Sequence record: MF158040
From: Shigella phage Sf13
Length of the DNA stretch: 64,000 bases
Reading direction: 5' to 3' (one strand)
Made by a program: the position numbers and the translations under genes. Position 1 is the stretch's first letter; the number at the start of each line of letters is the position of its first letter. Of the stretch, positions 1-64,000 are shown in pieces. The notes under the pieces are model-generated. The model was not told where the DNA came from, did no database searches, and worked only from the letters and a program-made list of their open reading frames with translations.

Positions 1-10
1 CTTCCGACCT

Positions 11-634
11 ATGAAGACATTACATTTCAAGATTTATCCAGCAACATCACTTGGTCCAGAAGCACACTTATGGGCTGGTAAAGTCTATTCGACCACTGAT
101 ATTGAAAACTTAACCTTCACAGGAAGCTTCAGAAAGATTCTGGGTATTTCTTTACAAGATACTGTGGTAGGGGATGAAGAAGAAACTGAAAAGGCAACTT
201 TTGAGGCAACTCCGACTCTGAAGAAAGAGGCAACTCCAAAGGTTAGAACGATTGATGTTACTATAGAGGCTCCTACACACAGACTTGCAGATGTACCTGA
301 GCAAGAGTCTCGATACCAAACTAAAGAAGATGGTCATCAAACTCTGGTTGTAGATAACGTCAGAGATTACTTCAAGTATTTCTGTGATGCAAATCCACAT
401 AGTCATGCTTGGACTACACCACAAAAGAAATTTAACTCCATGTTGACCAGCGCTTGTGAAGATGCTAAAAAGAATGTGGAAGAGTTAAAAGAAGCAATCA
501 GTGTCACAGACCATGTGGTTAATAAGAATGACATTGAGTACACAGTAAGAATGATGTTAAAAGCTGGTTTCACACCTTATCAGATTGCTGAAGAGATTCA
601 AAGGCAATTCTACAACGCAATGGTGAAAGAATGA
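11..634 (+). CDS. hypothetical protein (possibly 5'-truncated at window edge)
   Basis: ORF track 207 aa; ATG at 11 but frame stays open to position 2, so the true start may lie upstream of the window; stop overlaps next start (ATGA). Confidence 0.45.
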   Translation: MKTLHFKIYPATSLGPEAHLWAGKVYSTTDIENLTFTGSFRKILGISLQDTVVGDEEETEKATFEATPTLKKEATPKVRTIDVTIEAPTHRLADVPEQESRYQTKEDGHQTLVVDNVRDYFKYFCDANPHSHAWTTPQKKFNSMLTSACEDAKKNVEELKEAISVTDHVVNKNDIEYTVRMMLKAGFTPYQIAEEIQRQFYNAMVKE

Positions 635-849
635 AAAAGTTTACAACTTTAGGTGAATACTGGAAGCTCTCTGTTTCTGAGCAGTACAGACGAGCTAAGA
701 AGACTAAACAGTGTTATGGCAAAATTGCCAGAGGTGATATCTTAGTATGTACTGAAGAATCACTTAAGAACGTTACTCCCAGAGGTAAGACATTCCAGAG
801 AATGATTGACAGAGAGTGGAATGCACGATTAAAGAGGATTGAACAATGA
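631..849 (+). CDS. hypothetical protein
   Basis: 72 aa ORF; ATG overlaps upstream stop; GGTGAAAG upstream. Confidence 0.45.
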   Translation: MKKFTTLGEYWKLSVSEQYRRAKKTKQCYGKIARGDILVCTEESLKNVTPRGKTFQRMIDREWNARLKRIEQ

Positions 850-1352
850 TTTACGAAGATTCAAGAGACCAGATTTCTTATGAGCAATCTAAGCACCATG
901 TATCTTTCAAGATTGTGAAAGCAAACGGTGATAAAGGGACTATTTCACACTTCGGAGGTGAAAATTGGTTTGGTACAGGATGCTTTGAAGGTTACAGCAG
1001 AGAGTATTTGAAAGCTTTCTACAGAGACTTCTCAGCCGACTATAACGAACTTATCAATCTGGAAAATAAGCGTAGAAATGCTGAGTATAACACCAGAGGA
1101 TGGGCAGGGATAGCAATTATGTTATCTGTAGTTCTTGCTATGATTTGTATCATCTCTTTTGGAAGTGTGTACATGCAAGATTTGACGTTTAACCAAGCTG
1201 AGAAGAAAATTTCTGAGATTTGGTTCTTGTATGTGATTCCAATAGTTGGTATCATCCTCTCATGTTGGAGAATGACGACTTACAAGAAGAGAATTGTAGA
1301 GTCTGAGAAGAATTTTGAAGAGGTAAGTAAAGAATGCAACCTAAAATTTTAG
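846..1352 (+). CDS. hypothetical membrane protein
   Basis: 168 aa ORF; two hydrophobic stretches (GIAIMLSVVLAMICIISFGSV, FLYVIPIVGIILSCW); start overlaps upstream stop. Confidence 0.5.
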   Translation: MIYEDSRDQISYEQSKHHVSFKIVKANGDKGTISHFGGENWFGTGCFEGYSREYLKAFYRDFSADYNELINLENKRRNAEYNTRGWAGIAIMLSVVLAMICIISFGSVYMQDLTFNQAEKKISEIWFLYVIPIVGIILSCWRMTTYKKRIVESEKNFEEVSKECNLKF

Positions 1353-1422
1353 TAATTTGTATCCGCTATGCTATTGCGGAAATGATTAACCAGAAAATAC
1401 TAAAAGATATCTCGGAGGGTAA

Positions 1423-1632
1423 ATGATTAGAACACCTGTCAAGCCTTTTGGCTTTAACACTCTGGAAGAGTTCAAAGAGTACCTTGAGAAAGGTTTCTAC
1501 AATGAACAACCAGTAACAGTGATTAAATCTGACTTAGCACAGCTTGTTGACATTGCTATTGCAGCAACTGAGACTAAGAAGAAAGATAAAAAGACTTCTT
1601 CAAAGAAAGATAAAGAATCTGCTGAAGAGTAA
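1423..1632 (+). CDS. hypothetical protein
   Basis: 69 aa ORF; GGAGGG Shine-Dalgarno 6 nt before ATG; Lys-rich C-terminus. Confidence 0.45.
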   Translation: MIRTPVKPFGFNTLEEFKEYLEKGFYNEQPVTVIKSDLAQLVDIAIAATETKKKDKKTSSKKDKESAEE

Positions 1633-1673
1633 TCTGTCAAGGGGTGTAAAAGCCCCTGTTTAGAGGAAAAACT

Positions 1674-1970
1674 ATGACTCCACAATCCAGAGGCGTTAAA
1701 GGTATTCATCCTCCAAAGGGTGGTTGGAAAGATAACACTTTCTATATCGTTGAAGTTGCTTACAAGCCACTTAACATGATTCATAAAGCGATGTTCTACA
1801 CAGGGTTCTGCGATGATAATGGTGTACCTGCTGGTTACAACTGGCTTATGAATGGTGGTTATGAAGAACTTTGCAACATTCAAGAAGCTTATTACTTGAA
1901 AGCTATTGCAGAGTTACCTGATGAGTTTCAAATTGAGAGAGATGAGGATTGGAAAGATGAAGAATGTTAA
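1674..1970 (+). CDS. hypothetical protein
   Basis: 98 aa ORF; AGAGGAAAA before ATG. Confidence 0.5.
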   Translation: MTPQSRGVKGIHPPKGGWKDNTFYIVEVAYKPLNMIHKAMFYTGFCDDNGVPAGYNWLMNGGYEELCNIQEAYYLKAIAELPDEFQIERDEDWKDEEC

Positions 1971-2391
1971 AGAGGTAGTGCGTAAAGCTTTGCTTAACAA
2001 CGGGACTAAAGATGATATGTACAAAGATATCGTTGCAGAATTTGGTTGTTCAAGACATACTGCAAAGGTTCTTCTTCATAGCTTTATCTGGGAGTGTTCA
2101 GAAGCTTACATGCAATCTGTAATAACTGAAGGGCTTGATATGTCTCTACCTGAACGCTTCAAAGAAGAGACTAAGGCTAGTTCCATAAAGCTAAACACAC
2201 TCTATATTGTAGAAACCGTTGATACAGGTGAACCAGTAGGCACAATACATATTGAAAGTATGTGTGATGGTAAGTTCCTTGGTTATGGTGAAGCAAACGC
2301 ATATAGTGCATTCTCAACCGCACACTGGATAGTTGAAAATGATGGGTATATTCAGGTCAATGGTAAAAATACTTTCAAACTTAAGATGTGA
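1957..2391 (+). CDS. hypothetical protein
   Basis: ORF track 1906..2391 begins with TTG; in-frame ATG at 1957 (MKNVKEV...) has a GAGGA 8 nt upstream and overlaps the upstream stop. Confidence 0.4.
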   Translation: MKNVKEVVRKALLNNGTKDDMYKDIVAEFGCSRHTAKVLLHSFIWECSEAYMQSVITEGLDMSLPERFKEETKASSIKLNTLYIVETVDTGEPVGTIHIESMCDGKFLGYGEANAYSAFSTAHWIVENDGYIQVNGKNTFKLKM

Positions 2392-3059
2392 TTATGGGAC
2401 ACCTACTGAAGAAGAGTTGGAAGAACTTAGCAGATATGGTTCCCCATCTGAAGAGGAAGAGAAAGAACTCCGAAGAATGGGAAGCAATTACTAAGAAATG
2501 TTTTAAGGATTTGATAGAGATGAAAAAGTTTGAACTTGAGAGTAATTATATCACATTTAGTGTTAAAGATGTAGACAGACACTTTACCAAAGATGAGAAA
2601 AGTGACCTGTATCGTCTTATTCATCGGATGAATTATCGTAGAAATCTAACAGGTAAAGAGCCACTTGAAGGTATCTTTGTCAAGAAGTCTTACCCGTTCT
2701 ATGAAGATACTTTGAAGAAACTCGAGATGTATGTTAAGCAGCAGAACCGTAAAGAGTTCTCTATGATTTCTCTTGGTGGACAACAAATGCTGGTTATGGA
2801 AGATATAAACCCTAAAAGAACTAACAAGGGTGTTTGTATCAAGGTCACAGGTAAAGAAGAATTTGTTGATTATGACATACTCAGACACATTATAGATGGT
2901 TTGGGTGCTGCACTGAACATGAATGAATACCATATTAGTTCACACCCGATTAAGGGTGACCAGATAATGATTCAGGTAAGAGAACGCCATAATGGGTTCA
3001 CACACTTCTTCCAAACTTCTAAAACTTCATTGCAAACTATGCTTAGTGAAGTGATGTAA
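2388..3059 (+). CDS. hypothetical protein
   Basis: 223 aa ORF; first codon appears to be GTG overlapping the upstream stop (ATG alternative at 2394); followed by a terminator. Confidence 0.45.
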   Translation: MIMGHLLKKSWKNLADMVPHLKRKRKNSEEWEAITKKCFKDLIEMKKFELESNYITFSVKDVDRHFTKDEKSDLYRLIHRMNYRRNLTGKEPLEGIFVKKSYPFYEDTLKKLEMYVKQQNRKEFSMISLGGQQMLVMEDINPKRTNKGVCIKVTGKEEFVDYDILRHIIDGLGAALNMNEYHISSHPIKGDQIMIQVRERHNGFTHFFQTSKTSLQTMLSEVM

Positions 3060-3067
3060 AACTATAC

Positions 3068-3092
3068 AGCCCCTTAATTGGGGCTTTTTATT
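3068..3092 (+). terminator. rho-independent terminator
   Basis: AGCCCC-TTAATT-GGGGCT hairpin followed by TTTTTATT, directly after the 2388..3059 stop. Confidence 0.6.
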
Positions 3093-4602
3093 GAGTAAAA
3101 TTTACTAAATTTATAATTTTTATAAAATTTGGGATTCACTCCGTTCATCTTGGGTCACCATGATATGTGATAAAATATCTATACCCTTCTAAACACCCTC
3201 TCTAAGCATCATCTCTATATAGTATTATATAGTATCTATATAGCCTCTTAGCCCCTAAATAGTGCTCTCTATATAGCCCTCTATAAAGCCTTCTAAGCCT
3301 ACCATTAATCAACCCTATACAATCACCTTCCTAACCTCTTCATAGCCCCTTAGAAGCCCCTATACTCATCTTAATCTCTAGGTAAACGATAGTACACTAT
3401 ATAGCAGAATCACTAGGTATTACTAAGCCTCTATATAGACTGTTATATAACACTAAACAGGTATTCCCTTCTAAGGCTTATCCTACAAGGTCTAACACGG
3501 TACTAACAAGGTCTCTTATAAGCCTGTTAATTCCTGTTTTATATAAGATAGTGTATAGATAGTTATTCAGTTCTATAAAATTTTTATAAAATAGACTAGG
3601 TAGTGTTTGTTTAGGAGTCTTTGGAGAATCTGAAAAATATCTACTTAGGGTGTATATCTGCTTGGTAGCCCTTAACAGCCCTGTAACATCCCCTTTGCAG
3701 TTTATTAAAATATCATTAACAATTTCTTAACAACTCTCTCAAGCTCTTAACATCTCTTCAGAGTTCTTAACAATCCCTTAACAGAACTAACAAGAGCTTA
3801 ACAAGTCTGTAACGTTGCTTACAAGAGTCTAACAAGTTGCTTATAAGTTGCTAAATAGTTAAATCTTAAGAGTTATTTTGTTAAGATAATTAACAAGGTG
3901 CTAACAAGTTCTAAACCTTTTTAACAGTCTCTTAACATGGTCACTATCTCTTGGTCTATAGTTCCCTATGTTTCTTAGTGATTCTCTATAAAGCCCTCTT
4001 AAAAGCTCTCTATAGCTCTGTATAGCCTCTTCTAAGCTTCTCCCTAGTAACTACACCCCAACTACCTGTATAGCTCTTTATAGGGCTTTCTAGGGGCTTA
4101 TACAGGTACTTCAAAGAGTCTAACAAGCTTTTAACATACCTCTAACAAGGATTTAACAAGGGGCTAACAAGTCTCTAATAAGCATAACTATGTAGCATTT
4201 GTTAAGATTTTGTTAAGAGAATGTAAAGGGGGCTAACTTTTACGTTACTTTTAAGGTTCTTTTACGTTACTTTGAAGACTCCATAACATACTTTAAAGCT
4301 ATTATCAAGCCCCTTTGTAACCATTCACAAGATTCTATCCAGCTTATAAGCTTATACCCTTATAAGATTCTTTTAAGGCTCTAGAAAGCTCTATAAAGGG
4401 CTTTTAAGAGTAGGTTAATATGATTGCTTAAGATGAGATGATAAGCCCGTATAGAGCGTTATAGAGCGTTTTAGGGATTGCCCTTCCCTTTCGGGTTATG
4501 GGCTTATATTTAAGTTGATTTGATAAGAGGATATAGAGTAAGCTATAGAGTTATTATTCTAAATGTATGGGATAGATTCTAGGAAGGTTTCTTTATAGAC
4601 GT
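3093..4602. other. 1.5 kb ORF-free region with short-motif arrays
   Basis: No ORF of 60 aa or more on either strand; + strand visibly G-poor; about 10 copies of (C/T)TAACAAG between 3490 and 4180; many CTATA(A/T)AG(C) motifs; tandem GTTATAGAGCG at about 4455-4480; bounded by inward-facing terminators. Confidence 0.5.
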
Positions 4603-4623
4603 AAAAAGCCCCATCTAAGGGGC
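4603..4623 (-). terminator. rho-independent terminator
   Basis: On the minus strand GCCCC-TTAGAT-GGGGC then TTTTT, just downstream of the 4666..4923 stop; a second GGGGC/GCCCC hairpin lies at about 4637-4651. Confidence 0.55.
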
Positions 4624-4665
4624 TGTAAAGGTGTCTGGGGCTATTTGCCCCGTTGCGGCGACTTG

Positions 4666-4923
4666 TTAGTTATTGAAGCCGTCAACTTCATAGTAAAGCG
4701 TGATAAGAGAATCACCCCAATAGTAAGAGGATTTGCCATCCTTTAAGACTTCTTGTTTTACTTCTTTCCAGAACCACTCAGATTGATTGTAGTCCTGAAT
4801 AGTTGCTTTTAGACACATATCAACCATGCCAAAAACATCGCCAGTTCCAACCATATCAAATTTAACATCTAATACATGGAAGCCAAAATTGTTAACAGTT
4901 GCGTGGATAGTAGCCATTTTCAT
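4666..4923 (-). CDS. hypothetical protein
   Basis: 85 aa ORF preceded by a type B cassette; GGAGA lies only 2 nt from the first ATG, so the second ATG at 4917 may be the real start. Confidence 0.5.
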   Translation of the reverse strand: MKMATIHATVNNFGFHVLDVKFDMVGTGDVFGMVDMCLKATIQDYNQSEWFWKEVKQEVLKDGKSSYYWGDSLITLYYEVDGFNN

Positions 4924-4983
4924 ATTCTCCAGTTTAGGAATTTTGTTTTAGTGGGGAAGTCTCCCTCCCCGTTGAAAGTAATA
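4924..4983 (-). promoter_or_regulatory. cassette type B (GC hairpin + conserved RBS)
   Basis: Minus sense: GGGGAGGGAGACTTCCCC hairpin then AAATTCCTAAACTGGAGAAT before ATG. Confidence 0.5.
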
Positions 4984-5247
4984 TTAATTCATTGCTGCAT
5001 AAGTTGCAAGTCTTTTTTCATTGTATTTTGTAAGAATCTCACAAGATAAAACGTCATACTTTGCAACGGCTTCAGATTTAGTTAAACCGAAATGGCTTAC
5101 AATTTCACCATTCATGAATCCGACTACTTCATAAGATTCTGCGATGATTTCACCGTTGAACCAATCACTTTCAATACGTTTGCAAAGTTGGATATCTTCT
5201 TTGTCAGTACCGATTTGTAACAGGATAGTGATTTCTTGATTATTCAT
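4984..5247 (-). CDS. hypothetical protein
   Basis: 87 aa ORF; ATG preceded by cassette with CTGGAGA. Confidence 0.5.
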   Translation of the reverse strand: MNNQEITILLQIGTDKEDIQLCKRIESDWFNGEIIAESYEVVGFMNGEIVSHFGLTKSEAVAKYDVLSCEILTKYNEKRLATYAAMN

Positions 5248-5307
5248 TTTCTAGTCTCCAGTTTAGGATTGTTGGGGAAGGTCATTCCCTCCCCGTTGAT
5301 AAGTACT
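5248..5307 (-). promoter_or_regulatory. cassette type B
   Basis: GGGAA-GGTCA-TTCCC hairpin plus CCTAAACTGGAGA motif. Confidence 0.5.
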
Positions 5308-5835
5308 TTATAGATTTGTGATGATTTCGTCAAGGGAATTTTCTAAGTTTTTTAAAGATTGTTCGTAAAGTCTAATTCCCCTATTTAATGCTTCCCCTAA
5401 CGTAATTTTAAAACTAGTTGTTGGGTAGTCACTTGTAAAGATGTTTTCCACTTCATAGAGTGGGTATTGTTGGTTACCCGTTCCCATAGCATACATGCCT
5501 GTATAGTGGATTGCAATAAAAAGATTATGGGACTTAATAGAGCGCTCATAAGCCATTTTAAAGCGGTTTAACTCGTTTTTAGTTGCCTTAATAGCCATTT
5601 CGTGAATTTCTGCGACTATAGCCATATAATCATTCAGAATGAGAGAAATAGCCCCCATAAAGTTGTTGGCTGTTACCGCTTTTACATTTGGTCGGTGTAC
5701 ATAAAACTTCTTATCTTCCCCTTTTGTGATAACTGCAAAAACTTTACTCTTTAAGGTAAATTCCCAAGTGTCTTTACAAGGCTTGCTCATCACTTCACGG
5801 CTACGGATTGCATTAACAGCATTAAACTTATTCAT
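5308..5835 (-). CDS. hypothetical protein
   Basis: 175 aa ORF; ATG start preceded by cassette. Confidence 0.5.
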   Translation of the reverse strand: MNKFNAVNAIRSREVMSKPCKDTWEFTLKSKVFAVITKGEDKKFYVHRPNVKAVTANNFMGAISLILNDYMAIVAEIHEMAIKATKNELNRFKMAYERSIKSHNLFIAIHYTGMYAMGTGNQQYPLYEVENIFTSDYPTTSFKITLGEALNRGIRLYEQSLKNLENSLDEIITNL

Positions 5836-5900
5836 TCTAGATTCTCCAGTTTAGGAATTTTGTTTTAGTGGGGAAGTCTCCCTCCCCGTTGATGAATACT
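5836..5900 (-). promoter_or_regulatory. cassette type B
   Basis: Near-identical to the copy at 4924..4983. Confidence 0.5.
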
Positions 5901-6041
5901 TTACTTGTTTTGATTCTGCATTGCAAGTAGTTTTTTATCAAAAACTTTATCTGAGATTTCACCAATGATGAGTACTGCTAATGGCAACACAACAGAAACA
6001 ATCATACCACAAAGGATAGGGTTTTTAATGATATCTAACAT
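5901..6041 (-). CDS. small hydrophobic protein (46 aa, below ORF-track cutoff)
   Basis: Read by eye: MLDIIKNPILCGMIVSVVLPLAVLIIGEISDKVFDKKLLAMQNQNK; preceded by CTGGAGAAT; its 3' end and downstream flank repeat those of 9352..9699; coordinates +/-1. Confidence 0.3.
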   Translation of the reverse strand: MLDIIKNPILCGMIVSVVLPLAVLIIGEISDKVFDKKLLAMQNQNK

Positions 6042-6237
6042 TTAGTGATTCTCCAGTTTAGGAAGTTGCCTTTTGAAGATACTATATAGATATGATTAAA
6101 CCTTTGCAAGTACTTTTTACGCTTATCTATAAAGAATCTATTAAGTTAATCCCTTTTAGATAAACCCCCTCGAACAAAGTTACACTTGTCAAGGGGCATT
6201 GTCAATAGTTTTTCAAAAGATTTTTATAAGTTGTTGA

Positions 6238-6579
6238 TTAGCTTATAAAGATTTTTTCTGGCTTAACATAGGTTAATGACTGTTTTTTAAGCAAATCAGA
6301 CCAAATGAGCGCGGCAATGTGACTATATCCCTTTTCTCTTAACTCCTGCATAGCTGATTTGCGAGTTTCGAAACGTGTAGCGTAGTATTCAGTGTTAAGG
6401 GTAGTTTTATTCCCTTCATTGTCAACATGTACAATCTGCATCACTTGAAAGGGGCTTACATCTTCTCCCCTGTTCCATTGCTCAAAGTACTTGAGACACT
6501 GCATAGGTTTCATTTTGTCGTTAACTTGGGTAGACCATGACGAATTTTCTTTATCGGTGATAATTGTTACATAGGCCAT
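6238..6579 (-). CDS. hypothetical protein
   Basis: 113 aa ORF; ATG start; type A cassette upstream. Confidence 0.5.
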   Translation of the reverse strand: MAYVTIITDKENSSWSTQVNDKMKPMQCLKYFEQWNRGEDVSPFQVMQIVHVDNEGNKTTLNTEYYATRFETRKSAMQELREKGYSHIAALIWSDLLKKQSLTYVKPEKIFIS

Positions 6580-6664
6580 TTTCAGATTCTCCAGTTTAGG
6601 ATTGTTGGTAAAGCTCTTTATCTGGGGCTTAAGATACTAGCTTTTAAACCCCATGTAAAGCACT
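6580..6664 (-). promoter_or_regulatory. cassette type A (promoter-like + GGGG/CCCC clamp + RBS)
   Basis: Minus sense: TTTACA-N17-TATCTT between GGGG and CCCC, then AGCTTTACCAACAATCCTAAACTGGAGAATCTGAA-ATG. Confidence 0.5.
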
Positions 6665-6862
6665 TTAATAAATTCTATCCATCAGATTATTCACGGCCAT
6701 AATTGCATTATCTTTGAAGTGTGGATGACTGCTATTCTGTGAGAATAGTATTTCTCCATTGTATACTATTTTTAGGTCTATCTTTGAACCTTCCATGTTA
6801 AGGTTACACTCTACACCTTTTAAACACCACAAGGTAGAAAGTTTTTGCATCAGTGATAACAT
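6665..6862 (-). CDS. hypothetical protein
   Basis: 65 aa ORF; ATG start after cassette. Confidence 0.45.
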   Translation of the reverse strand: MLSLMQKLSTLWCLKGVECNLNMEGSKIDLKIVYNGEILFSQNSSHPHFKDNAIMAVNNLMDRIY

Positions 6863-6953
6863 TTTAGATTCTCCAGTTTAGGATTGTTGGTAAAGCTCTT
6901 TATCTGGGGCTTATCTTATCTAACTATAAACCCCATGTAAAGTACTTTATTAG
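6863..6953 (-). promoter_or_regulatory. cassette type A
   Basis: TTTACA-N17-TAAGAT, GGGG/CCCC, CTGGAGA RBS. Confidence 0.5.
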
Positions 6954-7175
6954 TTATTTGTAGTAATAATATGTAAACTCATTTATCAGGCTTCCATCCT
7001 CATCATTATACTGCTTATGACTAGCCAGATAACCGCCATTAGCTAGAATTTCATCAATCAACTTTTTAGCGTCATCGTTGGGAATCCTAACAGGTTTACT
7101 AAACGGCTGTAAATAGGTACGACGAACATTTGAGAATTTAAAATCAATGGTTTTTACGTTAAGAACTTGCAACAT
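6954..7175 (-). CDS. hypothetical protein
   Basis: ORF track 6954..7253 begins with TTG inside the cassette; the in-frame ATG at 7175 (MLQVLNV...) follows GGAGA at the same spacing as other array genes. Confidence 0.45.
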   Translation of the reverse strand: MLQVLNVKTIDFKFSNVRRTYLQPFSKPVRIPNDDAKKLIDEILANGGYLASHKQYNDEDGSLINEFTYYYYK

Positions 7176-7253
7176 TTTTTGAATCTCCAGTTTAGGATTG
7201 TTGGGATGTTTCCCGTTGATGAATACTTTACTTTCTTGCGTTTTCAGTGTCAA
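7176..7253 (-). promoter_or_regulatory. cassette type B
   Basis: GGGA-TGTT-TCCC hairpin, CGTTGATGAATACTTTA module, CTGGAGA RBS. Confidence 0.45.
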
Positions 7254-7484
7254 CTACTTTTCTATAAGAATCTCATATTCACCATTCACACTATCAAAGT
7301 AAATACCTTCATCATCTTCTGATTTATAGTAGCACTGTATATCATCCGATGCTGGGTAGTCTTGCCTTGCTATCTGACAGGCAACAATAGCATTATTTTC
7401 GCTACCTGTAAACTCTTCTAAACCTTTAAAGTTGCATTGTGAACCATTGCAGATAGATAGAATAAGATAGATTGTTGTAAGCAT
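7254..7484 (-). CDS. hypothetical Cys-containing protein
   Basis: 76 aa ORF; ATG start; no cassette upstream, only a GC hairpin (about 7505-7525). Confidence 0.45.
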   Translation of the reverse strand: MLTTIYLILSICNGSQCNFKGLEEFTGSENNAIVACQIARQDYPASDDIQCYYKSEDDEGIYFDSVNGEYEILIEK

Positions 7485-7547
7485 CTTTTAAGCCTCTTGT
7501 AAGCCCCTGTGCGGGGCTTTTCTAGTGAACTGGTGTGATTCTATGGT

Positions 7548-8105
7548 TTATGCTGTTAAGTCGTTTATAACCGTTTCTGTTACGTTGCATTGCATGGTGT
7601 CAAAGATATCACAATATACATTGCTCATCCCATCACTACGTTGGACTATTTCTGCAATGTTGCGTAGTTCGTCTGGTACATATCCTAAATTTCTATTGTT
7701 TAGGTTAGGGACAAAGAAAGGCGCATACATAGCATTAAATTCAGTTGTGTAAACCTTTTTAATCCATTCTTTATCGAAATATTCTGTAAAGCTTGCTACG
7801 TCGCTCATGTTCTCACAGCTCCAGTCATCTTGTAAATCATCTTCTGGAATATCCAGTTCCAAGATAACAAGCTTTTGTGACTTCATTTGATAGGCTGCTG
7901 TAATGCTTGCGCTATCAAGCGCGTTTCTAATACCTTCATCTGTGATTTGTTCGTCATCCAGATTCTCTACATCATAGAACTTGTTAACAGGGTAGACGTA
8001 AAAACATCCATCCATATCAGAGCAATTCCAAGCTCCTGATGGTTTATCACCGCCATTGATAAGGTTTACAAAGTTTTCTTGTGTAGTACCATGAAAGCAT
8101 TTCAT
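7548..8105 (-). CDS. hypothetical acidic protein
   Basis: 185 aa ORF, markedly Asp/Glu-rich; ATG start after type A cassette. Confidence 0.5.
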   Translation of the reverse strand: MKCFHGTTQENFVNLINGGDKPSGAWNCSDMDGCFYVYPVNKFYDVENLDDEQITDEGIRNALDSASITAAYQMKSQKLVILELDIPEDDLQDDWSCENMSDVASFTEYFDKEWIKKVYTTEFNAMYAPFFVPNLNNRNLGYVPDELRNIAEIVQRSDGMSNVYCDIFDTMQCNVTETVINDLTA

Positions 8106-8189
8106 TTTAGATTCTCCAGTTTAGGATTGTTGGTAAAGCTCTTTATCTGGGGCTTATCTTATCTAACTATAAACCCCATGTAAAGCACT
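8106..8189 (-). promoter_or_regulatory. cassette type A
   Basis: TTTACA-TGGGGTTTATAGTTAGA-TAAGAT, CCCC, CTGGAGAATCTAAA-ATG. Confidence 0.5.
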
Positions 8190-8438
8190 TTATTTAGTTT
8201 TCTTTGTAAAGATTAGTTTAACGGCAACAGTTGGTAACTCTTCAATACTTGTGAACAAAGTCACTTTTTGAGTCTTGACATTATAGCCATACTTTGAACC
8301 ATAAGCCGTAAAACGGTTTACAATGTAACTGTAAGTTTTTGCAGTGTTATCTGGCATATGATATAAAAACGGCTTGCCAAGGTTATCAAGTTGTGTTAAG
8401 AGTCGGCATGTATCAGGGATATTCAACATATTAAACAT
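8190..8438 (-). CDS. hypothetical protein
   Basis: 82 aa ORF; ATG start after cassette. Confidence 0.45.
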   Translation of the reverse strand: MFNMLNIPDTCRLLTQLDNLGKPFLYHMPDNTAKTYSYIVNRFTAYGSKYGYNVKTQKVTLFTSIEELPTVAVKLIFTKKTK

Positions 8439-8523
8439 TTTCAGATTCTCCAGTTTAGGATTGTTGGGGCTTCTAACTTGCCCCGTTGATGAGTACTCTA
8501 CTACTATGCTTTTGCAATGTCAA
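8439..8523 (-). promoter_or_regulatory. cassette type B
   Basis: GGGGC-AAGTTAGAA-GCCCC hairpin plus RBS motif. Confidence 0.5.
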
Positions 8524-8931
8524 TCAAATCTCTGAATAAATTGCATCGCAGATTTCACGGAAAACTTCAACCGGTAAGTTACGCTGTAACCATGTTGCAA
8601 AGAAATCAGCAATTGCAAAGTTTGCATCAAAATCAACACATAGCCACACTTTAACAGCAAATCTAAACATTTTCAAGTCAAGTTCTTTATTCATTACTTT
8701 TGACTTTGACAGCATTTCTTTCATCTCATACTGAGCACCGTCAATTATAGCTCCTGCTGCTACATCTTGCAAGGATTCTTTAAGCTGTTTTGTGTCTACT
8801 ACTGCGCCCTGAATTTTACCGATGATATTATGTAGTGTTTCGTCTGGTGCTGCTGATGTTACAATGTTGATGCGGTTAATGGTCAAACGTGCTTTCAAAA
8901 TTGCAACTTCTTTGTGATTAACATTAGTCAT
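8524..8931 (-). CDS. hypothetical protein
   Basis: 135 aa ORF; ATG start after cassette. Confidence 0.5.
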   Translation of the reverse strand: MTNVNHKEVAILKARLTINRINIVTSAAPDETLHNIIGKIQGAVVDTKQLKESLQDVAAGAIIDGAQYEMKEMLSKSKVMNKELDLKMFRFAVKVWLCVDFDANFAIADFFATWLQRNLPVEVFREICDAIYSEI

Positions 8932-9020
8932 TTTCTAGTCTCCAGTTTAGGTTAGTTTTAGATAAATCTCTTTATCTGGGGCTATCTTAGCAACTTGATA
9001 ACCCCATGTAAAGCAATTTA
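8932..9020 (-). promoter_or_regulatory. cassette type A (variant)
   Basis: TTTACA-N17-TAAGAT; RBS variant CTGGAGACTAGAAA. Confidence 0.45.
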
Positions 9021-9293
9021 TTAGACTAAATACAATTTTTTACCACTAACAATAATGTAACTTACACCGCTATTACTGTAAACATCTTGATAAATTCTGC
9101 GTAACTTTCCAAGGTATCGAACTTTCCAAGATGTAGGAATTTTCTTTCCATATCCTGTGGCGGTTTTTTGTAGACCTGCTACCTGCCAATCTAATAGGTG
9201 CTGTTCTGCTCTTAACTCTTCAAAGTTTAATACACCGTCTACATAGTGTTTTAAAGTTACGTTCAAAGTTCGACCGTCATTAGTAGTATACAT
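9021..9293 (-). CDS. hypothetical protein
   Basis: 90 aa ORF; ATG start after cassette. Confidence 0.45.
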   Translation of the reverse strand: MYTTNDGRTLNVTLKHYVDGVLNFEELRAEQHLLDWQVAGLQKTATGYGKKIPTSWKVRYLGKLRRIYQDVYSNSGVSYIIVSGKKLYLV

Positions 9294-9351
9294 TTTAGAT
9301 TCTCCAGTTTAGGATTGTTGGGACTTCTATCTTGCCCCGTTGATGAATACT
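9294..9351 (-). promoter_or_regulatory. cassette type B
   Basis: GGGAC...GCCCC hairpin, GTTGATGAATACTTTA module, RBS. Confidence 0.45.
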
Positions 9352-9699
9352 TTACTTGTTTTGATTCTGCATTGCAAGCTCTTTTTTATTAATTTCTTGC
9401 GCTATCACAATATAATAATCTTTCAGGTTTATATCTTGAATTGACTCTAGAAGTATGTCATAATCACTGATTAATTTAAAATCACCGTCTAGAATGTTAT
9501 CAATCCGGTATGTCTCTGCTTTAAATCGAAAGCTCATCTCTAAACGTTTCAATTGTTCTAAGTTCAAACGCTCTAAAAAGCCCCGTACAAGGTTTATTTT
9601 TAAATCCCTTGTAAGTGCCTTATTAGCTATACTGTGCGCTTGTAAGGCTTTATAGAGCGCCACAATAGAGATAAAAATTGCAACGTATGTGATTAACAT
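9352..9699 (-). CDS. hypothetical membrane-anchored protein
   Basis: 115 aa ORF with N-terminal hydrophobic segment; ATG overlaps stop of 9693..9989; C-terminus ...LAMQNQNK shared with the 46 aa ORF at 5901..6041. Confidence 0.45.
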   Translation of the reverse strand: MLITYVAIFISIVALYKALQAHSIANKALTRDLKINLVRGFLERLNLEQLKRLEMSFRFKAETYRIDNILDGDFKLISDYDILLESIQDINLKDYYIVIAQEINKKELAMQNQNK

Positions 9700-9989
9700 T
9701 TGTTTTTACCTTTGTGGAATAGTTTACCAGTGTGACTAATTTCATATGAATCAACCATATCTCTAGTGGTCTTAATCGATGACTTATTAGTGTTATCATA
9801 GATATCAACCTGAAGCAATGGTTTTTTGTATTCTTTACAAAAGTTCCATACACAAATTATTACTTCCTTTTTGTTAATCTTTCCATGATACCACTCTACG
9901 GCTTCAGATGTACGGCGCATGGATTCAATGAATTGGATATTACTTAATAGCTGGCTTAATTTAGTTCTAACGTTTGCGGCAATAAACAT
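9693..9989 (-). CDS. hypothetical protein
   Basis: 98 aa ORF; ATG start after cassette. Confidence 0.45.
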   Translation of the reverse strand: MFIAANVRTKLSQLLSNIQFIESMRRTSEAVEWYHGKINKKEVIICVWNFCKEYKKPLLQVDIYDNTNKSSIKTTRDMVDSYEISHTGKLFHKGKNKC

Positions 9990-10073
9990 TTTAGATTCTC
10001 CAGTTTAGGATTGTTTGTAAAGCTCTTTATCTGGGGCTATCTTATCAACTTGATAACCCCATGTAAAGCACTT
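9990..10073 (-). promoter_or_regulatory. cassette type A
   Basis: TTTACA-N17-TAAGAT, GGGG/CCCC, RBS. Confidence 0.5.
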
Positions 10074-10586
10074 TTAGATATTAAAGATATTCATAACAGA
10101 ATCTTTCAAGGCTTCTAAACGTTCCATTACTTCAGATTCTCCATCGGAGTTCGACACTTCCTCTTCTAATCGTGAATCTAAATCTTCACCGTCAAGATAG
10201 CACCAATCGAAGCCATAAGCAAGAGAAAAGCTATTTAATACTGTATTACCTTCTTTATCTTCTACCTTTGCAAATAGCACGTAGCTGTTAGCCTCTAAAT
10301 CTCTTTGTAATTCATCTTGTAAGCTCTTGTAAGCCTCTATAGATGGATTTTCGCGGCCTTGTTTAGCATAATCACTCATCAATTGTGAAAGGCTGTAATG
10401 CTGTGGAATTGCATATTTGTACCCGTTACGCTCTGGATTTTTAAGTTTGATTGTAACCCCGCCTTTGTGCTCATCGGTAAACTTCCAATTTTCCACACAA
10501 TGGGATGCTTCACAAATATTAACAGCTTCATAGATGATAGTGAATTTTTCTTTTTGAACTTCAAAGGTAGCTTCAACGTATGACAT
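10074..10586 (-). CDS. hypothetical protein (acidic C-terminal half)
   Basis: 170 aa ORF; ATG start after cassette. Confidence 0.5.
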   Translation of the reverse strand: MSYVEATFEVQKEKFTIIYEAVNICEASHCVENWKFTDEHKGGVTIKLKNPERNGYKYAIPQHYSLSQLMSDYAKQGRENPSIEAYKSLQDELQRDLEANSYVLFAKVEDKEGNTVLNSFSLAYGFDWCYLDGEDLDSRLEEEVSNSDGESEVMERLEALKDSVMNIFNI

Positions 10587-10678
10587 ATTAAGATTCTCCA
10601 GTTTAGGACTATTGGTTAGTAAAGCTCTTTATCTGGGGCTTATACTAGCAACTTATAAACCCCATGTAAAGCACTTTA
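10587..10678 (-). promoter_or_regulatory. cassette type A
   Basis: TTTACA-N17-TAGTAT, GGGG/CCCC, RBS. Confidence 0.5.
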
Positions 10679-10936
10679 TCAGATTAAATTGTCAGTTAAT
10701 GATAAGTGCATTTTATAACCTTTCTTCGTGTAGACGTTAGTTCTACCGATTGCTTTTACACCTTTGAAAAGGTCATAGGAACTACGTTTTAAAGTAATTT
10801 CCTTATCACATTTCACGCCCCATCTTACAGCAGATTCTTTTCCGTTGTCAACCACTTTACCATTTAATTTTTTAGCAGTTGCGCGAGCGTCATCACGAGA
10901 TTTTGCAGATACAATGATGTTTTTGATAGTAGCCAT
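10679..10936 (-). CDS. hypothetical basic protein
   Basis: 85 aa ORF; ATG start after cassette. Confidence 0.45.
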   Translation of the reverse strand: MATIKNIIVSAKSRDDARATAKKLNGKVVDNGKESAVRWGVKCDKEITLKRSSYDLFKGVKAIGRTNVYTKKGYKMHLSLTDNLI

Positions 10937-11027
10937 TTTTGATACTCCAGTTTAGGTTATTGTTTGGTAAAGCTCTTTATCTGGGGCTTATCTTATCTAA
11001 CTATAAACCCCATGTAAAGGACTTTAT
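10937..11027 (-). promoter_or_regulatory. cassette type A
   Basis: Same module; RBS variant CTGGAGTATCAAAA. Confidence 0.45.
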
Positions 11028-11408
11028 TTAGTTAATTTTGAAAACTGTAACGTAGCCATCACTACCAATAGTTTGAGATACTCCAGCTTTCTCTATATCA
11101 TACCCCATTTTATCAAGATGGTACATTGCATCTTCATACCCATATTTACCGCCTTGATAGCGTCTTTTTTCGCATCGTATCACAGTTTTACCACGTCCTG
11201 CAATAGCATTTATGATAGCTTTTTCACCGGATAATGTACCGTCAAGCATAGTAGCTTTGTAGTGGTTAATACGGTTACCATTAACATCATACTTAAAATT
11301 GTAAGCGTGAACAACAATTATTTTTCCTTTGAAGTTTTCTTTCATAGTTTCCTCTAAGATACTACGAAAGTTTTCTTTGTTGATAAATTTAGGCGCACGA
11401 TATTTCAT
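11028..11408 (-). CDS. hypothetical protein
   Basis: 126 aa ORF; ATG start after cassette. Confidence 0.5.
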   Translation of the reverse strand: MKYRAPKFINKENFRSILEETMKENFKGKIIVVHAYNFKYDVNGNRINHYKATMLDGTLSGEKAIINAIAGRGKTVIRCEKRRYQGGKYGYEDAMYHLDKMGYDIEKAGVSQTIGSDGYVTVFKIN

Positions 11409-11492
11409 TTTAGATTCTCCAGTTTAGGATTGTTGGTAAAGCTCTTTATCTGGGGCTTAAGATACTAGATTTTAAACCCCATGTAAAGCACT
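11409..11492 (-). promoter_or_regulatory. cassette type A
   Basis: TTTACA-N17-TATCTT, GGGG/CCCC, RBS. Confidence 0.5.
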
Positions 11493-11654
11493 TTATGCAA
11501 TAATTTTTATAAAATATTTCATGGTTATTTTGTCGCCATTGGTAAGGGCTATACAATCATTACCCATAGCAGACTTATAGAGATAGAAGACTTTACCAAT
11601 TTTTGGGTATCCGTCTAAATCTTTGTATTGTATTACATCGCTTTCTTTAATCAT
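11493..11654 (-). CDS. hypothetical small protein
   Basis: ORF track 11493..11732 begins with TTG and overlaps the upstream gene by 67 nt; in-frame ATG at 11654 removes the overlap. Start uncertain. Confidence 0.3.
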   Translation of the reverse strand: MIKESDVIQYKDLDGYPKIGKVFYLYKSAMGNDCIALTNGDKITMKYFIKIIA

Positions 11655-11665
11655 TGTCAAGCCTT

Positions 11666-11872
11666 TTAAACGTTGTAATAATAAATTGCTGTATGCCTTG
11701 TAAACTGTCTTGTATGAGTTGTCAAGTAACAATCTGAACTGATTGACGTATCAACATATTCATCAAAATCCTTTTCTGAGATACGTTGCCAAACATCACA
11801 AATTAGCATATAGAAACGACGTTTATTTGTTTTGTTGTTGTCAACAATCATTAACTCACGTTGATATAACAT
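11666..11872 (-). CDS. hypothetical protein
   Basis: 68 aa ORF; ATG start directly after cassette at 11873. Confidence 0.4.
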   Translation of the reverse strand: MLYQRELMIVDNNKTNKRRFYMLICDVWQRISEKDFDEYVDTSISSDCYLTTHTRQFTRHTAIYYYNV

Positions 11873-11940
11873 TTTAGATTCTCCAGTTTAGGATTGTTGG
11901 GATGTTTCCCGTTGATGCAAATACTATAAGACTGGATTTA
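11873..11940 (-). promoter_or_regulatory. cassette type B (first of array)
   Basis: GGGA-TGTT-TCCC hairpin plus CTGGAGAATCTAAA RBS; a possible promoter TTGACT-N17-TAGTAT lies just upstream (about 11922-11955). Confidence 0.4.
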
Positions 11941-12124
11941 TGAAGTCAACAAAATTTTTAAAAATATTTTCGATGCTTCGTGAATAGAACGCACGTATGC
12001 GGATACACTAAAACAGGAATTTAGTCAAGAATTATTTTTGAGTTCTCTACAAATTTTTCTCTTGACTTTTGGGAGGAAGGGGATTAAGAGGGGATGGTGG
12101 GGCTGGTTTCCTACAGCTACCTAC

Positions 12125-12320
12125 CTGCACAATTTGAAAATGAATTTTCCCTTTGGAGTCCAACTGCATCTGCACAGATTGAAAATGAAAAAGCTCTTTG
12201 GAGTCTAAACCTGCACAAATTTGAAATGAATTTTCCCTTTGGAGTTCAGCTAAAGAAATCTGTCCAGAGTTCTATGCAACTATACCTGCACAAATTTAAA
12301 ATGAAAAAGCCCTCCTTACC
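12125..12320. repeat. four direct repeats of about 36-40 bp
   Basis: CTGCACA(A/G)ATT(T)GAAAATGAA-(TTTTCC|AAAAGC)-CTTTGGAGT starting near 12125, 12170, 12211 and 12286; the last merges into the terminator hairpin. Confidence 0.55.
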
Positions 12321-12352
12321 TGAGATTTTTAAACTCAAACTTTGGAGGGCTT
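12304..12352 (-). terminator. putative terminator (long loop)
   Basis: AGCCCTCC ... GGAGGGCT inverted repeat with a T-run after it on the minus strand, downstream of the macrodomain gene stop. Confidence 0.35.
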
Positions 12353-12376
12353 GTCTATGTCTAGCTAGGTGACTTA

Positions 12377-13171
12377 TTAGTTACGTGCTTCAACATAGCT
12401 TACGTTTTCATGTGTGATATAATCTTCTGCAAACTCTTCTGTAGTAGCATTGATATATACACTTGCATCATCGCCAAACGTTACCGCTCTGTGGTGGTGG
12501 CCTTGTAACGGGTGGGTAACTTGAGCGTTACTTCGATTGTACTTATCAACCGGAGGGTAACTGGTGTGTACCTTGCCATTACGCTTCACCTTGAGGGTAA
12601 CTTTATCCTTGCCTACCACAGCAACACCATCAAAGTATTGAGGCTCACTGAAGTTCTCCCAACCAGTAACAGGACTAGTCAACTGACTGTACATCTTATC
12701 TTCATAGACATACATATATACGTCAACATCTTTCATGGTCTGATTAATAATGGACAGCACAGCCATACTATCAAGACCACCAATCCCTGCACCAATCATA
12801 GGGAGTCCAACCTTCTTAAGCTGGTTTACTTTACAGTAGTTGTTAAGACGCTGTAAAGCTGCTTCTAAGGCATTGTATCGTGCATTTTTTCCAGTGATAA
12901 CCTGAGTATAAAGGTTAGCAATTCGACCCTGCTTCAAACGTGCTACAGAGATGTTACCAAGCATTAGATTCTTAGGGTTATGGTTTTCACCACCTACTGT
13001 AGCATAAACTTCAGCGTCAGTTTCATAAGCTTTTGGGTAGCGTTTAGCAATTGTTGCTGCGATACCTGCACCCATCAAGTTCATGCAGTTACAACCGTGA
13101 CCAATGATATCAAACTTCTTACCATCAAAGTCTTTAAAGATATCACCTTTAATAATTTTTACGATACCCAT
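12377..13171 (-). CDS. macrodomain protein (TARG1/DarG-like ADP-ribosyl hydrolase fold) with C-terminal extension
   Basis: KGDIF...DIIGHGCNCMNLMGAGIAATIAKRYP and LPMIGAGIGGLD resemble the TARG1-type macrodomain (GDLF...HCISEDCRMGAGIA...PRIGCGLD); about 110 aa unrecognised C-terminal region with a GHHH motif. ORF track start is 13228; ATG at 13171 (MGIVKIIKGD...) avoids a 56 nt overlap with the upstream gene. Start uncertain. Confidence 0.55.
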   Translation of the reverse strand: MGIVKIIKGDIFKDFDGKKFDIIGHGCNCMNLMGAGIAATIAKRYPKAYETDAEVYATVGGENHNPKNLMLGNISVARLKQGRIANLYTQVITGKNARYNALEAALQRLNNYCKVNQLKKVGLPMIGAGIGGLDSMAVLSIINQTMKDVDVYMYVYEDKMYSQLTSPVTGWENFSEPQYFDGVAVVGKDKVTLKVKRNGKVHTSYPPVDKYNRSNAQVTHPLQGHHHRAVTFGDDASVYINATTEEFAEDYITHENVSYVEARN

Positions 13172-13172
13172 A

Positions 13173-13373
13173 TTAGTAATGCTCCCAACGTTCGTTATCT
13201 TCAGATGGTTTAACTCGGTTACCTTCATGGTCTACCCATAAAGCACCGCAACCTTCACAGATTACTGGCATTGCTGAACCAGCTTCAAACTCTGCCTTTG
13301 TAAAGAGACCTTTTAAGTCTCCTGTATCTTTTCCAAACATCTCAACAGAACACTTAGTGCAGAAATCAGCCAT
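13173..13373 (-). CDS. zinc-ribbon protein
   Basis: 66 aa ORF with CTKC ... CEGC cysteine pairs; ATG start. Confidence 0.45.
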   Translation of the reverse strand: MADFCTKCSVEMFGKDTGDLKGLFTKAEFEAGSAMPVICEGCGALWVDHEGNRVKPSEDNERWEHY

Positions 13374-13602
13374 TTGATATTACCTCTTGGAAGTATGTAT
13401 CACCTTCATAAGAGTAATTACACTTAAACTCTTCTAAGCTTAATCTTGTAAGCAGAGGATTCAGGTAGTGTTTAAAATCCCCTATCTTGAAGTTGTAGTG
13501 AATCAAGGGGTTCATGAATGGTATTACCTCATCCCGTCCAACAAATATAGCCCCTACTAACACTTGACGTGTAACTTTACTTCTTACCAGAATTGCTTTC
13601 AT
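13366..13602 (-). CDS. hypothetical protein
   Basis: 78 aa ORF; ATG start; short overlaps with both neighbours. Confidence 0.45.
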   Translation of the reverse strand: MKAILVRSKVTRQVLVGAIFVGRDEVIPFMNPLIHYNFKIGDFKHYLNPLLTRLSLEEFKCNYSYEGDTYFQEVISNG

Positions 13603-13903
13603 ACATCACCTTTTCAGTTAGCTCAAACAGGTCAACATGTTCGATGCTTTCAATATGGATACCAACTTTTGCATAGCGTTCTTTAACATTCTCTGCATTA
13701 AGCCATATCAGACACCAATGATTCTCTATGGATTCTTCAAGCTTGTCAACACAATCTTTAAAAGATTTCATATCTCCACGAGTACCAATGAATGCAACAA
13801 CCCCATAGAGAAACTCTTTACCACTGTGACAGACTTGTGCTGTACCAATTTCCTTTTCACCGTCTGAGAAGACGGCTACATAATTCTTACCATCTAGTTG
13901 CAT
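13577..13903 (-). CDS. hypothetical protein
   Basis: ORF track first codon appears to be GTG; the adjacent ATG at 13903 is used. Confidence 0.45.
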   Translation of the reverse strand: MQLDGKNYVAVFSDGEKEIGTAQVCHSGKEFLYGVVAFIGTRGDMKSFKDCVDKLEESIENHWCLIWLNAENVKERYAKVGIHIESIEHVDLFELTEKVMYESNSGKK

Positions 13904-13912
13904 CACTAACCC

Positions 13913-14182
13913 TCACTTCCTCGTTTTAAGGACTGCATAGATTTCTTTAGAATCTTCTCCGAACCATGTGTAGTGATTCTCGTTGATTTCAGGATGGTTG
14001 TCAACACGTATTTTGCAATCTCTTCCAACATGCTTAAGTTGTGCAGAAACACCCTGCATAAAGATGTGACAAGTTACATCATCCATAACCGTTGGCATAA
14101 TGTCAAATCTCATGTAAGTATTACTTGGTCTTGGTAACAGAAGATAACCTTCCACAAAAAATGTTTCATTCTTCTCTGTCAT
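13913..14182 (-). CDS. hypothetical protein
   Basis: 89 aa ORF; ATG start overlapping the o-spanin stop. Confidence 0.45.
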   Translation of the reverse strand: MTEKNETFFVEGYLLLPRPSNTYMRFDIMPTVMDDVTCHIFMQGVSAQLKHVGRDCKIRVDNHPEINENHYTWFGEDSKEIYAVLKTRK

Positions 14183-14448
14183 TGCTGCTTATTCCCTAAC
14201 AAAATCATATCAATCAAATTGTTTGCCTTGATAGTACATTCATAGTAACCATCACGATAAAACTCAAGAGCACTTGCAAGGTCTGCACCTTTAGTACCTT
14301 TAACCTCATACCGTGCTTCTTCTTGAGTGTACTTGTCACTCTCACTTACTTGGGAGTTTTTGAAGGTACTGTTCACTTTGTTCGTTGAACACCCTGACAT
14401 AAGGCTCAGTAGCACAATCATTAATAAAGACTGTCTTAGTTTTTTCAT
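14179..14448 (-). CDS. putative o-spanin (outer-membrane lipoprotein)
   Basis: Signal peptide with lipobox LMSGC (MKKLRQSLLMIVLLSLMSGCS); AAGAGG Shine-Dalgarno; starts inside the 3' end of the upstream gene in another frame. Confidence 0.5.
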   Translation of the reverse strand: MKKLRQSLLMIVLLSLMSGCSTNKVNSTFKNSQVSESDKYTQEEARYEVKGTKGADLASALEFYRDGYYECTIKANNLIDMILLGNKQQ

Positions 14449-14689
14449 AGTTCAATACCTCTTTGGTGTGTTTGTTTTTAGCAAGCACATCTTTCAAATC
14501 ATTTTTGTAATTGGAGCTAAGATTTGATAAACCCTCTTGATAAGCATCTTTAGCAACACTCACAAGTCTCTGGTTAGTTAACTCCTTTTCATTAACTTGG
14601 CTGGTCTTGTAAGTGTAACCTCCCCAAGCACCAACACCTGTTAAGAAAATGATTACAAAAGCTGCTTGACAAAATTCTTTAAACGTCAT
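14342..14689 (-). CDS. putative i-spanin (inner-membrane anchored)
   Basis: N-terminal transmembrane segment (FCQAAFVIIFLTGVGAWGGY) then a charged helical domain; overlaps the lipoprotein gene by about 107 nt. Confidence 0.5.
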   Translation of the reverse strand: MTFKEFCQAAFVIIFLTGVGAWGGYTYKTSQVNEKELTNQRLVSVAKDAYQEGLSNLSSNYKNDLKDVLAKNKHTKEVLNYEKTKTVFINDCATEPYVRVFNEQSEQYLQKLPSK

Positions 14690-14708
14690 TTAACTTCTCC
14701 TAGAAATG

Positions 14709-14729
14709 AAAAAGGCTCCCGAAGGAGCC
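14709..14729 (-). terminator. rho-independent terminator
   Basis: GGCTCC-TTCG-GGAGCC then T-run on the minus strand, after the 14742..15206 stop. Confidence 0.55.
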
Positions 14730-14741
14730 TCTATAATAACT

Positions 14742-15206
14742 TTAACCAAGAACTTTCGCAAGGACATTTGCTGCCATTGTTGAGGCTTTTGAAGCAGCAG
14801 CTACGCCAGCCTTAATGGTATTGTCCTTAATCGCAGAAACCGTTGCAGTATCTGTGAAGAGGTAAGTGGTAGTTTGAGAACCACTTGTAAAGGAAAGCAT
14901 AAGAGCAGTTTCCAGATTGAAAGAACGGTAAGGAGCACCGGATTGTACAATCCCTTTTGCACCTAACTCTGAAGCCATACCCATATCATAGATAGTCATC
15001 AGATTTTCTTTATGAGCAGTAGTTGAACCAACACCCTTAACGTGTTTTGTGACATTCAACATTGCACGATACTCACGAATGTTACCATCAGCTTTCACGT
15101 TTACTGCACGAAAGATTTTACCATCGAAATTACTTTTGATAATCTCACGAACTACCTGTGATTTGTTACCGGAAGCATCGATAGCTACTGTAATAATGTT
15201 TTGCAT
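14742..15206 (-). CDS. hypothetical protein
   Basis: 154 aa ORF with ATG start and its own downstream terminator. Confidence 0.5.
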   Translation of the reverse strand: MQNIITVAIDASGNKSQVVREIIKSNFDGKIFRAVNVKADGNIREYRAMLNVTKHVKGVGSTTAHKENLMTIYDMGMASELGAKGIVQSGAPYRSFNLETALMLSFTSGSQTTTYLFTDTATVSAIKDNTIKAGVAAASKASTMAANVLAKVLG

Positions 15207-15217
15207 GGTTTACTCTC

Positions 15218-15913
15218 TCAGTTTTTAACAAGCATTGTTTTGATGTGTGGTAAGATTCTTTCAACCTTTGCCACGTTCTTCACTGTATCTTCTATAAAGC
15301 ATACTACATCATAGTAGGGTAGAATGCAAGACTGAAGCATACGAACTTTCAAACTTTCTGCACTAATCTCATTGTCACCAAATCCACGCATAAACAGTAG
15401 GAAATCACTGTCTACATTCTCATTCAGGAAAAGATGTGTGACAACTCTTTGTGATTCACCACGAGCAGTTAGGAATCCTATATCAGCATTTCTTGATATA
15501 CCACACAGGATGTTAAAAACATATGTTGGTTTAGCTCTGCGAGAGTCTACCAAGTTAGTATATTGTGAGTAAGAACCATCATCTAACAGAGTTGCATTAA
15601 GTTTCTTGTCAAAGCTTGTAAGAACACCATCAATGTCTGCTAAGACCATTTTACGTTTTTCTTCCAAGTTCTTTGCAACCAAGATAAGGCTGTTACGACC
15701 AACATATACAGTTTTACCTGTTAGCAAATCCTGACAAGGAATCTGTGTCTTTGTTGAGTGGAAGTCTTCAAAGCTACACACAACATTTCTTGCTGTATCT
15801 GCAAAGTCAGCTTTAGCAATATCTGACCAACTTGCAGAACTGATATCTAAATCAAGTGGTTTAATATCATAAGCATGACACAGAACCATATCAAATTGTT
15901 TTGATTCGCTCAT
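15218..15913 (-). CDS. HAD-superfamily phosphatase-like protein
   Basis: HAD motif I-like LADIDGVLT; about 95 aa N-terminal extension with no P-loop; overlaps upstream gene by 23 nt. Confidence 0.45.
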   Translation of the reverse strand: MSESKQFDMVLCHAYDIKPLDLDISSASWSDIAKADFADTARNVVCSFEDFHSTKTQIPCQDLLTGKTVYVGRNSLILVAKNLEEKRKMVLADIDGVLTSFDKKLNATLLDDGSYSQYTNLVDSRRAKPTYVFNILCGISRNADIGFLTARGESQRVVTHLFLNENVDSDFLLFMRGFGDNEISAESLKVRMLQSCILPYYDVVCFIEDTVKNVAKVERILPHIKTMLVKN

Positions 15914-16463
15914 ATTTTACCTTTTTAATGTTTGTTGCAAACTCACATTGAGCCAGCAGTTTCATGTTATTGTACACATCTTGAGAGTATTGTCTAGCCT
16001 TTGGAATCTTGTATTTGTAACCAGCATTATAAGAAGCTAGGACACGCTTCATAGAGTACTTTCCATCTGGGTTACCATGAACCTTAGTCCAGAATAATAG
16101 CTCCTTATGAGCCTCTTTCGCTGAGTAATGGAAGTCACTTACTAGCTTCTTCTTAGCAACCTTTGGAGATACCTTGTTACGCTTTACAACAGTCTTCAAG
16201 TGATTCTGGAAAACACCATAATCATGAGTCTTTTTATTTTCTAACATGACACCTAATTGTGACTCTTGTAAGGCTATAGCTGCTAAAGGGATTCCCCAAC
16301 CTTTTCCCATCTGCCCTTCGCCATAGTTATATGCTTTTAACATATTAACTTTCTGGCTGATTGTAAGCTCTGGACAGTCAGATGCTGTAGCTAAATGTGC
16401 TGTAAAGAATAAGCACAAACCTAAAACAAATTTCTTCATTTGCACTCCTATTTTGTTAAACAT
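15891..16463 (-). CDS. secreted lytic transglycosylase-like protein
   Basis: N-terminal signal peptide (MKKFVLGLCLFFTAHLATA); SLT-like motifs LQESQLG and DYGVFQNH. Confidence 0.5.
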   Translation of the reverse strand: MFNKIGVQMKKFVLGLCLFFTAHLATASDCPELTISQKVNMLKAYNYGEGQMGKGWGIPLAAIALQESQLGVMLENKKTHDYGVFQNHLKTVVKRNKVSPKVAKKKLVSDFHYSAKEAHKELLFWTKVHGNPDGKYSMKRVLASYNAGYKYKIPKARQYSQDVYNNMKLLAQCEFATNIKKVKYERIKTI

Positions 16464-16500
16464 GCAGACAATTATACACTAACCTGCACATTTTTCAAAT

Positions 16501-16522
16501 AAAAAAGGCTGCCGAAGCAGCC
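16501..16522 (-). terminator. rho-independent terminator
   Basis: GGCTGC-TTCG-GCAGCC then TTTTTT on the minus strand, after the rIIB stop. Confidence 0.55.
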
Positions 16523-16540
16523 CCTTTAGGAATTTACTTA

Positions 16541-17662
16541 TTAAACTTCACGTTTACGCTGAGAAATCAGTTCACCAGCAGTACCTACAACTACGTGGAG
16601 TGCTTCTGAACCATCCCACTCTTTGATGACTTCACGGCGACTATTTACAATCGCTGCAACTTCATAGCGGGAAGCTCGCATTTTCATGTCGTTGTAGTCA
16701 GTTGGTACTGAAACAACATCACGAGGATGAACACGAACTTTCAGGATAGTGTCACCAGAGAAGCTAGTTACATAATCCCAAGCACCAACGTGCAGACCCT
16801 GAGAGCAGGTTACATGACGGTTATTATCAACCATCCAACGTGGCATCTCTACAATGTTACCCAAATCATTTGGAACTTTGCAGGTACGAGAGTCAAACAG
16901 TTTACCACCACGAGTTGTGACTTTCTTCCAGCCGATGATATAACCTTCTTCATCAATTTCAACATCAAGGTGTGATACAAAGCCCCAAAGTTGTTCTACA
17001 GAATCTTTTGATGGGTTTTCCATCAGTTTTTCGAAGAATGCAATCAGTCGAACAAAACCATTATCACCTTTCTTCATCATATCCAGAATACGGTCTACCA
17101 GAGTTGAGCGCATCTGAACAGCACCGTAATACAGGTTGTCACCTTTGATGGTTACAGCACCTTGAGTGAAGTTCTCAATAGACTTGCGAATGTTCATCAG
17201 TTCAAAAGCTTTCTTGTACTCACCTGAAACAACAGCCATTACAATATCAGTGTAGTTAGGATGAGTTGACTCAACAATCTCAGACTCTGCACCGAAAGTC
17301 ATGATAACAGAATCACCAGTAATCATGTACTCAATCTGGCTGTTATTCTGCATTGCTTCATGCAGAGCATTTACAGGTTCTGCTTTGACTGCTTCTTTAA
17401 CAGCTTTTGCAACAGGTTTCTGCTTAGATACCTTCTTAGTCGCTTTAGCTTTCTTAGCACTCTTTGCAATATCTTTCAGAGTCTTTGCAGGTTTTGCTTT
17501 GGTTTTCCCTGACAGCAGTGTTGCTTCATGACGCTCTACAGCACGACCTACCGAACGGGTTGAAGTGTTATACTTCAGAGCAATTGCAGTTTTGGTAAGT
17601 TTACCTTCTTTAACCAGTGCATAGATTTCTGCGTCGATTTGTGCTTTAGTCTTAGTAGTCAT
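16541..17662 (-). CDS. rIIB: rIIB-like protein
   Basis: 373 aa directly downstream of the rIIA-like gene; N-terminal pattern (DAEIYALVKEGKLTKTAIALKYNTSTRSVGRAVER) resembles the T4 rIIB N-terminus as I recall it. Confidence 0.5.
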   Translation of the reverse strand: MTTKTKAQIDAEIYALVKEGKLTKTAIALKYNTSTRSVGRAVERHEATLLSGKTKAKPAKTLKDIAKSAKKAKATKKVSKQKPVAKAVKEAVKAEPVNALHEAMQNNSQIEYMITGDSVIMTFGAESEIVESTHPNYTDIVMAVVSGEYKKAFELMNIRKSIENFTQGAVTIKGDNLYYGAVQMRSTLVDRILDMMKKGDNGFVRLIAFFEKLMENPSKDSVEQLWGFVSHLDVEIDEEGYIIGWKKVTTRGGKLFDSRTCKVPNDLGNIVEMPRWMVDNNRHVTCSQGLHVGAWDYVTSFSGDTILKVRVHPRDVVSVPTDYNDMKMRASRYEVAAIVNSRREVIKEWDGSEALHVVVGTAGELISQRKREV

Positions 17663-17741
17663 TTCAATATCTCTCTTTGTTGTTTAAAATTACTTAGTGG
17701 TTCGTATTCTAAGGGGCTTTTCAGCCCCTGTCAAACTATTT

Positions 17742-20114
17742 TTAATCCCAGCATACAGTGTCTTCTGGAATGCTCTTAGTATCAAAACCTAAGAACTTAC
17801 CAACTTCGACGGGTGATACTTTATTCCAATCCAGATTAGAAAGCAAGAAGTTTTCTTTACGGCGTTTCTCAAAGTAATCTTTGAACTTACTTTCAAGACG
17901 CTTCTTAGCGTTATCCAGAACCTTTCTTGGCTTACAAGAACCTCTCATATTCCTACGAATGGTATCAAGAGTGCTGGTAATATCTTTGTAAGCAACTGGT
18001 GCAGCAGTATATGCCAAGCGTCCAAACATTGCTTCTATAGCCTCTTCATTCCCCTCTAAGAAAATAGTCTTCTTAAAATCTTTACTGTAAATGTGGCCTC
18101 TGGACTTACGCTTATCAGCAAACATAAAGTTTCGAGAAATCACATTACAATCAGTGATATCATGATTATTAGTCATATATTGGTGAGTCAAGTAACGGTG
18201 ATACTCAATCCAATGAGTATTATCAATAAAATCTTTCATCACTTGTTCATTGACTTCTGTCCAGTCTTCAGGAATCTTTTTCCAGTTGGCTTTACGGAAG
18301 ACATAAACTGACTGTCCAGTTAACTCTGTCATCAACGTTGCAGCACGTTCTGGTGAACATGAGAAGATTCCACCAATCACTTCATCACTCTGTGCTTTGA
18401 TATACAGTTGTGGTTCTTCAATCTCATCAAAGTTCTCTTTAACCTCTGTATAGCGAATCATGTCAGTATTTGGACATATAAATGCTTTATACAGTTTTAC
18501 AACACCACGTACAATAGTACGTTTTTCATAGTGGTGCTCTTTAGATGACATTGTATGCACACTTAACAGACTCTTGTCAAGCATATGCAAATCTACAAAC
18601 TCATCAAATTGCTGCTGACTGCTGAACAAGAAAGCGATACCATTGTAGCGACGGAAGTTAGAGTCTTCCTGTTCACGGTCACGGCAAGCTCCACGGATAA
18701 TCTGGTTTTTACCAGTTGTCTTCTCAGACCCGTTCTTGTTTCGACGGTCATTAATAAGGAACAAATAGTTGCTCAACTTATCTTTACTCATTGCACCAAA
18801 GATACTAAACATTGCTGCATCTTGTGAATAAGTTGCTGAAGTTGCTCGAATACGATTCTCCAGACTGCTGTACTTGTAGTATGCTACAGGTTCATACAGA
18901 TTACCAATATTAGGAACTGGATTACCATCTTTGTCAAGCCGCAAGTTACCTGCATCATCTTTCAAGAATGACGGAGAACCATCTGCTTCAGTTAACTGAC
19001 CACGACGGATACCTAACAGTTTTTGTTCAAGTTTTTTCAAGTTCTGGCCTTGCCATTCCAGAGAATCTTGGACGTGAATAAAGATTTCACGAGCCTCCTT
19101 CCTCATGGTATCATAGGCTTGAGCAGCATCAATCAGAGTTGGCTTGTTAGCAATCTCTTTTACCACATCTTCTACGATTGTCTTAGTGATTTTCTTCACA
19201 GCTTCAACAATCTTGGTCTTAGTGGTCTCATTCATCTGCAATGCTTCACGAGATGCAGCAATAGCCACTGAACCAATTGGCATGTAGATGTTAACAAGGT
19301 CTACAGCACTACGGAAGAACTGAGGCAGAATGCTTGTAAACTCTGAACCAAGCAACTCACCCATTTCAACAGGATAAGCAATATTACCCATGATTACATT
19401 GAAATGGACACTGTTACTATTTGAACGCCAGTTCTCTTTGTACTTCATTGCATCATAGACACCATCTTCACGAGAAATGGAAGTCATTGCTTCAAGAATG
19501 TCATAGTACTCAACATTACACTCTGGCTTAACTTTAAAGTACGAGTATACATTGCTCGCTTCTTCATGAAACTTGTTGATACGGTTATCGGATACCGCTA
19601 CTCGAACAGCTAAACCATTTGGCTCTGTAGTTGGGTTAGTAGTCAACTTAGTTACTTGAGGGATACCATTCTCAAGGTAAACTGAGTATTTGTTAACTAC
19701 ACCATCAACATAGCTTGATACAGTGAATGACTGAGCAATTGCAAATGGTGACTTTGAACCGATACCCATAGCACCAATGTAGTCATTTGAATCGTTTTTT
19801 GTAGATTCTCCATAGGTCATGTAAAGTTTCATAACTTTATCATGAGTCAGCCCTGTACCAAAGTCACGAACTTCAAAGAATGGCTCGAAACGAGTTGGTA
19901 AGTGAACCAAGAAAGGTTTATCAACGTTACCAGAATCAATGTGAGCATCTACTGCGTTACATGACAATTCACGAATTACAGCACGTTCTTTATATGTGTA
20001 AACACCTGAGCTTAGAAGACTGAACATTTCAGGTGTCATCTTAATCTGAGCCTGAGAGGTTTCCAGTGTACTTGAGCTTTTAATTACCGTTGCGTGGTCA
20101 TTTACCATGCGCAT
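17742..20114 (-). CDS. rIIA: rIIA-like protein (GHKL ATPase domain)
   Basis: 790 aa; N-terminal GHKL motifs (ELSCNAVDAH, VRDFGTGL, GAMGIGSKS); AAGGAGA Shine-Dalgarno; T4 rIIA-like size and gene order. Confidence 0.55.
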   Translation of the reverse strand: MRMVNDHATVIKSSSTLETSQAQIKMTPEMFSLLSSGVYTYKERAVIRELSCNAVDAHIDSGNVDKPFLVHLPTRFEPFFEVRDFGTGLTHDKVMKLYMTYGESTKNDSNDYIGAMGIGSKSPFAIAQSFTVSSYVDGVVNKYSVYLENGIPQVTKLTTNPTTEPNGLAVRVAVSDNRINKFHEEASNVYSYFKVKPECNVEYYDILEAMTSISREDGVYDAMKYKENWRSNSNSVHFNVIMGNIAYPVEMGELLGSEFTSILPQFFRSAVDLVNIYMPIGSVAIAASREALQMNETTKTKIVEAVKKITKTIVEDVVKEIANKPTLIDAAQAYDTMRKEAREIFIHVQDSLEWQGQNLKKLEQKLLGIRRGQLTEADGSPSFLKDDAGNLRLDKDGNPVPNIGNLYEPVAYYKYSSLENRIRATSATYSQDAAMFSIFGAMSKDKLSNYLFLINDRRNKNGSEKTTGKNQIIRGACRDREQEDSNFRRYNGIAFLFSSQQQFDEFVDLHMLDKSLLSVHTMSSKEHHYEKRTIVRGVVKLYKAFICPNTDMIRYTEVKENFDEIEEPQLYIKAQSDEVIGGIFSCSPERAATLMTELTGQSVYVFRKANWKKIPEDWTEVNEQVMKDFIDNTHWIEYHRYLTHQYMTNNHDITDCNVISRNFMFADKRKSRGHIYSKDFKKTIFLEGNEEAIEAMFGRLAYTAAPVAYKDITSTLDTIRRNMRGSCKPRKVLDNAKKRLESKFKDYFEKRRKENFLLSNLDWNKVSPVEVGKFLGFDTKSIPEDTVCWD

Positions 20115-20140
20115 AAGAATATCTCCTTAGTTGTCGATGT

Positions 20141-20176
20141 GGCAAACTATATAATTTTATAGATGCCACTGTCAAG
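20141..20176 (-). promoter_or_regulatory. putative sigma70-like promoter for rIIA
   Basis: Minus sense TTGACA-N16/17-TATAAAAT/TATATAG directly after the upstream stop; flanked by imperfect inverted repeat GTGGCA...TGCCAC. Confidence 0.4.
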
Positions 20177-20356
20177 TTACTTTTTAAATTTCTTTCCAGT
20201 TCCATTACAGTAAGGGCAACAATGACCTATACCAACTACCCCAGAACCTTCACACTCATCACAAGGTTCGGTCTCTGAGAAGTACTTGCATAGTAACACT
20301 GCAAAAGCAACTATACAACCGAGTGAAAGAACAATTTCTAACCAATAACCTTGCAT
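20177..20356 (-). CDS. small membrane-anchored zinc-ribbon protein (59 aa, below ORF-track cutoff)
   Basis: Read by eye: MQGYWLEIVLSLGCIVAFAVLLCKYFSETEPCDECEGSGVVGIGHCCPYCNGTGKKFKK; coordinates +/-1. Confidence 0.3.
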   Translation of the reverse strand: MQGYWLEIVLSLGCIVAFAVLLCKYFSETEPCDECEGSGVVGIGHCCPYCNGTGKKFKK

Positions 20357-20673
20357 ACCTTATCTCCTATAGTTCTGAATAGGACAAAACTCCTGTCATG
20401 GACAATACTCGAAGATACTGCAAAACTATTCTCAAGTATCTTTTTGTTTGGATTGTAAAATTCTTCTTGAAACAAATCAAGAGCTTCTTGATGGTTCTGT
20501 GGAAGACCTTTGATATAAACCTTCAAAGTAACCGTTGTATAAATCTCAGAAGCTAACTCTGATTGTGCTGCTTGAAACAGTTCATTGATAAACTTATGAC
20601 CATCTTCATGGCGCTTGATGTTTTCCCAACGCTCTTCAATGATTAAATTAACATTCATCTGTTTAATTTTCAT
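20338..20673 (-). CDS. hypothetical protein
   Basis: ORF track first codon appears to be GTG; in-frame ATG at 20673 (MKIKQM...) has GGAGA 5 nt upstream. Confidence 0.45.
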   Translation of the reverse strand: MKIKQMNVNLIIEERWENIKRHEDGHKFINELFQAAQSELASEIYTTVTLKVYIKGLPQNHQEALDLFQEEFYNPNKKILENSFAVSSSIVHDRSFVLFRTIGDKVCKVIG

Positions 20674-20690
20674 AGTAATCTCCACAAATT

Positions 20691-20711
20691 AAAAAGGCTC
20701 CCGTAGGAGCC
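20691..20711 (-). terminator. rho-independent terminator
   Basis: GGCTCC-TACG-GGAGCC then TTTTT on the minus strand, after the NAMPT-like stop. Confidence 0.55.
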
Positions 20712-20726
20712 TCTTATCATACTGTT

Positions 20727-22544
20727 TTAAAGTTGCTTGTCAATAGTATTTCGAACATCACGCAGGTTAATGTAACCATAAGGTTGCGAGTTGCTAAATA
20801 CCAGTTTCAAAGCACTATGACAATTGTCAATTGCACCTTCAAACTCTGCAAAGCCAAAACCATCTACAGCTACCAGCTTGTCACCATCCCACATAGGGAC
20901 AACTCCACCAAAAGCAGACTTCTTAAGACCGCTGTCAGTTTTAGGGTCTTTAGCCAGCATAATTTCTTGACCATCCATCTGTGCAAGAGTTGCTTTAACA
21001 GCAAATGCAAAGGTGTCACGAGTCAGGTACTGATAGGTGTATGAGCCTACACCAAACACTACGTTAGAACTTGCAAAACCTTTATCAGCAAGACGTGACA
21101 GAATCTCATTAGCCCTTTCCAGAGTGATAGAATCACCGTAGATTAGTCCAATGTGCTCATCCAGTACTTTGTACCCTTTGGAGTTAATAGTGCCACCAAA
21201 GATGTTATACAGCGTGTGGATAGCTCCGTCAATTTCTGCTGTCAGCATACGCTTCACAGTAAACTGTCCAGTTTTCTGAGCGGTAATCAGGTTGATTGTA
21301 TCAGCAGATTCAAAATCTTCTTTATCAACAACCATCTCATAACCTTCAGAGATTAGCCAAGCAGAGAACCCAAAGCCAATATCAGACATTTCACAATTCA
21401 AGATTGTGTCATGCAGATGTGTATTGTTCGGTGCAAGCTCTTTCATGTGCTTATAGAACATTGACTTAGCAGTTTCCCATTCAATGGCTTTGTAACCTGT
21501 GACAATGTGAACAGGGTCTCCAGAGTCTGGACGGATTACCAACTTACCATCACGATTCAGGATTACATTACGTAGCTCTGGCAGAATCTGTGTAACAGTA
21601 CGCCAGAAGTTGTAAGTATCTGATACGGCACTTGCAATACCAGTTGGGTAAACTTCTGTCAGAAGGCGATGGAAAGTTTCTACCTCACCACGCCAACGCA
21701 TTGCATCAAGTAAGTTGTCAGAATGCGATAGATGCCAATCACTTACCTCTTTGTTAAGACTGTTCCATGAGATGTTTGCACACATCACAGAGTGCTCAGT
21801 AGCTGGGACAGAGTTACCAATCTCACCTACATTCATAAACTGACCATATGCACGTTTAGCTGTATATACAGCAGGGAAGCTGTCAGTACCTTTAAAACTT
21901 GTCAGGTGACCTACTGCGTTAAACGCATCATCTGTGAAGCCAGACATACCACGCATTGCAAAGTCATGACACTGCCAAGGTAAATGGAAGTCGTTGTCAC
22001 AGGTCTTGTCAGCCCATTGCTTACAAATACGTTTGTAGTGCAGTGCAATTGTTGCAATCGTACAAGCTTTCCAGATTTCAGCAGAGAAAGCATCTTCAAG
22101 GTAACCAGCTACCCAATGGAATCCCTCTACAGTGTTTTTGAATACAATCATCGGGACACGCATAGGGACAATTGTACCTTCCTCTACAGAGTAGACTTCA
22201 ACAGGTAGGTAGCCCAAGTCATGAAGTTCTTCCCAATGTTGACGACCAATAGCATCTGCACCGAGAACACCATTCATGATTTCCAAGATTTCGTCAATGG
22301 CTTCTTTCTTATCACGTTCAAAGAACGTTGCATTCCAGTGGTCTACCAGATAGTCTTTTACAAAACGCTGAATACCAAAGGCTACAACACCATCAATCTC
22401 TAACGGAGAGTTAAACCATTTGTCTCCACGAGGTGTTAAGTTCAGCATAAGATACTGTGTAGCATCTGGATACTGGTAGAAATGGCCAGATTTGTAGGCA
22501 TCTGCATTAAGTGCTGCTGGTACTGCATAAAGTGATTTAGTCAT
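20727..22544 (-). CDS. nadV: nicotinamide phosphoribosyltransferase-family protein (NAMPT/NadV-like)
   Basis: 605 aa; NAMPT-like motifs AYKSGHFYQYP, RPDSGDP, GLIYGDSIT; longer than typical (about 470-500 aa) NAMPT. Confidence 0.7.
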   Translation of the reverse strand: MTKSLYAVPAALNADAYKSGHFYQYPDATQYLMLNLTPRGDKWFNSPLEIDGVVAFGIQRFVKDYLVDHWNATFFERDKKEAIDEILEIMNGVLGADAIGRQHWEELHDLGYLPVEVYSVEEGTIVPMRVPMIVFKNTVEGFHWVAGYLEDAFSAEIWKACTIATIALHYKRICKQWADKTCDNDFHLPWQCHDFAMRGMSGFTDDAFNAVGHLTSFKGTDSFPAVYTAKRAYGQFMNVGEIGNSVPATEHSVMCANISWNSLNKEVSDWHLSHSDNLLDAMRWRGEVETFHRLLTEVYPTGIASAVSDTYNFWRTVTQILPELRNVILNRDGKLVIRPDSGDPVHIVTGYKAIEWETAKSMFYKHMKELAPNNTHLHDTILNCEMSDIGFGFSAWLISEGYEMVVDKEDFESADTINLITAQKTGQFTVKRMLTAEIDGAIHTLYNIFGGTINSKGYKVLDEHIGLIYGDSITLERANEILSRLADKGFASSNVVFGVGSYTYQYLTRDTFAFAVKATLAQMDGQEIMLAKDPKTDSGLKKSAFGGVVPMWDGDKLVAVDGFGFAEFEGAIDNCHSALKLVFSNSQPYGYINLRDVRNTIDKQL

Positions 22545-22588
22545 CTTTTTATCTCTCTCAAAGTGGGGCTTTTCAGCCCCTAAAGTTG

Positions 22589-23470
22589 TTATTCAATATT
22601 TGCTACTGTCACTTGTGAGAAGTGGGAAAGACCACGGTCTTTTTCATCCCCTAGTGAGTCTGTAGTGTAGATATGGTCGATGCCATTGTCAAGAAGATTT
22701 TCAACACCTTTAGAGAAAATCCCATGAGTAACATAAAGCTCTACACGTTCTGCTCCAGCTTCACGAAGATACTTTGCAGCCTCGATAAAGGTTCGACCAC
22801 CATCACAGATATCATCCAGAATCATAACAGTCTTACCTGTTAAGTCTACATCATCAAGGATTCGCATACCAGTGATTTCACCAGTTTTCAGGTTTCGTAC
22901 CTTTGCCATTGTGATATAAGGTTTCTCAACCTCTTTAGCAGCCTCTTCAGTCTTCTTAGCTGCACCTGCATCTGGAGCCACTAAGTAATCAATGCGTGGG
23001 TCACTTGCAAAGTGGACTGCTGCCTCTTTTTGAGGGATGTTGTAGAAGCACTTAAACAAGTTCTCTGCTACATTACTGTGAGTATCCAGAGCACATACTG
23101 CATCAAACCCCATAGCATTTACAAGATTTGCAAAGACTTTAAGTGCTGCTGAATCGCCTTTAAACATGTGACGGTCATAGCGAGCATTTGGTAAGAATCC
23201 AAAAAGAACAGTTTTCATGGTTGCTTTCTGAGGAATCAAACGGTCAATAGCCTCTTTAGCCATAGCCAATGCAAAGAGTGTGTCTTTGTCATAACCTTGT
23301 ACAGTGAATATTACGTTTTCAATCTTACCAGCAGCATGTTCAGCAAAGTCTACTAAGTCTTCTGAGAAGTTACCACCAATCTCCCCAGAAGGGAACTGGA
23401 TAATGTTGAAGGTCTCTTGATGAGAACCTTTGGAATTTGAATTAAGTAGAACTCGAATAGTAGTTTTCAT
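22589..23470 (-). CDS. ribose-phosphate pyrophosphokinase-family protein (PRS-like)
   Basis: PRPP-binding motif MILDDICDGGRTF, typical PRS size; ORF track starts at a TTG (23488), in-frame ATG at 23470 used. Confidence 0.65.
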   Translation of the reverse strand: MKTTIRVLLNSNSKGSHQETFNIIQFPSGEIGGNFSEDLVDFAEHAAGKIENVIFTVQGYDKDTLFALAMAKEAIDRLIPQKATMKTVLFGFLPNARYDRHMFKGDSAALKVFANLVNAMGFDAVCALDTHSNVAENLFKCFYNIPQKEAAVHFASDPRIDYLVAPDAGAAKKTEEAAKEVEKPYITMAKVRNLKTGEITGMRILDDVDLTGKTVMILDDICDGGRTFIEAAKYLREAGAERVELYVTHGIFSKGVENLLDNGIDHIYTTDSLGDEKDRGLSHFSQVTVANIE

Positions 23471-23480
23471 AATATCTCTC

Positions 23481-23774
23481 TCAGTCAAAAGTTACAAATG
23501 TTACAGCCATAGCTGATTTACATTTCTTTGGGTCTACAATGTGGTAGATAACTGAACAGTTTCCTGTTCCGTCTGGTACTGGTTTTGTCCAAGTACGTTC
23601 AATATTTGGCTCTCCAAACTCTTTATAGAATCCGTTGGAGTAGTGGTCTATCATCTCAATAGCAAGTGCATCTGGGACGTGACCACGTATCATATACATC
23701 TCACTACCATTTCCAGCTTCGCTAATAAGCTCTTTGATATCCCATTGTTCTCTAGCCATGATAAGTTGCCTCAT
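23481..23774 (-). CDS. hypothetical protein
   Basis: ORF track begins with TTG; first in-frame ATG at 23774 (alternative 23759). Start uncertain. Confidence 0.35.
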   Translation of the reverse strand: MRQLIMAREQWDIKELISEAGNGSEMYMIRGHVPDALAIEMIDHYSNGFYKEFGEPNIERTWTKPVPDGTGNCSVIYHIVDPKKCKSAMAVTFVTFD

Positions 23775-24267
23775 AAACTGTCTCAAGCTTCAACAAGAGA
23801 GATATTGCCAGAAATGCGTATTCCCTGTCAAGCATTGGTGGCATATTATTTATAAGATATGCTTCCTGTTCTTCCCAAGTCATCTTAGGAGCTTCTGGAA
23901 GCTTCTCTCCTTGCTTCTGGTTATCTTCTTGAGTCTGGATAAACCAGTTCGAGCAATGGTGCTCTCCACCTTTTGTCACGGGCTTATGGTGGCCTAACGT
24001 GAAAGCTTTCTTTCCAGAATATCTACAAAGCTTATTAAGGGTTGCAATAGTATTCTTGACAACACAGTATTCATAGAGGTTGTCAATAGTGTAATGAGGG
24101 TAGTACTGGAACAAGGCACTATCACGGAACTTACCACGGTTCCAAAGCACCATGTGATTAGAATTTGAAGGGTCATACTGATGTGACTCGATGAACTCTT
24201 GACGCTCATCAAAATCAAGACGAAGAACAGACATTGCAGCAGCACGTTTCAGATTTGAATGGTACAT
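23752..24267 (-). CDS. HNH endonuclease (putative homing endonuclease)
   Basis: HNH signature FTLGHHKPVTKGGEHHCSNWFIQTQEDN; ATG start with GGAGAAATC Shine-Dalgarno. Confidence 0.55.
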   Translation of the reverse strand: MYHSNLKRAAAMSVLRLDFDERQEFIESHQYDPSNSNHMVLWNRGKFRDSALFQYYPHYTIDNLYEYCVVKNTIATLNKLCRYSGKKAFTLGHHKPVTKGGEHHCSNWFIQTQEDNQKQGEKLPEAPKMTWEEQEAYLINNMPPMLDREYAFLAISLLLKLETVYEATYHG

Positions 24268-24281
24268 GATTTCTCCAAAAT

Positions 24282-24306
24282 AAAAAGGGAACCTTTTACA
24301 GTTCCC
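24282..24306 (-). terminator. rho-independent terminator
   Basis: GGGAAC-loop-GTTCCC then TTTTTATTTT on the minus strand, after the 24320..24631 stop. Confidence 0.5.
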
Positions 24307-24319
24307 TAATCATATACGC

Positions 24320-24631
24320 TTACTGAGCTATTTTCAAGACTTTTAAGAAACCTTCCTCGCCAATTGCATCATAAACGTTTTCAGTTGGCTTGATAAGGTT
24401 GTTCAAGCATACAATCTTCTTACGCTTCTTGTCATAAGTAAGCTTCAGTTGTTTCAACTCTTTGTTATCTTCAGGGTGCTCATTGTACATCTTCACAGCT
24501 TCTTTGAAGCTAATGTAGCCACCACCTAAAGTAAGGAAACCTGTACCACAATAGTGGGAGTTGTGTTTATCAGCCATAAACTGGCACAGGATAGAAATCT
24601 GAATTTTACGAGTGTTATAAATCTTTTCCAT
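24320..24631 (-). CDS. hypothetical protein
   Basis: 103 aa ORF; ATG start. Confidence 0.5.
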   Translation of the reverse strand: MEKIYNTRKIQISILCQFMADKHNSHYCGTGFLTLGGGYISFKEAVKMYNEHPEDNKELKQLKLTYDKKRKKIVCLNNLIKPTENVYDAIGEEGFLKVLKIAQ

Positions 24632-24642
24632 TTTAATAATCC

Positions 24643-24900
24643 TTACTTACTACGTTTACGGTTGCGAGCTTTTTTAGCTGCACGTTTAATTGCTGCTGCA
24701 CCAGTTTGGCGATGAGCTTGCTTCTTACCACCTTTACCACGTCCAACATGGATGTAAGGTTGCTGTTCAATCTGGCTTGCAAGAACCTGTGCAACTGCTG
24801 AAGCGTCTACTCCAACCTGCTTACCAGTCATTGAAACGATAGCTGCTGCTTTTGCTAGAGCTGCTAAGAAACCTGCTTTCATGTTTGAAAAAATTCCCAT
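24643..24900 (-). CDS. small protein with hydrophobic N-terminus and highly basic C-terminus
   Basis: 85 aa; Ala-rich amphipathic N-terminal half, C-terminal KRAAKKARNRKRSK. Confidence 0.5.
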   Translation of the reverse strand: MGIFSNMKAGFLAALAKAAAIVSMTGKQVGVDASAVAQVLASQIEQQPYIHVGRGKGGKKQAHRQTGAAAIKRAAKKARNRKRSK

Positions 24901-24915
24901 TTTAATATCTCTCTT

Positions 24916-25173
24916 TTAAAGTTTAATACAGAACTGTTTTAGTTCTTCTTCTGTTACGGAAATTACTTTGTCATCTTCAACAATATTTGTTGCGTAGAAG
25001 TTTGACATGTGTGACTTATATTTTACTCTGAAAACTTCAACTTCTGCAAGCTTTTTTAAAGCGTCTAGTCCGGTTGTATCAAAAAGACTCTTTGTGTACT
25101 TCTGCCAATCTTCAAGAGTGTTAGGGTTAACCTTATACTCTCCAAACAGTGAGCTATTGCAATAGATGGTCAT
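24916..25173 (-). CDS. hypothetical protein
   Basis: ORF track 24916..25314 would overlap nrdG by 116 nt; in-frame ATG at 25173 has a GAGGTGA Shine-Dalgarno 5 nt upstream. Start uncertain. Confidence 0.4.
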   Translation of the reverse strand: MTIYCNSSLFGEYKVNPNTLEDWQKYTKSLFDTTGLDALKKLAEVEVFRVKYKSHMSNFYATNIVEDDKVISVTEEELKQFCIKL

Positions 25174-25198
25174 AATCTCACCTCTTTGAAAACCCGCT

Positions 25199-25684
25199 CT
25201 ATTCTGCTCTCCATTGACAGTCGCCTTGCCAGCCATATTCTTTTCTCCAAAGTATTTGATTGTCAGACCCACGATACGGTTTGTGTGTCGGTTTAGAAGC
25301 ATCATACTTACCATCTATTACCACGTCAACATATTTCATCACTTCTAAGTTAATTTTTTCATGTAGTTGGTAACCTGTCCATAACCAGATAGACTTGTCT
25401 GGGTATACGGTTTTAATCCGCTTACAGATATTTGTTACTGTCTGAACATTCCTATCATCAAGTGGTTCTCCACCAAGGATAGATAGACCACTGATTCCAT
25501 CATCATTCATTATCTGCATAATGCCATAAAGGTTTGCATAAGTAAACTCTTTACCAGCATTAAACTTCCAAGATTCCTTGTTAAAACAACCTTCACAGTG
25601 ATGTTTGCAGCCAGCTACAAAAAGACTGACACGAGCACCTTCACCGTTCGCTGTATCGAATTTTCGTATTTCCATGTAGTTCAT
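25199..25684 (-). CDS. nrdG: anaerobic ribonucleotide reductase activating protein
   Basis: Radical-SAM cysteine cluster (VAGCKHHCEGCFNK); N-terminus MNYMEI... resembles E. coli NrdG MNYHQY...; ORF-track first codon is GTG, ATG at 25684 used (1 nt overlap with upstream stop). Confidence 0.7.
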   Translation of the reverse strand: MNYMEIRKFDTANGEGARVSLFVAGCKHHCEGCFNKESWKFNAGKEFTYANLYGIMQIMNDDGISGLSILGGEPLDDRNVQTVTNICKRIKTVYPDKSIWLWTGYQLHEKINLEVMKYVDVVIDGKYDASKPTHKPYRGSDNQILWRKEYGWQGDCQWRAE

Positions 25685-26076
25685 TAGCACACCTCAACTT
25701 CAAAACTTACATGTTTTGTGACGTACTCTTCACAATGCTCTTTAATAAATTCCTGAAGCAGTTCATCTTCCTGAGCACGAGTCATCAAAGCAACATACTT
25801 TGGATTCATTGTTTGCTGAATACTGTAGAAAGACATGTCACCAATTTCTGTACCATATGAATCTGACCATGTTCCAGTTACTACTAAGACTTTATCACTC
25901 AACTCCGTAGGGAGTTCAATGTCATCATCCTTTGCGTCATCAATAACAGAGTCAGTTATTAAAAGAGTACATGCTATGTAAAACTCTGAGTATTTTCTGT
26001 GAGTTTTCTCACAAGAGCCACACTCTAAAGCATAGTCTTTAAGCCAGTTCATTTGATTTTTATTTAATTTAGTCAT
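25684..26076 (-). CDS. hypothetical protein
   Basis: 130 aa ORF; ATG start. Confidence 0.5.
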   Translation of the reverse strand: MTKLNKNQMNWLKDYALECGSCEKTHRKYSEFYIACTLLITDSVIDDAKDDDIELPTELSDKVLVVTGTWSDSYGTEIGDMSFYSIQQTMNPKYVALMTRAQEDELLQEFIKEHCEEYVTKHVSFEVEVC

Positions 26077-26172
26077 TTCTCTTTCCTTTCAATGTGTTGT
26101 ATAAAAGCCCTAACAAGAAACCTAGTAAGACAGAGCCTACTAAGGTGACTAACAAGAATGTCTTAATCATCA

Positions 26173-26430
26173 TCAATACCACCATATTGTTTGGTTGTTA
26201 TCACAAACATACAGGTACTCTGTCCCGATTTGTGGGACGATGATTGTAGTGTTGCCTGATATGACTGTCATATAGTATAGGTAATTTCTACTCTGTGACG
26301 TTTGCTGACAATGGTTTGCAGTCATCCAAAGCTTAGTGTGGTAACTGTCATACACAGCAAAACCTACCAGAATTACTAATGCAATCCCAAGAAACCATAA
26401 CCAAAATTTAGGCCAAAAATCATAGCTCAT
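26173..26430 (-). CDS. hypothetical membrane protein
   Basis: 85 aa; hydrophobic segment FWLWFLGIALVILVGFAVY. Confidence 0.45.
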   Translation of the reverse strand: MSYDFWPKFWLWFLGIALVILVGFAVYDSYHTKLWMTANHCQQTSQSRNYLYYMTVISGNTTIIVPQIGTEYLYVCDNNQTIWWY

Positions 26431-26499
26431 ACGTTAATTCCATACTCAATAAAAAAGGTGATGTAAGCCTATCAAGACCTACACCACCTTGTCAACTAC

Positions 26500-28644
26500 T
26501 TACATAGATTTTCTATCCTGAATTTCAGCAATTTTTGCATCGTTCATTCTGGAAGTACCTTTAATCTTAGTCCAGCCAAGATAACCACAAACACGGTTAA
26601 TCACAGAGATATCGTGTGAGTTGCACTTAGGACACAATTCAACATCTGCACTTGGACGGTGACCACAATTCTCACAGATTGCCAAGTCAAAGTTAACACC
26701 TTGATAGAAACCTTTACCCATACCTCTTGTCACACAAGCCCTAATAGCTTTATGATTCTCTGGATTAGCAATACGAACGTACTGGATATGACCACCATTA
26801 CAAGCATGGAAGAAAGGTTCTTCTAAGTCTTGCTTTTCAAATGGTGTAATATCTGCACCAACATTCATGTGGAAGCTGTTTGTAAAGTATTCTTTATCAG
26901 ATACACCTTTAACAACTCCAAACATGTTTCTAAACTGCTTCAATTGCGTACCACAAAGGCTCTCAGCAGGTGTACCATAGAGGGCATACAAGAAACCATC
27001 TTCCTGTTTAAACTGCTCCAGTTTGCCATTCAGGTAGTTTAAAACCTTACTTGCAATATCACCGTCTGACTCATGTAATCTCTTACCTTGTGCAAGGACT
27101 GTCAACTCATCCAATGCAGTGACACCGAAAGAGGCTGTAAAAGACTTCACAGTATCCCAACCAATCTTGTCAGTTGGCTTCTTATGACCTTTATACAAAC
27201 CACCTTGTGTGAATGCCAGAGGGTTAGAACTTGCTGGCATATTAGCAATCATCTCATAACGCTTTTTATGGAAGCTTCTAATCATCTCAAGATACTTGTC
27301 AAGTTCTGTCCAGAAGTCTAAACCATTCTCTTCAGAATACTTGTAAATCATTGGCAGATTAAGAGATACTGCACCGATATTTGCTCGCCCTGTGTAGAAC
27401 TCTTTACCATCTTCATCATGATATGGAGATAAGAAAGCTCTGCAACCCATTGGAGAGATGACTGCACCTGAACGCTCAAAAGCTTCTGCAACAGAACCAT
27501 GACCAGAAACACTTAAGAAGTCTGGGTACATAGCTTTAGAACAGCACTCAATAGCTTTGTCATAAAGAGTTCCCTGCCAAGGGTCTAACATGTGTCTTGT
27601 TTCATCATAGATGTAAACCAGTTTAGGGAATACCACAGGTTTCTTAGATTTACCTTGACCATTCATTCTCACATCAAGAATAGTCTTCGCAATCATAAAT
27701 TGCAAGCGGTTATCTTCACTAGCCATATCCGGTTCGAGTAAACCAAATGTTAAGGTTGTGAATGCAAAGTCACCACGGCTGCAAGGAACTGTATTCAGTT
27801 TCATTTCCAGAGATTGGAATCCTTGAGTTAACTCAATCTGAAGTTGTTCTTTAGCATAGTGGTATGCACCACCTCTTCCTGTGATATTATACTGCTTTGC
27901 TTTCTCCAGATGATACTCAAAAGACTTCTTAGCATATGGCACAAGAACCTTGTCAATCTCTGGGATAGTAAACCCACCAAATTGCTGTGCAGTTGCTGAG
28001 AGTACAACGTCACCAATGACCTGTAAAGCTGAAAGTACAGACTTTGGTTCACAGTATTCGATGCCTGACATTTCAAAACCACCTTTCAAGACGCTTCCAA
28101 TGTCAAACAAGCAACAGTTAATACCACCGAAGATTAAATCTCTCAGGTCATGGATATAAATGAATCCATCTTCAATAGCACTTGCTTCTTCTGGTGTCAA
28201 GTGATACTGCTTAAAGATTTCTTTTGTCAAATATCCACGGATGATTGAGCCTTTTGTAGAGATTAAGCTACTATCAAAGTTAGCATTCTCACGGTCACCT
28301 AAGAAGAGTGTGTCTTTAGTTTTCTGGTAAAGTTCATCCCAATTCTGTGCAACCTCTTTACGATAGTTTCTGTATGTTGAGTATGACTCATAGATTTCAT
28401 GGTTTACCTCTGCCAGAGTTCCTTCCACAATACTGTGAACATCATCTACAGAGATGAGCATAGCATTCTGATTAGTTGCTCTGACAAGCAATCTCATAAA
28501 GGCTGATTCAAGAGCGTGAATAACTTCTAGTGGTAACTCTTTGTAGCCAACTCTATTAGCTGACTTGGTAACTGCTTCGACGATTTTATTTACATTTGGT
28601 TTTTCCAGTGAACCGTCTTTCTTAATAATTTGTACTTTAACCAT
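26500..28644 (-). CDS. nrdD: anaerobic ribonucleoside-triphosphate reductase
   Basis: N-terminal ATP-cone, C-terminal zinc ribbon (CENCGH...CPKCNSHD) and glycyl-radical motif RVCGYLG; ORF-track first ATG (28713) lies upstream of the terminator at 28660-28682, so the ATG at 28644 with AGGAG 5 nt upstream is used. Confidence 0.8.
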   Translation of the reverse strand: MVKVQIIKKDGSLEKPNVNKIVEAVTKSANRVGYKELPLEVIHALESAFMRLLVRATNQNAMLISVDDVHSIVEGTLAEVNHEIYESYSTYRNYRKEVAQNWDELYQKTKDTLFLGDRENANFDSSLISTKGSIIRGYLTKEIFKQYHLTPEEASAIEDGFIYIHDLRDLIFGGINCCLFDIGSVLKGGFEMSGIEYCEPKSVLSALQVIGDVVLSATAQQFGGFTIPEIDKVLVPYAKKSFEYHLEKAKQYNITGRGGAYHYAKEQLQIELTQGFQSLEMKLNTVPCSRGDFAFTTLTFGLLEPDMASEDNRLQFMIAKTILDVRMNGQGKSKKPVVFPKLVYIYDETRHMLDPWQGTLYDKAIECCSKAMYPDFLSVSGHGSVAEAFERSGAVISPMGCRAFLSPYHDEDGKEFYTGRANIGAVSLNLPMIYKYSEENGLDFWTELDKYLEMIRSFHKKRYEMIANMPASSNPLAFTQGGLYKGHKKPTDKIGWDTVKSFTASFGVTALDELTVLAQGKRLHESDGDIASKVLNYLNGKLEQFKQEDGFLYALYGTPAESLCGTQLKQFRNMFGVVKGVSDKEYFTNSFHMNVGADITPFEKQDLEEPFFHACNGGHIQYVRIANPENHKAIRACVTRGMGKGFYQGVNFDLAICENCGHRPSADVELCPKCNSHDISVINRVCGYLGWTKIKGTSRMNDAKIAEIQDRKSM

Positions 28645-28659
28645 TCTGACTCCTAATGC

Positions 28660-28682
28660 AAAAAAGGTCTCCGAAGAGACCC
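28660..28682 (-). terminator. rho-independent terminator
   Basis: GGTCTC-TTCG-GAGACC then TTTTTT on the minus strand; same hairpin core as the 32785 terminator. Confidence 0.6.
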
Positions 28683-28693
28683 TTATATTAATT

Positions 28694-28894
28694 CTACTTA
28701 GAAAACTTTTCAATAAGCTTTTTAAGCTTTCCGCTCAAATCATGTTTGATATCTAATATCTCAAAGATAACCCATACTAACATAGCTCCAAACAGAGCAC
28801 CTTGTTTTAAATCAGTAAATAGGCTAGTAACCATGAATGCCAGAGCAATCATCGGAGCATCTTCAACAAAACCATCCCATAAACGTTTAAGCAT
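28694..28894 (-). CDS. small membrane protein
   Basis: 66 aa; hydrophobic stretches (MIALAFMVTSLF, LFGAMLVWVIF). Confidence 0.45.
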   Translation of the reverse strand: MLKRLWDGFVEDAPMIALAFMVTSLFTDLKQGALFGAMLVWVIFEILDIKHDLSGKLKKLIEKFSK

Positions 28895-29129
28895 TATTCA
28901 CCTCTGCCATAAAGTTCTGTAGTGTTCCAACAGGTTTCATTTCATTGTCTTCAACCTTCATAATGAAAGGCATCTGACGAACAGGTATCTTTGCAATATC
29001 CATCAGGTCACTTAGCTCATAATCTTTCCCTAGCATTCTTACAACATGGTCTAAGCCACGAGCCTGAGCAAAGTTCTTAGCAGTAACACACTGTGGGCAT
29101 CCATCTTTTGAGTAAATTACATAAGTCAT
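28887..29129 (-). CDS. glutaredoxin/NrdH-like redoxin
   Basis: 80 aa with CPQC redox motif near the N-terminus, immediately downstream of nrdB. Confidence 0.6.
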   Translation of the reverse strand: MTYVIYSKDGCPQCVTAKNFAQARGLDHVVRMLGKDYELSDLMDIAKIPVRQMPFIMKVEDNEMKPVGTLQNFMAEVNNA

Positions 29130-30202
29130 TAAGGAACCTCTAAAAATCCTGAATTTAAATCATCAACAACAGTATTCAAAAGGTACGCACCATTTTGTTG
29201 TTCTTGGTTAGCGTTTTGCTCTTTATCAATTTCCATCTTCTTAATCATATATTTCAAAGGTGGTTCTTTAGGAGCTACAAAGTCTCTTGGAATACCAAAC
29301 ATATCATACAATGGAGCAGCGTTGTAGTAAACCCATTCGTGAAGAAGTTTTGTATTCAAACCTACAACAGCACGTCCTTCAGAGAAGATATAATAAGACC
29401 ATTTCTCTTCACTTTCAACTACTTCATCCAGAATTACTTTAATTTCTGGGAGTACTTGACGGAAAGCTTCTTGCCACTCTTCATCTTTCAAAGTTTCTTT
29501 TAATGCTTCGATATCAATCTTTGTGTGAATGATTTCGTCAAGCATAATTTTCTGTACTGCTTGTGCAATCCCTTGGAATTTATCTTGTGCATCAAGTGCA
29601 AAGGTACATGCAAAGGATGCCATGAAGGAAATACCCTCAAGTGCTGTTACTGCAAAGAGACCTTTCAAGATTACTTTGTGGAAGTGTAAAGGGTCTTTCT
29701 CCATTAACTCTTGACGAACATAGCTTAAACGATAGTTAATACCTTCGTCAAGTAATTCTGCCAGTGCTCTGTTCACAGTCTTCAATCTGTCCTGAACAGC
29801 AGCATTCTGGTTAATCTCATCAAGGATTGTTTCAGGGTTCTTGATACACTGACGAACAATCTCTGAATAAGTTAGTGCATGAAGGTTCTCAATTTCTGAT
29901 TGCTTCATGATAGCAGTTGCATAGATATCATCAGAGATGAATGGTGCAAAGGCAAAAGCTAAACTCTTAGCAACCTGTGTATCTGCTTCCCATTGCCATT
30001 TCAGAATCTCAAGCATTACACCAGACATTGACTGAGGGACACTCTCAAAGTCTAAACGTGACTGTTCAAATGGGAACTCATCTTCAGACCAGTCTTGTGC
30101 TTTCTGCTGCTTATACAGTTCAAAGATTTTTGGATAGTGTTTATTCAGTGAATCGAAAGTTTTTCGTTCACCGCCTAAGAAAATTGGATGTGGGTTAATC
30201 AT
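29129..30202 (-). CDS. nrdB: ribonucleotide reductase small subunit (class I beta)
   Basis: 357 aa; di-iron ligand-like helices; ATG with AGGAA Shine-Dalgarno; operon context with nrdA. Confidence 0.8.
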   Translation of the reverse strand: MINPHPIFLGGERKTFDSLNKHYPKIFELYKQQKAQDWSEDEFPFEQSRLDFESVPQSMSGVMLEILKWQWEADTQVAKSLAFAFAPFISDDIYATAIMKQSEIENLHALTYSEIVRQCIKNPETILDEINQNAAVQDRLKTVNRALAELLDEGINYRLSYVRQELMEKDPLHFHKVILKGLFAVTALEGISFMASFACTFALDAQDKFQGIAQAVQKIMLDEIIHTKIDIEALKETLKDEEWQEAFRQVLPEIKVILDEVVESEEKWSYYIFSEGRAVVGLNTKLLHEWVYYNAAPLYDMFGIPRDFVAPKEPPLKYMIKKMEIDKEQNANQEQQNGAYLLNTVVDDLNSGFLEVP

Positions 30203-30474
30203 TCTGGTAAGATTCCTGTATCTAGAAAGTTTCTGGCTTCAGTTGTTGTCATAACAACCCATTTGTCCTTGTTGAACATATCAAGTGGTCTTGCATATGT
30301 TTGCTTTGGATTAAAACAATCAATATATCGTATATGTTCTTTCCAAGAACCATCTGGCATCTTAACTTTTAAGTCTAAGTCTGCAATATAATACAAAGAC
30401 CGTCTTGGAATATAAAATAAATATAGTGAGTTATCTTTGCTACGTATTCTCGCATTGCGAATTAAATCTAGCAT
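30199..30474 (-). CDS. hypothetical protein between nrdA and nrdB
   Basis: ORF track 30199..30582 begins with a non-ATG codon overlapping the nrdA 3' end; in-frame ATG at 30474 has a strong GGAGAAAGG Shine-Dalgarno. Start uncertain. Confidence 0.35.
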   Translation of the reverse strand: MLDLIRNARIRSKDNSLYLFYIPRRSLYYIADLDLKVKMPDGSWKEHIRYIDCFNPKQTYARPLDMFNKDKWVVMTTTEARNFLDTGILPE

Positions 30475-30529
30475 ACCTTTCTCCAAGTTAATTTTAGAGG
30501 GTCTTTTACGACCCTCATAGTTATTCAAA

Positions 30530-32764
30530 CTAAACTCCACAACCTTCACAGTAGGCATCTTGTAGTGCTGATTTACCAACACCGATACGACTGTTAAGAT
30601 AGTACATAGTCTTCAAACCAACAAGGTTTGCATAAATCATGTACTTCAAAGCTTGCTCTAATGATACCTTCTTAGACTTCGAGTAGTCAACATAGAAATC
30701 TGAAGAGATAGCTTGACCAGTGAATTTTTGAACAATTGCATAGCAATCAATCATATCAAATGTGTCAATATCCCAAGCAATTTCATATACATACTTCAAC
30801 TCTTCATAATCAGGTACAATAAACAGAACGTTACCAGTTGCAGACTTCTTAGTTAAGATGAAGTCACGAATAGGGTACAGTCCGTTTGTCGTGTTAGTTG
30901 CCAGAGAAGAACTCTCATTAGGCATGTAAGCCTCTAACACAGAGTTACGAATACCTCCATTTTCTTTAATTCGATGTGACAGGTCATCCCAATCATAACG
31001 AAGTTTTGCATCGTGCTTTTCATCAATTTTCTTGTTAGCAGTCTTTGGTGGAACCCAACCATCAGGGTACTTAGTGAACTGCATGTACTCTGGTACACCA
31101 CGCTCTTTTGCAAGTCTTAGAGAGGCTTCATGCAAGAAGTAAGAGTGCATCTCAGCCAACTCATGAAGTTTAGTTTTACCAGCCCTTGATGAGTAGTTCA
31201 CATAGTTCTTCGCAAGGTAATGAGCCACATTAGTAAGGCCAATACCAACAGAACGACGCTTCTGAACATGGTTACGCATTGACGGATACGGATAATCCAT
31301 AAGGTCAATAACGGAGTCAACCATTGCAAGAGCATAATAAGCAACGTCAGCGTATTCATCTTCTGTGATTCTCCCTGCAACCAAACTAGCTAGGAAGCAA
31401 AGAGCAACTTCACCGTCTTCTTTCTTGGCTGTGTAGCTATACAGGTCTCTTTCATCCTCAAAACCGTGAACTGGTAAGACAATCTCCATACACAGGTTTG
31501 ACATTTTCAAAGGCTCTTTGAAAGGTGTATGATAGTTTGCGTTGTTAGTAAAGAACGGGTAAACACGTCCTGTAGCATAACGTTGTTGAATAAACAACTT
31601 GGCAACTTCACGAGCCTTTACACGTTTATGTTTAACACCTGTATGAACTGCGTGACCTACTGCCATAGCAAATTCATCAGCACTTGCTGTGTAGAACATG
31701 TCATACAGTCTTGGTGCATCTTTGTAAGAGAATAGCAACCAATCTGTATCGTACTGTACACATTGCCAGAAGTAATCATTTGCACCAAATGAGTAATCCA
31801 TTTCATTAATACGCTTTGCAGGAACCGTTGTAGGGTGCTTCAAGCGTAGCAAATCCTCAATCTGTGGGTCTAATGCAGTGAAGAAGTTATTAGCTGAACC
31901 ACCACGACTCTTCTGCTTATTAGCCTCTACAGCAGCACGTACAAGCTTATAATAAGGGAGTTTTCCCATATGCTCAATAGTATTTTGTCGGATTCCATCA
32001 CCAATTGTTCTGGTCTCCATCAGCATACCAATACCTGCTTGCTTAGTTGTCATGTCATAAGCTACTTTTGTAGCAATGCCAAGAGATTCAGCAGTATCGT
32101 TTGCTTTAATTAGGCAGCATGAAGCATAGCCAGATTTTGTAGCTCTCAGACCATTCAGATACGGTGTAGGAGCATTAATCTTCAGGTCAGATAGATATGT
32201 GTAGAGCTTAATAACATCATCTAAACGACGCTGTTTAGGCTGTCTTTCAAAGGCTTTCATAGCCATACCCATGAACATAAACTGTGGAGACTCAAACAGC
32301 TTACCACTTTTAATGTCACGGATTCCATACTTATCACGGAACTGCTTCAGTACTGCATACCCATAAGAGATATCTTTTGAATGTACGATGTGACCTTGTA
32401 AGTAGTCAATCTCTTCAGGTGTGTAATCCATATGCTCCCAAAGCCCCATCTGCTCCATCTTCATCACAAATGGAAGTAATTGAGGAACCTTTGTAAATCC
32501 ACCAAAAGCTTCTTTGTAGATAATGCCAAGAAGTAGTCTCCCAGCCATATCAGAGTACTCTTGAGTTTGCTTATCAATACAAACGTCAATCATAGCTTGG
32601 TGCATTTCTTTTGTTGTGCAACCTTCATAGACACGCTTCATAGCTTCCATGACAACTTCTGACCAGATAATTCCTCTCTTGTCAGCCCATGAAGCCCATT
32701 TATTTAAACGTTCTGGTTCGAATGGTACGATTGTACCGTCTGATTTGCGAATAGTAGTAATCAT
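30530..32764 (-). CDS. nrdA: ribonucleotide reductase large subunit (class I alpha)
   Basis: 744 aa; N-terminal ATP-cone (MITTIRKSDGTIVPFEPERLNKW), C-terminal Cys pair; followed by nrdB. Confidence 0.85.
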   Translation of the reverse strand: MITTIRKSDGTIVPFEPERLNKWASWADKRGIIWSEVVMEAMKRVYEGCTTKEMHQAMIDVCIDKQTQEYSDMAGRLLLGIIYKEAFGGFTKVPQLLPFVMKMEQMGLWEHMDYTPEEIDYLQGHIVHSKDISYGYAVLKQFRDKYGIRDIKSGKLFESPQFMFMGMAMKAFERQPKQRRLDDVIKLYTYLSDLKINAPTPYLNGLRATKSGYASCCLIKANDTAESLGIATKVAYDMTTKQAGIGMLMETRTIGDGIRQNTIEHMGKLPYYKLVRAAVEANKQKSRGGSANNFFTALDPQIEDLLRLKHPTTVPAKRINEMDYSFGANDYFWQCVQYDTDWLLFSYKDAPRLYDMFYTASADEFAMAVGHAVHTGVKHKRVKAREVAKLFIQQRYATGRVYPFFTNNANYHTPFKEPLKMSNLCMEIVLPVHGFEDERDLYSYTAKKEDGEVALCFLASLVAGRITEDEYADVAYYALAMVDSVIDLMDYPYPSMRNHVQKRRSVGIGLTNVAHYLAKNYVNYSSRAGKTKLHELAEMHSYFLHEASLRLAKERGVPEYMQFTKYPDGWVPPKTANKKIDEKHDAKLRYDWDDLSHRIKENGGIRNSVLEAYMPNESSSLATNTTNGLYPIRDFILTKKSATGNVLFIVPDYEELKYVYEIAWDIDTFDMIDCYAIVQKFTGQAISSDFYVDYSKSKKVSLEQALKYMIYANLVGLKTMYYLNSRIGVGKSALQDAYCEGCGV

Positions 32765-32784
32765 TATATTAAATCCTACAGGTG

Positions 32785-32807
32785 AAAAAGGGTCTCCGAA
32801 GAGACCC
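32785..32807 (-). terminator. rho-independent terminator
   Basis: GGGTCTC-TTCG-GAGACCC then TTTTT on the minus strand, after the 32816..33151 stop. Confidence 0.6.
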
Positions 32808-32815
32808 CTTAGAGA

Positions 32816-33151
32816 TTAAATGCTAAAAATCTTTTTACTTTCCCAGAGTTCAATGAACTTCTGTGACACTTTTGTTAGTGAACCTTTAGACATTGTATTC
32901 ATGTACCAGTAACGTTTACCTTCATCGAATGCCATGTCAAGTTTCTCACTAATATCTTCTTCAAGTCTTGCAATTGAAAAGTTACCACGTACTTTGCAGA
33001 CAACTCGTCCAAATTTGATATCGCTGCGACCTTTGCAATCTTCAGTGTACATTACAAAGTCACCATGATGTAATGTCTCACCAAACTTATCATTGCCTAG
33101 TTCTTCACCAGCTTTGATTTCTTCTTTAGTTAACTTTTTAATTTTAGACAT
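32816..33151 (-). CDS. hypothetical protein
   Basis: 111 aa ORF; ATG start. Confidence 0.5.
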   Translation of the reverse strand: MSKIKKLTKEEIKAGEELGNDKFGETLHHGDFVMYTEDCKGRSDIKFGRVVCKVRGNFSIARLEEDISEKLDMAFDEGKRYWYMNTMSKGSLTKVSQKFIELWESKKIFSI

Positions 33152-33470
33152 GATATCTATCCAAGTTTCGTTTCAAGTAAATCCACTGGTCATCTGTGCG
33201 CTCTACACCCATGAACAGGGGGGCTACAACAACTTTACCAAAAGTATTTCTGTGCTGGCAAATCTCGTAAGAGTACGGTTTATCAATATTTAAGCCATAC
33301 TTATACAACACTGCTGCTAATACTTGTTCATTATCCAGAATCGTTTCTGGCTTCTCTCCGTACTTGTCTAACAGTGAATCATTCATAAACACTGTCATAG
33401 AGAGGTTGTAGTTGGAGAAGTGGCTTTTTGCCACCACTTCTTCACCTTTATTAATGTTCTGTGAATCCAT
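33144..33470 (-). CDS. hypothetical protein
   Basis: 108 aa ORF; ATG start; 8 nt overlap with downstream gene. Confidence 0.5.
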   Translation of the reverse strand: MDSQNINKGEEVVAKSHFSNYNLSMTVFMNDSLLDKYGEKPETILDNEQVLAAVLYKYGLNIDKPYSYEICQHRNTFGKVVVAPLFMGVERTDDQWIYLKRNLDRYHV

Positions 33471-34206
33471 TATAACCGACTCCTTTCAACCACTGCTTGA
33501 GGTTGATTGCATCATAATTCAATTTCGGATATGAGGTTACATGGAACTTCTCACCATCATAGTACACAATATCCGCAAGCCATAATCCATTCTCACGGCA
33601 GAAATCTTTATCTGCTTTTGAAGAGATTGGTTCAACTTTAGAAAAGTTTTTAATGCCAAGACTACCAAGACTTCCAATCAGTCCTTGGCAGATAACGCAT
33701 GTGTCAGATGTTACCACAAATAATTCTTTTGCGTCAACTTCTGCAATAAAACTTTCAAGTTGAACTTTTGGAAGATTAGACTGTTTCATAATCTTACCAT
33801 CAGACTTGCGAATAATCGCAAACCACTCTTTACCTTCAATGATTGATTGACGCAGGTAACATTCATCACCAGTACGTTTCTCAATATCAAACATTCGCTG
33901 TAGAGCTTCTTGATAGTCGTCTGTGTATTTGAGGTTGTTGTTTTCACAAACAGCCTTGATAGCACCATCATGGTCATGTTGTGTCAGGAAAATTAAACCA
34001 TCAAGTACATACTGCAAATCAGCTTGAGCATCAAGGGTCTCAACAGGGTCTTTGGCTTCTACTGCTGCGACTAACTCTCTAGCTTCTTCAAGCATACACA
34101 GAGATTGGCTTTTCAGTGATTCCCAATACTCTGTGCTGTATGGTTCTTTTGGATTATTGCCACAACGTAGATTCCAATTTCTTACGGATTCTCTGGAATT
34201 AAACAT
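33451..34206 (-). CDS. MazG-like NTP pyrophosphohydrolase domain fused to a CxxC thioredoxin-like domain (putative)
   Basis: N-terminal EYWESL...LEEARELVAAV...DAQADLQYVLDGL resembles the MazG EExxE/D motif pattern; C-terminal half has CVIC; 251 aa. Confidence 0.4.
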   Translation of the reverse strand: MFNSRESVRNWNLRCGNNPKEPYSTEYWESLKSQSLCMLEEARELVAAVEAKDPVETLDAQADLQYVLDGLIFLTQHDHDGAIKAVCENNNLKYTDDYQEALQRMFDIEKRTGDECYLRQSIIEGKEWFAIIRKSDGKIMKQSNLPKVQLESFIAEVDAKELFVVTSDTCVICQGLIGSLGSLGIKNFSKVEPISSKADKDFCRENGLWLADIVYYDGEKFHVTSYPKLNYDAINLKQWLKGVGYNGFTEH

Positions 34207-34436
34207 TAAGCCTCCTTATCTTCAAACAACTTTTGTTGAGACTCAATATAGTCCATTCGTTCTTTGAGTTCAACACGTTTGCTTAACAGATGTTGAATTT
34301 GTGATTCCAGAGCATCCATCTCAGCTTCTGTAGCTGACTTAGCTTTATTGATAGTCTCCTTCAGTGCTGCTACGCCACTCTGGATTTTAGAAACATGGTC
34401 ATTTTTGATTTTATTAAACATTTTAAACTCTCTCAT
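34206..34436 (-). CDS. hypothetical coiled-coil protein
   Basis: 76 aa, heptad-like charged helix. Confidence 0.45.
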   Translation of the reverse strand: MREFKMFNKIKNDHVSKIQSGVAALKETINKAKSATEAEMDALESQIQHLLSKRVELKERMDYIESQQKLFEDKEA

Positions 34437-34923
34437 TAAGTTTCATGATTTTAGTGATTCTCTTCTCAGCTTCATCATAAGTCTCTTTTGTAAGAAACTT
34501 GATTGCTGCAATGTTTGCATTGTAGAAGAGTCGAAGCTTAGAGTCAATCCTTTTTGTCATGACGTCAAACTTATGTTGTAGGTTAGCTTCGCCATAAACT
34601 AAGCCACCTCGCGTATAGTAAGTCTGGATGATGTAGAAGTCAAACTCTTTTTCACCAAAAGATTCAATATCCTTCTTAATGTATTCAGAAGATGTTTGAT
34701 AAGTCATCCAATCACTTTCTTTTGTCACGACTTTACGTCTGGTCTTTCCAGCAACCTTCCTCTTAGTGACATTATTAAATTGTTTCTTTCCAATATAATA
34801 TTGTCCAGTTTTCTTACAGTATACTAAATAGACAAAACCAAAATAGTTAGCGGGGTCAATTTCCCCGCACAGTGAAATCCAATGTCCATAAACAGGGCAA
34901 TTTCCAAATCCTTTAATCTTCAT
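34423..34923 (-). CDS. GIY-YIG family homing endonuclease (putative)
   Basis: GFVYLVYCKKTGQYYIGKK matches GIY-(x10)-YIG spacing; free-standing between replication genes. Confidence 0.5.
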   Translation of the reverse strand: MKIKGFGNCPVYGHWISLCGEIDPANYFGFVYLVYCKKTGQYYIGKKQFNNVTKRKVAGKTRRKVVTKESDWMTYQTSSEYIKKDIESFGEKEFDFYIIQTYYTRGGLVYGEANLQHKFDVMTKRIDSKLRLFYNANIAAIKFLTKETYDEAEKRITKIMKLNERV

Positions 34924-35980
34924 TCATAACTGGCTCCCAATTGTATTTTTTAAACGTAAAATCATCTTTAGGATTTCGTTCTTGATAAGCAATCCAGAAG
35001 TGCTGCTCCATTAGTTCTAGTGGAGTTCTTGTCACAATCTGACCATCCCACGATTCATAAGTATATGACTCTTTCTTAGCATAAAGTTCATAGATTGCGT
35101 CTAAGCACTCTTTGTAGGTAGTTTTACCTTCCAGTGCATTCATCACTGCAACCTTACCAGCACCTTTTAAACCAAAGTAGTTGTCTGCATTATCACCTGC
35201 TACAGCTTGATAGCAGAGGAATTTAAAACCTACTCCGACTGTCTTCTTAGCTTTAGGTTTAGATTTGATAGGACAATCCCAAATCTCACCAACGTTATTA
35301 TCTGCAATGAAAATTAATGGAGCTTTCTCATAAGTCATATCAATACAGTAAGTTCCTTCAGCTTGACGAAGGTCTTTATCAATACTCATCAGAGCAGCTT
35401 TTTTACCCATCTTCTCAGCTTTTGCAATAACGATAGAGTCTGCTTCGAAGCCCCCTTTTAGGAGCTTAAACTCTGGTCGTGACAGAAGATACTCACGACA
35501 AGCAACTAGGTGTGTAGGTGTTACAGCTTCTTTTCTGTTACCTTGGTATTGGTGTTCAAGACCTTTGATATCCTTGTGTTTGTGAACACCTTTCTCAGTA
35601 AGGTAACCCATCCATTTTCGCTCTTTACCAACGACTTTCAACCACTCCTGAAGAACTTGCTGTGTAGCCATAATTGCTTCAGCTTCACTCTTAGCCTCCT
35701 TCCAAGTCTGTCTTTCCCATTCATCTTCATCAAAGTCAAGTCCTAACTCTTCAGTTAAAACTCTTTGGTCAGACAGCCATTGTGCTGCCAGTTTTGCACT
35801 ATCAAAAGCGTCGGATTCTTCAGCAGTGATTTTATTCACATACTTGTACTTTGCTTTTTCAACTACACAAGCACCTTTGTAAGCAATGCTATCAGAGTCA
35901 ATAAAGACGTGTGTAACGCTCTCTGGGAGCTTTGTTAAGGTGTATTGTTCCATTGTACTCTCCATACGAAAAAGCCCCAT
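34913..35980 (-). CDS. 5'-3' exonuclease / flap endonuclease (RNase H-like)
   Basis: HVFIDSDSIAY (PIN-like N-terminal), FEADSIVIA...SIDKDLRQ acidic motifs, and H3TH-like AGDNADNYFGLKGAGKVA. Confidence 0.55.
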   Translation of the reverse strand: MGLFRMESTMEQYTLTKLPESVTHVFIDSDSIAYKGACVVEKAKYKYVNKITAEESDAFDSAKLAAQWLSDQRVLTEELGLDFDEDEWERQTWKEAKSEAEAIMATQQVLQEWLKVVGKERKWMGYLTEKGVHKHKDIKGLEHQYQGNRKEAVTPTHLVACREYLLSRPEFKLLKGGFEADSIVIAKAEKMGKKAALMSIDKDLRQAEGTYCIDMTYEKAPLIFIADNNVGEIWDCPIKSKPKAKKTVGVGFKFLCYQAVAGDNADNYFGLKGAGKVAVMNALEGKTTYKECLDAIYELYAKKESYTYESWDGQIVTRTPLELMEQHFWIAYQERNPKDDFTFKKYNWEPVMNED

Positions 35981-36015
35981 ACGTCTGTACAGGGCTTTGT
36001 AGTAGTTACTGACTA

Positions 36016-36876
36016 TTACTCGTCGTCAGTTTCGAAATCATCTTCGTCGTCATCATCTGGGTTTGGCAGGTCGTCGTCATCGTCATCACCACCTTTACCT
36101 TCATCACCAGAATCTTTTGCATCTTCTTCAGTGATTTCACCGTTGTCTTCAACACCTGCAAGGCCAAGCATTGCCAGTTCATCTTCATCCAGTTCAGTCT
36201 CAGTAGCACCACCAGTACCACCAGTGTAAGGAACCAGAGTATCAATGATAAATTGTTCCTGAATTGGCTTAGTCAGAACGTTACCTTCAAATGTGTAGAA
36301 GTGAGTCGCCAGAATCACACTACCAAATGAACCGTTACCAACTGCAATATCTGGATGAATTACATCGTAAGTCTTATCATCATCGTGCTTATCAGATTTT
36401 GCTGCCTTGATTTTCTTCATAGGCTGCTTAACTGCAACACGCTTACCGTTGATTTCTTCAACCAGCATTACAGGGAAACTCTGTTTTGCTGACCACACAG
36501 CACCGTCTTTATATGCTGCTGAACGGCTAACCTTCAGGATGTGATAGGTGTCAGCTTCAAACGGAGGCTCACAACCAAACTTCTCTTCGAAGTCGTCTGC
36601 ATCAACAGCCTCTGTAGTAACTTTATCCCAACCTTCAGGACTCTTTTTAGACTTGGTGAACTCTTTAAAGAGCTTGTTACCATCTTTTGCCAGAATTGAA
36701 ACGCTGTAGTTACAATCTTTGCCCGGAAAATGCTTATCCACAGATTTACCCTTTTGAGGACGTGGAATAGTGTTCAGGTAATAGAACCAAACATCTTTCA
36801 GCAGGTAACGCAGAGTCTCACGTTCTTGACCATTGTACTTCTCTACCGGAGCTTTCATTTTAACAACTTTAGACAT
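36016..36876 (-). CDS. single-stranded DNA-binding protein (putative)
   Basis: 286 aa with strongly acidic C-terminal tail (GGDDDDDDLPNPDDDDEDDFETDDE); position between nuclease and primase. Confidence 0.5.
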   Translation of the reverse strand: MSKVVKMKAPVEKYNGQERETLRYLLKDVWFYYLNTIPRPQKGKSVDKHFPGKDCNYSVSILAKDGNKLFKEFTKSKKSPEGWDKVTTEAVDADDFEEKFGCEPPFEADTYHILKVSRSAAYKDGAVWSAKQSFPVMLVEEINGKRVAVKQPMKKIKAAKSDKHDDDKTYDVIHPDIAVGNGSFGSVILATHFYTFEGNVLTKPIQEQFIIDTLVPYTGGTGGATETELDEDELAMLGLAGVEDNGEITEEDAKDSGDEGKGGDDDDDDLPNPDDDDEDDFETDDE

Positions 36877-36961
36877 TTTAATACCTCTTTCTCAAATTAA
36901 CTTTCAACTCAACTATCAAGGAGTACAATCTTACAGACTTCGTACTCCCTTGTCAAACACT

Positions 36962-37099
36962 TTAAGCAGATTTCTTAGCTGCTTTACGAGCCGTCTTACC
37001 CATGCGAACTCGCTTCTGTACATAGTATTCAGCAGGTTTACCAGCAGTTGCTTTCATAGAATCGCCAAATACTTTCTCGAATGCTTTAGAATGTTTCAT
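36962..37099 (-). CDS. small basic protein (45 aa, below ORF-track cutoff)
   Basis: Read by eye: MKHSKAFEKVFGDSMKATAGKPAEYYVQKRVRMGKTARKAAKKSA; start overlaps upstream stop (ATGA); coordinates +/-1. Confidence 0.3.
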   Translation of the reverse strand: MKHSKAFEKVFGDSMKATAGKPAEYYVQKRVRMGKTARKAAKKSA

Positions 37100-37377
37100 G
37101 AATCTCTCCGATATATTTCATATTCAAAATGTTTATTAGTCAAGGTAAAGATGTAAACTGTAGATAAACCATCAATCGCTAATGCAAACTGCTCAACATT
37201 ATCTTTTGATAAGTGCTCAAACTTTACTTCATGTCCCTTGTTGATGAGTACTTTACCGAACTGCTCTACCTTAGTCAAGCACTCTTTTACAAAATTTTTT
37301 CTACTTTCTTCTGAATAGAAGGGTTCAAAACCCTCCTTCAGATAACTATCAATCAGTTTCGAACGGACAGTCATCAT
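37096..37377 (-). CDS. hypothetical protein
   Basis: 93 aa ORF; overlaps the primase-helicase 3' end by 29 nt. Confidence 0.45.
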   Translation of the reverse strand: MMTVRSKLIDSYLKEGFEPFYSEESRKNFVKECLTKVEQFGKVLINKGHEVKFEHLSKDNVEQFALAIDGLSTVYIFTLTNKHFEYEIYRRDS

Positions 37378-39340
37378 TATCCTCGTTAATCACAGGTGGA
37401 ATGGTGGAGCTTTCACGTTGTTCTTGTGTGTAAATCTCTCCAGATTCACGGTCAAAATCAACATCTTCATAGTGTGGCATAGAGTCATCATAATGGTCTT
37501 CAGCCTCACCAATACCGAACTGCTGACGAATATTCTCTGCTGCACCATCAATATCAACACCACATCCAGCAGCCTTTACAAGACGACCTGTATCTGGATT
37601 GTACCAAGTGTGACCAGCAATACCAGTTGATTTACCATGACGACGACATTTCGTTAACTTGATTTTTGTCAAGTTCTTTTTAACAGGGTCTGGGTCAACC
37701 TTGTTACGCATAAGTAAAATGTTGTTCATGGAAATCTGGAAGTATGCACCAGAACCCTTGATATCTTCTTCAGAAATATCACCACCTTCCGAGTTGGCCT
37801 TTTGACCACCTGCACTCTTACGAACGTGACACACGTTTACCTGAGCATACTGATAACGCTTACAGCGACGAAGTAACTCAGACAGAACTTCTTCTTCATC
37901 TGTATCAGAGCGTGACAGCGCCAATGTAATAGGGTCAAGAATGATAATCTTACAATCAAGGCTGTTAACCAGATAGTCAACAAACTCCAGCAGGTTATCT
38001 TGGTCAATTGCCCCTTGGTGGTCTACGATGTGAATACGACGACCTTTTGATAACTCAGCATGTGCAACCTTAATCTCATCCCAATTACGCTCATCGTAAG
38101 GAATCTCTGAAATCTGCTTACTAAGATGGATTGCACAGAGCATTTCCATAAGTTCTTCGTAAGTATCCTCTACAGGAATCACACCAATGTTGTACTCAGT
38201 ATCTTTCCATGCTTTGTAAATCATTTCACGAGTATACGCAGACTTACCTACAGATGAAGGTGCAGCAAGGGTTGTAATCTCACCTAAACCATACCCGCCA
38301 TAAGTCAGCTTATTCAAATCCCCGAAAGAATCTGGGAAAGGAATTAAAGGAATCTGACCACGGTTCTTCATAGCATCGAAACCGTCTGCAAAGTTCTTGA
38401 TACCAGCAGGGCAGTAACGAGGTGCATTGTAGATTCGTTGTTTAAATCCTTCTAAGACTGTATCTTTGTCTTTGAAGAACTTAGTCCACCACTCACTAAG
38501 GTCTTTAATACCTTCAGGATACTGGAACAGTCTTACTTTTTCAATAGGTAAGATACCAGCAGCTTCCTTAGTTGCTTTAGCCCCTGCTTCATCATTATCA
38601 AAGCATAGGTAAATCTCATCAAAGGAAGTAATATACTGATAGTTCTCTTTGATAGACTTAACATTAGCACCGGATGGTACAGAAACGTGGCAGTAATTCT
38701 TACGTCTAGACTTATCTTTAATTGCTAAAGAAGTCATGTAGATTGCTGTGGCACACTCCATCTCACCTTCCCAGATGAAAAGACGGTTACCACCTTCTGG
38801 AGCAATCCATGAACCGAACATAGCCAGTTCACCTTTAATATCTCCGACACCACCAGAAAAATCTTTCAACTTCCCACGTAAGTGCTCTTTGTGATAGTCA
38901 TCTGGATATTTGTGACGAACACGATAACCTACATGTTGCAACTTACCATCTTCATCTTTTTTGTATGTTGGATAGAAGTGCGCATCAATGTCACCGTTAT
39001 CATCAATATCAACTTTAATACCAAGGCGCTCAAGGACTTTTGCAGGAATCTTCCTGTCTTTTAAATCCATTGCTTCTAAGTTTTCTTTCACATCATCCAA
39101 ATCCATACCACGAAATGTACGGTTTTTATTCTCTGAACCTGAAGTATGAGTACTCACAATCTGCCCTTTATCAAAATCCCACTCTGGAAAACCTTTTCCA
39201 CAACTGAAACATGTCATTGAATATGAACCGTCATCATGACGATATATAGAACCTGCATCTGAAGATAAACATTGAGGGCGTGGACATGCACAGTGACCTA
39301 CAAATGTTCCAGCATCTTTCAGTTTTCTCTGTTTAGCCAT
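37349..39340 (-). CDS. DNA primase-helicase (T7 gp4-like bifunctional)
   Basis: N-terminal Cys zinc motif (CACPRPQC...CFSCGK), central toprim-like region, C-terminal DnaB-like helicase with Walker A GLGEITTLAAPSSVGKS. Confidence 0.7.
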   Translation of the reverse strand: MAKQRKLKDAGTFVGHCACPRPQCLSSDAGSIYRHDDGSYSMTCFSCGKGFPEWDFDKGQIVSTHTSGSENKNRTFRGMDLDDVKENLEAMDLKDRKIPAKVLERLGIKVDIDDNGDIDAHFYPTYKKDEDGKLQHVGYRVRHKYPDDYHKEHLRGKLKDFSGGVGDIKGELAMFGSWIAPEGGNRLFIWEGEMECATAIYMTSLAIKDKSRRKNYCHVSVPSGANVKSIKENYQYITSFDEIYLCFDNDEAGAKATKEAAGILPIEKVRLFQYPEGIKDLSEWWTKFFKDKDTVLEGFKQRIYNAPRYCPAGIKNFADGFDAMKNRGQIPLIPFPDSFGDLNKLTYGGYGLGEITTLAAPSSVGKSAYTREMIYKAWKDTEYNIGVIPVEDTYEELMEMLCAIHLSKQISEIPYDERNWDEIKVAHAELSKGRRIHIVDHQGAIDQDNLLEFVDYLVNSLDCKIIILDPITLALSRSDTDEEEVLSELLRRCKRYQYAQVNVCHVRKSAGGQKANSEGGDISEEDIKGSGAYFQISMNNILLMRNKVDPDPVKKNLTKIKLTKCRRHGKSTGIAGHTWYNPDTGRLVKAAGCGVDIDGAAENIRQQFGIGEAEDHYDDSMPHYEDVDFDRESGEIYTQEQRESSTIPPVINEDNDDCPFETD

Positions 39341-39533
39341 TCACACCTCTTCGTTGTAGTTCTGCCTTAAGACCGTTTTCAATCTTGTCAAGCTCATGGA
39401 TTTCTTCTGCAATCTCTTTCCTTCTTGAAGCGACCCTTTCAAGTCGCTCCATCATAACTTCTTTGGAAAGAGATGAGAGTTCCACTGTACGGTGGTCAAT
39501 TACTTTAAAGTTATTCTCTCTCATCTTCAACAC
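39333..39533 (-). CDS. hypothetical coiled-coil protein
   Basis: 66 aa ORF; ATG start. Confidence 0.45.
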   Translation of the reverse strand: MLKMRENNFKVIDHRTVELSSLSKEVMMERLERVASRRKEIAEEIHELDKIENGLKAELQRRGVNG

Positions 39534-39536
39534 CTT

Positions 39537-40307
39537 TTACAGATTGATAATGGTTTTAAGTTTGCTCTCTAATTCTTCCATCGTTCCATTATTCTGGATA
39601 ATATCACGAGAGAAGTTAGTGGAGATACCACGTTCAGAACTATGGGAAGCAACCTGAATAGCATCTTTTCTTGTAATCTCAATTATCTGGCTATCATAGC
39701 TTTGAAGGAACTCAGCTTCAATATCAAACCTTAAATCACATATCAGTGCAATACCTATGTGACTTTTCTTAACGCAATCTCCATAGAATTTTTCAATACG
39801 TTCTGCCAAATCTGTAATCCAGAAACGCTCTCCAAGAATTTTACGGATAACCTCACTACCCCATACTTGCTGTATTTGTCTTGAGGAAATCATATATTCA
39901 TTTTTCAAACCAAGCTTTGTACGCAATGTAGGTTTACCAACTTTCTTTAGCTCTTTGATAAGCCTGTCTGTGATTTCCCCACAAAGTTTTGCATCATCTT
40001 GTATGCCTTTGCTTTTCATGTTTATATTGAAAGCCCATGCCACACGGGAGTTAAGATTGTCAAAATCTAAGCTAAACTTTTTAGGTGTTTCTTTCGTATC
40101 ACCATATAGGTCTTGCCAGTTCAAGTCAAAGATAAATCCGGCAGTTGCTTTTAAGTTATCGGCAAACGCAAACACTTTAACAGTGTATCCAGCCTCATCC
40201 AATAGATTTTTTACAATACTGCAAGACGTATCCTTTCCAGAACGAGCTTTTCCAGTAAATGCAATAACACTTTTCATATCAGTCACTCCATAATAAAAAG
40301 CCCCCAA
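39537..40307 (-). CDS. deoxynucleoside monophosphate kinase-like P-loop protein
   Basis: P-loop IAFTGKARSGKDT near the N-terminus, resembling T4 gp1 (SGKDT); 256 aa. Confidence 0.5.
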   Translation of the reverse strand: MGAFYYGVTDMKSVIAFTGKARSGKDTSCSIVKNLLDEAGYTVKVFAFADNLKATAGFIFDLNWQDLYGDTKETPKKFSLDFDNLNSRVAWAFNINMKSKGIQDDAKLCGEITDRLIKELKKVGKPTLRTKLGLKNEYMISSRQIQQVWGSEVIRKILGERFWITDLAERIEKFYGDCVKKSHIGIALICDLRFDIEAEFLQSYDSQIIEITRKDAIQVASHSSERGISTNFSRDIIQNNGTMEELESKLKTIINL

Positions 40308-40334
40308 TTAAGGAGGCTTAAGGGTATGCCACAA

Positions 40335-41129
40335 TTATTGTAGTTTAGAACCAGTGAGTTCACGCTCAGACATTGCTTCTAACTGCTGAACAAACTCTTC
40401 ACCGAAGTTGATTGCAATCTTGGTGCTAAGGACTGCTGCACCAGTTTGACTGAATACATCCCCGAGTGCTGCTGTATGAGCACCTTGTGAAATGCTCTCT
40501 ACAAAGCTTGGGTCAGACTCTAACATTTTTGACACTTCAAGTAAAGCATGGATACCCATGATGCTAAAGATAGCATTTAACAGTGAAGTTACCTTAACCT
40601 GAATAGGGTCTAAAGAGAGACCATTAGTAATCTCTGACAGCTTATTCATTGTCTCATCAGCATACTGAATTGCCTTGTTAGATACTTCATCAAAGCCCCA
40701 ATCCAGTTTTGCATAACGTGGTGACTTATCATTCATACGCTTCTCTAGTGATGCCATTACAGCAGCAACTGGTGTACAAATAGCTTTCAGAAGTTCTTCA
40801 TCACTCATGTTATCAAGCTCTTTAATACCCTGCTCAGTAATCTGGATGTATCCACCTGAATACATTTCATCAAAGATATATGTTGCAAAAGCATCAACAC
40901 CAATGAGGATGGTTTTCAGAGCATCAGTCTTATTAGACAGCAGGTATTCGACCTCTTTACGGAAATCTTCGTCATTCTCTACAGCGTTTTTTACAACACG
41001 CAGAGATTCAGGGATAAATTTTCCTGACAGTGAGTTGCTACGCATAATGATAGCAAGAGTCTCAACAGTGTTCAGCATGAATGCTTCGTCAATACCTTTT
41101 TCTTCCAGAATCTCATTTACAGTCTTCAT
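40335..41129 (-). CDS. hypothetical protein
   Basis: 264 aa ORF; ATG start. Confidence 0.5.
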   Translation of the reverse strand: MKTVNEILEEKGIDEAFMLNTVETLAIIMRSNSLSGKFIPESLRVVKNAVENDEDFRKEVEYLLSNKTDALKTILIGVDAFATYIFDEMYSGGYIQITEQGIKELDNMSDEELLKAICTPVAAVMASLEKRMNDKSPRYAKLDWGFDEVSNKAIQYADETMNKLSEITNGLSLDPIQVKVTSLLNAIFSIMGIHALLEVSKMLESDPSFVESISQGAHTAALGDVFSQTGAAVLSTKIAINFGEEFVQQLEAMSERELTGSKLQ

Positions 41130-41553
41130 CTTTAATCTCTCTCATTTTGTTAATAGTAAGTCGTGATAATCTTAAGCTTTCTTGTGAAGAGAAGTCAAGT
41201 CCTTTTTCAGACCTTGGGAAGTAATGCCTATCCCAAGTACTCTCTGCATCTTGAAGAAGTGTTGCTAGACTAACTAAGTCTGTTCCGTTTTGCAACTTCT
41301 TTTTTAAGGTGTCTATCAAAAATGTTGTATCTTTTGCTTTACGCCTCTCAGAAGAAATCTCCTTCATATGCTCAAAGACTGAGCACTTCATTTCTTCGTC
41401 ATATCCTTCAGACAACTCTATCTCGTGCTGAACATCAACCATACGACGATGTTGATAAGCGTACTCCTTCTGTGATTCTAAGTCAAGCTTTTCGATTTTC
41501 TCTAGAGCCTCAATGAAATTCAAGATATCTGGGTGAACGTACATCCTCTGCAT
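41113..41553 (-). CDS. hypothetical protein
   Basis: 146 aa ORF; first gene of the leftward unit from the divergent region. Confidence 0.5.
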   Translation of the reverse strand: MQRMYVHPDILNFIEALEKIEKLDLESQKEYAYQHRRMVDVQHEIELSEGYDEEMKCSVFEHMKEISSERRKAKDTTFLIDTLKKKLQNGTDLVSLATLLQDAESTWDRHYFPRSEKGLDFSSQESLRLSRLTINKMREIKDEDCK

Positions 41554-41811
41554 GATTGCCTCTGTTAAGTTTCTATAAAGAGTTTAATCTCTTATCTTTA
41601 CGTATTCTATACGTATACTTTAAAGCTTTTAAAAGGCTATTAAAAGTCTTTTAAGGGTTTTAAAGAATCTGTATAGTAAGTCTGTAAAGGGAGTCTATTA
41701 AGATAAAACCCACTTCGCAAAGATTAACACCTTGTCAAGTGCTTTGTCAACTTGCTTTTTCAAAAAAAGTAGAGTAGTGTATTAACCAGACTGATTTGAG
41801 AGGGAGTTAAA
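41554..41811. promoter_or_regulatory. divergent intergenic control region
   Basis: 258 bp AT-rich spacer between divergent genes; repeated (C)TTTAAAG/CTATAAAG motifs, TTGTCAA boxes, GAGGGAG Shine-Dalgarno before the polymerase ATG. Confidence 0.45.
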
Positions 41812-44511
41812 ATGGAAAATGTAGATTTTGAAAACTTGCATTTAGTTGGTGATACAGAAACTGATGGGTTGTTGCTTGAGTTCACAAAAGCTCACGTTAT
41901 GGCCTTTGCAGATTACAAAGATGACAGTGACGAACCTCCTGTTTGGGTATTCACTGATGAACCTATCCTTGGTCACAAGTATACCAAATACATTAAAGGT
42001 GGCTTACGAGAAGGGGTTGAGTTTGCTTTAAAGGCAAAAAGACTTTGCATCCACAATGGTCTGGGTTATGACTGGTGGGTGTTTAACCACATTGCACCTG
42101 ATTTATGGAACTTTGATAATCCAAAGTGTAAACCTTGGGGTGATTTCTTCCAAGACTCACTTATTCAGTCTCGCGTTCAGTGGATGGATAGGCCAACACC
42201 AAAAGGCTACAAAGGTGCTCACGGATTGGCTGCGTGGGGTGCTCGTGTTGGTGTTCGTAAACCTGAGATTGAAGAGTGGGGTGTATGGAATGCAGAAATC
42301 CTTAACCGTGTTGTTGAAGATATCCGCATTAACGCCAAAGCAAAAAGGGCTATGGATAATGAGTATCTAAAACTGAAGAAGTGTGGTGTTGATACTTATG
42401 AAACATACATGAGAGCCAAGGAAACATCTTTTTGGATGAGTCAGCAAGCAATCAATGGTTGGAAAGCTGATATCAACAAAATGAAAAGTTGTATCAAAGA
42501 GTTGGATAAGATGACTTCTGACTTAGCTTCTGAGGTAGAACCATTCTTACCACCAACTATCAAAACAAAAGGTAAAGTTACTGGTGAAGAATTTGCCAAG
42601 TCATGGAATGAGTACGTAGAGACATTTGGTGGTGCAGATGGTTTGAAGAGAATCACAAAGTACCCTAAGACAAAATATCGTCAGCAGGTTCGTAATGGTG
42701 AGATGCAAAGTTACCCTATCAAGCCATATGGAAAACCAACTACAAAGATTTTCAGCATTGAAAAAAGAAATTGCTACACTCCAACTAACACCGTTACTGG
42801 AGAAGAGTACAAAGAAGGTTTTGTAGCGATGAAAGATGCTCGTGCAGTTTGCAATGAGTTAAATGCTAAAGTGGATAAGAAGTGCAAAGATTGGAAGCCA
42901 GTTAAGACAGTGAAGATTGTGAAGTACTACAACAACCATGTAGTTAATCACTTTGGTCTTGAATCAAGTCGATACACAGGATTGATTGATGCACCGTATA
43001 CACCTATTGAGTTTGAAGTGTCACGAATGACTCAGGTGGCTGTTGTTAAGGATTACTTGAAGACTTTAGGTTGGATTCCTGATGATTGGAATTACAAGAA
43101 GGATTCAGATGGTCGTCCTGTGAAAGTTTGTCGATTCAAAGATAACAAGAAAATGATTCGCAAGCACCCAAAATGGGATGAAATGGTTGAGCGTTGTGGA
43201 TTGAACTATGTTGAGCACGAAGGTATTCAGTACATTGAACATAACTGGTCTGTCAAAAAGTACACAGACTTGCTTGAACCTTGCTTGATTCGTACTTCAC
43301 CAAAACTGACTGAATCATCTTATGACACCATTGAAGGTGAACTTGGACAGAAGATTGCGAAGTACTATACTTTGATGCACCGACGCAGAACTATTGAGAA
43401 CTCAAAAGATGATGAAAAGGGCTGGTTGAACCAGATTCGTCCAGATGGTCGTTTGAGTGCTGGTGCAATGGTGTTTGGTACATCTACTGGACGTATGACG
43501 CAGTATGGTATTGTAAACGTACCTTCTGGTGCTGCCGTTTATGGGGAACCAATGAGGGCAGTTTGGATTTGTGAAGAAGGGACAAACGTAGTCTCTGTAG
43601 ATATGAACTCTGCACAGCTTGTTCTTCTTTGTAACTTTATGGGTGATAAGGATTTCACAAAGGCTGTAACTGAAGGTAAAGAAGAGATTGAGTTTGTTCG
43701 TCAAGAAGATGGTCGTTACTATTGCAAACACTTTGATGAATACTTGAACCCTGAAGTTGACAAGTATCTTCGTTATGACCACGAAAATGACCTGTATGTA
43801 GTTTACTCAGGTACTGATGCTCATACACTGAACAGCATCTACTTTAGTTTGAATGATGAGCAGGATATCTTGACTTGTCGTATGACTCAGGATGAAAATC
43901 TTCTTCACGAAATTAGTAAGGGTCGTAAGAAAGCTAAGAATGGTATCTATGCACTGTTGTTTGGTGCAGGTGATGAAAAGTTTGCTAAGACCATTAAAGC
44001 AGCTACCACTCAGGAAGGTGCATTAACTAAACAGACTTACTTTGTGCGTTTGCCGAAGATTAAGAAACTGTTAGACAACTTGGAAGCTGATTTCAAAGCA
44101 ACTAAGAAAGCACTTGAAGAGGTGTTTGGTAAAACTGCTGCAATCTCTAAAGGTGGTTTTGTGAAGGTTGCTGGAGCTTGGCTGTGGTGTAAGTCTCCAC
44201 ACAAGCTGTTAAATTACCTTTTGATGGGTTCAGAAAGTCAAGTCCAGAATGAAGCAATTAACCTTGCATGTCGTAGAGCATATGATGAAGGGTTGATGAA
44301 ACTAAATGGGCGTAAGCCAGCTATTGGAGCTAGACTTCTTCTGGCATACCACGACGAAAATAGTTGGGAATGTCCAGAAAGTATGACTCAAGAAGTTAAG
44401 GCTATTACTGACTGGATGTACGGACAAGCTTCTAAAAACCTTGGACTAAGGAAAGAAACCTTGGTAACAGGTACTGGTAAAGTTGGTAAGAGCTGGTTGG
44501 AAGTTCACTAA
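41812..44511 (+). CDS. DNA polymerase, family A, with 3'-5' exonuclease domain
   Basis: 899 aa; Exo I motif VGDTETDGL; motif B-like KGRKKAKNGIYALLFGAG; motif C-like LLAYHDENSWE. Confidence 0.8.
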   Translation: MENVDFENLHLVGDTETDGLLLEFTKAHVMAFADYKDDSDEPPVWVFTDEPILGHKYTKYIKGGLREGVEFALKAKRLCIHNGLGYDWWVFNHIAPDLWNFDNPKCKPWGDFFQDSLIQSRVQWMDRPTPKGYKGAHGLAAWGARVGVRKPEIEEWGVWNAEILNRVVEDIRINAKAKRAMDNEYLKLKKCGVDTYETYMRAKETSFWMSQQAINGWKADINKMKSCIKELDKMTSDLASEVEPFLPPTIKTKGKVTGEEFAKSWNEYVETFGGADGLKRITKYPKTKYRQQVRNGEMQSYPIKPYGKPTTKIFSIEKRNCYTPTNTVTGEEYKEGFVAMKDARAVCNELNAKVDKKCKDWKPVKTVKIVKYYNNHVVNHFGLESSRYTGLIDAPYTPIEFEVSRMTQVAVVKDYLKTLGWIPDDWNYKKDSDGRPVKVCRFKDNKKMIRKHPKWDEMVERCGLNYVEHEGIQYIEHNWSVKKYTDLLEPCLIRTSPKLTESSYDTIEGELGQKIAKYYTLMHRRRTIENSKDDEKGWLNQIRPDGRLSAGAMVFGTSTGRMTQYGIVNVPSGAAVYGEPMRAVWICEEGTNVVSVDMNSAQLVLLCNFMGDKDFTKAVTEGKEEIEFVRQEDGRYYCKHFDEYLNPEVDKYLRYDHENDLYVVYSGTDAHTLNSIYFSLNDEQDILTCRMTQDENLLHEISKGRKKAKNGIYALLFGAGDEKFAKTIKAATTQEGALTKQTYFVRLPKIKKLLDNLEADFKATKKALEEVFGKTAAISKGGFVKVAGAWLWCKSPHKLLNYLLMGSESQVQNEAINLACRRAYDEGLMKLNGRKPAIGARLLLAYHDENSWECPESMTQEVKAITDWMYGQASKNLGLRKETLVTGTGKVGKSWLEVH

Positions 44512-44520
44512 GGTGTTGAA

Positions 44521-45048
44521 ATGCTTACAAAAAATCGTTTAAAGGAGCTTTTAGAATATGACCCCGATACAGGGGTCTTTACTTGGTTACCAAGAGATGG
44601 GAATACACGTTCTGTTAAAGTTTTTAATAGTAGGTATGCAGGGAAAGTAGCTGGCAGCATTCAAGTAGACTCTTCAAAACACAAGCAGTTGGTTATCTAT
44701 GTTGACAAAAAGAGTTACAAAGCACACAGACTCGCATGGCTGTATATGTATGGTGAACTCCCAGATGGTATAGTTGACCACAAAAACGGAGACTCGCTGG
44801 ATAATAGGTTTGTTAATCTAAGACTTGTTGATGATTATCAAAGTGCATGGAATAAAGGTAAGTTACTGACAAACAAATCTGGATTCAAAGGGGTTTCCAG
44901 AAAGAAGAGAACTGGAAGGTGGGTTGCACAAATAAGCTACAAAGGTAAGAAGATACATATAGGAACTTATGACACACCTGAAGAAGCCCATGAAGCTTAC
45001 TGTGAAGCTGCTATAAAACTCCACGGGGATTTTGCAAAACTTAGTTGA
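44521..45048 (+). CDS. HNH homing endonuclease with AP2-type DNA-binding domain
   Basis: HNH motif DHKNGDSLDNRFVNLRLV; AP2-like GVSRKKRTGRWVAQISYKGKKIHIGTYDTPEEAHEAY; begins 10 nt after the polymerase stop. Confidence 0.6.
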   Translation: MLTKNRLKELLEYDPDTGVFTWLPRDGNTRSVKVFNSRYAGKVAGSIQVDSSKHKQLVIYVDKKSYKAHRLAWLYMYGELPDGIVDHKNGDSLDNRFVNLRLVDDYQSAWNKGKLLTNKSGFKGVSRKKRTGRWVAQISYKGKKIHIGTYDTPEEAHEAYCEAAIKLHGDFAKLS

Positions 45049-45099
45049 CAAGGTGCTCATGGAAGAGTACCTTATACTATATCTTATATAGGAGGTCAC

Positions 45100-45318
45100 A
45101 TGACACTTTCAGAGATTGAAGTACAATTGCAGTGTGCAGGTTATTCTCAAAAAGAGATTGAAGGTATGTTTATTGCTCTTTGCAGTGGTTCTAGAAATTT
45201 GAAGGTAAACCCTGAAGTTCTGCGTAAAGTAGATATCTTTATTGCTGGTGGGAAAATTGCAAAAGATAAGACAGGCTACTTAAAAGGTGAGCACGTAGAT
45301 ATTGAGAGTTTACTATGA
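45100..45318 (+). CDS. hypothetical protein
   Basis: 72 aa; GGAGG Shine-Dalgarno. Confidence 0.5.
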   Translation: MTLSEIEVQLQCAGYSQKEIEGMFIALCSGSRNLKVNPEVLRKVDIFIAGGKIAKDKTGYLKGEHVDIESLL

Positions 45319-45524
45319 GCCACCGTGGAAGAACACATCTGGCAATGATGAAAGATGCTTCAAAGGAGACTATTAAGAACCGTAAGCAGAAGTTGTTTGA
45401 GAGGATGAACAGACTCATTGATAACACTTCTCTTTCTGGTAGTGAGAAGGTTTTCTTGAAAGGGAATCTGAAAAGTATTGCACAGGAACTTATTGACATT
45501 GAATTTTGGAGACACCAAAAATGA
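45315..45524 (+). CDS. hypothetical protein
   Basis: 69 aa; ATG overlaps upstream stop. Confidence 0.5.
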   Translation: MSHRGRTHLAMMKDASKETIKNRKQKLFERMNRLIDNTSLSGSEKVFLKGNLKSIAQELIDIEFWRHQK

Positions 45525-45772
45525 GCAGTAGAGAAGAAGAAGCTTTAGCAATCTTCAAGAATGAAGACAAATCAATAGCTTTTGTCTCAGAGGCTTGGTG
45601 CAGGGATTTGGGGTATGATTGGTATCTCTTCTTATGCGCTAAGAAAGATGTTAAACCAGTTGATGAAACCCGATTCAAAGAACTGTATAATATCTGCCAA
45701 GAGGGTTATGAAGAACATTACGAAGGTTCTTTGAATCCTGTAAATTCAAAAGCTTCAGACTTATTTTATTGA
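45521..45772 (+). CDS. hypothetical protein
   Basis: ORF track starts at TTG (45506); ATG at 45521 overlaps upstream stop and has GGAGA upstream. Confidence 0.45.
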   Translation: MSSREEEALAIFKNEDKSIAFVSEAWCRDLGYDWYLFLCAKKDVKPVDETRFKELYNICQEGYEEHYEGSLNPVNSKASDLFY

Positions 45773-45782
45773 GAGGTTTAAA

Positions 45783-46028
45783 ATGTTAAAATTATTGATA
45801 CCAGCTTTAGTAGTCTTACTGGTGGGGTGCAACCCTTCTTATGAGAATAAGGATGCCTCTTACAGACTTCCTCCAGAAATGCAAGACTGCAAGATTTATA
45901 AGCTTAATGGTGATGCCATTAGCAGGGATGTTATTGTAGTTCGCTGCCCAAATTCTCAGACTACAACTTCTTACAAGTATGGGAAGAATAGTCAGTCACA
46001 CACCACAGTTTTTGATGGAGGATATTGA
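45783..46028 (+). CDS. putative lipoprotein
   Basis: Signal peptide with lipobox LVGC (MLKLLIPALVVLLVGCNPS); GAGAGG Shine-Dalgarno. Confidence 0.5.
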   Translation: MLKLLIPALVVLLVGCNPSYENKDASYRLPPEMQDCKIYKLNGDAISRDVIVVRCPNSQTTTSYKYGKNSQSHTTVFDGGY

Positions 46029-46029
46029 T

Positions 46030-46236
46030 ATGCAGGTTCTGGTAAATTTTATCTATAAGTATGACGTTGTTCACTCAACTACAACTGTAGCACAACGTAA
46101 CCCAATAGTGCCACGAGAAGGTGAATGGGTAAGGATTGATGGTTGGACTTACACTGTAGAGAATATCATTCATAAGTTTGATGTTTGTGGAGACACACAA
46201 GTTATTGATGTAGAAATTGGTGGGAAACGTAAATGA
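46030..46236 (+). CDS. hypothetical protein
   Basis: ORF track start 45979 overlaps the upstream gene by 50 nt; in-frame ATG at 46030 has GGAGGA 8 nt upstream. Start uncertain. Confidence 0.4.
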   Translation: MQVLVNFIYKYDVVHSTTTVAQRNPIVPREGEWVRIDGWTYTVENIIHKFDVCGDTQVIDVEIGGKRK

Positions 46237-47333
46237 CAATTCTGTACAAACAAAATAAAGATGGTTCTTTTAACGTCTGGTCATGTGTTGCTGTAGGTGA
46301 TAAAGTAGTCACGACTTATGGCAAAGAAAATGGCAAGATGATGTTTGAAGAGTACACAGCAGAACCTAAGAACATCGGTAAAAAGAATGAGCGTAATGCT
46401 GAACAGCAAGCTCTCTTTGAGGTAGCTGCAAAGTATAAGAAGCAAGTTGACCGTAAAGGTTATGCTTACACTAAATCTGAAGCAGAGAATGTTGAAAAGG
46501 TCGGTGTACAGCTTGCTCATGATGCTGCAAAGATTAGCCACGAAAAATATCTGAAGTTTCCTGCTGACGCACAACCTAAACTTGATGGCGTTCGGTGCAG
46601 GATTTCAAGAGATGTTGACACAGTAAGCTTCACGGCTTATTCTCGTGAGAACACTGTTTATAACGTCCCAGCAGAGCTAATACCAGATTTGTTACTAATG
46701 CTGAAGTGCCACCCACAAGTTGAAGACTTTGATGGTGAGATTTATGCTCATGGTTGGGACTTAGAAGATATTGTATCCATGATTAAGAATGCTGACAATC
46801 CAGACCGTCACCTTCTTAAATTCTACTGGTATGATATCTGTGACAATACCAAGTCTTGGCCTGAGCGACGTGAAATCATTGACAACTCACCAATTGTTGA
46901 ACTTGGGGATGCTTGCAGGGTTGTACCTGTTCAAACTATCCGTGTTAACTCTTGGGAAGAGTTCGACAAAGCTCATGATAATTGGGTTAAGCTGAAGTTT
47001 GAGGGGGCTATGTACCGTTCAATCTCAGAAGAGTCTTTCTATGAGTGTGGTCACCGTTCGTACTTCTTGATTAAACACAAGAAGATGCACACGCAGGAGT
47101 TCATAGTAACTGCTGTCAAGACTGATAAACGTGGTCACGGTAAGTTCGTTGTAGAGACCCTTCCTAACGTCTTTGTAGATGTTTCATGGAAAACTACCCA
47201 TGAGAAGAAGCAGCATCTTGCTGAACATCCTGAAGAGTTTATCGGGAAGCCTTTAACGGTTCAGTTCCAGAAGATGACTCGTAAGGGGTCTTTGCAGTTC
47301 CCTGTTGGTCTCGTTATACGAGATTATGAATAA
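46233..47333 (+). CDS. ATP-dependent DNA ligase
   Basis: Adenylation motif I PKLDGVRC (KxDGxR); 366 aa. Confidence 0.6.
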   Translation: MTILYKQNKDGSFNVWSCVAVGDKVVTTYGKENGKMMFEEYTAEPKNIGKKNERNAEQQALFEVAAKYKKQVDRKGYAYTKSEAENVEKVGVQLAHDAAKISHEKYLKFPADAQPKLDGVRCRISRDVDTVSFTAYSRENTVYNVPAELIPDLLLMLKCHPQVEDFDGEIYAHGWDLEDIVSMIKNADNPDRHLLKFYWYDICDNTKSWPERREIIDNSPIVELGDACRVVPVQTIRVNSWEEFDKAHDNWVKLKFEGAMYRSISEESFYECGHRSYFLIKHKKMHTQEFIVTAVKTDKRGHGKFVVETLPNVFVDVSWKTTHEKKQHLAEHPEEFIGKPLTVQFQKMTRKGSLQFPVGLVIRDYE

Positions 47334-47339
47334 AAGTTG

Positions 47340-47367
47340 TTGACAAAGGAAACATAGCAAGTATACT
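47340..47367 (+). promoter_or_regulatory. putative sigma70-like promoter
   Basis: TTGACA-N16-TATACT; flanked by inverted repeat CATAGCAAG ... CTTGCTATG. Confidence 0.4.
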
Positions 47368-47418
47368 TACCCATATACAAAATATGATATAGGAACTTGC
47401 TATGTTTTGGAGGTAGTT

Positions 47419-47793
47419 ATGAAAAAGATTGTGCTATGCCTATTTGCAGCACTAAGCTTTAATGCTTATGCAGATATGCCAAAAGTTGACTACAATAATG
47501 TTAGGGTAGAAGCTTGTCAGGTTGCTCAGAAGGTTGTTTCTAAGGCTGGAGAGTTGACTAAACCAATTTCTGATAAGACAGTTCAGGATTTGACAGATAA
47601 GATTATTGACCTAAATTATCGTGTAATGGGTGATTATTACCTTGACGTATCGGATATGATGGTCACTGAAAACATTGATATCTTGAGTCCTGAGCAGATT
47701 GCTGAGATTGAAGTCGTAAAAGAGCATGTCTCTCAAGATTCAATGGATGGTGTTGAACACTTTATCACACACAGAAATTGTGTAGGTATGTAA
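47419..47793 (+). CDS. secreted/periplasmic protein
   Basis: ORF track begins at TTG (47407); ATG at 47419 has GGAGG 5 nt upstream; signal peptide MKKIVLCLFAALSFNAYA. Confidence 0.5.
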   Translation: MKKIVLCLFAALSFNAYADMPKVDYNNVRVEACQVAQKVVSKAGELTKPISDKTVQDLTDKIIDLNYRVMGDYYLDVSDMMVTENIDILSPEQIAEIEVVKEHVSQDSMDGVEHFITHRNCVGM

Positions 47794-47794
47794 G

Positions 47795-47998
47795 ATGAAG
47801 AAAAACATTTGTAGAGTTGACTATGGTGAAGTCATTGATGATGATGGCGTAGTTATTTACAAAGTTTGGGCTAAAGACTTAAGCACAGTCATTGCACATC
47901 TTGATGCCTATATCAATGGTACTCGTGAAACTGTCAGAGCAACAAACATAGACTCATTAATCGACACTTCCAGAAAACGGAGAAAGAAAGATGAATGA
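47795..47998 (+). CDS. hypothetical protein
   Basis: 67 aa ORF; ATG start. Confidence 0.45.
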   Translation: MKKNICRVDYGEVIDDDGVVIYKVWAKDLSTVIAHLDAYINGTRETVRATNIDSLIDTSRKRRKKDE

Positions 47999-48290
47999 GG
48001 TTTTTGACCCTTATGCTCCACAAGATGATTGGGAGGCAAATAGAGAGGCTGAAATGGAAAGCTATATCTGTCCAATGGATGTTGAAGAAATGAGAGAGTT
48101 CGTTTCTTACAGATTCAGAAAAGAGATTGAGAAGCGAAAGTACTCTCAAGCACAAGTTGCAAAGATTTGTGAAATATCTCAAGCAAGAGTCTCGAACATC
48201 ATTAATGAAAATGGTAAAGTAACTCTCGAATACATGCTCAGGGCATGTGAAAAACTAGGTGTAAATTTTAACTTAAGGCTGGCAGACTAA
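47991..48290 (+). CDS. helix-turn-helix DNA-binding protein (XRE-like)
   Basis: HTH-like segment YSQAQVAKICEISQARVSNIINE; GGAGAAAG Shine-Dalgarno. Confidence 0.5.
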   Translation: MNEVFDPYAPQDDWEANREAEMESYICPMDVEEMREFVSYRFRKEIEKRKYSQAQVAKICEISQARVSNIINENGKVTLEYMLRACEKLGVNFNLRLAD

Positions 48291-48291
48291 T

Positions 48292-48651
48292 ATGAAAACT
48301 CAAAATGCAATCTTCAATGACAACTTTGCTCTTGGATTTTATGGTAAACCTACAAGAGTTGAGAAATCGTTTGGTGAAGAACTCTTATCTGTTTTGAAGA
48401 GTATGTACAAAGATGGTAAGATAAAACACACTGAAAAGAAGCGAATCGCTGGATACATGACGATTGGCTCTGCTATCTCAAACATTAAACTTGAAACAAC
48501 ATGTGCTCATGATGTTCGCAACAAGTTTATAAAGGAACTTTTTGACAACATTGATGGTGTTTCTGTGAAAGCTATCTGGTTAAATGTTGATGGTACTAAC
48601 TACACAACATTCACTTTCAAAAACGAGGATATCAAATGTCTCTTCCCATAA
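48292..48651 (+). CDS. hypothetical protein
   Basis: 119 aa ORF; ATG start. Confidence 0.5.
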   Translation: MKTQNAIFNDNFALGFYGKPTRVEKSFGEELLSVLKSMYKDGKIKHTEKKRIAGYMTIGSAISNIKLETTCAHDVRNKFIKELFDNIDGVSVKAIWLNVDGTNYTTFTFKNEDIKCLFP

Positions 48652-49139
48652 AAATAAACTTAGTCTTTGGATTTAACGTTCTAAAGGGTCAAATACTGAG
48701 TCTCCCAAAGTCACCTTACCGCACTGATAAGGGTTCAGTGAAACGTGCTGCACACTATAACAACAATTTAGGTGCTTTGCAGTCTCTATATGAGTGGCTT
48801 GATGAGGATGGAAGACTCAATGAATACCTTCATCAACTTAATTTGACATTGGAAGAGGGCAATATGGTTTATAACCACCTTCCACAACTTTACAAGCCAA
48901 TGTCACCAACTCAGCAAAACTGGAATGAACGTGCTTTAGATGGGTATAGCACAATGACACACTCGAAAAGTCTGGACAGCACACCTGAGTACAGGAAACT
49001 CAGAGAGATTATCTACCAAACTATAGGTAAGAGAGTTTCAAAAGGGATTGGTTACAAAGAAAAGGTTGACTGGAATACACAAAAGTGTATAAAATTCTAC
49101 TCATTTGATAATGAGAAGCAGACATTTATAGAGGTTTAA
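48636..49139 (+). CDS. hypothetical protein
   Basis: 167 aa ORF; GAGGA Shine-Dalgarno. Confidence 0.5.
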   Translation: MSLPIKINLVFGFNVLKGQILSLPKSPYRTDKGSVKRAAHYNNNLGALQSLYEWLDEDGRLNEYLHQLNLTLEEGNMVYNHLPQLYKPMSPTQQNWNERALDGYSTMTHSKSLDSTPEYRKLREIIYQTIGKRVSKGIGYKEKVDWNTQKCIKFYSFDNEKQTFIEV

Positions 49140-49140
49140 C

Positions 49141-49662
49141 ATGCAAAAGATAGGATTCCTGTTGATACAACCAGAAGCTGTTCTATTAAAAGGTATCATT
49201 TCAAGCCATTTTAAGAACAGAAACCTCCAAGAAGGTGAAGTTCTAATTGAAACAAACTATGAAGCTGGTACAACTGAGTTTGTTGATGCAGATACTGGAG
49301 ATTCACTTTGTATTCTCCCTTCACACTTGTTCACACCGGAGTTGAGAGATTCTAAATCAATCTCTATGAAGCTGGAGTCAAGTATTGAACTTTATGAGGA
49401 TACTCAGTATCCAAGAAGCTTCAAATCTATGTTGAACATCTTCTTAGAGGATATCAAAGAGATTGTGAAACCAGAAGCAGGGAAACATATAGTAACTGCT
49501 GAGTGCCCAAACGGGACACACATAACATTTACCGGAGATTTTGGTTCAATGGAGTTTCTGAGTTTTGTACCAAAACACTTCGTAGATTTCTTATCAACTG
49601 AGTGTGATGATTTAGATTTCATCGTTGATATTCAACAAATATTTAAGGTAAACAAAAAATGA
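49141..49662 (+). CDS. hypothetical protein
   Basis: 173 aa ORF; GAGG Shine-Dalgarno. Confidence 0.5.
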   Translation: MQKIGFLLIQPEAVLLKGIISSHFKNRNLQEGEVLIETNYEAGTTEFVDADTGDSLCILPSHLFTPELRDSKSISMKLESSIELYEDTQYPRSFKSMLNIFLEDIKEIVKPEAGKHIVTAECPNGTHITFTGDFGSMEFLSFVPKHFVDFLSTECDDLDFIVDIQQIFKVNKK

Positions 49663-49931
49663 AAATCTTTGAAAAGTTTGAACAATGTTACGCTCAAGAT
49701 GGCGAGCCTTTGAAATGCCCAACTTGTGGAGGTTCAAACTTCCAAGGTGAAATTTCAGAGATTGTTGCTGGGAACATAGCTGAAGAGTACACACGCTGTA
49801 TTGATTGCAATAACATTGTATCTTTTTGGGCGTATGGTAGCTATCAACCACAACCTAAGCTGGTGTACCATCCGGTAAAAATCATCAAAGATATTGCAAA
49901 CTGGTTTGTAATTAAGGGGTTCACACAATGA
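49659..49931 (+). CDS. zinc-ribbon protein
   Basis: 90 aa with CPTCGG ... CIDCNN cysteine pairs. Confidence 0.45.
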   Translation: MKIFEKFEQCYAQDGEPLKCPTCGGSNFQGEISEIVAGNIAEEYTRCIDCNNIVSFWAYGSYQPQPKLVYHPVKIIKDIANWFVIKGFTQ

Positions 49932-50473
49932 TTCGTTTAGTATTTGCAAGTGGTAGAAAAGGTGAGTTTGGTTGCCCTAGTGGGATGCCTTGGGAACGTA
50001 ACCGTGAAGACATGAAGGAGTTCAGGAAACTTACTGAAAACCAACTAGTGGTTATGGGTAATGAGACCTTTAAAAGCCTTGGTAGAAAGCCTTTACCAAA
50101 CCGTGAGAACATGGTTTTATCAAACAACCTACCATACTATGGTATAGACTTTGATAATGAAAACTTTGTCATTGCAAAGGTTGAACCAGACTCTTTTGGT
50201 GCATTCCTTAAAAAGATTGATAAGCAAATTGATGAAGATGTTTGTGTAATTGGTGGTGCAAACATTTTGAAAGCTGCCTTACCATTTGCTGACGAGGTTT
50301 ACCATACAGTAATTTATGAGATTACTAAGGAACCGACTGTCTATTTACCTGAAGAGGGTTTCTTTGAGTATTTGCATGAGACAGAGTTATTTGCTAGAAT
50401 ACAATCTAAACCGTTAGCTGACAAATCTGGTGTAGTTAACTTTTATGTACCACAAGTAAGAGGACGTTTTTGA
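49928..50473 (+). CDS. folA: dihydrofolate reductase
   Basis: DHFR-like N-terminus (GMPWERNREDMKEF...LVVMGNETFKSLGRKPLPNRENMVLS); immediately upstream of thymidylate synthase. Confidence 0.75.
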   Translation: MIRLVFASGRKGEFGCPSGMPWERNREDMKEFRKLTENQLVVMGNETFKSLGRKPLPNRENMVLSNNLPYYGIDFDNENFVIAKVEPDSFGAFLKKIDKQIDEDVCVIGGANILKAALPFADEVYHTVIYEITKEPTVYLPEEGFFEYLHETELFARIQSKPLADKSGVVNFYVPQVRGRF

Positions 50474-50474
50474 T

Positions 50475-51374
50475 ATGTCACAAGCAGATGTAAGTTACAA
50501 AGGGATACTCAACCATGTTCTTTCTGTTGGAGAAGAACGTAAAACAAGAACTGGAAAGGTAGTATCTACATTCGCACCACCTGAGTTTCGATTTGATATG
50601 CGAAGCGGGTTTCCATTAATAACTTCGAAGCAAACATTTATGCGTCAAGTTTTAGGTGAAGCTCTATGGTTCCTCAACGGAGAAAACAAACTAGGTCACT
50701 TACGTTACAGGACTTGGGGTGAAAACGATGGAGAGCGTTGGACTATCTGGTCAGATGATTTTGAACGTTGGCTGAAGACAACTTATGCAACTGAAACAGA
50801 TTGGTTGGAAGATGCAGGTGGCAGAATCTACGGAGTCCAATGGAGAGCCTATGAAGGTCATGGAGGGGTTGTTGTTGACCAGCTAACCAATCTTGTAGAG
50901 AAGATGAAAAACTCTCCTACAGACCGTTATATGCTGGTTAATGCGTGGAATGCAGCAGATATTGCAAGCAACTCTATGGCATTAGCACCTTGTCATGTTC
51001 TGTTTCAGATTTATATCTCTAACACTGGTGAGGTTGACTTGAAATGGTATCAACGTTCCTGTGATACATTCTTAGGTTTGCCATTTAATATTGCATCTTA
51101 TGGGTTTATTTTGGAAGTTTTGTGTAAGATGACAGGCTTAACTCCACGATACCTTATTGGCACTTTTGGAGATACTCAAATCTACATGAATCATATGCAA
51201 CAAGTTTACCAGTTGCTTGCAAATGAAGATTACCCAGCACCTAAGTTTGAGATTGGTATCAACCTACACAGCATGGAAGACTTAAAACACTTAACAGCAG
51301 ATGATTTTATTGGTGGTTTAACAGACTACCGACATGCTGGTAAAATTGAAGCTCCACTGTCAGTAGGTAAGTAG
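50475..51374 (+). CDS. thyA: thymidylate synthase
   Basis: 299 aa; active-site region ALAPCHVLFQ; ThyA-like architecture. Confidence 0.85.
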   Translation: MSQADVSYKGILNHVLSVGEERKTRTGKVVSTFAPPEFRFDMRSGFPLITSKQTFMRQVLGEALWFLNGENKLGHLRYRTWGENDGERWTIWSDDFERWLKTTYATETDWLEDAGGRIYGVQWRAYEGHGGVVVDQLTNLVEKMKNSPTDRYMLVNAWNAADIASNSMALAPCHVLFQIYISNTGEVDLKWYQRSCDTFLGLPFNIASYGFILEVLCKMTGLTPRYLIGTFGDTQIYMNHMQQVYQLLANEDYPAPKFEIGINLHSMEDLKHLTADDFIGGLTDYRHAGKIEAPLSVGK

Positions 51375-51377
51375 AAA

Positions 51378-51406
51378 CAAAAAAGGCTCCCGTAAAAAGG
51401 AGCCTT
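51378..51406. terminator. bidirectional terminator between convergent units
   Basis: GGCTCC-loop-GGAGCC hairpin with A-run on one side and T-rich tract on the other. Confidence 0.55.
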
Positions 51407-51410
51407 ATAA

Positions 51411-51785
51411 CTATTTGTTTTTATTGTTCTGTGTATTTTGCTCAGTAATTGCTTGCAAAGCTGATACAGATTGTGCTAAGTTGTTAACACTGTCAGAGAA
51501 CTTATCAAGGGTCTTAGTCAACTTAGCGTTTTCTCCCTTAACATTCTCTAGCTGAACTTTCTGGTTCTCCATCCCTAATTGTAGGAGCTTCATATCAGAT
51601 TGTAAGTCACGAATAGCTGAATAGTTACCTTTTGAGTAACCATCCAACTGTTGTAACTTATTTGTGATAGACACTTCCTGTTTACCATCAGAGACCTGCA
51701 TTGTAGTGTACATACCAATTACACTGAAAATACCTACAACGATTGCACCAATATTATTCTTAAAAGCATCTTCAAGCCACTTCAT
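51411..51785 (-). CDS. membrane-anchored coiled-coil protein (possible lysis or late accessory protein)
   Basis: 124 aa; one transmembrane segment (IGAIVVGIFSVIGMYTT) then helical region; last gene of the late unit. Confidence 0.45.
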   Translation of the reverse strand: MKWLEDAFKNNIGAIVVGIFSVIGMYTTMQVSDGKQEVSITNKLQQLDGYSKGNYSAIRDLQSDMKLLQLGMENQKVQLENVKGENAKLTKTLDKFSDSVNNLAQSVSALQAITEQNTQNNKNK

Positions 51786-51979
51786 TATTTCTCACCTTTA
51801 AAAGCCTTTTCCAAGGTATCTACAAATTCATCATCAATAGGTGTATCTGTTTTACTCGCAAGGTATCTTGCAAGCTTAAAGAACACTTTTTCAATCATGT
51901 ATTCACTGAGAAGAGAAAAAAGAAGCTTCCAAAAGAATGCCCCAAGGTTTTTCATGAGGATTGCTAGAATGGTTGGCAT
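51785..51979 (-). CDS. small membrane protein (possible holin-like)
   Basis: 64 aa; hydrophobic N-terminus, charged C-terminus; own promoter-like element upstream. Confidence 0.4.
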   Translation of the reverse strand: MPTILAILMKNLGAFFWKLLFSLLSEYMIEKVFFKLARYLASKTDTPIDDEFVDTLEKAFKGEK

Positions 51980-52028
51980 TTAATCACCTTACTTCTTGAG
52001 CCAAGATGGTGAGAATACCTACTAAGAA

Positions 52029-52057
52029 ATATTAACACCATCTTGACAGTTAGTCAA
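52029..52057 (-). promoter_or_regulatory. putative sigma70-like promoter
   Basis: Minus sense TTGACT-N17-TAATAT; flanked by 10 bp inverted repeat CCAAGATGGTG / CACCATCTTG. Confidence 0.4.
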
Positions 52058-52065
52058 CAAGGTAA

Positions 52066-54444
52066 TTATGCAGTTCTTACCCAAGCCATTAATTTAATGT
52101 AAGTGTTAAGAACACTGAATGCTGCACCAGAACCAGTTGCACCAGTGTTACCACTGAATGTGTGGTTGTGAGCACCAATACCTACACCGTGACCGTGAGC
52201 ACCTACCCAACTTGTTCTCCCTGTCCAAGTTCTTGATGCGTAGAAGTTGACAGGTGTACCATAAGTGAATTGTGAACCAGTATAACCCCTAGAGGCTTGT
52301 GAACCTGAGATAGCGAATGCCCCACTTGCTGTATAGAAGCTGTTTGCATCACTTCTGAAGAAACCAAAGTCACCAGAGATTTCCATGTTACCTCTGTCAT
52401 GGTCGTGAGCACCTTGAGCGTCTGTGTACTTAGTACCATAATCAAAGGTAGTGGTTGTTCCAGAGAAGCTGTGAGTGTGCGCAGGGATATGACCAACACT
52501 TAATGCAACTGTATCAGCACCACCAAGCCCTTTCACATCGGAACCATTTGCAGAACCGATTCTAATAGTTCTGTTTGCACCCTCTGTCAAGTAAGTCCAA
52601 GTAGTGCCTGGGAAAGCTGTATTTGGGTTGACATTAGAAGCAAAGAACGTCACAATACCAACTGGATACACTTTCTTAAGGTCTGTAGAATCAGTTACCG
52701 CAGAGGCAATACGTTGGTCTACTTCAGCCTTGGTGTAAGCACCAAGTTCAGAAGGTGTAGGTTTAGCCTTATCTGTATAGATTTTAGACCAAAACTCTTC
52801 AAAACCAAAACTGTCCCTTGCCGTTCTATAGTAGATTCCACCATTTTTGTATTCGAACCTAAGCTGTGCAGAAGGTGTGGATGCGCCAATTCCAAGGTAC
52901 ATTTGGTAAACTAAGTGAGTTGAACCACCACTTGAACTTGTAACATTGTACAAACCTGTTTTTGCATTCCAAGCAACACCTGTTTCATCACCGACTTCGG
53001 TTCCAGTTCCAGAGACACCAGACAACATATATCTTGAGTTTGCAGCAGATTGTGTGTAGAATCTTGAGTCAAAGTTTGACCAATCTGTAGGCTGAACCTG
53101 ACCAGTTACTGATACGCTTCTGTTGAACATGAAAGTATCAGCAATTTCTAACTGAACACCACCACTTGAGTAGTTGTACAGGAACAGAGAGTTTGGTCTA
53201 CTACCTTCACCGTTACCAACATACCAACGTCTGTTGCCGTCTGCATTAGCACCAACAATATACAATGGCGAGTTAGCTGTCCCGCTTTGCAATGTGAAAG
53301 CCGCGTCTGTAGTAACAATAGTCTGTGGGTTAGTAAAAACGTTTGCAGCATTAGTTCTTGCAAGAACGTTCGTTAAAGAGCTTGGAACATATCTTGTATC
53401 AAAGTTTGCAAAGTCACTTGGTTTTACCTGACCAGTTACATTGATAGCTTTATTAAATGAAAACTCTGTAGCAATTTTCAAGTTAACATTTGTCATCTGG
53501 TTTGCTAAAACAATCTCAGACTGCGTACCATCTGGTTGACCCACATACCAAGCACCTGTCCCAGCACTGTTGTAACCACGCATAAATAATGCAGCATTCT
53601 CTGTAGCCGCTCTTAAGTTGAGTGCATTACTATCTGCAATAACGTAAGTCTTCCCGTTGAAGTTGTTAACCCCAACAAAGTTATTACTTGCATTAAGTCG
53701 TGCAAATCTCTGGTCAGCAGCAGTCTGTGTAAAGAATCTTGCATCAAGGTTGTTCCAGTTATTAGGCTGAACCTGTCCATTGATTTCAAAGTTCTTGTCA
53801 ACACTAACAGAGTTTGTACCAAGAGTCAACGTAGCACCTTTGCTGTTAACTAATGTAACATCAGTACCAGAAGTCAAATTACCAACTGTGAATCTCAAAG
53901 CATTATTTGAATCTCTTGCTTCAATATATGCTCCACCATCTGGTAAGATGCTTTTAAGTGTTAAACCAACACCGTTGATATTAATGATTTGTCTTGCCAA
54001 GAAAGTATTTTCAGTTTCCTTCATAGCATATCTTGCATCATTTTCAGTGTTAGTTCTCATACCTAATTCATTAGGAGATGGTTTATTAAGTGTGTGGTAA
54101 ACTGTTGCAGACCTTGTGGCATCATTTACAGTTAGTCTTAAAGCACTTGCATTAATTCTAAAGGTCTTGGCAGTGTCACCGAGAATAACTTCAGAAGAAC
54201 CTGTTGGGTCTAATAAGTCTTTTCCACCGTATCTTAATTTGACGATGCCAAGATTCCCTGTCATATCCCCACCAGTTAGTTGTAAGAATCTTTCTAGTTT
54301 GAAAGAGGCAAGGAAATTTGCATAGGTCATTTTACGGTCTTCATCACCTAGCATATCAGACCTTTTGATAATTCTTAGGTGAAGTAAATCTTCTGAGCGA
54401 ACTGTATCAATACTGTTTAGCTCACTTAGCTTATATTCAGCCAT
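52066..54444 (-). CDS. tail fibre protein
   Basis: 792 aa; N-terminal LTGGDMTGNL motif; repetitive Gly/Asn/Thr-rich body; C-terminal His-x-His motifs (GAHDHDRG, GAHGHGVGIGAHNHTFSG). Confidence 0.65.
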   Translation of the reverse strand: MAEYKLSELNSIDTVRSEDLLHLRIIKRSDMLGDEDRKMTYANFLASFKLERFLQLTGGDMTGNLGIVKLRYGGKDLLDPTGSSEVILGDTAKTFRINASALRLTVNDATRSATVYHTLNKPSPNELGMRTNTENDARYAMKETENTFLARQIININGVGLTLKSILPDGGAYIEARDSNNALRFTVGNLTSGTDVTLVNSKGATLTLGTNSVSVDKNFEINGQVQPNNWNNLDARFFTQTAADQRFARLNASNNFVGVNNFNGKTYVIADSNALNLRAATENAALFMRGYNSAGTGAWYVGQPDGTQSEIVLANQMTNVNLKIATEFSFNKAINVTGQVKPSDFANFDTRYVPSSLTNVLARTNAANVFTNPQTIVTTDAAFTLQSGTANSPLYIVGANADGNRRWYVGNGEGSRPNSLFLYNYSSGGVQLEIADTFMFNRSVSVTGQVQPTDWSNFDSRFYTQSAANSRYMLSGVSGTGTEVGDETGVAWNAKTGLYNVTSSSGGSTHLVYQMYLGIGASTPSAQLRFEYKNGGIYYRTARDSFGFEEFWSKIYTDKAKPTPSELGAYTKAEVDQRIASAVTDSTDLKKVYPVGIVTFFASNVNPNTAFPGTTWTYLTEGANRTIRIGSANGSDVKGLGGADTVALSVGHIPAHTHSFSGTTTTFDYGTKYTDAQGAHDHDRGNMEISGDFGFFRSDANSFYTASGAFAISGSQASRGYTGSQFTYGTPVNFYASRTWTGRTSWVGAHGHGVGIGAHNHTFSGNTGATGSGAAFSVLNTYIKLMAWVRTA

Positions 54445-54489
54445 TTATAAATCCTCTTTCTAGGGGCTGTGTAGCCCCTTATAAAATAA

Positions 54490-55665
54490 TTACGCAGTTC
54501 TCTTCCAAACATATACAACATAAGAAGGTTGCTCAATATTAAATGCTTGTCCAGCACCAAATGAACCAGTTGTACCTGAGTGAGTGTGCTCAGAAGATTG
54601 AACTGTCACAGTACCTGAGTGTCCATGTGAACCAATTGCAACACTGTGCCCATGTGCTCCGATATACACACTGTGAGAGTGGTTACCACCAACTGAAGAA
54701 TTAACGTTGAAGGTATGTGTGTGAACCCCATCAAAGTCTGTATATGACGCATTTCCAACACCTGCATCAGCCGTTGCCGTAATAGCATTCACACCACCCC
54801 TATCAGAACCCCTCAATGGAATCCTGTGGCTGTGACTACCAGCACTGCTTACAGAACCATTAACGTTATGAGCGTGGCTTCCAGAGTCGTTTGTGGCCTT
54901 AGAACCGTAATCAAAACTTGATGTGCTCTTAGTCCCATAGTCAAAGCTAGAAATTACTACTGTTGCATTATGGGAGTGTCCACCACCAGTTAACAATACA
55001 GAGTGTGTGTGACTTGGAATGTTATTTTGTGTAAGTGTTACAGTAGCAGAACCAAATACTGATTCTACAGGTCTTGTATCTGTGTCATAACCAACAAGAG
55101 ACCTTCCTTTAGAAACTAACTCCCAAGTACCACCACAAAGTAAATATGTAGATGGGTTTGCAGGGTTAACTGATAAATGAATAGTACCAATTGGATAGCT
55201 ATTCTGGATAGCTCTATATAAAGCATTCACAGCTTTTGCAGTAGCATACTTATCAGCATCTTCGGAGTAAGAGTTTGAATATGTCCAGTTTTGGATATTA
55301 GACAAACCTACTTGAATCTTGTTAGTGTTGTGAGGGTTATTCTTGTCATTAATGTGATTCTGAATAAGAGTATTAACTTCATCACTTGATAGAATATTAA
55401 GGTTCTGTCTAGCCTCTTCAACACTAACCACGTCTGACAAGTTATTAGCAGCCACTAATTGGAGTGCGTTAATAACATTACCGAGTTCTACGTGAACCTT
55501 TGTAACACCGTGTGGGTTATTTCTTAAAGATGCGTGTGGAGCAAGTAATTGCTCAAGTGTGCATCGTTTATCCTCAATACCTTGCTTCAGGTGAAAGATA
55601 TCACTTAAATCAATAGGCAACGAGGCTTGAGGCAATGCACTAATTTGAATTTCACCGACTGCCAT
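54490..55665 (-). CDS. tail fibre protein (His-rich)
   Basis: 391 aa; at least 8 HxH motifs in the C-terminal half and internal duplication SSFDYGTKSTSSFDYGSKAT. Confidence 0.6.
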   Translation of the reverse strand: MAVGEIQISALPQASLPIDLSDIFHLKQGIEDKRCTLEQLLAPHASLRNNPHGVTKVHVELGNVINALQLVAANNLSDVVSVEEARQNLNILSSDEVNTLIQNHINDKNNPHNTNKIQVGLSNIQNWTYSNSYSEDADKYATAKAVNALYRAIQNSYPIGTIHLSVNPANPSTYLLCGGTWELVSKGRSLVGYDTDTRPVESVFGSATVTLTQNNIPSHTHSVLLTGGGHSHNATVVISSFDYGTKSTSSFDYGSKATNDSGSHAHNVNGSVSSAGSHSHRIPLRGSDRGGVNAITATADAGVGNASYTDFDGVHTHTFNVNSSVGGNHSHSVYIGAHGHSVAIGSHGHSGTVTVQSSEHTHSGTTGSFGAGQAFNIEQPSYVVYVWKRTA

Positions 55666-55667
55666 TA

Positions 55668-55967
55668 TTAGCTCCCTTTATATTCATATGTGTAAAGGTT
55701 AGTCGTGCTGGTGTGTGCAGTTCCTGTCACTGTGTCAATTAATTCCCAACCGTTGGAAACTAAATCAGGTTGCTCCGTAGCAAATGAACGAACCTCTCCA
55801 ACCGTACCATTTACTTTGTTAAGCAAATAGTTGATAATATAGTTAAACCACTGACGACCCATAGGTTCACCCCTTAATAGGCCAGTTGCTTGGATTTCTG
55901 GAGGTGGTAAAACTTTAAGCTGGTTACCATCAGCATCAACTGTGTCTGTAGACCATGAAAGAGACAT
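55668..55967 (-). CDS. tail-associated protein
   Basis: 99 aa; AAGGAAG Shine-Dalgarno; coupled to flanking tail genes. Confidence 0.45.
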
Positions 55968-56824
55968 TATGAACTTCCTTCTTGTTGAGATTTATCTTTT
56001 CTGCCTTTGACGATTTGGGCGACTTCTGCCATAATCCCATAATCACCACCTGCTACTGTTTCTTTACCAGCAATGAAATAGTCGTTGCTATTGTTTGTTT
56101 TGCTGACTTTTAAATAATCTTTACTGGTACTTCCACCAGTTTTATCCACTCTTACATAACCATCTCTTACACCTGCATCTGCAAAACTACCTAATTTGTT
56201 TGCTTCTAGAGAGCCACCTGTGTTGTTCGTAATAAGACCCTTGTTAGTGTTTGTTACAAACCAGTTATTGTTCTCATCAGTGATTGCCAGAGATGAATCA
56301 GCAACCTCTACAGGAGTCCAAGCAGTACCATTTAAGGTAACATCTCTAAGGATAACTGCTGAACCAATAGTTGTTGCAGCAATCTTAGAAAGTGTGTATG
56401 CTGTATCTAACACGTTATTACGAGTGTTTACACGGATAACAATTCCACCAGTCATTGGTGTAATGTGCTCAAAAATCTGACTGAATGATGCGTTGTAAAG
56501 GGTCATAACAGCCCTTTGTAAGAAGCTTGGTGTGGTGTCAGAACGTCTTAAGAAAATTTGAATGTAGAGGATAGCTCTGTAAGTGTCATCATCAGCACCA
56601 ATAGGTCTAGGGACTTTAATCAAAGCCCCGATGTTATCAAGTTGTGTGCCAACACCTACACGAATATTCCTTTCAGTATATAACTGATTACTGATATCCT
56701 CTAATAATTGTAACTCATCTGTGATAGATTTCAATAGACTTGTGTAAATAAACTTATCTTTGAATTGAGTTACAGTTCTTTCGTCCAATGTTTTCTCATA
56801 AAAGTTTTCAATCTTTTTAAACAT
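55967..56824 (-). CDS. baseplate / tail fibre-associated protein
   Basis: ORF track begins with TTG (56863) inside the upstream gene; in-frame ATG at 56824 has AAGGAG 5 nt upstream. Confidence 0.45.
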
Positions 56825-56826
56825 TG

Positions 56827-58296
56827 TTACTCCTTGGTAATTGTATACTGTGAGCTTTCCCAAACAGTGTACTGGTCACCATCAATAGTGATTCTTGAAG
56901 TTGTGTACTGCCCCTCAGCAGGTGGAATTGCTTGGTTATTTGAAAGTGCAACCTTAATCTCATTAATCTCGATACCTTGAATCACATCATAGATATGTCC
57001 ATAGATTCTGTTAGGGATTACATCGTTACCAACTTTCAAAGTTCTACCGTAGGCATTAATACCTTGAACAATTCTGTCATGAATATCCTGTTCAGGGATG
57101 TTAAGAGTTTCTTCATCGTAAAGAGAGTAAGTAACCTTGACAAAAACGTATTTAGGCATTGGTCTACTAAAGTAAACGTCGTGAGGGAGAGAACCTAAGT
57201 CATATGCAGTCCCAAAGATTGAACCATATGGGCGAATACCAGCAGGTTTCGTGTCCCAGATTGCCTGTGCAATATTATCATTCTGACCACCAACTACAAC
57301 AATCTTAAAAGACTTCGGAGGAAGACCATCAGAGTTTGTTGTCTCAGTATCATTTTCTACACCAGAAGCATCAGACACACCTTGAACTCTCTTGACAGCA
57401 GCTACAATAGCATCTAGAGTACCTACACCAGTAACAGCCAGAGATTCTAAGTAACGCTGTCTCAGTTCTGTGTCAGTTTCCTCATCACGACCTGTTGTCA
57501 AGTCATATCTGTTGAAAACACTATCAAGACCATCTACAGTTGTTTCAATCTCAATCAAGGTTCCTGCAAGAGTCTGGATAGCTCCAGTTTCATCTGCTAC
57601 AACGTCACTGATTGAAGTAATCTTTGTAAATGTTAAGAATGTCGTTGCAGTAACAACCATAGGGTTAGTTCTGGCAATGATATCTCCAGTGTCTTTATAG
57701 ATTCTCAGAACTGAACCATCATTAGTAACTTCAGCCTTTGCAATAATACCACCATTAATAGCATCTGCAAGTTTCTGTAGCAATGTTGTAATGGTATCAG
57801 AACTAGTCGGCTGATATGAATACTCAATGTTGTCAATGATAATAACATAGTTTGCATCTGTTCGTAAAGAGTTAACTTCTAAGTTTGCCTCTACACAGTA
57901 AGATGGAGTCAGCGTGAAAGTTGACACAGGGTAAAAGATGTTACCTGCTGTGCTTCTTAATCTTGTAGTGGCTGGTACAGGAGCACCAGAATTACCAGTG
58001 AACTCAGCTTGACCTCTTGTAGCCTGTGCCACATATCTGTATACAGCATTCAAAGCTGTTACATCATCTAAACTGAATCCTTCAGCTTTGTCAATAGTAC
58101 CACCATCATAAATTTCTGACAAGATTTCATGAACGTCTGCAAGACCTCGGCAAACAGAAGCTAAGAATAACCCAAGTTCGCTATCTTCAGAAACATCAAG
58201 GTTTGGTGAGATATCTCTATACAGACTTGCTTTAACATCATCCAAGATTTCTTGATATCTTTTTGTTTGTAAACCTGTAGTTGTTAATCCAGCCAT
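56827..58296 (-). CDS. baseplate J-like protein (putative)
   Basis: 489 aa; position and N-terminal pattern reminiscent of gpJ-type baseplate proteins. Confidence 0.45.
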
Positions 58297-58711
58297 TAAA
58301 TGTTTACCTCTGTATTAATTTCAACATCGTCAGCAGTTGTCGTTGCATTAAATCTTACTGACACTTTTCTCATTGCATTATCCATTGTTGAAGAGTAGTT
58401 GTAGATGTTTGTTACATCTCTCGTTTCAACAAGGTAACCTTTCATATAATTATCAAAAATAGAGGTCTTCTGCTTGAACTTAGCAAGCTGTAAATAAGGG
58501 AATCCAGCAGATGTATTAAAGAATACCTCTCCAGCCCTTAGAAGACACCTAATATGTAATCTTTGAGCTACCTGAGTAGCTTTATCGTCTTCTGGGATAA
58601 TTCTAATCTGATTACCCGTAATTTTTAAATCTCCGTGAGCAACGTATACAGAATCATTTCCTAATTTAGCTACGTAGTCACCACCAAGATTGATTGCAAA
58701 ATCTGTTTTCA

Positions 58712-58712
<1 letters not shown>
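58296..58712 (-). CDS. baseplate wedge protein (GpW/gp25-like, putative)
   Basis: 138 aa; [24 protein letters not shown] resembles the GpW/gp25 core motif; stop-start overlaps both sides. Confidence 0.4.
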
Positions 58713-61473
<2,761 letters not shown>

Positions 61474-61474
<1 letters not shown>

Positions 61475-63711
61475 TATTCATCCTCTGGGTAGCTAGAGTT
61501 TAACAGAATATCTTCCTGACTCTTATCAGTGATATCCACCATCTTAGTAGCAATCTGCTTACCATCCAGATTAAAGGAAACGTTAAGCGTCTGCTTAGTT
61601 TGCAATGGTAGTCCAGAAGGAGTCATCATCATAGGTGTCTGGTTAAACTTGTTTGCAAAGTTATTTAGAGACTCAGACAGGTTGTTCATGATAATATCCC
61701 AATTTGACAAACCATTATCAACTCTCTGAATATTTCCAGAAGTGTCTGTGGTATATTGTGCAAACTGAAGTTGTCCATTCTGGTCAAAGAACATTGGACG
61801 TTTTGGATTAGTGATTCCTGAGATAGCTTCATTGAAAGGATTAGGTGTGTTAACCTCGTTAAATCTCTTTCCAGCATTCTTGTCAACTGAACCAGATAAC
61901 ATTAATGCAGAACCACCTACACCAAGAGCCATTCTGGTTGCTGATACACCAGCCGTTGTAGCTGCTGTTTCTGCTGCTGTAGTTAATCCAAACTTCTGTG
62001 CAATCTTAGCTAAGATACCTTCTTCAAAGATACTCTTGACAAATGCTACAGTACCACCAAAGATTTTAGCGACTTTTGTAATAGCTGCAATTGAGATACC
62101 AATAGCGGTGAACGTAGCAACTAACTCAGCAGAATCCTTGATTAGTTTCTGTTGACTAGCATCTAATTCCTTGAAATAGCCCATTGAGGTATAGTACAAT
62201 GAAGAAATGCGGTACATGATATCTGTCACGAAGTCTAGAAGGTTACTAGCACCTTTTAAAAGGTAACCAATACCTGTACCAAGTGCTTCAGATGTACCAA
62301 GGGAACCTTGCAAGAACATTGCAACTGAGTTAGAGAGTTGTGAAATACCTTCGCTAGAGTTGTTAAACAAAGCTACAAGGGTGTTATCCCACATTGCCTT
62401 TGCTTGACCCATAGAGGTAGCTGTCTGCTTAGAAACTGCATTCATACCACCTGCTGCTTCAACAAGCTCTCTCATTTTTTCTGAGACTTTTGGTAGAACG
62501 TCTTTTGCAAGAAGCTGACCATCTTTCATCATCTTGTCAAGTTCTTGTGGAGTTTTACCAATAGCATCAGAGAATAACTGAACAGCACCTGCCAAACGGT
62601 CACCTAACTGACCACGAAGTTCTTCAGCCTGAATCTTACCTTTAGATGCCATCTGTTGGAAAGCAACCATGATACCTTTCAAGTCTTCATCAGATGCCCC
62701 TCTAATACGAGAGAACATTGCAGCATTTTTATAGAACTCTTGAGTACCCTGAAAACCTAGTGTTGGTTGAGCACCAGCAGCAAAGTTTGAGTACTGTTTC
62801 ATAGTGTCTGTATAGTTCTGACCAATCTGGTGAGCGAACGTTGCAGCGAACATTCTAGCTTGCTGTGTATCTCCACCAAAAATAGCTGTGGAAGCTAATT
62901 GTGCAGACTGTCTCTTTACACCTGCATCAATAGTCTTCTGAGCTAATTCCAACATAGCATACGCTGAAACAAAACCACCTACAAGCTGTCTTAGTGAAGA
63001 GTTTGCTCTGTCTTGTAACCAAGCTGACTCTCTGACTGCCTTAAGTCTAGCATTTTCTGCAATAACCCAACGTTTGGTAGTGTCAATGAGTTTCTTAACT
63101 TCCATTTCATACTCACCGACTTTACCACTACCTTTGTACTTATTATAGATTCCTTGTAAGCTTCCTCTGAAGGAAGTAGCCATTTGGTTACCTTGTCCAC
63201 CAATTGTTTCAAGACGACGAGTCAAACCAGAATAGAAGTTGTTATTAAACATTCTTTCCATTTGTCTTTGAGCAATATCAGGTCTAACTCTAGGTGAACC
63301 ACCACCCCCAACCGGAGGGATAGTGTTACCACGGCCTCTACCAACTCCACCACGAACATTGACTTTACCTTCAACATTCATAGCTTGTCTTAGAGCCTTA
63401 TTAATTTCTTTGGCTGTTTTCTTACCCTGTGTTTCTAATCTACGAAGTGATTTTACACCTTGTGAATCTAAATTCATAGCATTGTTTAGGGATTTATTGA
63501 TTCTGCCTGAAGCAGTCTGAGCGTTTTTTACAAGTCTGTTTAGAGCGTCTTGTGAACTTCTATTAGGCTTCACATCAAAGGCTTTATTGATATTGCGTTC
63601 GATACGTTGAGCAGACTGCATAGCCATTTTCTCAACTCTTTGCAAACCCTTAACAACCTTTTCACTGAATCCAAGTTCAACAATAAAACTATCAACTGTA
63701 TATTGTGCCAT
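61474..63711 (-). CDS. tail tape measure protein (putative)
   Basis: 745 aa, largely helical with Gly-rich stretches and a central hydrophobic segment; position at head of the baseplate block. Confidence 0.5.
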
Positions 63712-63938
63712 TAAATTTTACCTGCTTTTCTGAGTTCGTTGTAAGCCATTTCTTCTTTATATGACTTCTGGATTTCTAAATATTGACGTAGAGATAATAA
63801 ATCAACGAAGGTCATATCAAAAAGTTGGTTGAGTGTTTCTTTACACCCATCCATACCATAAATAGCAAGCACAAATTTCATCTCATCTGCTTCATCATAA
63901 GTTGCCTTTACAGCCCCGTCAGTCAGCGGGGTCTGCAT
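63711..63938 (-). CDS. hypothetical protein upstream of tape measure (possible tail assembly chaperone)
   Basis: 75 aa ORF, ATG start, stop overlaps tape measure start; window ends 62 nt further on. Confidence 0.4.
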   Translation of the reverse strand: MQTPLTDGAVKATYDEADEMKFVLAIYGMDGCKETLNQLFDMTFVDLLSLRQYLEIQKSYKEEMAYNELRKAGKI

Positions 63939-64000
63939 AGAATAACTTAAGCTTCCTGCTGAGAAGTTAGGCTTTTGAAAATGCTTGCCTCGAAAAAACT

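What the first reader, a model, noticed from the sequence alone, without database searches (positions are those of the whole stretch)
12125..12320. Four direct 36-40 bp repeats in a 500 bp intergenic gap
CTGCACA(A/G)ATT(T)GAAAATGAA followed by alternately TTTTCCCTTTGGAGT or AAAAGCTCTTTGGAGT, at about 12125, 12170, 12211 and 12286, the last merging into the terminator hairpin AGCCCTCC...GGAGGGCT. The spacing is irregular and the units are not CRISPR-like. They sit between the macrodomain gene and the small-gene array, upstream of the array's first cassette. They could be operator sites, a small-RNA locus, or decayed copies of a terminator module. The 92 aa + strand ORF here is a repeat artefact.
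Basis: seen in the sequence. Interest (0 to 1): 0.5.

Follow-up and report, generated by a model that had tools for sequence, protein, structure and literature searches.

The report
Conserved four-repeat non-coding array in Felix-O1-like phages
The four repeats are real, occur only at this one spot in the phage genome, and are kept in every Felix-O1-like phage examined (including distant Erwinia phages), so they form an undescribed functional non-coding element, most likely the body of an antisense non-coding RNA or a set of protein-binding DNA sites, whose exact job still needs an experiment.

Summary
Four direct repeats start at 12125, 12170, 12211 and 12286. They share an 18-nt core, TGCAC-N7-AAATGA, which occurs nowhere else in the 64-kb window or in the complete 90-kb genome of the close relative Sf18.

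The window is a Mooglevirus (Ounavirinae, Felix-O1-like). The 504-bp gap is conserved in 254 phage records. The array is at least as conserved as the adjacent macro-domain gene. Erwinia phages, whose macro protein is only 37% identical, keep four units with the same core. Decay is therefore excluded. No reading frame is conserved, so the ORFs annotated over the array are artefacts.

The anatomy, read along the gene-sense strand, is: macro gene, intrinsic terminator, units, G-rich tract, a back-to-back promoter pair, then the terminal small-gene array. One promoter of the pair points into the repeats, antisense to all neighbouring genes. It is near-consensus in the Erwinia phages.

- **Best reading (about 0.35):** a non-coding RNA that carries four copies of an A-rich motif and acts as a multivalent decoy. 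Its architecture resembles a type III (ToxI-like) antitoxin array without a toxin.
- **Membership in ToxI:** tested and not met.
- **Rivals:** iteron-like DNA sites or a transcription-activated origin; operator or injection-stop sites.
- **Not this:** a genome terminus, a CRISPR array or any Rfam family.

The parts
12123..12165 (+). Repeat unit 1. Core TGCACAATTTGAAAATGA at 12126-12143; tail ATTTTCCCTTTGGAGT (T-type).
12168..12210 (+). Repeat unit 2. Core TGCACAGATTGAAAATGA at 12171-12188; tail AAAAGCTCTTTGGAGT (A-type).
12209..12251 (+). Repeat unit 3. Core TGCACAAATTTGAAATGA at 12212-12229; T-type tail.
12258..12283 (+). Decayed fifth unit (ATCTGTCCAGAGTTCTATGCAA...). It matches about 14 of 21 positions of unit 2 and explains the 75-bp gap between units 3 and 4.
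   Evidence: read directly; the Erwinia phages have four evenly spaced units and no such gap
12284..12326 (+). Repeat unit 4. Core TGCACAAATTTAAAATGA at 12287-12304. Its A-run is the complement of the U-tract of the macro gene's terminator.
12298..12351 (-). Intrinsic terminator of the macro-domain gene: hairpin arms 12344-12351 and 12308-12315, then TTTTTCATTTT on the - strand. In the Felix-like relatives (16-19 of 24 sequences) the stem keeps G.U pairs that work only in - strand RNA; in this window the pairs at those stem positions are C-G, so the stem pairs on both strands.
12071..12102 (+). G-rich tract (GGGAGGAAGGGGATTAAGAGGGGATGGTGGGG) that fits a G-quadruplex pattern. In dune/VpaE1-type relatives the + strand tract is absent and a related G-rich motif sits on the - strand instead.
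12062..12090 (+). Antisense promoter P(+): TTGACT (12062-12067, invariant in all 25 enteric-phage sequences), 17-nt spacer, TAAGAG (12085-12090, a weak -10). It points into the repeats. Its counterparts are TTGACG/C-N18-TATACT in Erwinia phages and TTGACT-N14-TGG-TAGCCT (extended -10) in dune-like phages.
   Evidence: inference for this window
12000..12028 (-). Sense promoter P2(-): TTGACT (12028-12023), 17-nt spacer, TATCCG (12005-12000). It lies back-to-back with P(+), with 33 bp of invariant A/T-rich DNA between the two -35 hexamers.
   Evidence: inference
11921..11949 (-). Sense promoter P1(-): TTGACT-17-TAGTAT. It drives the first small gene (11872-11666) and the small-gene array.

Best explanation
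The repeats form the body of a small non-coding transcription unit that is antisense to all neighbouring genes.

A sigma-70 promoter, P(+), has its -35 hexamer at 12062-12067. It sits back-to-back with the early promoters of the small-gene array and fires rightwards. Its transcript runs through the G-rich leader and the four units, up to or through the hairpin at 12308-12351. That gives an RNA of roughly 250-330 nt carrying four copies of the same 18-nt motif, UGCAC-N7-AAAUGA, with its invariant A-rich AAAU block.

The proposed function is a multivalent decoy or sponge for one sequence-specific RNA-binding protein or endoribonuclease. The closest architectural model is a type III (ToxI-like) antitoxin array that has no toxin gene of its own.

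**Shown:** the repeats; their uniqueness in the genome; their subfamily-wide conservation and fixed orientation; the absence of a conserved ORF; and the promoter motifs.

**Inferred:** that P(+) is active in this phage; that the RNA rather than the DNA is the functional form; and what the partner is.
For: 1. **The element is real and under selection.**
   - The core motif occurs 4 times against 0.1 expected.
   - It is found only at this locus in the complete Sf18 genome.
   - The 460-bp gap is conserved in 254 Ounavirinae records.
   - TGCAC and AAAT are invariant in 67 distinct unit sequences.
   - Nucleotide identity between the window and wV8 is 79.6% for the units against 69.5% for the macro CDS.

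2. **A promoter points into the units.**
   - In Erwinia phages it reads TTGACG-18-TATACT, a 10/12 match. It is conserved in three Kolesnikvirus genomes while the spacer varies.
   - In all 25 enteric-phage sequences TTGACT and the A/T-rich upstream block are invariant.
   - Dune-like phages carry an extended -10.
   - A strong antisense promoter is unlikely to be kept unless transcription of what lies downstream matters. Only the leader, the units and the hairpin lie downstream before the antisense of the macro gene begins.

3. **All units keep the same orientation relative to P(+) in every genus**.

4. **Spacing between units has no conserved helical phase.** Values are 37, 39, 41, 45 and 73-77 bp, and they differ between genera. 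This is easy to accept for motifs on an RNA and awkward for cooperative DNA binding.

5. **The architecture matches type III antitoxin arrays.**
   - The layout is promoter, then 37-45-nt direct repeats each with an A-rich AAAU/GAAAU block, then a hairpin.
   - Published ranges for such arrays are 31-62 nt and 1.9-5.6 copies (PMC3401426). ToxN enzymes cut at AA|AU or GAA|AU (PMC8860590).
   - tenpI repeats are reported to be non-identical, differing by up to 35% (PMC12283969).
   - A two-unit pattern built from the phage core retrieved a genuine toxIN locus in an Acetatifactor MAG. It has a promoter, two 37-nt repeats, a terminator and a ToxN gene (PF13958, E = 2.7e-47).
   - A phage-encoded pseudo-ToxI RNA is a documented way to escape abortive infection (PMC3475682).
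Against: - The -10 of P(+) in this window and in Felix O1 is poor (TAAGAG, with no T at -7). The promoter scan does not call it.
- There is no proper terminator for the + strand RNA. The U-tract lies on the - strand. In Felix-like phages three stem positions are G.U on the - strand, which makes them A.C mismatches on the + strand.
- No conserved secondary structure or covariation was found in the array on either strand.
- The tail after the core alternates between AAAA and TTTT. These are equivalent as DNA A-tracts but not as RNA.
- The G-rich element next to unit 1 appears in the opposite orientation in dune-like phages. That suggests at least part of the region works as DNA.
- **Against the ToxI version specifically:**
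  - an HMM built from six enterobacterial ToxI repeats does not hit the units;
  - there is no Rfam match;
  - there is no blastn match in 72,556 plasmids or 5,426 E. coli genomes;
  - Sf18 has no ToxN-like ORF.
- No transcriptome data for any Ounavirinae phage was found.
Confidence: 0.35

Rival explanations
1. The units are iteron-like DNA sites within a transcription-activated replication origin. Each core is recognised as double-stranded DNA by a phage or host initiator, or serves as a primase entry site. Transcription from the flanking sigma-70 promoters opens the A/T-rich array or primes synthesis, as in T7's primary origin and T4 oriE (both recalled from memory).
For: - The array is a genome-unique set of direct repeats in an A/T-rich intergenic region flanked by promoters.
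- The core has two invariant blocks about one helical turn apart.
- AAAA and TTTT tails are interchangeable, which fits read-out of DNA shape.
- The G-rich element works in either orientation.
- The phage encodes a T7-gp4-type primase/helicase and a PolA-type polymerase, and no initiator is annotated in Sf18. Such replisomes are known to use transcription-dependent origins (general knowledge).
Against: - Unit spacing (37-77 bp) is not in helical phase and is unlike the roughly 22-bp spacing of classical iterons.
- No Rep-type initiator was identified.
- Cumulative GC skew shows no inflection here; it simply follows the direction of transcription.
- A transcription-primed origin would not need four copies of an invariant 18-nt core.
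Confidence: 0.25
2. The units are DNA sites for a regulator or a host factor, acting as operators, an insulator or an injection-stop signal. The array marks the inner boundary of the terminal early 'small-gene' segment. It could bind a repressor that shuts off the early promoters, block read-through, or hold the entering DNA, by analogy with the DnaA-box-rich iss region proposed for T5.
For: - The locus lies 6.5 kb (7.3% of the genome) from the right terminal repeat in Pr103Blw. In the window it lies about 8.5 kb from the homologue of that repeat.
- T5's conserved untranslated repeat region lies at 7.9% of the genome and carries DnaA boxes (bioRxiv 10.1101/866236).
- All four units in the Erwinia phages are within 1 mismatch of the DnaA box TTWTNCACA.
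- The array lies directly upstream of P2/P1.
Against: - The units in the window have 2-3 mismatches to the DnaA box.
- The conservation profile does not fit a DnaA box. The G at the N position is invariant, while the TTA part is not conserved.
- Given a fixed TGCACA, a match within 1 mismatch has a chance probability of about 0.25 (own calculation).
- The units lie at least 95 bp from the sense promoters and are not palindromic.
- Two-step injection has never been reported for these phages (none was found in the searches).
- This reading gives no role to the conserved antisense promoter.
Confidence: 0.15
3. The units are non-functional remnants of tandem duplications of the terminator's 3' half (U-tract plus downstream sequence).
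For: - Unit 4 is physically fused to the terminator's U-tract.
- On the - strand, unit 2 reads as a small hairpin followed by GCTTTTTCATTTTC.
- One decayed unit does exist (12258-12283).
Against: - The core is invariant across units and across genera whose flanking protein is only 37% identical.
- Spacing is conserved within each genus.
- The terminator scan finds nothing at units 1-3.
- The conserved GTGCA block lying 8 nt beyond the U-tract is left unexplained.
Confidence: 0.05
4. The array encodes a small protein, as in the + strand ORFs annotated as Mordin gp014, Silverhawkium gp124, EcSzw1_16 and Felix O1 ORF31/34, or the - strand wV8 gp13.
For: - Long open frames overlap the array in most genomes (67-138 codons on the + strand).
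- Every core contains an ATG.
Against: - The relative frames of the four ATGs differ by lineage: [1,1,0,0], [1,1,1,2], [1,2,2,0] and [0,0,1,2]. The longest open stretch changes position, frame and length.
- Indels of 2 and 4 nt separate the genera.
- The two TGA triplets in each core share one frame. Two frames therefore stay open by construction.
- No Shine-Dalgarno sequence precedes the ATGs.
Confidence: 0.02

Closest known systems
Type III antitoxin RNA arrays (ToxI / CptI / TenpI) and the phage PhiTE pseudo-ToxI locus
   Same: - The layout is a promoter, then tandem direct repeats of 37-45 nt, then a hairpin.
- Each unit carries a conserved A-rich AAAU/GAAAU block of the kind ToxN-type RNases cut.
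- The units are non-identical, as reported for tenpI.
- The array is phage-borne, intergenic and non-coding, like pseudo-ToxI.
- The core resembles the 3' part of enterobacterial ToxI (UGCR, 6-8 nt, GAAA|AU).
   Different: - No toxin gene lies downstream or anywhere in the genome.
- The hairpin's U-tract belongs to the opposite strand.
- There is no detectable sequence homology to enterobacterial ToxI, and no demonstrable pseudoknot.
- A 73-77-bp gap holding a decayed unit interrupts the array.
- It is conserved over a whole phage subfamily rather than arising as an escape mutation.
Iteron arrays and transcription-activated phage origins (plasmid iterons; T4 oriE; T7 primary origin - from memory)
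   Same: - Genome-unique direct repeats in an A/T-rich intergenic region.
- Promoters read into that region.
- The phage has a T7-gp4-like replisome.
   Different: - Spacing is 37-77 bp and out of helical phase.
- No initiator gene was identified.
- There is no experimental or skew evidence for an origin here.
T5 injection-stop (iss) untranslated repeat region with DnaA boxes (Davison, bioRxiv 10.1101/866236)
   Same: - A conserved untranslated repeat region lies 7-9% from a genome end.
- It marks the inner border of a block of poorly conserved small early genes.
- TGCACA equals the 3' two-thirds of a DnaA box, and the Erwinia-phage units match 8 of 9 positions.
   Different: - T5 has paired DnaA boxes inside large inverted repeats. 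Here there are four direct repeats, and the enteric members match the DnaA box poorly.
- The terminal repeat here is only about 0.6 kb, and it lies about 6.5-8.5 kb beyond the array, so the array is outside it.
- Two-step injection is not known for these phages.
Multi-motif protein-sponge RNAs (CsrB/RsmZ, CrcZ - from memory)
   Same: One non-coding RNA carries several copies of a short single-stranded motif, which suggests titration of a binding protein.
   Different: - The motif is neither GGA-in-loop nor an ANAANAA/ARN repeat.
- The motif is not presented in conserved hairpins.
- There is no Rfam match.

Membership tests
Type III toxin-antitoxin antitoxin array (ToxI/CptI/TenpI) | Tandem direct nucleotide repeats of about 31-62 nt in 1.9-5.6 copies (PMC3401426) | tested here: met
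   There are four units at 45/41/75-nt spacing (39/37/37 in Erwinia phages). Caveat: the units are 63-88% identical, and a decayed unit interrupts the array.
Type III toxin-antitoxin antitoxin array (ToxI/CptI/TenpI) | Promoter upstream of the repeats, in the same orientation | tested here: inconclusive
   The promoter is near-consensus in Erwinia phages (10/12) and conserved there. In the window the -35 is good but the -10 (TAAGAG) is weak, and the scan does not call it.
Type III toxin-antitoxin antitoxin array (ToxI/CptI/TenpI) | Terminator after the repeats, followed by a toxin ORF (ToxN/CptN/TenpN) on the same strand | tested here: not met
   The hairpin's U-tract is on the opposite strand, and in the Felix-like relatives (though not in this window) its G.U pairs also work only on that strand. 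Downstream on the + strand lies only the antisense of the macro gene. tblastn of ToxN/AbiQ against the whole Sf18 genome finds nothing (best E = 0.83).
Type III toxin-antitoxin antitoxin array (ToxI/CptI/TenpI) | Sequence or structure relationship to a known antitoxin RNA (pseudoknot core) | tested here: not met
   An HMM of six enterobacterial ToxI repeats does not hit the units at E < 100. Rfam gives nothing. No conserved stems were found. TenpI and CptI could not be tested because no sequences were available.
Type III toxin-antitoxin antitoxin array (ToxI/CptI/TenpI) | A-rich toxin cleavage motif recurring once per unit (AA|AU, GAA|AU; PMC8860590) | tested here: met
   AAAT is invariant in all 67 distinct unit sequences, and GAAAAT or GAAAT is present in most. 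This is a weak criterion in A/T-rich DNA.
Iteron-type replication origin | Several direct repeats of one initiator-binding site at regular, helically phased spacing | tested here: not met
   Direct repeats are present, but the spacing is 37-77 bp, varies between genera and is not phased.
Iteron-type replication origin | Adjacent A/T-rich unwinding region and an encoded initiator; origin mapped by skew or experiment | tested here: inconclusive
   The region is A/T-rich. GC skew shows no inflection. No initiator is annotated in Sf18. The primase/helicase is T7-gp4-like on reading its sequence.
DnaA-box cluster (oriC-like / T5 iss-like) | 9-mers matching TTWTNCACA with at most 1 mismatch | tested here: not met
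   Window units have 3, 2, 3 and 3 mismatches. Erwinia-phage units have 1 each. The conservation profile disagrees with the box.
CRISPR array / solitary CRISPR-repeat RNA | Near-identical 28-37-nt repeats separated by unique spacers of similar length | tested here: not met
   The units abut or overlap (12165/12168, 12210/12209) and are 63-88% identical. Rfam finds no CRISPR direct-repeat family.
Intrinsic (Rho-independent) terminator modules | G+C-rich hairpin immediately followed by a U-tract | tested here: not met
   This holds only for unit 4 plus the hairpin, on the - strand (relatives). The scan finds none at units 1-3.
Genome terminus / terminal repeat / pac site | Coincides with the physical end or the direct terminal repeat | tested here: not met
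   The PhageTerm-defined 581-bp terminal repeat of Pr103Blw (PMC8303462) maps to window positions about 3650-4233. That is about 8 kb away from the repeats.

The most novel reading that the evidence does not exclude
The array is an orphan, type III-antitoxin-like RNA kept by the whole Ounavirinae subfamily as a standing counter-defence.

The antisense transcript would present four copies of UGCAC-N7-AAA|AUGA. These would be bound, and perhaps cut, by ToxN/TenpN-type abortive-infection endoribonucleases or by another host RNase. That would titrate the enzyme when host transcription is shut off.

If true, this would be the first naturally fixed, family-wide RNA antitoxin mimic in lytic phages. 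The known case, PhiTE pseudo-ToxI, is a laboratory escape expansion.
Probability: 0.12. Interest if true: 0.85.

Novelty: new variant of a known kind. Interest (0 to 1): 0.5.

Why it matters
Felix O1 and its relatives are classic typing phages and widely used biocontrol and therapy phages. Even so, their replication origin, early transcription control and non-coding RNAs are essentially unmapped.

This is a subfamily-wide, genome-unique non-coding element. It is at least as conserved as the protein-coding gene next to it, and it lies at the border of the terminal host-takeover gene block. GenBank records either leave it blank or cover it with spurious ORFs.

Whichever reading is right, it gives a precise 250-bp target for experiments:
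- an antisense decoy RNA;
- a replication origin;
- an entry or regulatory signal.

If the decoy reading holds, it would add an RNA-based anti-defence mechanism that is conserved in nature.

Tried and rejected
- **Genome terminus.** Three GenBank assemblies break or degrade at the G-rich tract. However, the PhageTerm-defined terminal repeat maps 8 kb away, and the Andreotti end is a snap-back chimera. The breaks are probably sequencing trouble on G-runs.
- **Rfam.** Nothing relevant on either strand at E <= 5.
- **Thermodynamic and comparative RNA structure.** Folding z-scores were -0.9 and -1.5. No covarying helices were found apart from the - strand terminator.
- **Host counterparts.** blastn of the array against 72,556 plasmids returned only chance hits. 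Against 5,426 E. coli genomes it returned none.
- **ToxI homology.** Six enterobacterial toxIN loci were fetched, their repeats extracted and an HMM built. It does not hit the units.
- **Pattern scans.**
  - A first IMG/VR scan with a long pattern from the promoter block found nothing.
  - The genome-collection scan gave 9 hits. One was a true toxIN locus and the rest were unrelated hairpin or tandem repeats.
  - The other IMG/VR hits were coding repeats in tail-fibre-like genes, plus one 2-copy repeat near terminase genes.
- **DnaA boxes.** They fit only the Erwinia phages, and the conservation profile disagrees.
- **Other candidate sites, checked by eye only.** Matches to sigma-54, sigma-32, the T4 MotA box, CRP, Fur, IHF, ArgR, PurR and boxA all failed on spacing or on key positions.
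- **GC skew.** Uninformative, because it tracks transcription direction.
- **Literature.** The Felix O1 genome paper, the PhageMaP Bas63 study and searches for Ounavirinae transcriptomes or sRNAs gave no description of this element.
- **TenpI and CptI.** Sequences could not be obtained because no supplements are held.
Full report
**1. The observation**

The repeat finder returns one family of four direct copies at 12123-12165, 12168-12210, 12209-12251 and 12284-12326, with spacing 45/41/75. The gapped motif CTGCAC-N4-9-AAATGA matches at 12125, 12170, 12211 and 12286 and nowhere else in 64 kb. The chance expectation is 0.10, and none of 100 shuffles reached 4.

All genes in the neighbourhood lie on the - strand. 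They are the Macro-domain gene at 12377-13228 (PF01661) and the first small gene at 11666-11872. The intergenic gap is therefore 11873-12376.

Unit 4 runs into the hairpin AGCCCTCC (12308-12315) / GGAGGGCT (12344-12351).

**2. What phage this is, and how widespread the element is**

The window is a Mooglevirus (Ounavirinae, the Felix-O1-like myoviruses). It is 97-98% identical to Shigella phages Sf15 and Sf18.

The 504-bp gap alone finds 254 phage records. In 234 of them one match covers at least 80% of the gap, mostly at 70-75% identity. They include Felix O1, wV8 and Suspvirus.

Alignments of 13 and then 26 non-identical sequences show all four units in every genome. Pooling 118 units from 30 loci gives 67 distinct sequences. 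In these, TGCAC and AAAT are invariant and always 7 nt apart. The core is TGCAC-R-N-W-T-Y-K-R-AAAT-G-A, followed by AAAA or TTTT and then S-C.

Spacing is fixed within each genus:
- Mooglevirus: 45/41/75
- Felixounavirus: 45/39/73
- Erwinia phages: 39/37/37
- One lineage (L058, L078): three units at 45/75

The long gap between units 3 and 4 holds a decayed fifth unit.

Erwinia phage phiEa21-4 and two relatives (Kolesnikvirus) have the same roughly 460-bp gap after their macro gene, with four units. Their macro protein is only 37% identical to the one in the window. Between the window and wV8, the units are 79.6% identical at the nucleotide level, against 69.5% for the macro CDS.

The core occurs only at this locus in the complete 90,270-bp Sf18 genome and in 50 kb of phiEa21-4.

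The element is therefore real, unique in the genome and under purifying selection. The 'decayed remnant' reading is excluded.

**3. Not coding**

Long open frames cross the array in most genomes, and several are annotated as genes. These include Mordin gp014, Silverhawkium gp124, EcSzw1_16, Felix O1 ORF31-34 and wV8 gp13.

However, the relative frames of the four core ATGs differ between lineages. The longest open stretch changes frame, position and length, and 2- and 4-nt indels separate the genera. The two TGA triplets in each core share one frame, which leaves two frames open by construction.

**4. Anatomy of the gap** (coordinates run leftwards, following the - strand genes)

- The macro gene ends at 12377.
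- Its intrinsic terminator follows: the hairpin at 12351-12308, then TTTTTCATTTT. In 16-19 of 24 aligned genomes, two stem positions are U.G. These pair only in - strand RNA, and the scan calls the terminator on that strand in relatives. In this window the pairs at those stem positions are C-G, so its stem pairs on either strand and only the U-tract marks the strand.
- The complement of that U-tract is the A-run of unit 4.
- Next come the decayed unit and units 3, 2 and 1.
- A G-rich tract follows at 12102-12071.
- Then comes a back-to-back promoter pair:
  - TTGACT at 12062-12067 on the + strand, with a 17-nt spacer and TAAGAG;
  - TTGACT at 12028-12023 on the - strand, with a 17-nt spacer and TATCCG.
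  - The 33 bp of A/T-rich DNA between the two -35 hexamers is invariant.
- A further sense promoter, TTGACT-17-TAGTAT at 11949-11921, precedes the first small gene.

The + strand promoter is antisense to every gene for tens of kilobases. In the Erwinia phages it is near-consensus (TTGACG-18-TATACT, 10/12), and it is conserved in three genomes while the spacer varies. Dune/VpaE1-type phages replace the G-rich tract with TTGACT-N14-TGG-TAGCCT, which is an extended -10. In Felix O1 and in this window the -10 is weak.

I infer that rightward transcription into the units is a conserved feature. That it happens in this particular phage is not shown.

**5. What it is not**

- **Not a genome end.** Assemblies Andreotti and LMP34 break in the G-rich tract, and KhF1 has N-rich sequence there. 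However, Pr103Blw has a PhageTerm-defined 581-bp direct terminal repeat (PMC8303462), and its homologue lies at window positions about 3650-4233. The array therefore sits 6.5-8.5 kb (7-9% of the genome) inside the end. The variable small-gene array fills the space between.
- **Not an Rfam family**.
- **Not a CRISPR array.**
- **No conserved RNA secondary structure on either strand**, apart from the terminator.
- **No counterpart in plasmids or in 5,426 E. coli genomes** at blastn sensitivity.

**6. The type III antitoxin lead**

[quoted passage not shown] It has a promoter, then 37-45-nt direct repeats each carrying an invariant A-rich AAAU block, then a hairpin. Several published facts fit:
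- Repeats in such loci are 31-62 nt long and occur in 1.9-5.6 copies (PMC3401426).
- ToxN enzymes cut at AA|AU or GAA|AU (PMC8860590).
- tenpI repeats are non-identical (PMC12283969).
- A phage-borne pseudo-ToxI that defeats ToxIN is documented (PMC3475682).

A scan of 185,579 species genomes for two tandem cores returned nine loci. One is a genuine, unannotated toxIN locus in an Acetatifactor MAG. It has TTGACA-17-TATACT, two 37-nt repeats containing TGCAC-N6-AAAATGA, a terminator and a ToxN gene (PF13958, E = 2.7e-47). The other eight are unrelated repeats.

I then fetched six enterobacterial toxIN loci. Their ToxI repeats share AGGTGA..GCTACC..AAGTGCR-N5-7-GAAA|AU. The phage core resembles only the last part of this (UGCR, spacer, GAAA|AU). 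An HMM built from these repeats does not find the phage units. The phage has no ToxN-like ORF. The hairpin is built for the other strand.

Membership is therefore not established. What remains is an architectural analogy plus a weak motif resemblance. I put the specific 'orphan antitoxin-like decoy' reading at about 0.12.

**7. DNA-level alternatives**

Several features fit recognition as double-stranded DNA:
- The core has two invariant blocks about one helical turn apart.
- The tails are interchangeable A-tracts (AAAA or TTTT).
- The neighbouring G-rich element fits a G-quadruplex pattern on the + strand in 15 of 16 Felix/Moogle-type sequences. In dune-like phages a related motif, GGTGGGG(C/A)TG, appears on the - strand instead.

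The phage has a T7-gp4-type primase/helicase, so a transcription-activated origin is plausible by analogy. Against this, the unit spacing is not helically phased, no initiator is known, and GC skew is uninformative.

TGCACA is the 3' part of a DnaA box. The Erwinia-phage units are all within one mismatch of TTWTNCACA. The enteric units have 2-4 mismatches, and the conservation profile does not fit the box. Given the fixed core, such a match has about a 0.25 chance probability (own calculation).

The position of the array recalls the T5 injection-stop region as analysed in silico by Davison (10.1101/866236). It lies 7-9% from the end and borders a block of small early genes. Nothing else ties the two together.

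**8. Verdict**

This is a real, undescribed, subfamily-wide non-coding element. I commit to the following ranking:
- Antisense non-coding RNA carrying four protein-binding or cleavage motifs: 0.35.
- Iteron-like, transcription-activated origin: 0.25.
- Operator, insulator or entry-stop DNA sites: 0.15.
- Non-functional remnants: 0.05.
- Coding: 0.02.
- The remainder is unassigned.

The discriminating experiments are simple: 5'-end RNA-seq, promoter mutants versus core mutants, marker-frequency mapping, and plating on toxIN/tenpIN hosts.

Noticed in passing
window 3110-4233: This region is about 75% identical (reverse orientation) to the PhageTerm-defined 581-bp direct terminal repeat of phage Pr103Blw and its flank. 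It is packed with short CTTGTTAA / CTGTTAAG-type repeats. The physical genome end probably lies here, and the small-gene array runs from the repeat locus towards it.
   Followed up: partly
window 12071-12102 (+): This G-rich tract fits the G3+N1-7 x4 quadruplex pattern and overlaps the -10/+1 of the antisense promoter. It is present on the + strand in 15 of 16 Felix/Moogle/Susp-type sequences. In dune/VpaE1-type phages it is absent there, and GGTGGGG(C/A)TG sits on the - strand instead. This looks like an inversion or replacement and is unexplained.
   Followed up: partly
GenBank MN850610.1 (L015 1-40), MK482690.1 (L017 end), KT184313.1 (L013 1-130): Three independent 'complete' or partial assemblies break or turn into N-rich junk exactly at the G-rich tract. 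Andreotti starts with a 19-nt snap-back copy of downstream sequence. The likely cause is coverage or quality loss on G-runs, but a site-specific nick or break was not excluded.
   Followed up: partly
window 12507-12614: Three direct 27-nt repeats (AACGGGTGGGTAACTTGAGCGTTACTT-like, 67-74% identity to the first copy) lie at 41/40-nt spacing inside the 3' part of the macro-domain gene. That part encodes the C-terminal extension beyond the Macro domain.
   Followed up: no
window 11873-12376 and GenBank records of relatives: ORFs annotated across the array have no conserved frame and are probably mis-annotations. They are Mordin gp014, Silverhawkium gp124, EcSzw1_16, Felix O1 ORF31-34, wV8 gp13 and LMP34 QBQ76133.
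   Followed up: yes
L042 6583-7230 (CAJGCP010000022.1, Acetatifactor MAG): A complete type III toxIN locus was found by the motif scan. It has TTGACA-17-TATACT, two 37-nt repeats (GGTGATGCACAGCCCTAAAATGAGCGAGTGAATAGTG), a terminator and a 159-aa ToxN (PF13958, E = 2.7e-47).
   Followed up: yes
L041 9325-9390 (Erwinia phage phiEa21-4): Within the Erwinia-phage array, the TTGCCA of one unit and the TAAAAT/GAAAAT of the next unit form sigma-70-like promoters (10/12 and 9/12, 17-nt spacers) on the antisense strand. The wider spacing in enteric phages destroys this arrangement.
   Followed up: partly
L060 6254-6321 (IMG/VR UViG_3300018080_002802): An unrelated phage contig has two 50-nt direct repeats with the same TGCAC-N7-AAATGA core followed by a T-rich tail. 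They lie in the intergenic region upstream of its small and large terminase genes. This may be coincidence or a pac-type site.
   Followed up: no
window 11873-11960 and repeated upstream of other small genes: The small-gene array is built from repeated cassettes: a promoter (TTGACT-17-TAGTAT), a short hairpin, a conserved CCTAAACTGGAGAATCTAAAATG translation start, then the gene. The wV8 record annotates direct repeats (DR_1, DR_6, DR_7, DR_9) and the Mordin record 14-nt repeat regions in front of its small genes, which may correspond to these cassettes. Such cassettes would explain the multiple BLAST 'places' per genome.
   Followed up: no

Follow-up and report, generated by a model that had tools for sequence, protein, structure and literature searches.

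Locus and gene boundaries

The window analysed here is a 64,000-nt stretch of DNA from Shigella phage Sf13 (MF158040), to which all coordinates refer. The gene under study encodes a macrodomain protein with a C-terminal extension and is preceded by a small zinc-ribbon gene and, farther upstream, by the two enzymes of NARP1. The features are as follows.

12377–13171, minus strand: whole macro gene, encoding a 264-aa protein made up of a macrodomain and a C-terminal domain (stop codon 12377–12379; PHROG 335; AF2 model)
12680–13171, minus strand: macrodomain, residues 1–164, with key residues H25, N28 and Q90 and the P124-x-I-G-A-G-I-G-G loop (Pfam PF01661, Foldseek)
12380–12679, minus strand: C-terminal domain, residues 165–264, mostly beta strand with one helix
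13182–13186, minus strand: ribosome-binding site GGGAG, 10 nt 5' of the ATG at 13171, read from the sequence and annotated at the same place in phage Michonne
12297–12352, minus strand: terminator-like hairpin, a 9-bp GC-rich stem (12344–12352 with 12307–12315) and an inner stem, followed by UUUUUCAUUUU
13173–13373, minus strand: adjoining independent gene for a 66-aa zinc-ribbon protein (CxxC...CxxC; PHROG 2210, E 3e-38, function unknown)
20727–22544, minus strand: Namat (nicotinamide ADPR-transferase), the second NARP1 enzyme, 7.5 kb upstream of the macro gene
22589–23488, minus strand: Adps (PRPP-synthetase-like ADPR pyrophosphokinase), the first NARP1 enzyme (Pfam Pribosyltran and Pribosyl_synth)

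In the ORF list the longest minus-strand reading frame of the macro gene runs over 12377–13228 (283 aa), but translation in fact begins at the ATG at 13171–13169 (MGIVK...) rather than at 13228, which gives a product of 264 aa. The MGIVK start is common to all homologues in the alignment, and the same boundaries are annotated for gp097 of Citrobacter phage Michonne, a "phosphatase, contains macro domain". GenBank labels on relatives likewise read "phosphatase / macro domain protein". The terminator-like hairpin begins 25 nt past the macro stop codon, and its RNA fold has an energy of -21.7 kcal/mol (z = -2.3).

The placement of the start at 13171 also means that the zinc-ribbon ORF does not overlap the macro gene, as the sequence-only reading had supposed. 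Only 1 nt separates its stop codon from the macro start, and the two genes are therefore translationally coupled. Every Mooglevirus and Felixounavirus locus has the zinc-ribbon gene directly upstream of its macro gene. An obligate partnership between the two is nevertheless ruled out, because zinc-ribbon homologues (37–44% identity) occur in other phages where the macro gene is absent nearby, and because an HNH/AP2 gene takes the place of the zinc-ribbon gene in one locus (L003). As a gene in its own right, the small zinc-ribbon ORF is widespread among phages.

Fold and class of the macrodomain

The macrodomain signal in this gene is far above chance. The ORF and the motifs reported at first inspection are all present: GDIF at residues 9–12, HGCNC at 25–29, MGAGIA at 33–38, PMIGAGIGGLD at 124–134 and GHHH at 224–227. 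The protein matches Pfam Macro (PF01661) with E 3.5e-8 and 33.9 bits against a gathering cutoff of 22, and PHROG 335 with E 4.6e-106. PHROG membership was discarded as a discriminator, as PHROG 335 pools Adpp, Tk.4-like proteins and the Lys-type AdfM of PhiKZ.

The AlphaFold2 model (pLDDT 91.5, pTM 0.89) has a macro fold, and its best Foldseek matches are TARG1 (4J5S; E 1.7e-10, TMt 0.85, where TMt is the target-normalised TM-score), Thermus DarG (5M3E) and Poa1p (6LFR), with TMt values of 0.77–0.87 for TARG1, DarG and Poa1p. Poa1p is also the top PDB match in a single-sequence search with the Sf13 protein. Sequence and structure searches therefore agree with the original assignment to the TARG1/DarG type rather than to MacroD, the class being that of TARG1, DarG and Poa1p (ALC1-like), and the macro fold that it called for was recovered by prediction. 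Residues 1–164 can be assigned to this class with confidence.

Active site and its conservation

The catalytic Lys/Asp equivalents expected from the TARG1 comparison did not hold up. In the HMM alignment, TARG1 K84 corresponds to Gln90 of the Sf13 protein and D125 to Gly131, so that a TARG1-type Lys84/Asp125 dyad is not present in this protein; Gln90 also occupies the position of the catalytic Lys80 of DarG, whose K80A mutant is inactive. Among 81 aligned sequences, namely the Sf13 query and 80 related IMG/VR loci, position 90 is Gln in 79, Glu in 2 and Lys in none. N28 is invariant (81/81), and H25 is found in 79 of the 81, a count that the search pattern partly guarantees for the His. This His corresponds to H23 of Poa1p and, in the BLASTP pairing, to H24 of the macrodomain Adpp from Vibrio phage Gary. 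The macrodomain as a whole is under purifying selection (dN/dS 0.10–0.29).

A PDB search with the profile of the phage Gln-type family finds BT1257 (6.5e-23) and SCO6735 (2.2e-21) as best matches. SCO6735 uses Gln85 and Asn27, cleaves dT-ADPr and is inactive as Q85A (PMC9411070). The Lys-to-Gln exchange was considered as evidence against DarT reversal and then dropped, since SCO6735 (Q85) and T4 Tk.4 have Gln as well. Gln90 is compatible with activity because these two Gln-bearing proteins are reported to be active against DarT; by analogy, Gln in place of Lys need not imply that the Sf13 protein is inactive.

The C-terminal domain

The C-terminal domain is restricted to Ounavirinae; purifying selection acts on it, and it evolves fast, its dN being about 3–4 times that of the macrodomain at intermediate divergence. 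P177 and G182 are invariant, and an allele replacement is seen in loci L032 and L033. The GHHH noted earlier in this extension is indeed present, but it is not conserved, and homologues have GHCH, GHSC, DHCL, GSMQ or SNHR instead; a metal-binding or catalytic role for it was rejected for this lack of conservation.

No relatives of the domain were found in Pfam and NCBIfam, and BFVD returned its own orthologue only. The best match in a PDB profile search was a BamB blade (E 0.012), and 1.84 billion proteins searched with an HMM yielded only its own family together with weak multi-repeat matches to PQQ/BamB beta-propellers and to a retroelement polyprotein, which were judged to be chance beta-hairpin similarity. 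The domain appears, from the high pTM of the model, to be rigidly packed on the macrodomain. Targeting to a substrate or partner and oligomerisation are candidates for its role and, being absent from every characterised relative, it may redirect specificity.

Relatives among phage anti-defence macrodomains

By sequence similarity, those of the characterised relatives that stand closest to the Sf13 protein are the anti-defence macrodomains of two phages, T4 Tk.4/AdfM (40% identity over 136 aa, 72 bits, E 2e-20) and Gary Adpp (31% identity, 64.7 bits in BLASTP). AdfM, for anti-DarT factor macrodomain, comes from the HIDEN-SEQ preprint, in which knockout of tk.4 sensitises T4 to DarTG2 and activity on DNA is an inference from this phenotype (bioRxiv 10.1101/2025.11.20.689424). 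Gary Adpp (KNV71_gp137) has been shown biochemically to be an ADPR-1''-phosphate phosphatase; it supplies ADPR to NARP1 and lets NARP1 beat aRES defence, and function is lost in the H24A mutant, which is listed in Table S4 (bioRxiv 10.64898/2026.01.28.702374). It should be noted, as a point against the functional reading given below, that the Sf13 protein is no more than 30–40% identical to either characterised relative.

The Tk.4(AdfM)/Adpp family is marked by a His-x-Cys-Asn motif and by Gln at the position of the catalytic Lys of TARG1 and DarG. In a neighbour-joining (NJ) tree, Tk.4, Adpp and the Ounavirinae clade group together as a phage cluster (58% bootstrap) that is distinct from the Lys-type DarG, PhiKZ AdfM and TARG1. 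Branching inside this cluster is weak (13–28% bootstrap), and inherited function, Tk.4-like or Adpp-like, is therefore not readable from the tree. The length of the loop after the Gln was considered as a clean marker of the two types and is suggestive, but short and long forms are mixed in the tree. The Sf13 protein combines Tk.4 homology, the His/Asn/Gln constellation and a short loop, the features of AdfM proteins of T4 Tk.4 type, and short-loop Gln-type macrodomains much like it are widespread in T4-like phages.

NARP1 in the same genome

The nearby PRS-like/NAMPT-like module, to which the sequence-only reading had linked the macrodomain through ADP-ribose, turns out to be NARP1 (Adps and Namat), and the link gains substance from the related macrodomain Adpp, which feeds ADPR to NARP1. 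Sf13 Namat matches the SpbetaL1 Namat structures 9W5W/9W5X with E 3e-125, whereas ordinary Nampt reaches about 1e-40. Sf13 Adps is 100% identical to the copy of Shigella phage Sf15 and 76–83% identical to those of Felixounavirus, the genus of phage Bas63, in which NARP1 was discovered.

The order Adps-Namat...rIIA-rIIB...zinc ribbon-macro is kept in almost all Ounavirinae loci whose upstream flank is long enough. The macro gene nevertheless lies outside the NARP1 operon: between its start at 13171 and the end of Namat at 20727 there are more than 15 genes, including rIIA, rIIB and spanins, as well as terminators, and it belongs to a separate transcription unit. It thus lies beyond the two genes from Adps/Namat within which Adpp/NARP1-AP is defined. 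In one other locus (L078), a macrodomain family member stands between Adps and Namat. The co-occurrence of NARP1 and the macro gene across Ounavirinae counts as one phylogenetic event, because both are subfamily core genes.

Proposed function and alternatives

Our preferred reading, held tentatively and at something near an even chance, is that the product of the Sf13 gene is a macrodomain hydrolase that acts against host defence and belongs to the phage Tk.4(AdfM)/Adpp family; it would most likely reverse DarT2 and plausibly feed NARP1. We infer the substrates and the phenotype from the characterised relatives. The macrodomain would bind the ADP-ribose moiety and hydrolyse the group on the distal-ribose C1'', with free ADP-ribose as the product. 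Its most likely role, like that of T4 Tk.4, would be to strip the ADP-ribose placed by DarT2 from thymidines of phage single-stranded DNA, and removal of these marks would restore phage replication. A plausible second activity, like that of Adpp, would be dephosphorylation of ADPR-1''-phosphate, the product of RES-type NAD+ phosphorylases (aRES). ADPR from either activity would be a substrate of the phage's own NARP1, which rebuilds NAD+. The suggestion that a phage copy erases defence-installed ADP-ribose is backed by the homologue Tk.4/AdfM, which T4 needs for resistance to DarTG2.

The main role might instead be that of Adpp, in which case the protein would act as a phosphatase on ADPR-1''-phosphate and so complete a "split" NARP1-AP that takes the aRES product to ADPR and, via Adps/Namat, to NAD+, with DNA de-ADP-ribosylation minor or absent. 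We regard this as possible, if on the unlikely side. The similarity to the validated Gary Adpp (31% identity, essential His kept) argues for it, as do the rank of Poa1p, a known ADPR-1''P phosphatase, among PDB matches, the L078 arrangement and the presence of NARP1 in the same genome, Ounavirinae (Bas63) being the archetype NARP1 phages; aRES is present in E. coli, Klebsiella and Enterobacter. The published survey covered at most two genes from NARP1 and lists no enterobacterial phages, and the Sf13 macro gene would therefore have escaped it. However, the Sf13 gene is 7.5 kb from NARP1 with terminators between, and so is not operonic, and its product has, like Tk.4, a short loop following the Gln, whereas this loop is long in every NARP1-adjacent macrodomain examined. 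Moreover, the co-occurrence amounts to a single event, and no Adps/Namat were seen in the fetched 10-kb flanks of the similar short-loop Gln-type macrodomains of T4-like phages.

A bolder extension of the preferred reading, which we consider rather doubtful, is that one active site both strips DarT2 marks and dephosphorylates ADPR-1''P, so that all defence-derived ADP-ribose would pass to NARP1, while the C-terminal domain adds a protein-binding anti-defence function or docks the enzyme to a substrate or partner. If so, a single Ounavirinae gene would counter two or more unrelated defence systems.

It is quite improbable that the enzyme erases some other ADP-ribose conjugate, such as mono-ADP-ribosylated protein or RNA (e.g., products of host ART toxins), O-acetyl-ADPR, or an immune signal based on ADPR (e.g., His-ADPR or a cADPR isomer). 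The class is promiscuous, as SCO6735 and TARG1 act on proteins as well and depositors named TARG1/OARD1 PDB chains O-acetyl-ADP-ribose deacetylase 1; Iyer et al. have argued that soluble ADPR derivatives are the main targets of phage macrodomains, and the fast evolution of the C-terminal domain with the L032/L033 allele replacement suggests a variable macromolecular partner. Such an activity has, however, been shown for no relative in the phage Gln-type cluster. In a screen of 72 phage lysates, including E. coli phages, 2'cADPR was reported to be cleaved only by a mycobacteriophage, via a RyR-domain protein, and no ADP-ribosyltransferase that the macrodomain might regulate is annotated in the inspected parts of the Michonne genome.

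Finally, a true DarG mimic, in which the macrodomain would undo the modification while DarT is bound and blocked directly by the C-terminal domain, as in DarG, is very improbable: the layout of two domains is like that of DarG, the macro part is matched by the DarG models of both PADLOC and NCBIfam, and the C-terminal domain evolves quickly, but the NF048014 equivalog scores 54.8 bits against a cutoff of 250 and matches model positions 2–153 of 338 in the macro part only, the C-terminal domain is near neutral in charge by residue count and therefore unlike an acidic DNA mimic, and no DarT gene adjoins in the Sf13 ORF list or in Michonne. The idea of a DarG-type antitoxin mimic was thus too specific, because the DarG model is missed and the C-terminal domain is unlike the DarG toxin-binding domain; the Lys is absent as well.

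Significance

Phage macrodomains have only lately been tied to specific defences, DarTG2 via AdfM (2025–26) and aRES via Adpp (2026). The two functions demonstrated so far belong to proteins of a single phage clade that is poorly resolved and shares one active site, and promiscuity is now a direct experimental question. Felix-O1-like phages, the source of the NARP1 discovery, carry a macrodomain family member outside the NARP1 operon, and the published figure of 15% for NARP1 phages that have a macrodomain partner may be too low, because only adjacent genes were counted. The conserved, relative-less extra domain of the Ounavirinae copy is itself a good candidate for a new module of specificity or partner binding. 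Phage therapy and biocontrol against Salmonella, E. coli and Shigella make use of Ounavirinae, and there is thus practical value in knowing which host defences they neutralise.

Comparison with known systems

The Sf13 protein exhibits considerable similarities to T4 Tk.4, with which it shares the IAHGCNC, NLYTQ and PRIGAGIG motifs, the Gln in place of the DarG Lys, the 8-residue loop after it and the GenBank label "phosphatase" carried by Tk.4 and Sf13 relatives alike. Tk.4 differs in being a stand-alone protein of 155 aa that lacks the C-terminal domain, lies in the T-even tk-vs region and has a demonstrated anti-DarTG2 phenotype. Gary Adpp belongs to the same phage Gln-type macro cluster, keeps the essential His and shares its genome with NARP1, whereas Adpp proteins are encoded between or beside Adps and Namat, have 10–16 residues in the loop after the Gln (8 in Sf13) and lack the C-terminal domain.

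The bacterial enzymes SCO6735 and BT1257 (PDB 5E3B, 2FG1; PMC9411070), which represent a subclass of ALC1-like macrodomains with an Asn-stabilised Gln at the Lys position, have the same His-x-x-Asn plus Gln active site, but they are stand-alone proteins of 21–24% identity to the Sf13 protein, lack the C-terminal domain and have a "mobile loop" with five additional residues and with lysines that bind DNA, the Sf13 loop being short (8 residues). DarG and the chimallivirus AdfM (PhiKZ gp104; PMC5179494, PMC13309987) share class and fold (TMt 0.78–0.83), and DarG N22 and gp104 N23 correspond to N28; in contrast, their catalytic Lys (K80 in DarG, K78 in gp104) is Gln in Sf13, they lack the His, the DarG model gives PhiKZ gp104 132.9 bits and the Sf13 protein 54.6, and the toxin-binding domain of DarG is absent from the Sf13 protein. 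Poa1p and TARG1 are close structural and sequence neighbours, TARG1 being the best fold match and Poa1p having the HxCNC motif, His included, in common with the Sf13 protein. Unlike the phage protein, both are eukaryotic housekeeping enzymes, with Ser (Poa1p) or Lys (TARG1) at the position of Gln90 and, in TARG1, D125 at that of Gly131.

Gene organization and genomic context

The phage is a Mooglevirus (Ounavirinae, Felix-O1-like), and its DNA at 12000-13700 is 98% identical to that of Shigella phages Sf15 and KPS64 and 92% identical to that of Citrobacter phage Michonne. Two minus-strand genes lie within 12377-13373, and the two genes of the NAD+-rebuilding pathway NARP1 lie upstream of them:

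12377-13171, minus strand: macro gene, 264 aa (residues 1-164, macrodomain; 165-264, C-terminal domain)
13173-13373, minus strand: zinc-ribbon ORF, 66 aa; PHROG 2210, function unknown
20727-22544, minus strand: Namat, 605 aa; matches SpbetaL1 Namat crystal structures at E 3e-125 versus ~1e-40 for ordinary Nampt
22589-23488: Adps, 299 aa, PRPP-synthetase-like

The longest macro ORF in the ORF list is 12377-13228 (minus strand); the gene actually begins with the ATG at 13171, because this codon has a GGGAG ribosome-binding site 10 nt 5' of it, MGIVK is the N-terminus of every aligned homologue, and Michonne gp097, annotated as "phosphatase; contains macro domain", has identical boundaries. Therefore, the zinc-ribbon ORF does not overlap the macro gene, contrary to the sequence-only reading; 1 nt separates the stop codon of the ORF from the macro start. 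The first base of a terminator-like hairpin comes 25 nt past the macro stop codon, which suggests that the macro gene is the last in its transcription unit. The ~500-bp intergenic gap (11873-12376) between it and the next minus-strand gene is filled by a 43-nt unit (ACCTGCACAAWTTGAAAATGAA...TTTGGAGT; 12123-12326) in four direct copies, with 63-100% identity and a spacing of 41-75 nt, which may form a promoter or regulatory array. Salmonella phage Mushroom has a gap of similar size after its macro gene, and the small plus-strand CDS gp098 annotated in this gap in Michonne is probably spurious.

In Mooglevirus and Felixounavirus, translation of the zinc ribbon and of the macro gene is coupled. 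Kolesnikvirus-like loci lack the zinc ribbon, and in L003, a diverged Ounavirinae-like contig of 86 kb, an HNH/AP2 gene takes its place; this homing-endonuclease-like gene (9694-10023) lies directly upstream of the macro gene and overlaps the macro start. Unrelated phages that have no macro gene in the vicinity carry homologues with 37-44% identity, and the zinc ribbon is treated here as an independent neighbour. The homologues on L112-L117 (unrelated viral contigs of 28-214 kb) are small phage proteins with the N-terminus MADFCTKC... and a second knuckle ...CEGCG, some copies carrying C-terminal extensions of up to ~100 aa.

The nearby PRS-like/NAMPT-like module proposed earlier was borne out as NARP1 (Adps and Namat), by structure matches and family; Bas63, the phage in which the pathway was discovered, is a Felixounavirus. 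Namat and the macro gene share a strand, with the macro start 7.5 kb downstream, and the interval holds rIIA, rIIB, a lysozyme-like gene, a HAD-type "polynucleotide kinase", spanins and annotated terminators. The order Adps-Namat...rIIA-rIIB...Zn-ribbon-macro is found at nearly every Mooglevirus/Felixounavirus locus with enough upstream flank, and the order in more distant Ounavirinae-like contigs resembles it, except that no zinc ribbon is detectable. In addition, the Namat-like protein, with 605 aa versus 491-496 aa for crystallised SpbetaL1 Namat, has two insertions in the alignment (~residues 258-286 and 352-439), which may be a lineage feature; the L003 version has 595 aa. The 231-aa protein at 15218-15913 (minus strand), between NARP1 and the macro gene, is called "polynucleotide kinase" in relatives and matches HAD-type phosphatase profiles only (PHROG 3970), with no match in a Pfam search at E <= 0.01; it may be phosphatase-only.

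The macrodomain and its active site

That the protein carries a macrodomain of the TARG1/DarG class, as first read from the sequence, was confirmed by Pfam Macro (E 3.5e-8, over the gathering score), PHROG 335 "phosphatase" (E 4.6e-106), an AlphaFold2 model from a 28-sequence alignment (pLDDT 91.5, pTM 0.89), and Foldseek against the PDB, with which PDB sequence searches agree. The leading Foldseek matches were TARG1 (target-normalised TM-score 0.85-0.87), Thermus and Mycobacterium DarG (0.78-0.83) and yeast Poa1p (0.77). This class of function was known before, and the protein already has a macro domain/phosphatase annotation.

The catalytic Lys/Asp of TARG1/DarG, to which the sequence-only reading had looked, are replaced in the HMM alignment: TARG1 K84 corresponds to Gln90 (motif NLYTQ) and TARG1 D125 to Gly131. 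The query was aligned with the macro proteins from 80 related IMG/VR loci (27-95% identity); of these 81 sequences, 79 have Gln at position 90, two have Glu and none has Lys. His25 and Asn28 (HGCNC) are conserved, the His having belonged to the search pattern. The protein falls below the curated DarG equivalog (54.8 bits versus a 250-bit cutoff, the macro half alone matching), and the PADLOC DarG model gave 54.6 bits versus 132.9 for the Lys-type chimallivirus AdfM, PhiKZ gp104. Gln90 as evidence against DarT reversal was dropped, because Streptomyces SCO6735, which has Gln85 at the Lys position, stabilised by Asn27, efficiently removes ADP-ribose linked to thymidine in DNA and relieves the toxicity of DarT, the Q85A mutant being inactive (PMC9411070), and because the phage Gln-type profile matches BT1257 (6.5e-23) and SCO6735 (2.2e-21) best in the PDB. 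The absence of the catalytic Lys does not in itself decide the function.

The C-terminal domain

Residues 165-264 keep their length and the pattern W-x-N-[FY]-S-x-P177-x-x-F-D-G182 among ~250-264-aa relatives; the GHHH motif is not conserved in the 28-sequence alignment. A separate model of the domain (pLDDT 80) shows a small beta-rich unit with a single helix, and the pTM of the full-length model (0.89) suggests fixed packing on the macrodomain. In the 81-sequence set it is confined to Ounavirinae-like contigs. Its own orthologue was the only relative in BFVD, its profile had no significant match in the PDB, and its HMM retrieved from 1.84 billion representatives only macro-fusion proteins and their fragments, besides weak multi-repeat matches (mostly PQQ/BamB propeller blades) regarded as chance.

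The domain is under purifying selection and evolves faster than the macrodomain, with dN/dS of 0.10-0.55 versus 0.10-0.29 and a dN 3-4 times higher at intermediate divergence. In the Felixounavirus-like contigs L032 and L033, identity to the window copy is 43-44% for the whole macro gene (10001-10732) versus 74-79% for the zinc-ribbon, Namat and rIIB genes on its flanks, a sign of allele replacement or hypervariability at the macro locus alone. This fast evolution and apparent allele replacement would fit a domain whose contact partner is a variable macromolecule.

Comparison with known systems

Overall, the macro gene belongs to the phage Tk.4(AdfM)/Adpp macrodomain family, with an orphan domain added by fusion, and we commit to its product being an ADP-ribose-1''-X hydrolase against host defence. 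Its most likely role, proposed tentatively, would be reversal of DarT2, which puts ADP-ribose on thymidines in the anti-phage system DarTG2. T4 resistance to DarTG2 requires tk.4, according to a transposon screen and a clean knockout, and Tk.4 was named AdfM by the study's authors (bioRxiv 10.1101/2025.11.20.689424). Tk.4 is 40% identical to the macro protein over 136 aa (72 bits, E 2e-20), carries the motifs IAHGCNC, NLYTQ and PRIGAGIG, and has an equal 8-residue loop from the Gln to the next conserved Tyr. This closer match, the short loop and the non-operonic position favor DarT2 reversal.

The main rival, or a second activity, is an Adpp-type ADPR-1''P phosphatase feeding NARP1, which we consider less likely but plausible. 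RES-domain defence proteins (aRES) convert NAD+ to nicotinamide and ADPR-1''-phosphate, which is unusable by NARP1; Adpp is a Poa1p-like macrodomain inserted into the NARP1 operon of some phages, and purified Adpp of Vibrio phage Gary converts ADPR-1''P to ADPR, counter-defence being lost in H24A (Osterman et al., bioRxiv 10.64898/2026.01.28.702374). Gary Adpp is 31% identical to the macro protein (64.7 bits), with H24 corresponding to H25. However, the loop after the Gln has 10-16 residues in all truly NARP1-adjacent macrodomains—those of the paper's Table S1, L078 (Adps-macro-Namat), L080, and L071/L073, which have a weak Namat-like match (27% identity) immediately upstream—versus 8 in Ounavirinae and T4-like proteins, and this counts against a simple Adpp assignment. 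The Adpp survey covered genes at most two positions from NARP1 and listed no Escherichia, Salmonella, Citrobacter, Shigella or Erwinia phages (Osterman et al.), so the macro gene falls outside its scope. In the 81-kb viral contig L078, Adps, a 154-aa macrodomain (31% identity, long loop) and Namat are consecutive (9269-11425), a NARP1-AP operon of the type described for Gary.

In a neighbor-joining tree, Tk.4, the Adpp proteins and the Ounavirinae clade (95% bootstrap) form one phage cluster (58%), apart from DarG/PhiKZ-AdfM/TARG1 and from SCO6735/BT1257. Branching within this cluster has 13-28% bootstrap, and therefore sequence alone cannot tell which demonstrated function was inherited; the shared active site makes promiscuity across both plausible. 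We found no literature on Felixounavirus macrodomains. What is new here is the C-terminal domain, the placement in Ounavirinae and the possible dual role.

Follow-up and report, generated by a model that had tools for sequence, protein, structure and literature searches.

The overlapping reading frames considered here, one encoding a protein of 115 amino acids and the other a protein of 89, raise the question of whether together they constitute the spanins of Shigella phage Sf13 and, if they do, which wall-degrading enzyme they would act with. They lie within a stretch of 64,000 nucleotides from record MF158040 (called the window below). An initial annotation of the window read them as an overlapped i-spanin/o-spanin pair situated away from the endolysin, and this is also the reading given by GenBank annotation of related phages, by SpaninDB, and by the paper describing the genome of phage Moogle. 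Membership in the class of two-component spanins was judged by the criteria of Summer 2007 and Kongari 2018. By those criteria the pair is very probably the overlapped two-component spanin of a Mooglevirus (a Felix O1-like myophage), belonging to the JH2/Felix O1 families. The features discussed are collected in Table 1.

Table 1. Spanin genes of Sf13, their signals, and other genes considered (positions are those of the window)
Feature	Position	Strand	Basis or remark
i-spanin gene, 115 aa	14342..14689	-	ORF; N-terminal transmembrane anchor and predicted 88 aa periplasmic domain
i-spanin transmembrane anchor, about residues 6-26	14612..14674	-	hydropathy
i-spanin Shine-Dalgarno AGGAG	14697..14701	-	read from sequence; 7 nt 5' of ATG
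o-spanin gene, 89 aa precursor, 70 aa mature lipoprotein (predicted)	14179..14448	-	ORF; +1 frame relative to i-spanin
Lipobox L-M-S-G-C, residues 16-20	14389..14403	-	sequence; Cys20 predicted to be the lipidated first mature residue
o-spanin Shine-Dalgarno AAGAGG	14458..14463	-	inside i-spanin coding sequence; 9 nt 5' of ATG
Dual-coding overlap, 107 nt	14342..14448	-	i-spanin C-terminal motif in frame 0; o-spanin signal peptide and lipobox in frame +1
Intrinsic-terminator-like hairpin	14711..14732	-	AGAGGCTCC-TTCG-GGAGCCTTT, then T-rich tail; between 154 aa gene and i-spanin
154 aa ORF	14742-15206		between HAD gene and i-spanin
HAD/'polynucleotide kinase' gene	15218-15913		between 154 aa ORF and SLT-like gene
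SLT-like transglycosylase gene	15891-16463	same as spanins	1.2 kb upstream of spanins
Candidate class III holin, 124 aa	51411..51785	-	one N-terminal TMD; 97.6% identical to Sf19 gp58 'holin'

The larger protein begins MTFKEFCQAAFVIIFLTGVGAWGGYTY and has only one hydrophobic stretch (19-residue Kyte-Doolittle maximum 1.62, from residue 6), which bears out the N-terminal anchor proposed at the outset. The same anchor is aligned across i-spanin homologues, and SpaninDB gives the i-spanin of Moogle an N-terminal part of 27 aa and a periplasmic domain of 88 aa from residue 28. In Sf13 as well, the chain beyond the anchor would lie in the periplasm, as expected of an i-spanin, given the predicted orientation. 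An AF2 single-sequence model of low confidence (pLDDT about 50) places a helix at residues 3-21, no more than a weak hint of helical content. Compared with PHROGs, the protein matches phrog_1152, 'Rz-like spanin' (E=6.8e-38), and tblastn finds it in 290 phage records. The alignment of homologues shows E82, K83, F88, N90, C92, Y97, N102, and E103 to be invariant, and the conserved C-terminal motif can be written EK..F.N.C....Y....NE. The Shine-Dalgarno of the gene stands in an identical context in the SpaninDB entry for the Moogle i-spanin, tttttcattt.tAGGAGaagttaa. Pfam yielded no family for the i-spanin at E<=0.1, hence no match to lambda Rz, and Pfam and NCBIfam together offered a spanin family for neither protein, just generic lipoprotein-signal matches. 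A search of PDB sequences with profiles of the i- and o-spanin families found no solved relative.

The smaller protein, whose precursor reads MKKLRQSLLMIVLLSLMSGC/STNK..., has all of the properties claimed for it initially: the LMSGC lipobox, an overlap of 107 nt in a different frame, and its own AAGAGG. The lipobox and the residues that follow it read MKKLRQSLLMIVLLSLMSG/C-S-T. Cys20 is invariant in all six of the aligned homologues, and the +2 residue is S or T in each of them. Since the +2 residue in Sf13 is serine and not aspartate, the lipoprotein is predicted to be sorted to the outer membrane. A predicted signal-peptidase-II lipobox cysteine with a residue other than Asp at +2 is what defines an o-spanin, and SpaninDB reports for the close relative EC6 a lipobox, IMSG/C, accepted by LipoP. 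Besides C20, the residues G51, G54, D66, C71, N76, and L78 are invariant amongst homologues. The protein contains no proline, and its AF2 single-sequence model is of low confidence (pLDDT about 50), again a weak hint of helical content at most. It belongs to phrog_4180, which has no assigned function (E=4e-49), and matches the spanin family phrog_456 weakly; its one match in Pfam is unrelated and below threshold. The Michonne record marks a ribosome-binding site at the position of the o-spanin Shine-Dalgarno sequence.

Might the 89 aa frame nonetheless be a chance ORF, with only the 115 aa protein real? In the output of many gene callers and in several GenBank records the o-spanin is missing or begins at an internal GTG, as in Sf19, and one paper reports that a relative, vB_Si_DR094, lacks it. 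The ORF and its lipobox are intact, however, in about 300 phage records found by tblastn, that of vB_Si_DR094 included; a lack of conservation in related phages was one of the outcomes that the initial annotation had named as refuting its reading. A six-frame scan of the 64 kb for lipoprotein signals found two ORFs, the o-spanin and a second at 45783..46028(+), against 0.23 expected per shuffle. The rarity of such signals and the intactness of the ORF in so many records argue that the o-spanin frame is more than chance. The second lipoprotein was weighed as another spanin, or a unimolecular one, and set aside: it lacks a C-terminal TMD, and no membrane-anchored partner adjoins it.

Substitutions relative to Felix O1 tell the same story. 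The o-spanin ORF starts 241 nt into the i-spanin ORF, which puts it in the +1 frame and 0.69 of the way along the i-spanin. Sf13 and Felix O1 agree at 88.8% of nucleotides within the overlap, compared with 75.5% and 74.2% in the two stretches that code for one protein each, and substitutions within the overlap have no third-position bias. In the region coding for the o-spanin only, 28 of the 42 substitutions fall at position 3 of the o-frame codons; read in that frame, 26 are synonymous and 16 non-synonymous, whereas the remaining frames give 5/37 and 4/38. The third-position bias is thus confined to the o frame. Judged from these substitutions, purifying selection acts on both frames. With a Shine-Dalgarno sequence of its own and residues invariant down to 30% identity as well, the idea of a chance ORF is effectively refuted.

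Other properties by which two-component spanins are recognized are also found here. The genes overlap, with that of the i-spanin first. Each protein has one periplasmic cysteine, C92 in the i-spanin and C71 in the o-spanin, invariant in the alignments; these and the lipobox cysteine are invariant down to 22-35% identity. In the spanin survey (Kongari 2018 criteria), 507 of 528 systems had at least one periplasmic cysteine. C92 and C71 could therefore serve for intermolecular disulfide linkage, the disulfide itself being predicted. The predicted periplasmic lengths, 88 and 70, sum to 158 residues, which would suffice to span the periplasm, as combined lengths observed for two-component spanins range from 62 to 300.

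In close relatives the pair is already known and ordinary. The locus from 13900 to 16500 is 99.1% identical to that of Shigella phages Sf19 and Sf17 (Mooglevirus, Ounavirinae), and the pair is annotated as i-spanin/o-spanin in Sf19 (gp113/gp114), Sf17, Citrobacter phage Michonne (gp139/gp138), Mordin, Sf15, and others, the Michonne o-spanin having the identical length of 89 aa. Compared with its counterparts in Sf15, Sf14, KPS64, and Michonne, the i-spanin is 98-100% identical; compared with that of Felix O1, it is 76.5% identical. For the mature o-spanin, identity to the proteins of Mordin, HP1, and Sf16 is about 96-99%, and the full precursor shares 82% of its residues with ORF21 of Felix O1. 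SpaninDB (Kongari et al. 2018) groups the proteins of Felix01, JH2, Moogle, and Mushroom into the JH2 i- and o-spanin families, under a rule that asks for 40% identity or more across 40% or more of the length. The full-length identities to Felix O1 place both Sf13 proteins within these families, and both are near-identical to the Moogle entries. Its entries for these phages give the architecture 'ovl', a length of 348 nt, an overlap of 107 nt, proteins of 115/89 aa, and periplasmic parts of 88/70 aa. Sf13 agrees with Felix01, JH2, and Moogle in lengths, overlap, frame, and ribosome-binding-site context, and the neighbourhood is alike (rIIB, Vs.1-like gene, HAD gene, 154 aa gene, spanins). Apart from a few amino-acid substitutions, there is no difference of substance. 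Inner and outer spanins are named in the papers on Moogle (PMC4319497) and Michonne (PMC4591319), which also describe scattered lysis genes, an arrangement that the Moogle paper likens to that of Felix O1-like phages.

The pair matters little except for getting annotation right. The o-spanin is missing from many public records of this phage group or begins too late in them, and the paper on vB_Si_DR094 reports it absent where it is present. The start at an internal GTG in the Sf19 record, through which the signal peptide is lost, is an annotation error, not biology. The lipobox, the +1 overlap, and the conserved cysteines are criteria that would mend such records.

Homologues that are far more distant bear on what the pair does. 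Those of phiEco32-like phages (KBNP1711), of the Sashavirus Sergei, and of Ounavirinae of Erwinia and Pectobacterium share 22-28% identity with the i-spanin and 30-35% with the o-spanin. They are alike in overlapped architecture and in the C-terminal motifs EK..F.N.C..Y...NE (i-spanin) and D.Y..C....N.L (o-spanin), and all six of the divergent homologues examined retain the overlapped lipobox ORF. They differ in genomic context, and some of the i-spanins have longer C-terminal tails. In Pectobacterium phage Wc4-1, the gene directly upstream of the spanin homologues encodes a P22-like (GH24/P22-type) endolysin, and in Salmonella phage Sergei the spanin homologues end a holin-endolysin-holin-spanin cassette.

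Perhaps the pair has merely the topology of spanins and serves in the envelope in some way unrelated to lysis, for instance by excluding superinfection, masking receptors, or remodelling the envelope. The phage outer-membrane lipoproteins Llp of T5 and Cor of phi80 do act in exclusion. The Sf13 pair sits downstream of rIIA and rIIB, on the same strand, among small genes with no assigned function, the o-spanin lacks the proline-rich region of Rz1, and its phrog has no assigned function. Also, the literature on spanins of the Felix O1/JH2 type was found to hold no experimental test of the family, that is, no report of outer-membrane disruption or of complementation of lambda Rz/Rz1. But an obligate type II membrane protein overlapped by an outer-membrane lipoprotein is the signature of spanins, Ounavirinae, phiEco32-like phages, and Sashavirus phages all retain the pairing, and distant homologues lie in bona fide lysis cassettes. 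SpaninDB, moreover, makes this pair the spanin of Felix01, JH2, and Moogle; the window has no other spanin candidate by the lipoprotein-signal scan; and the spanins of T4 are outside a lysis cassette as well. A non-lytic role is accordingly very improbable.

If the pair is a spanin, as preferred here, with what enzyme would it act? The initial annotation took the transglycosylase upstream to be the nearest muralytic candidate, two genes away with a HAD phosphatase between. The distance needs amending, as the transglycosylase gene is the third upstream, with both the 154 aa ORF and the HAD gene intervening. The label of HAD phosphatase is a reasonable one: the protein has a DIDGVLT motif and matches polynucleotide-kinase PHROGs solely through residues ~77-219, and no P-loop kinase motif was seen in its N-terminal ~80 residues. 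The resemblance to PseT of T4 is at the level of motifs, to the phosphatase domain only, the kinase domain being absent. The hairpin between the 154 aa gene and the i-spanin is annotated as a terminator in the Michonne record. Abutting it is a promoter-like site (14761-14733, 9/12 matches), too weak to interpret. The spanin pair lies behind a terminator, in the same-strand block as rIIA/rIIB and not in a late lysis cassette. This counts against the spanin reading, as do the proline-free o-spanin, the sparse prediction of coiled coil, the dissimilarity to the spanins of lambda and T4, the low confidence of the AF2 models, and an o-spanin PHROG with no assigned function.

The transglycosylase might be the muralytic partner in a local lysis module, possibly one independent of a holin. 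In favour of this are a Sec-type signal peptide, the SLT catalytic motifs QES, VFQ, and YNAG as read by eye, and a weak, below cut-off match to Pfam SLT (E=0.002). Its gene shares the strand of the spanins, is preceded by a strong promoter-like site at 16498-16471, and bears the label 'putative lysin' in some records. Relatives annotate it from an internal Met (549 nt), so the real start is probably 16439. It is, however, a homologue of Vs.1 of T4, found in 1927 phage records that include T4-like phages with an endolysin of their own, which makes it an unlikely partner in lysis. The terminator separates its operon from the spanins, the T4 pseT-spanin region as retrieved contains no vs.1 gene, and the spanin homologues of Wc4-1 adjoin a GH24/P22-type endolysin rather than a Vs.1 homologue.

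In addition, the lineage has a canonical GH24 endolysin and a candidate holin elsewhere. A tblastn search of the window with the endolysin of Sf19 (gp17) found none, as the gene maps outside the left edge, about 2.2 kb beyond it by the map of the relative. The initial annotation identified no holin; the window does contain a candidate, whose Michonne homologue is called a 'putative class-III holin' (PMC4591319) and whose PHROG, 4038, has no assigned function. A paper on the holin and endolysin of phage UE-M6 was set aside as experimental evidence on this candidate, since UE-M6 belongs to the Schitoviridae and is unrelated. In Sf19 coordinates, about 17 kb separate the spanins from the endolysin and about 38 kb separate them from the holin; in the window, the candidate holin is 37 kb away from them. 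Location in a lysis cassette, common for spanins though not required, is not seen in Sf13. Partnership with the transglycosylase is, all told, very improbable.

A bolder variant would have the Vs.1-like transglycosylase and the spanins provide a back-up or holin-independent route for breaching the envelope, or, more mildly, would make the spanins a mechanistically distinct type. Were such a route real, it would explain why the spanins are beside the Vs.1-like gene rather than the GH24 endolysin. The notion of a distinct type can point to proteins that are proline-free, nearly devoid of predicted coiled coil, and equipped with one cysteine per subunit, and to the same nucleotides encoding the i-spanin's most conserved motif as well as the signal peptide of the o-spanin. 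Even so, we consider this variant very improbable.

With a conventional two-component spanin, the lysis genes predicted for a Mooglevirus (holin, endolysin, and spanin) would be complete. By analogy with Rz/Rz1 of lambda and PseT.3/PseT.2 of T4, the i- and o-spanin may bind through their periplasmic C-terminal regions, and disulfide-linked complexes would cross the periplasm through the peptidoglycan mesh. They would remain inert until the candidate holin releases the GH24 endolysin; upon degradation of the murein, they would complete lysis by fusing the inner membrane with the outer or by disrupting both. Since the wall itself restrains spanins, their genes need not adjoin that of the endolysin, as has been published before for Felix O1-like phages and T4.

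The two best-known spanins offer a measure of how typical the pair is. It resembles Rz/Rz1 of lambda in combining an N-terminally anchored inner-membrane protein with an outer-membrane lipoprotein in the +1 frame, in having periplasmic cysteines for homotypic disulfides, and in presumably acting at the last step of lysis. The lambda architecture is fully embedded, however, whereas the Sf13 genes overlap and lie outside a lysis cassette. The mature o-spanin has 70 aa and no proline, unlike Rz1 of lambda, with 40 aa and a penta-proline stretch, and the i-spanin has 115 aa with weak or no prediction of a coiled coil, in comparison with 153 aa for Rz. Pepcoil, as reported in SpaninDB, predicts no coiled coil in the i-spanins of Felix01 and JH2 and one in that of Moogle. 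The lack of a Pfam match, the absence of proline, and zero to one predicted coiled coils in family members, where two would be expected of an Rz-type i-spanin, place the pair outside the Rz/Rz1 sequence families.

The pair is closer in size to PseT.3/PseT.2 of T4 (a 117 aa i-spanin and an o-spanin of 83 aa from a 99 aa ORF), which also have no proline-rich region and lie outside a holin-endolysin cassette. In both phages the spanins are one gene from a gene of the polynucleotide kinase/phosphatase type, and T4 likewise has rIIA/rIIB and vs.1 homologues. But the T4 genes are of the separated type, sharing 4 nt where those of Sf13 share 107 nt, the periplasmic cysteines of the i- and o-spanin number 0 and 2 rather than 1 and 1, and the order in T4, alc > pseT.3 > pseT.2 > pseT.1 > pseT, puts the spanins upstream of pseT, while in Sf13 they are downstream of the HAD gene. 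Homology was rejected, there being no similarity beyond TMD or lipobox: BLASTP aligned just one of the pairs, at E=3.1, and hhalign gave probabilities of 2% and 6%, covering TMD or lipobox only. The likeness to the T4 pseT neighbourhood noted initially therefore holds for position, with the gene order reversed, and is an analogy only. Since the Sf13 pair differs in composition from the prototypes of both lambda and T4, the Felix O1/JH2 family would make a reasonable third model of spanins.

Two overlapping ORFs on the minus strand, of 115 and 89 amino acids, are present exactly as the initial annotation claimed, their coordinates and signals having been checked. The o-spanin starts 241 nt inside the i-spanin ORF, at 0.69 of the i-spanin gene length, hence in the +1 frame. 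The i-spanin has a single strongly hydrophobic stretch, at its N-terminus (19-residue Kyte-Doolittle windows peak at 1.62, starting at residue 6), and the o-spanin N-terminus has basic residues, a hydrophobic core, and the lipobox LMSG/C, with Ser at +2. When all 64 kb were scanned in six frames, only two ORFs had a lipoprotein signal (shuffled sequence averages 0.23), the o-spanin and 45783-46028(+). The latter encodes 81 aa (MLKLLIPALVVLLVG/CN; phrog_902, function unassigned) and was rejected as a spanin, having neither a C-terminal TMD nor a membrane-anchored neighbor; its product may be a lipoprotein that acts in exclusion or masks a receptor.

Features of the spanin locus and the sequence just upstream
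Feature	Position	Strand	Description
i-spanin ORF	14342-14689	-	115 aa, begins MTFKEFCQAAFVIIFLTGVGAWGGYTYKTSQ
o-spanin ORF	14179-14448	-	89 aa, begins MKKLRQSLLMIVLLSLMSGCSTNK
Dual-coding overlap of both spanin ORFs	14342-14448	-	107 nt
o-spanin Shine-Dalgarno	14463-14458	-	AAGAGG, 9 nt ahead of o-spanin ATG
i-spanin Shine-Dalgarno	14701-14697	-	AGGAG, 7 nt ahead of i-spanin ATG
Terminator-like hairpin	14732-14711	-	Parts Vs.1/HAD/154 aa genes from spanins
154 aa ORF	14742-15206		Between i-spanin and HAD-type gene

Within PHROGs, the i-spanin matches phrog_1152 ('Rz-like spanin', E=6.8e-38), and the o-spanin matches phrog_4180 (no assigned function, E=4e-49) and, weakly, the spanin phrog_456. 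By tblastn, 290 phage records contain the i-spanin and 300 the o-spanin frame, annotated or not. The overlapped lipobox ORF is kept in all five of the divergent loci that were extracted (Felix O1, Erwinia phage Fifi318, Pectobacterium phage Wc4-1, phiEco32-like KBNP1711, and Sashavirus Sergei). Residues E82, K83, F88, N90, C92, Y97, N102, and E103 are invariant in the i-spanin alignment (22-28% overall identity to distant homologues), as are C20 (the lipidated Cys), G51, G54, D66, C71, N76, and L78 in that of the o-spanin (30-35%). When the window is compared with Felix O1, 28 of the 42 substitutions in the segment encoding only the o-spanin are at third positions of o-frame codons; in that frame 26 are synonymous and 16 non-synonymous, versus 5/37 and 4/38 in the other two. 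The segment encoding only the i-spanin has a third-position bias likewise, in the i frame. The overlap shows no positional bias in this comparison and is more conserved (88.8%, versus 75.5% and 74.2% in the single-coding segments), as expected of dual coding. Non-conservation of the lipoprotein ORF was the refutation named at the outset; by database occurrence, by the divergent loci, and by o-frame bias, the ORF is conserved. Conservation and the codon-position statistics effectively exclude a lipoprotein frame that is open by chance.

Over a 2.6 kb segment around the pair, identity is 99.1% with Shigella phages Sf19 and Sf17 and 97-99% with other genomes of Mooglevirus (Ounavirinae, Felix O1-like myophages); a further 213 Felix O1-type records match at 60-80%. 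Both ORFs already carry the names i-spanin and o-spanin in Sf19, Sf17, Sf15, Michonne, Mordin, and others. Kongari et al. (2018, PMC6139136) list Felix01, JH2, Moogle, Mushroom, and WV8 in a 'JH2' i-spanin family of 15 members, which also contains phiEco32 and KBNP1711, and in a 'JH2' o-spanin family of 11 members with overlapped architecture. In their supplementary tables, Felix01, JH2, and Moogle are each classed 'ovl', with a 348 nt i-spanin, an overlap of 107 nt, proteins of 115 and 89 aa, and 88 aa and 70 aa, respectively, in the periplasmic domains; the numbers initially reported for the pair are the same as those tabulated. The overlapped i-spanin/o-spanin reading is essentially correct, matching the annotation of near-identical phages and this catalogue, and it is not new, the pair having been annotated, catalogued, and published for the genus.

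Some existing records call for correction. Sf19 gp114 (6280-6477), annotated as o-spanin, has its start set at an internal GTG (Val25), an annotation error through which signal peptide and lipobox are lost. Phage vB_Si_DR094 was reported to have an i-spanin only (PMC8300805); contrary to that report, tblastn finds a full 89-codon o-spanin frame (MZ327262.1 62346-62612, 82% identity). Records named Staphylococcus phage SA1 (GU169904.1 125695-126202) and Campylobacter phage A126 (MG065668.1 38127-38819) contain, respectively, a Felix O1-like spanin pair (76-82% identity) and a Felix O1-like HAD gene; both are probably contaminated or mislabeled.

The whole window is collinear with Sf19, reversed (1-5247 corresponds to Sf19 5812-1, and 5248-64000 to Sf19 90375-30231). 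The DNA polymerase gene (41812-44511) is followed immediately by an HNH_3 + AP2 homing endonuclease gene at 44521-45048(+) (Pfam E=3e-15 and 3e-14), an insertion polymorphism, since the Sf19 genome lacks sequence at the site. The region 47338-49039 does not align to Sf19, which has a different 3.6 kb in the corresponding place; it encodes a 128 aa protein that carries a signal peptide (47407-47793; phrog_4332, function unassigned) and contains an ORF (47991-48290) resembling a small HTH protein.

The transglycosylase gene at 15891-16463(-) was initially placed two genes upstream of the spanins. It is in fact three, the 154 aa ORF and the HAD gene, 15218-15913(-), intervening. Its product is a Sec-signal SLT-type lytic transglycosylase homologous to T4 Vs.1: the Pfam SLT match is below threshold (E=0.002), QES, VFQ, and YNAG motifs are visible, and the Felix O1 record likens the protein to a T4 'hypothetical 20.7 KD protein in vs-regB intergenic region'. 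Translation probably begins at an internal Met (16439), and the segment 16498-16471 strongly matches a sigma-70-like promoter. Relatives occur in 1927 phage records by tblastn, T4-like phages among them, and some carry the annotation Vs.1. The T4-like phages rely on an endolysin of their own, which makes this protein an unlikely endolysin partner of the spanins. The terminator also argues against such a partnership, as does Wc4-1, where a P22-like endolysin gene stops 8 nt ahead of the i-spanin homologue (in that record the o-spanin lacks an annotation); taken together, we consider it highly improbable. A weak promoter-like site within 14711-14761(-) (TTGCGA-17-TATTAT, 9/12 matches) ends one base before the hairpin; speculatively, its transcript would begin within the hairpin and could escape termination.

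The HAD gene is named 'polynucleotide kinase' in relatives, and the polynucleotide-kinase PHROGs match only its HAD-phosphatase-like region (DIDGVLT motif, residues ~77-219). The name is probably too strong, as no P-loop kinase motif was seen within the N-terminal ~80 residues. About 1 kb downstream of the spanins, 12377-13228(-) encodes a 283 aa macro-domain protein (Pfam Macro E=4e-8; phrog_335 'phosphatase'), whose counterpart in Felix O1 is noted as similar to a hypothetical protein of the T4 tk-vs intergenic region.

Lysis genes are dispersed in this lineage. Sf19 gp17, a GH24 lysin (Sf19 8039-8503), maps ~2.2 kb past the left edge of the window, and tblastn found no copy in the 64 kb. 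Sf19 gp58, annotated 'holin', has a counterpart at 51411-51785(-) (97.6% identity), which stays a candidate holin because its PHROG has no function. In Sergei, a cassette runs from a holin through an endolysin and a second holin to the homologous i-spanin and, last, the o-spanin. Perhaps the pair serves some non-lytic role in the envelope, but the conserved pairing and the homologues within lysis cassettes make this exceedingly improbable.

We infer spanin function, strongly, from bioinformatics rather than regard it as demonstrated. Topology signals, dual-frame selection, and, in both subunits, an invariant Cys and C-terminal motifs are observed here; the other steps are borrowed from the lambda Rz/Rz1 and T4 paradigms (PMC6139136). 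By analogy, the type II inner-membrane subunit and the outer-membrane lipoprotein would bind through their periplasmic C-terminal regions, and the complexes, disulfide-stabilized and threaded through the murein, would build up harmlessly until a holin frees the endolysin. The spanins would then draw both membranes together, destroying the outer membrane.

In the supplementary tables of PMC6139136, JPred assigns ~66% of the periplasmic domain of the i-spanin to helix and gives the o-spanin little regular structure, and Pepcoil predicts one coiled coil in the Moogle i-spanin and none in those of Felix01 and JH2. Single-sequence AF2 models of both spanins are of low confidence (pLDDT ~50) and at most hint that the i-spanin is all-helical and that the o-spanin has a disordered linker leading into a helix at the C-terminus; no related solved structure was found for either. 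The likeness to the T4 pseT-spanin region, as initially proposed, is real as an analogy of neighborhood but not as homology. T4 transcribes alc, pseT.3 (i), pseT.2 (o), pseT.1, and pseT in that order, placing spanins before the kinase/phosphatase gene, whereas in the window they follow the HAD gene. Neither spanin resembles its T4 counterpart beyond anchor or lipobox, and the HAD protein resembles the PseT phosphatase domain at the level of motif only (DxDG.L). The mature o-spanin contains zero proline, and in composition the JH2/Felix O1-type spanin family is unlike both the lambda and the T4 prototypes.
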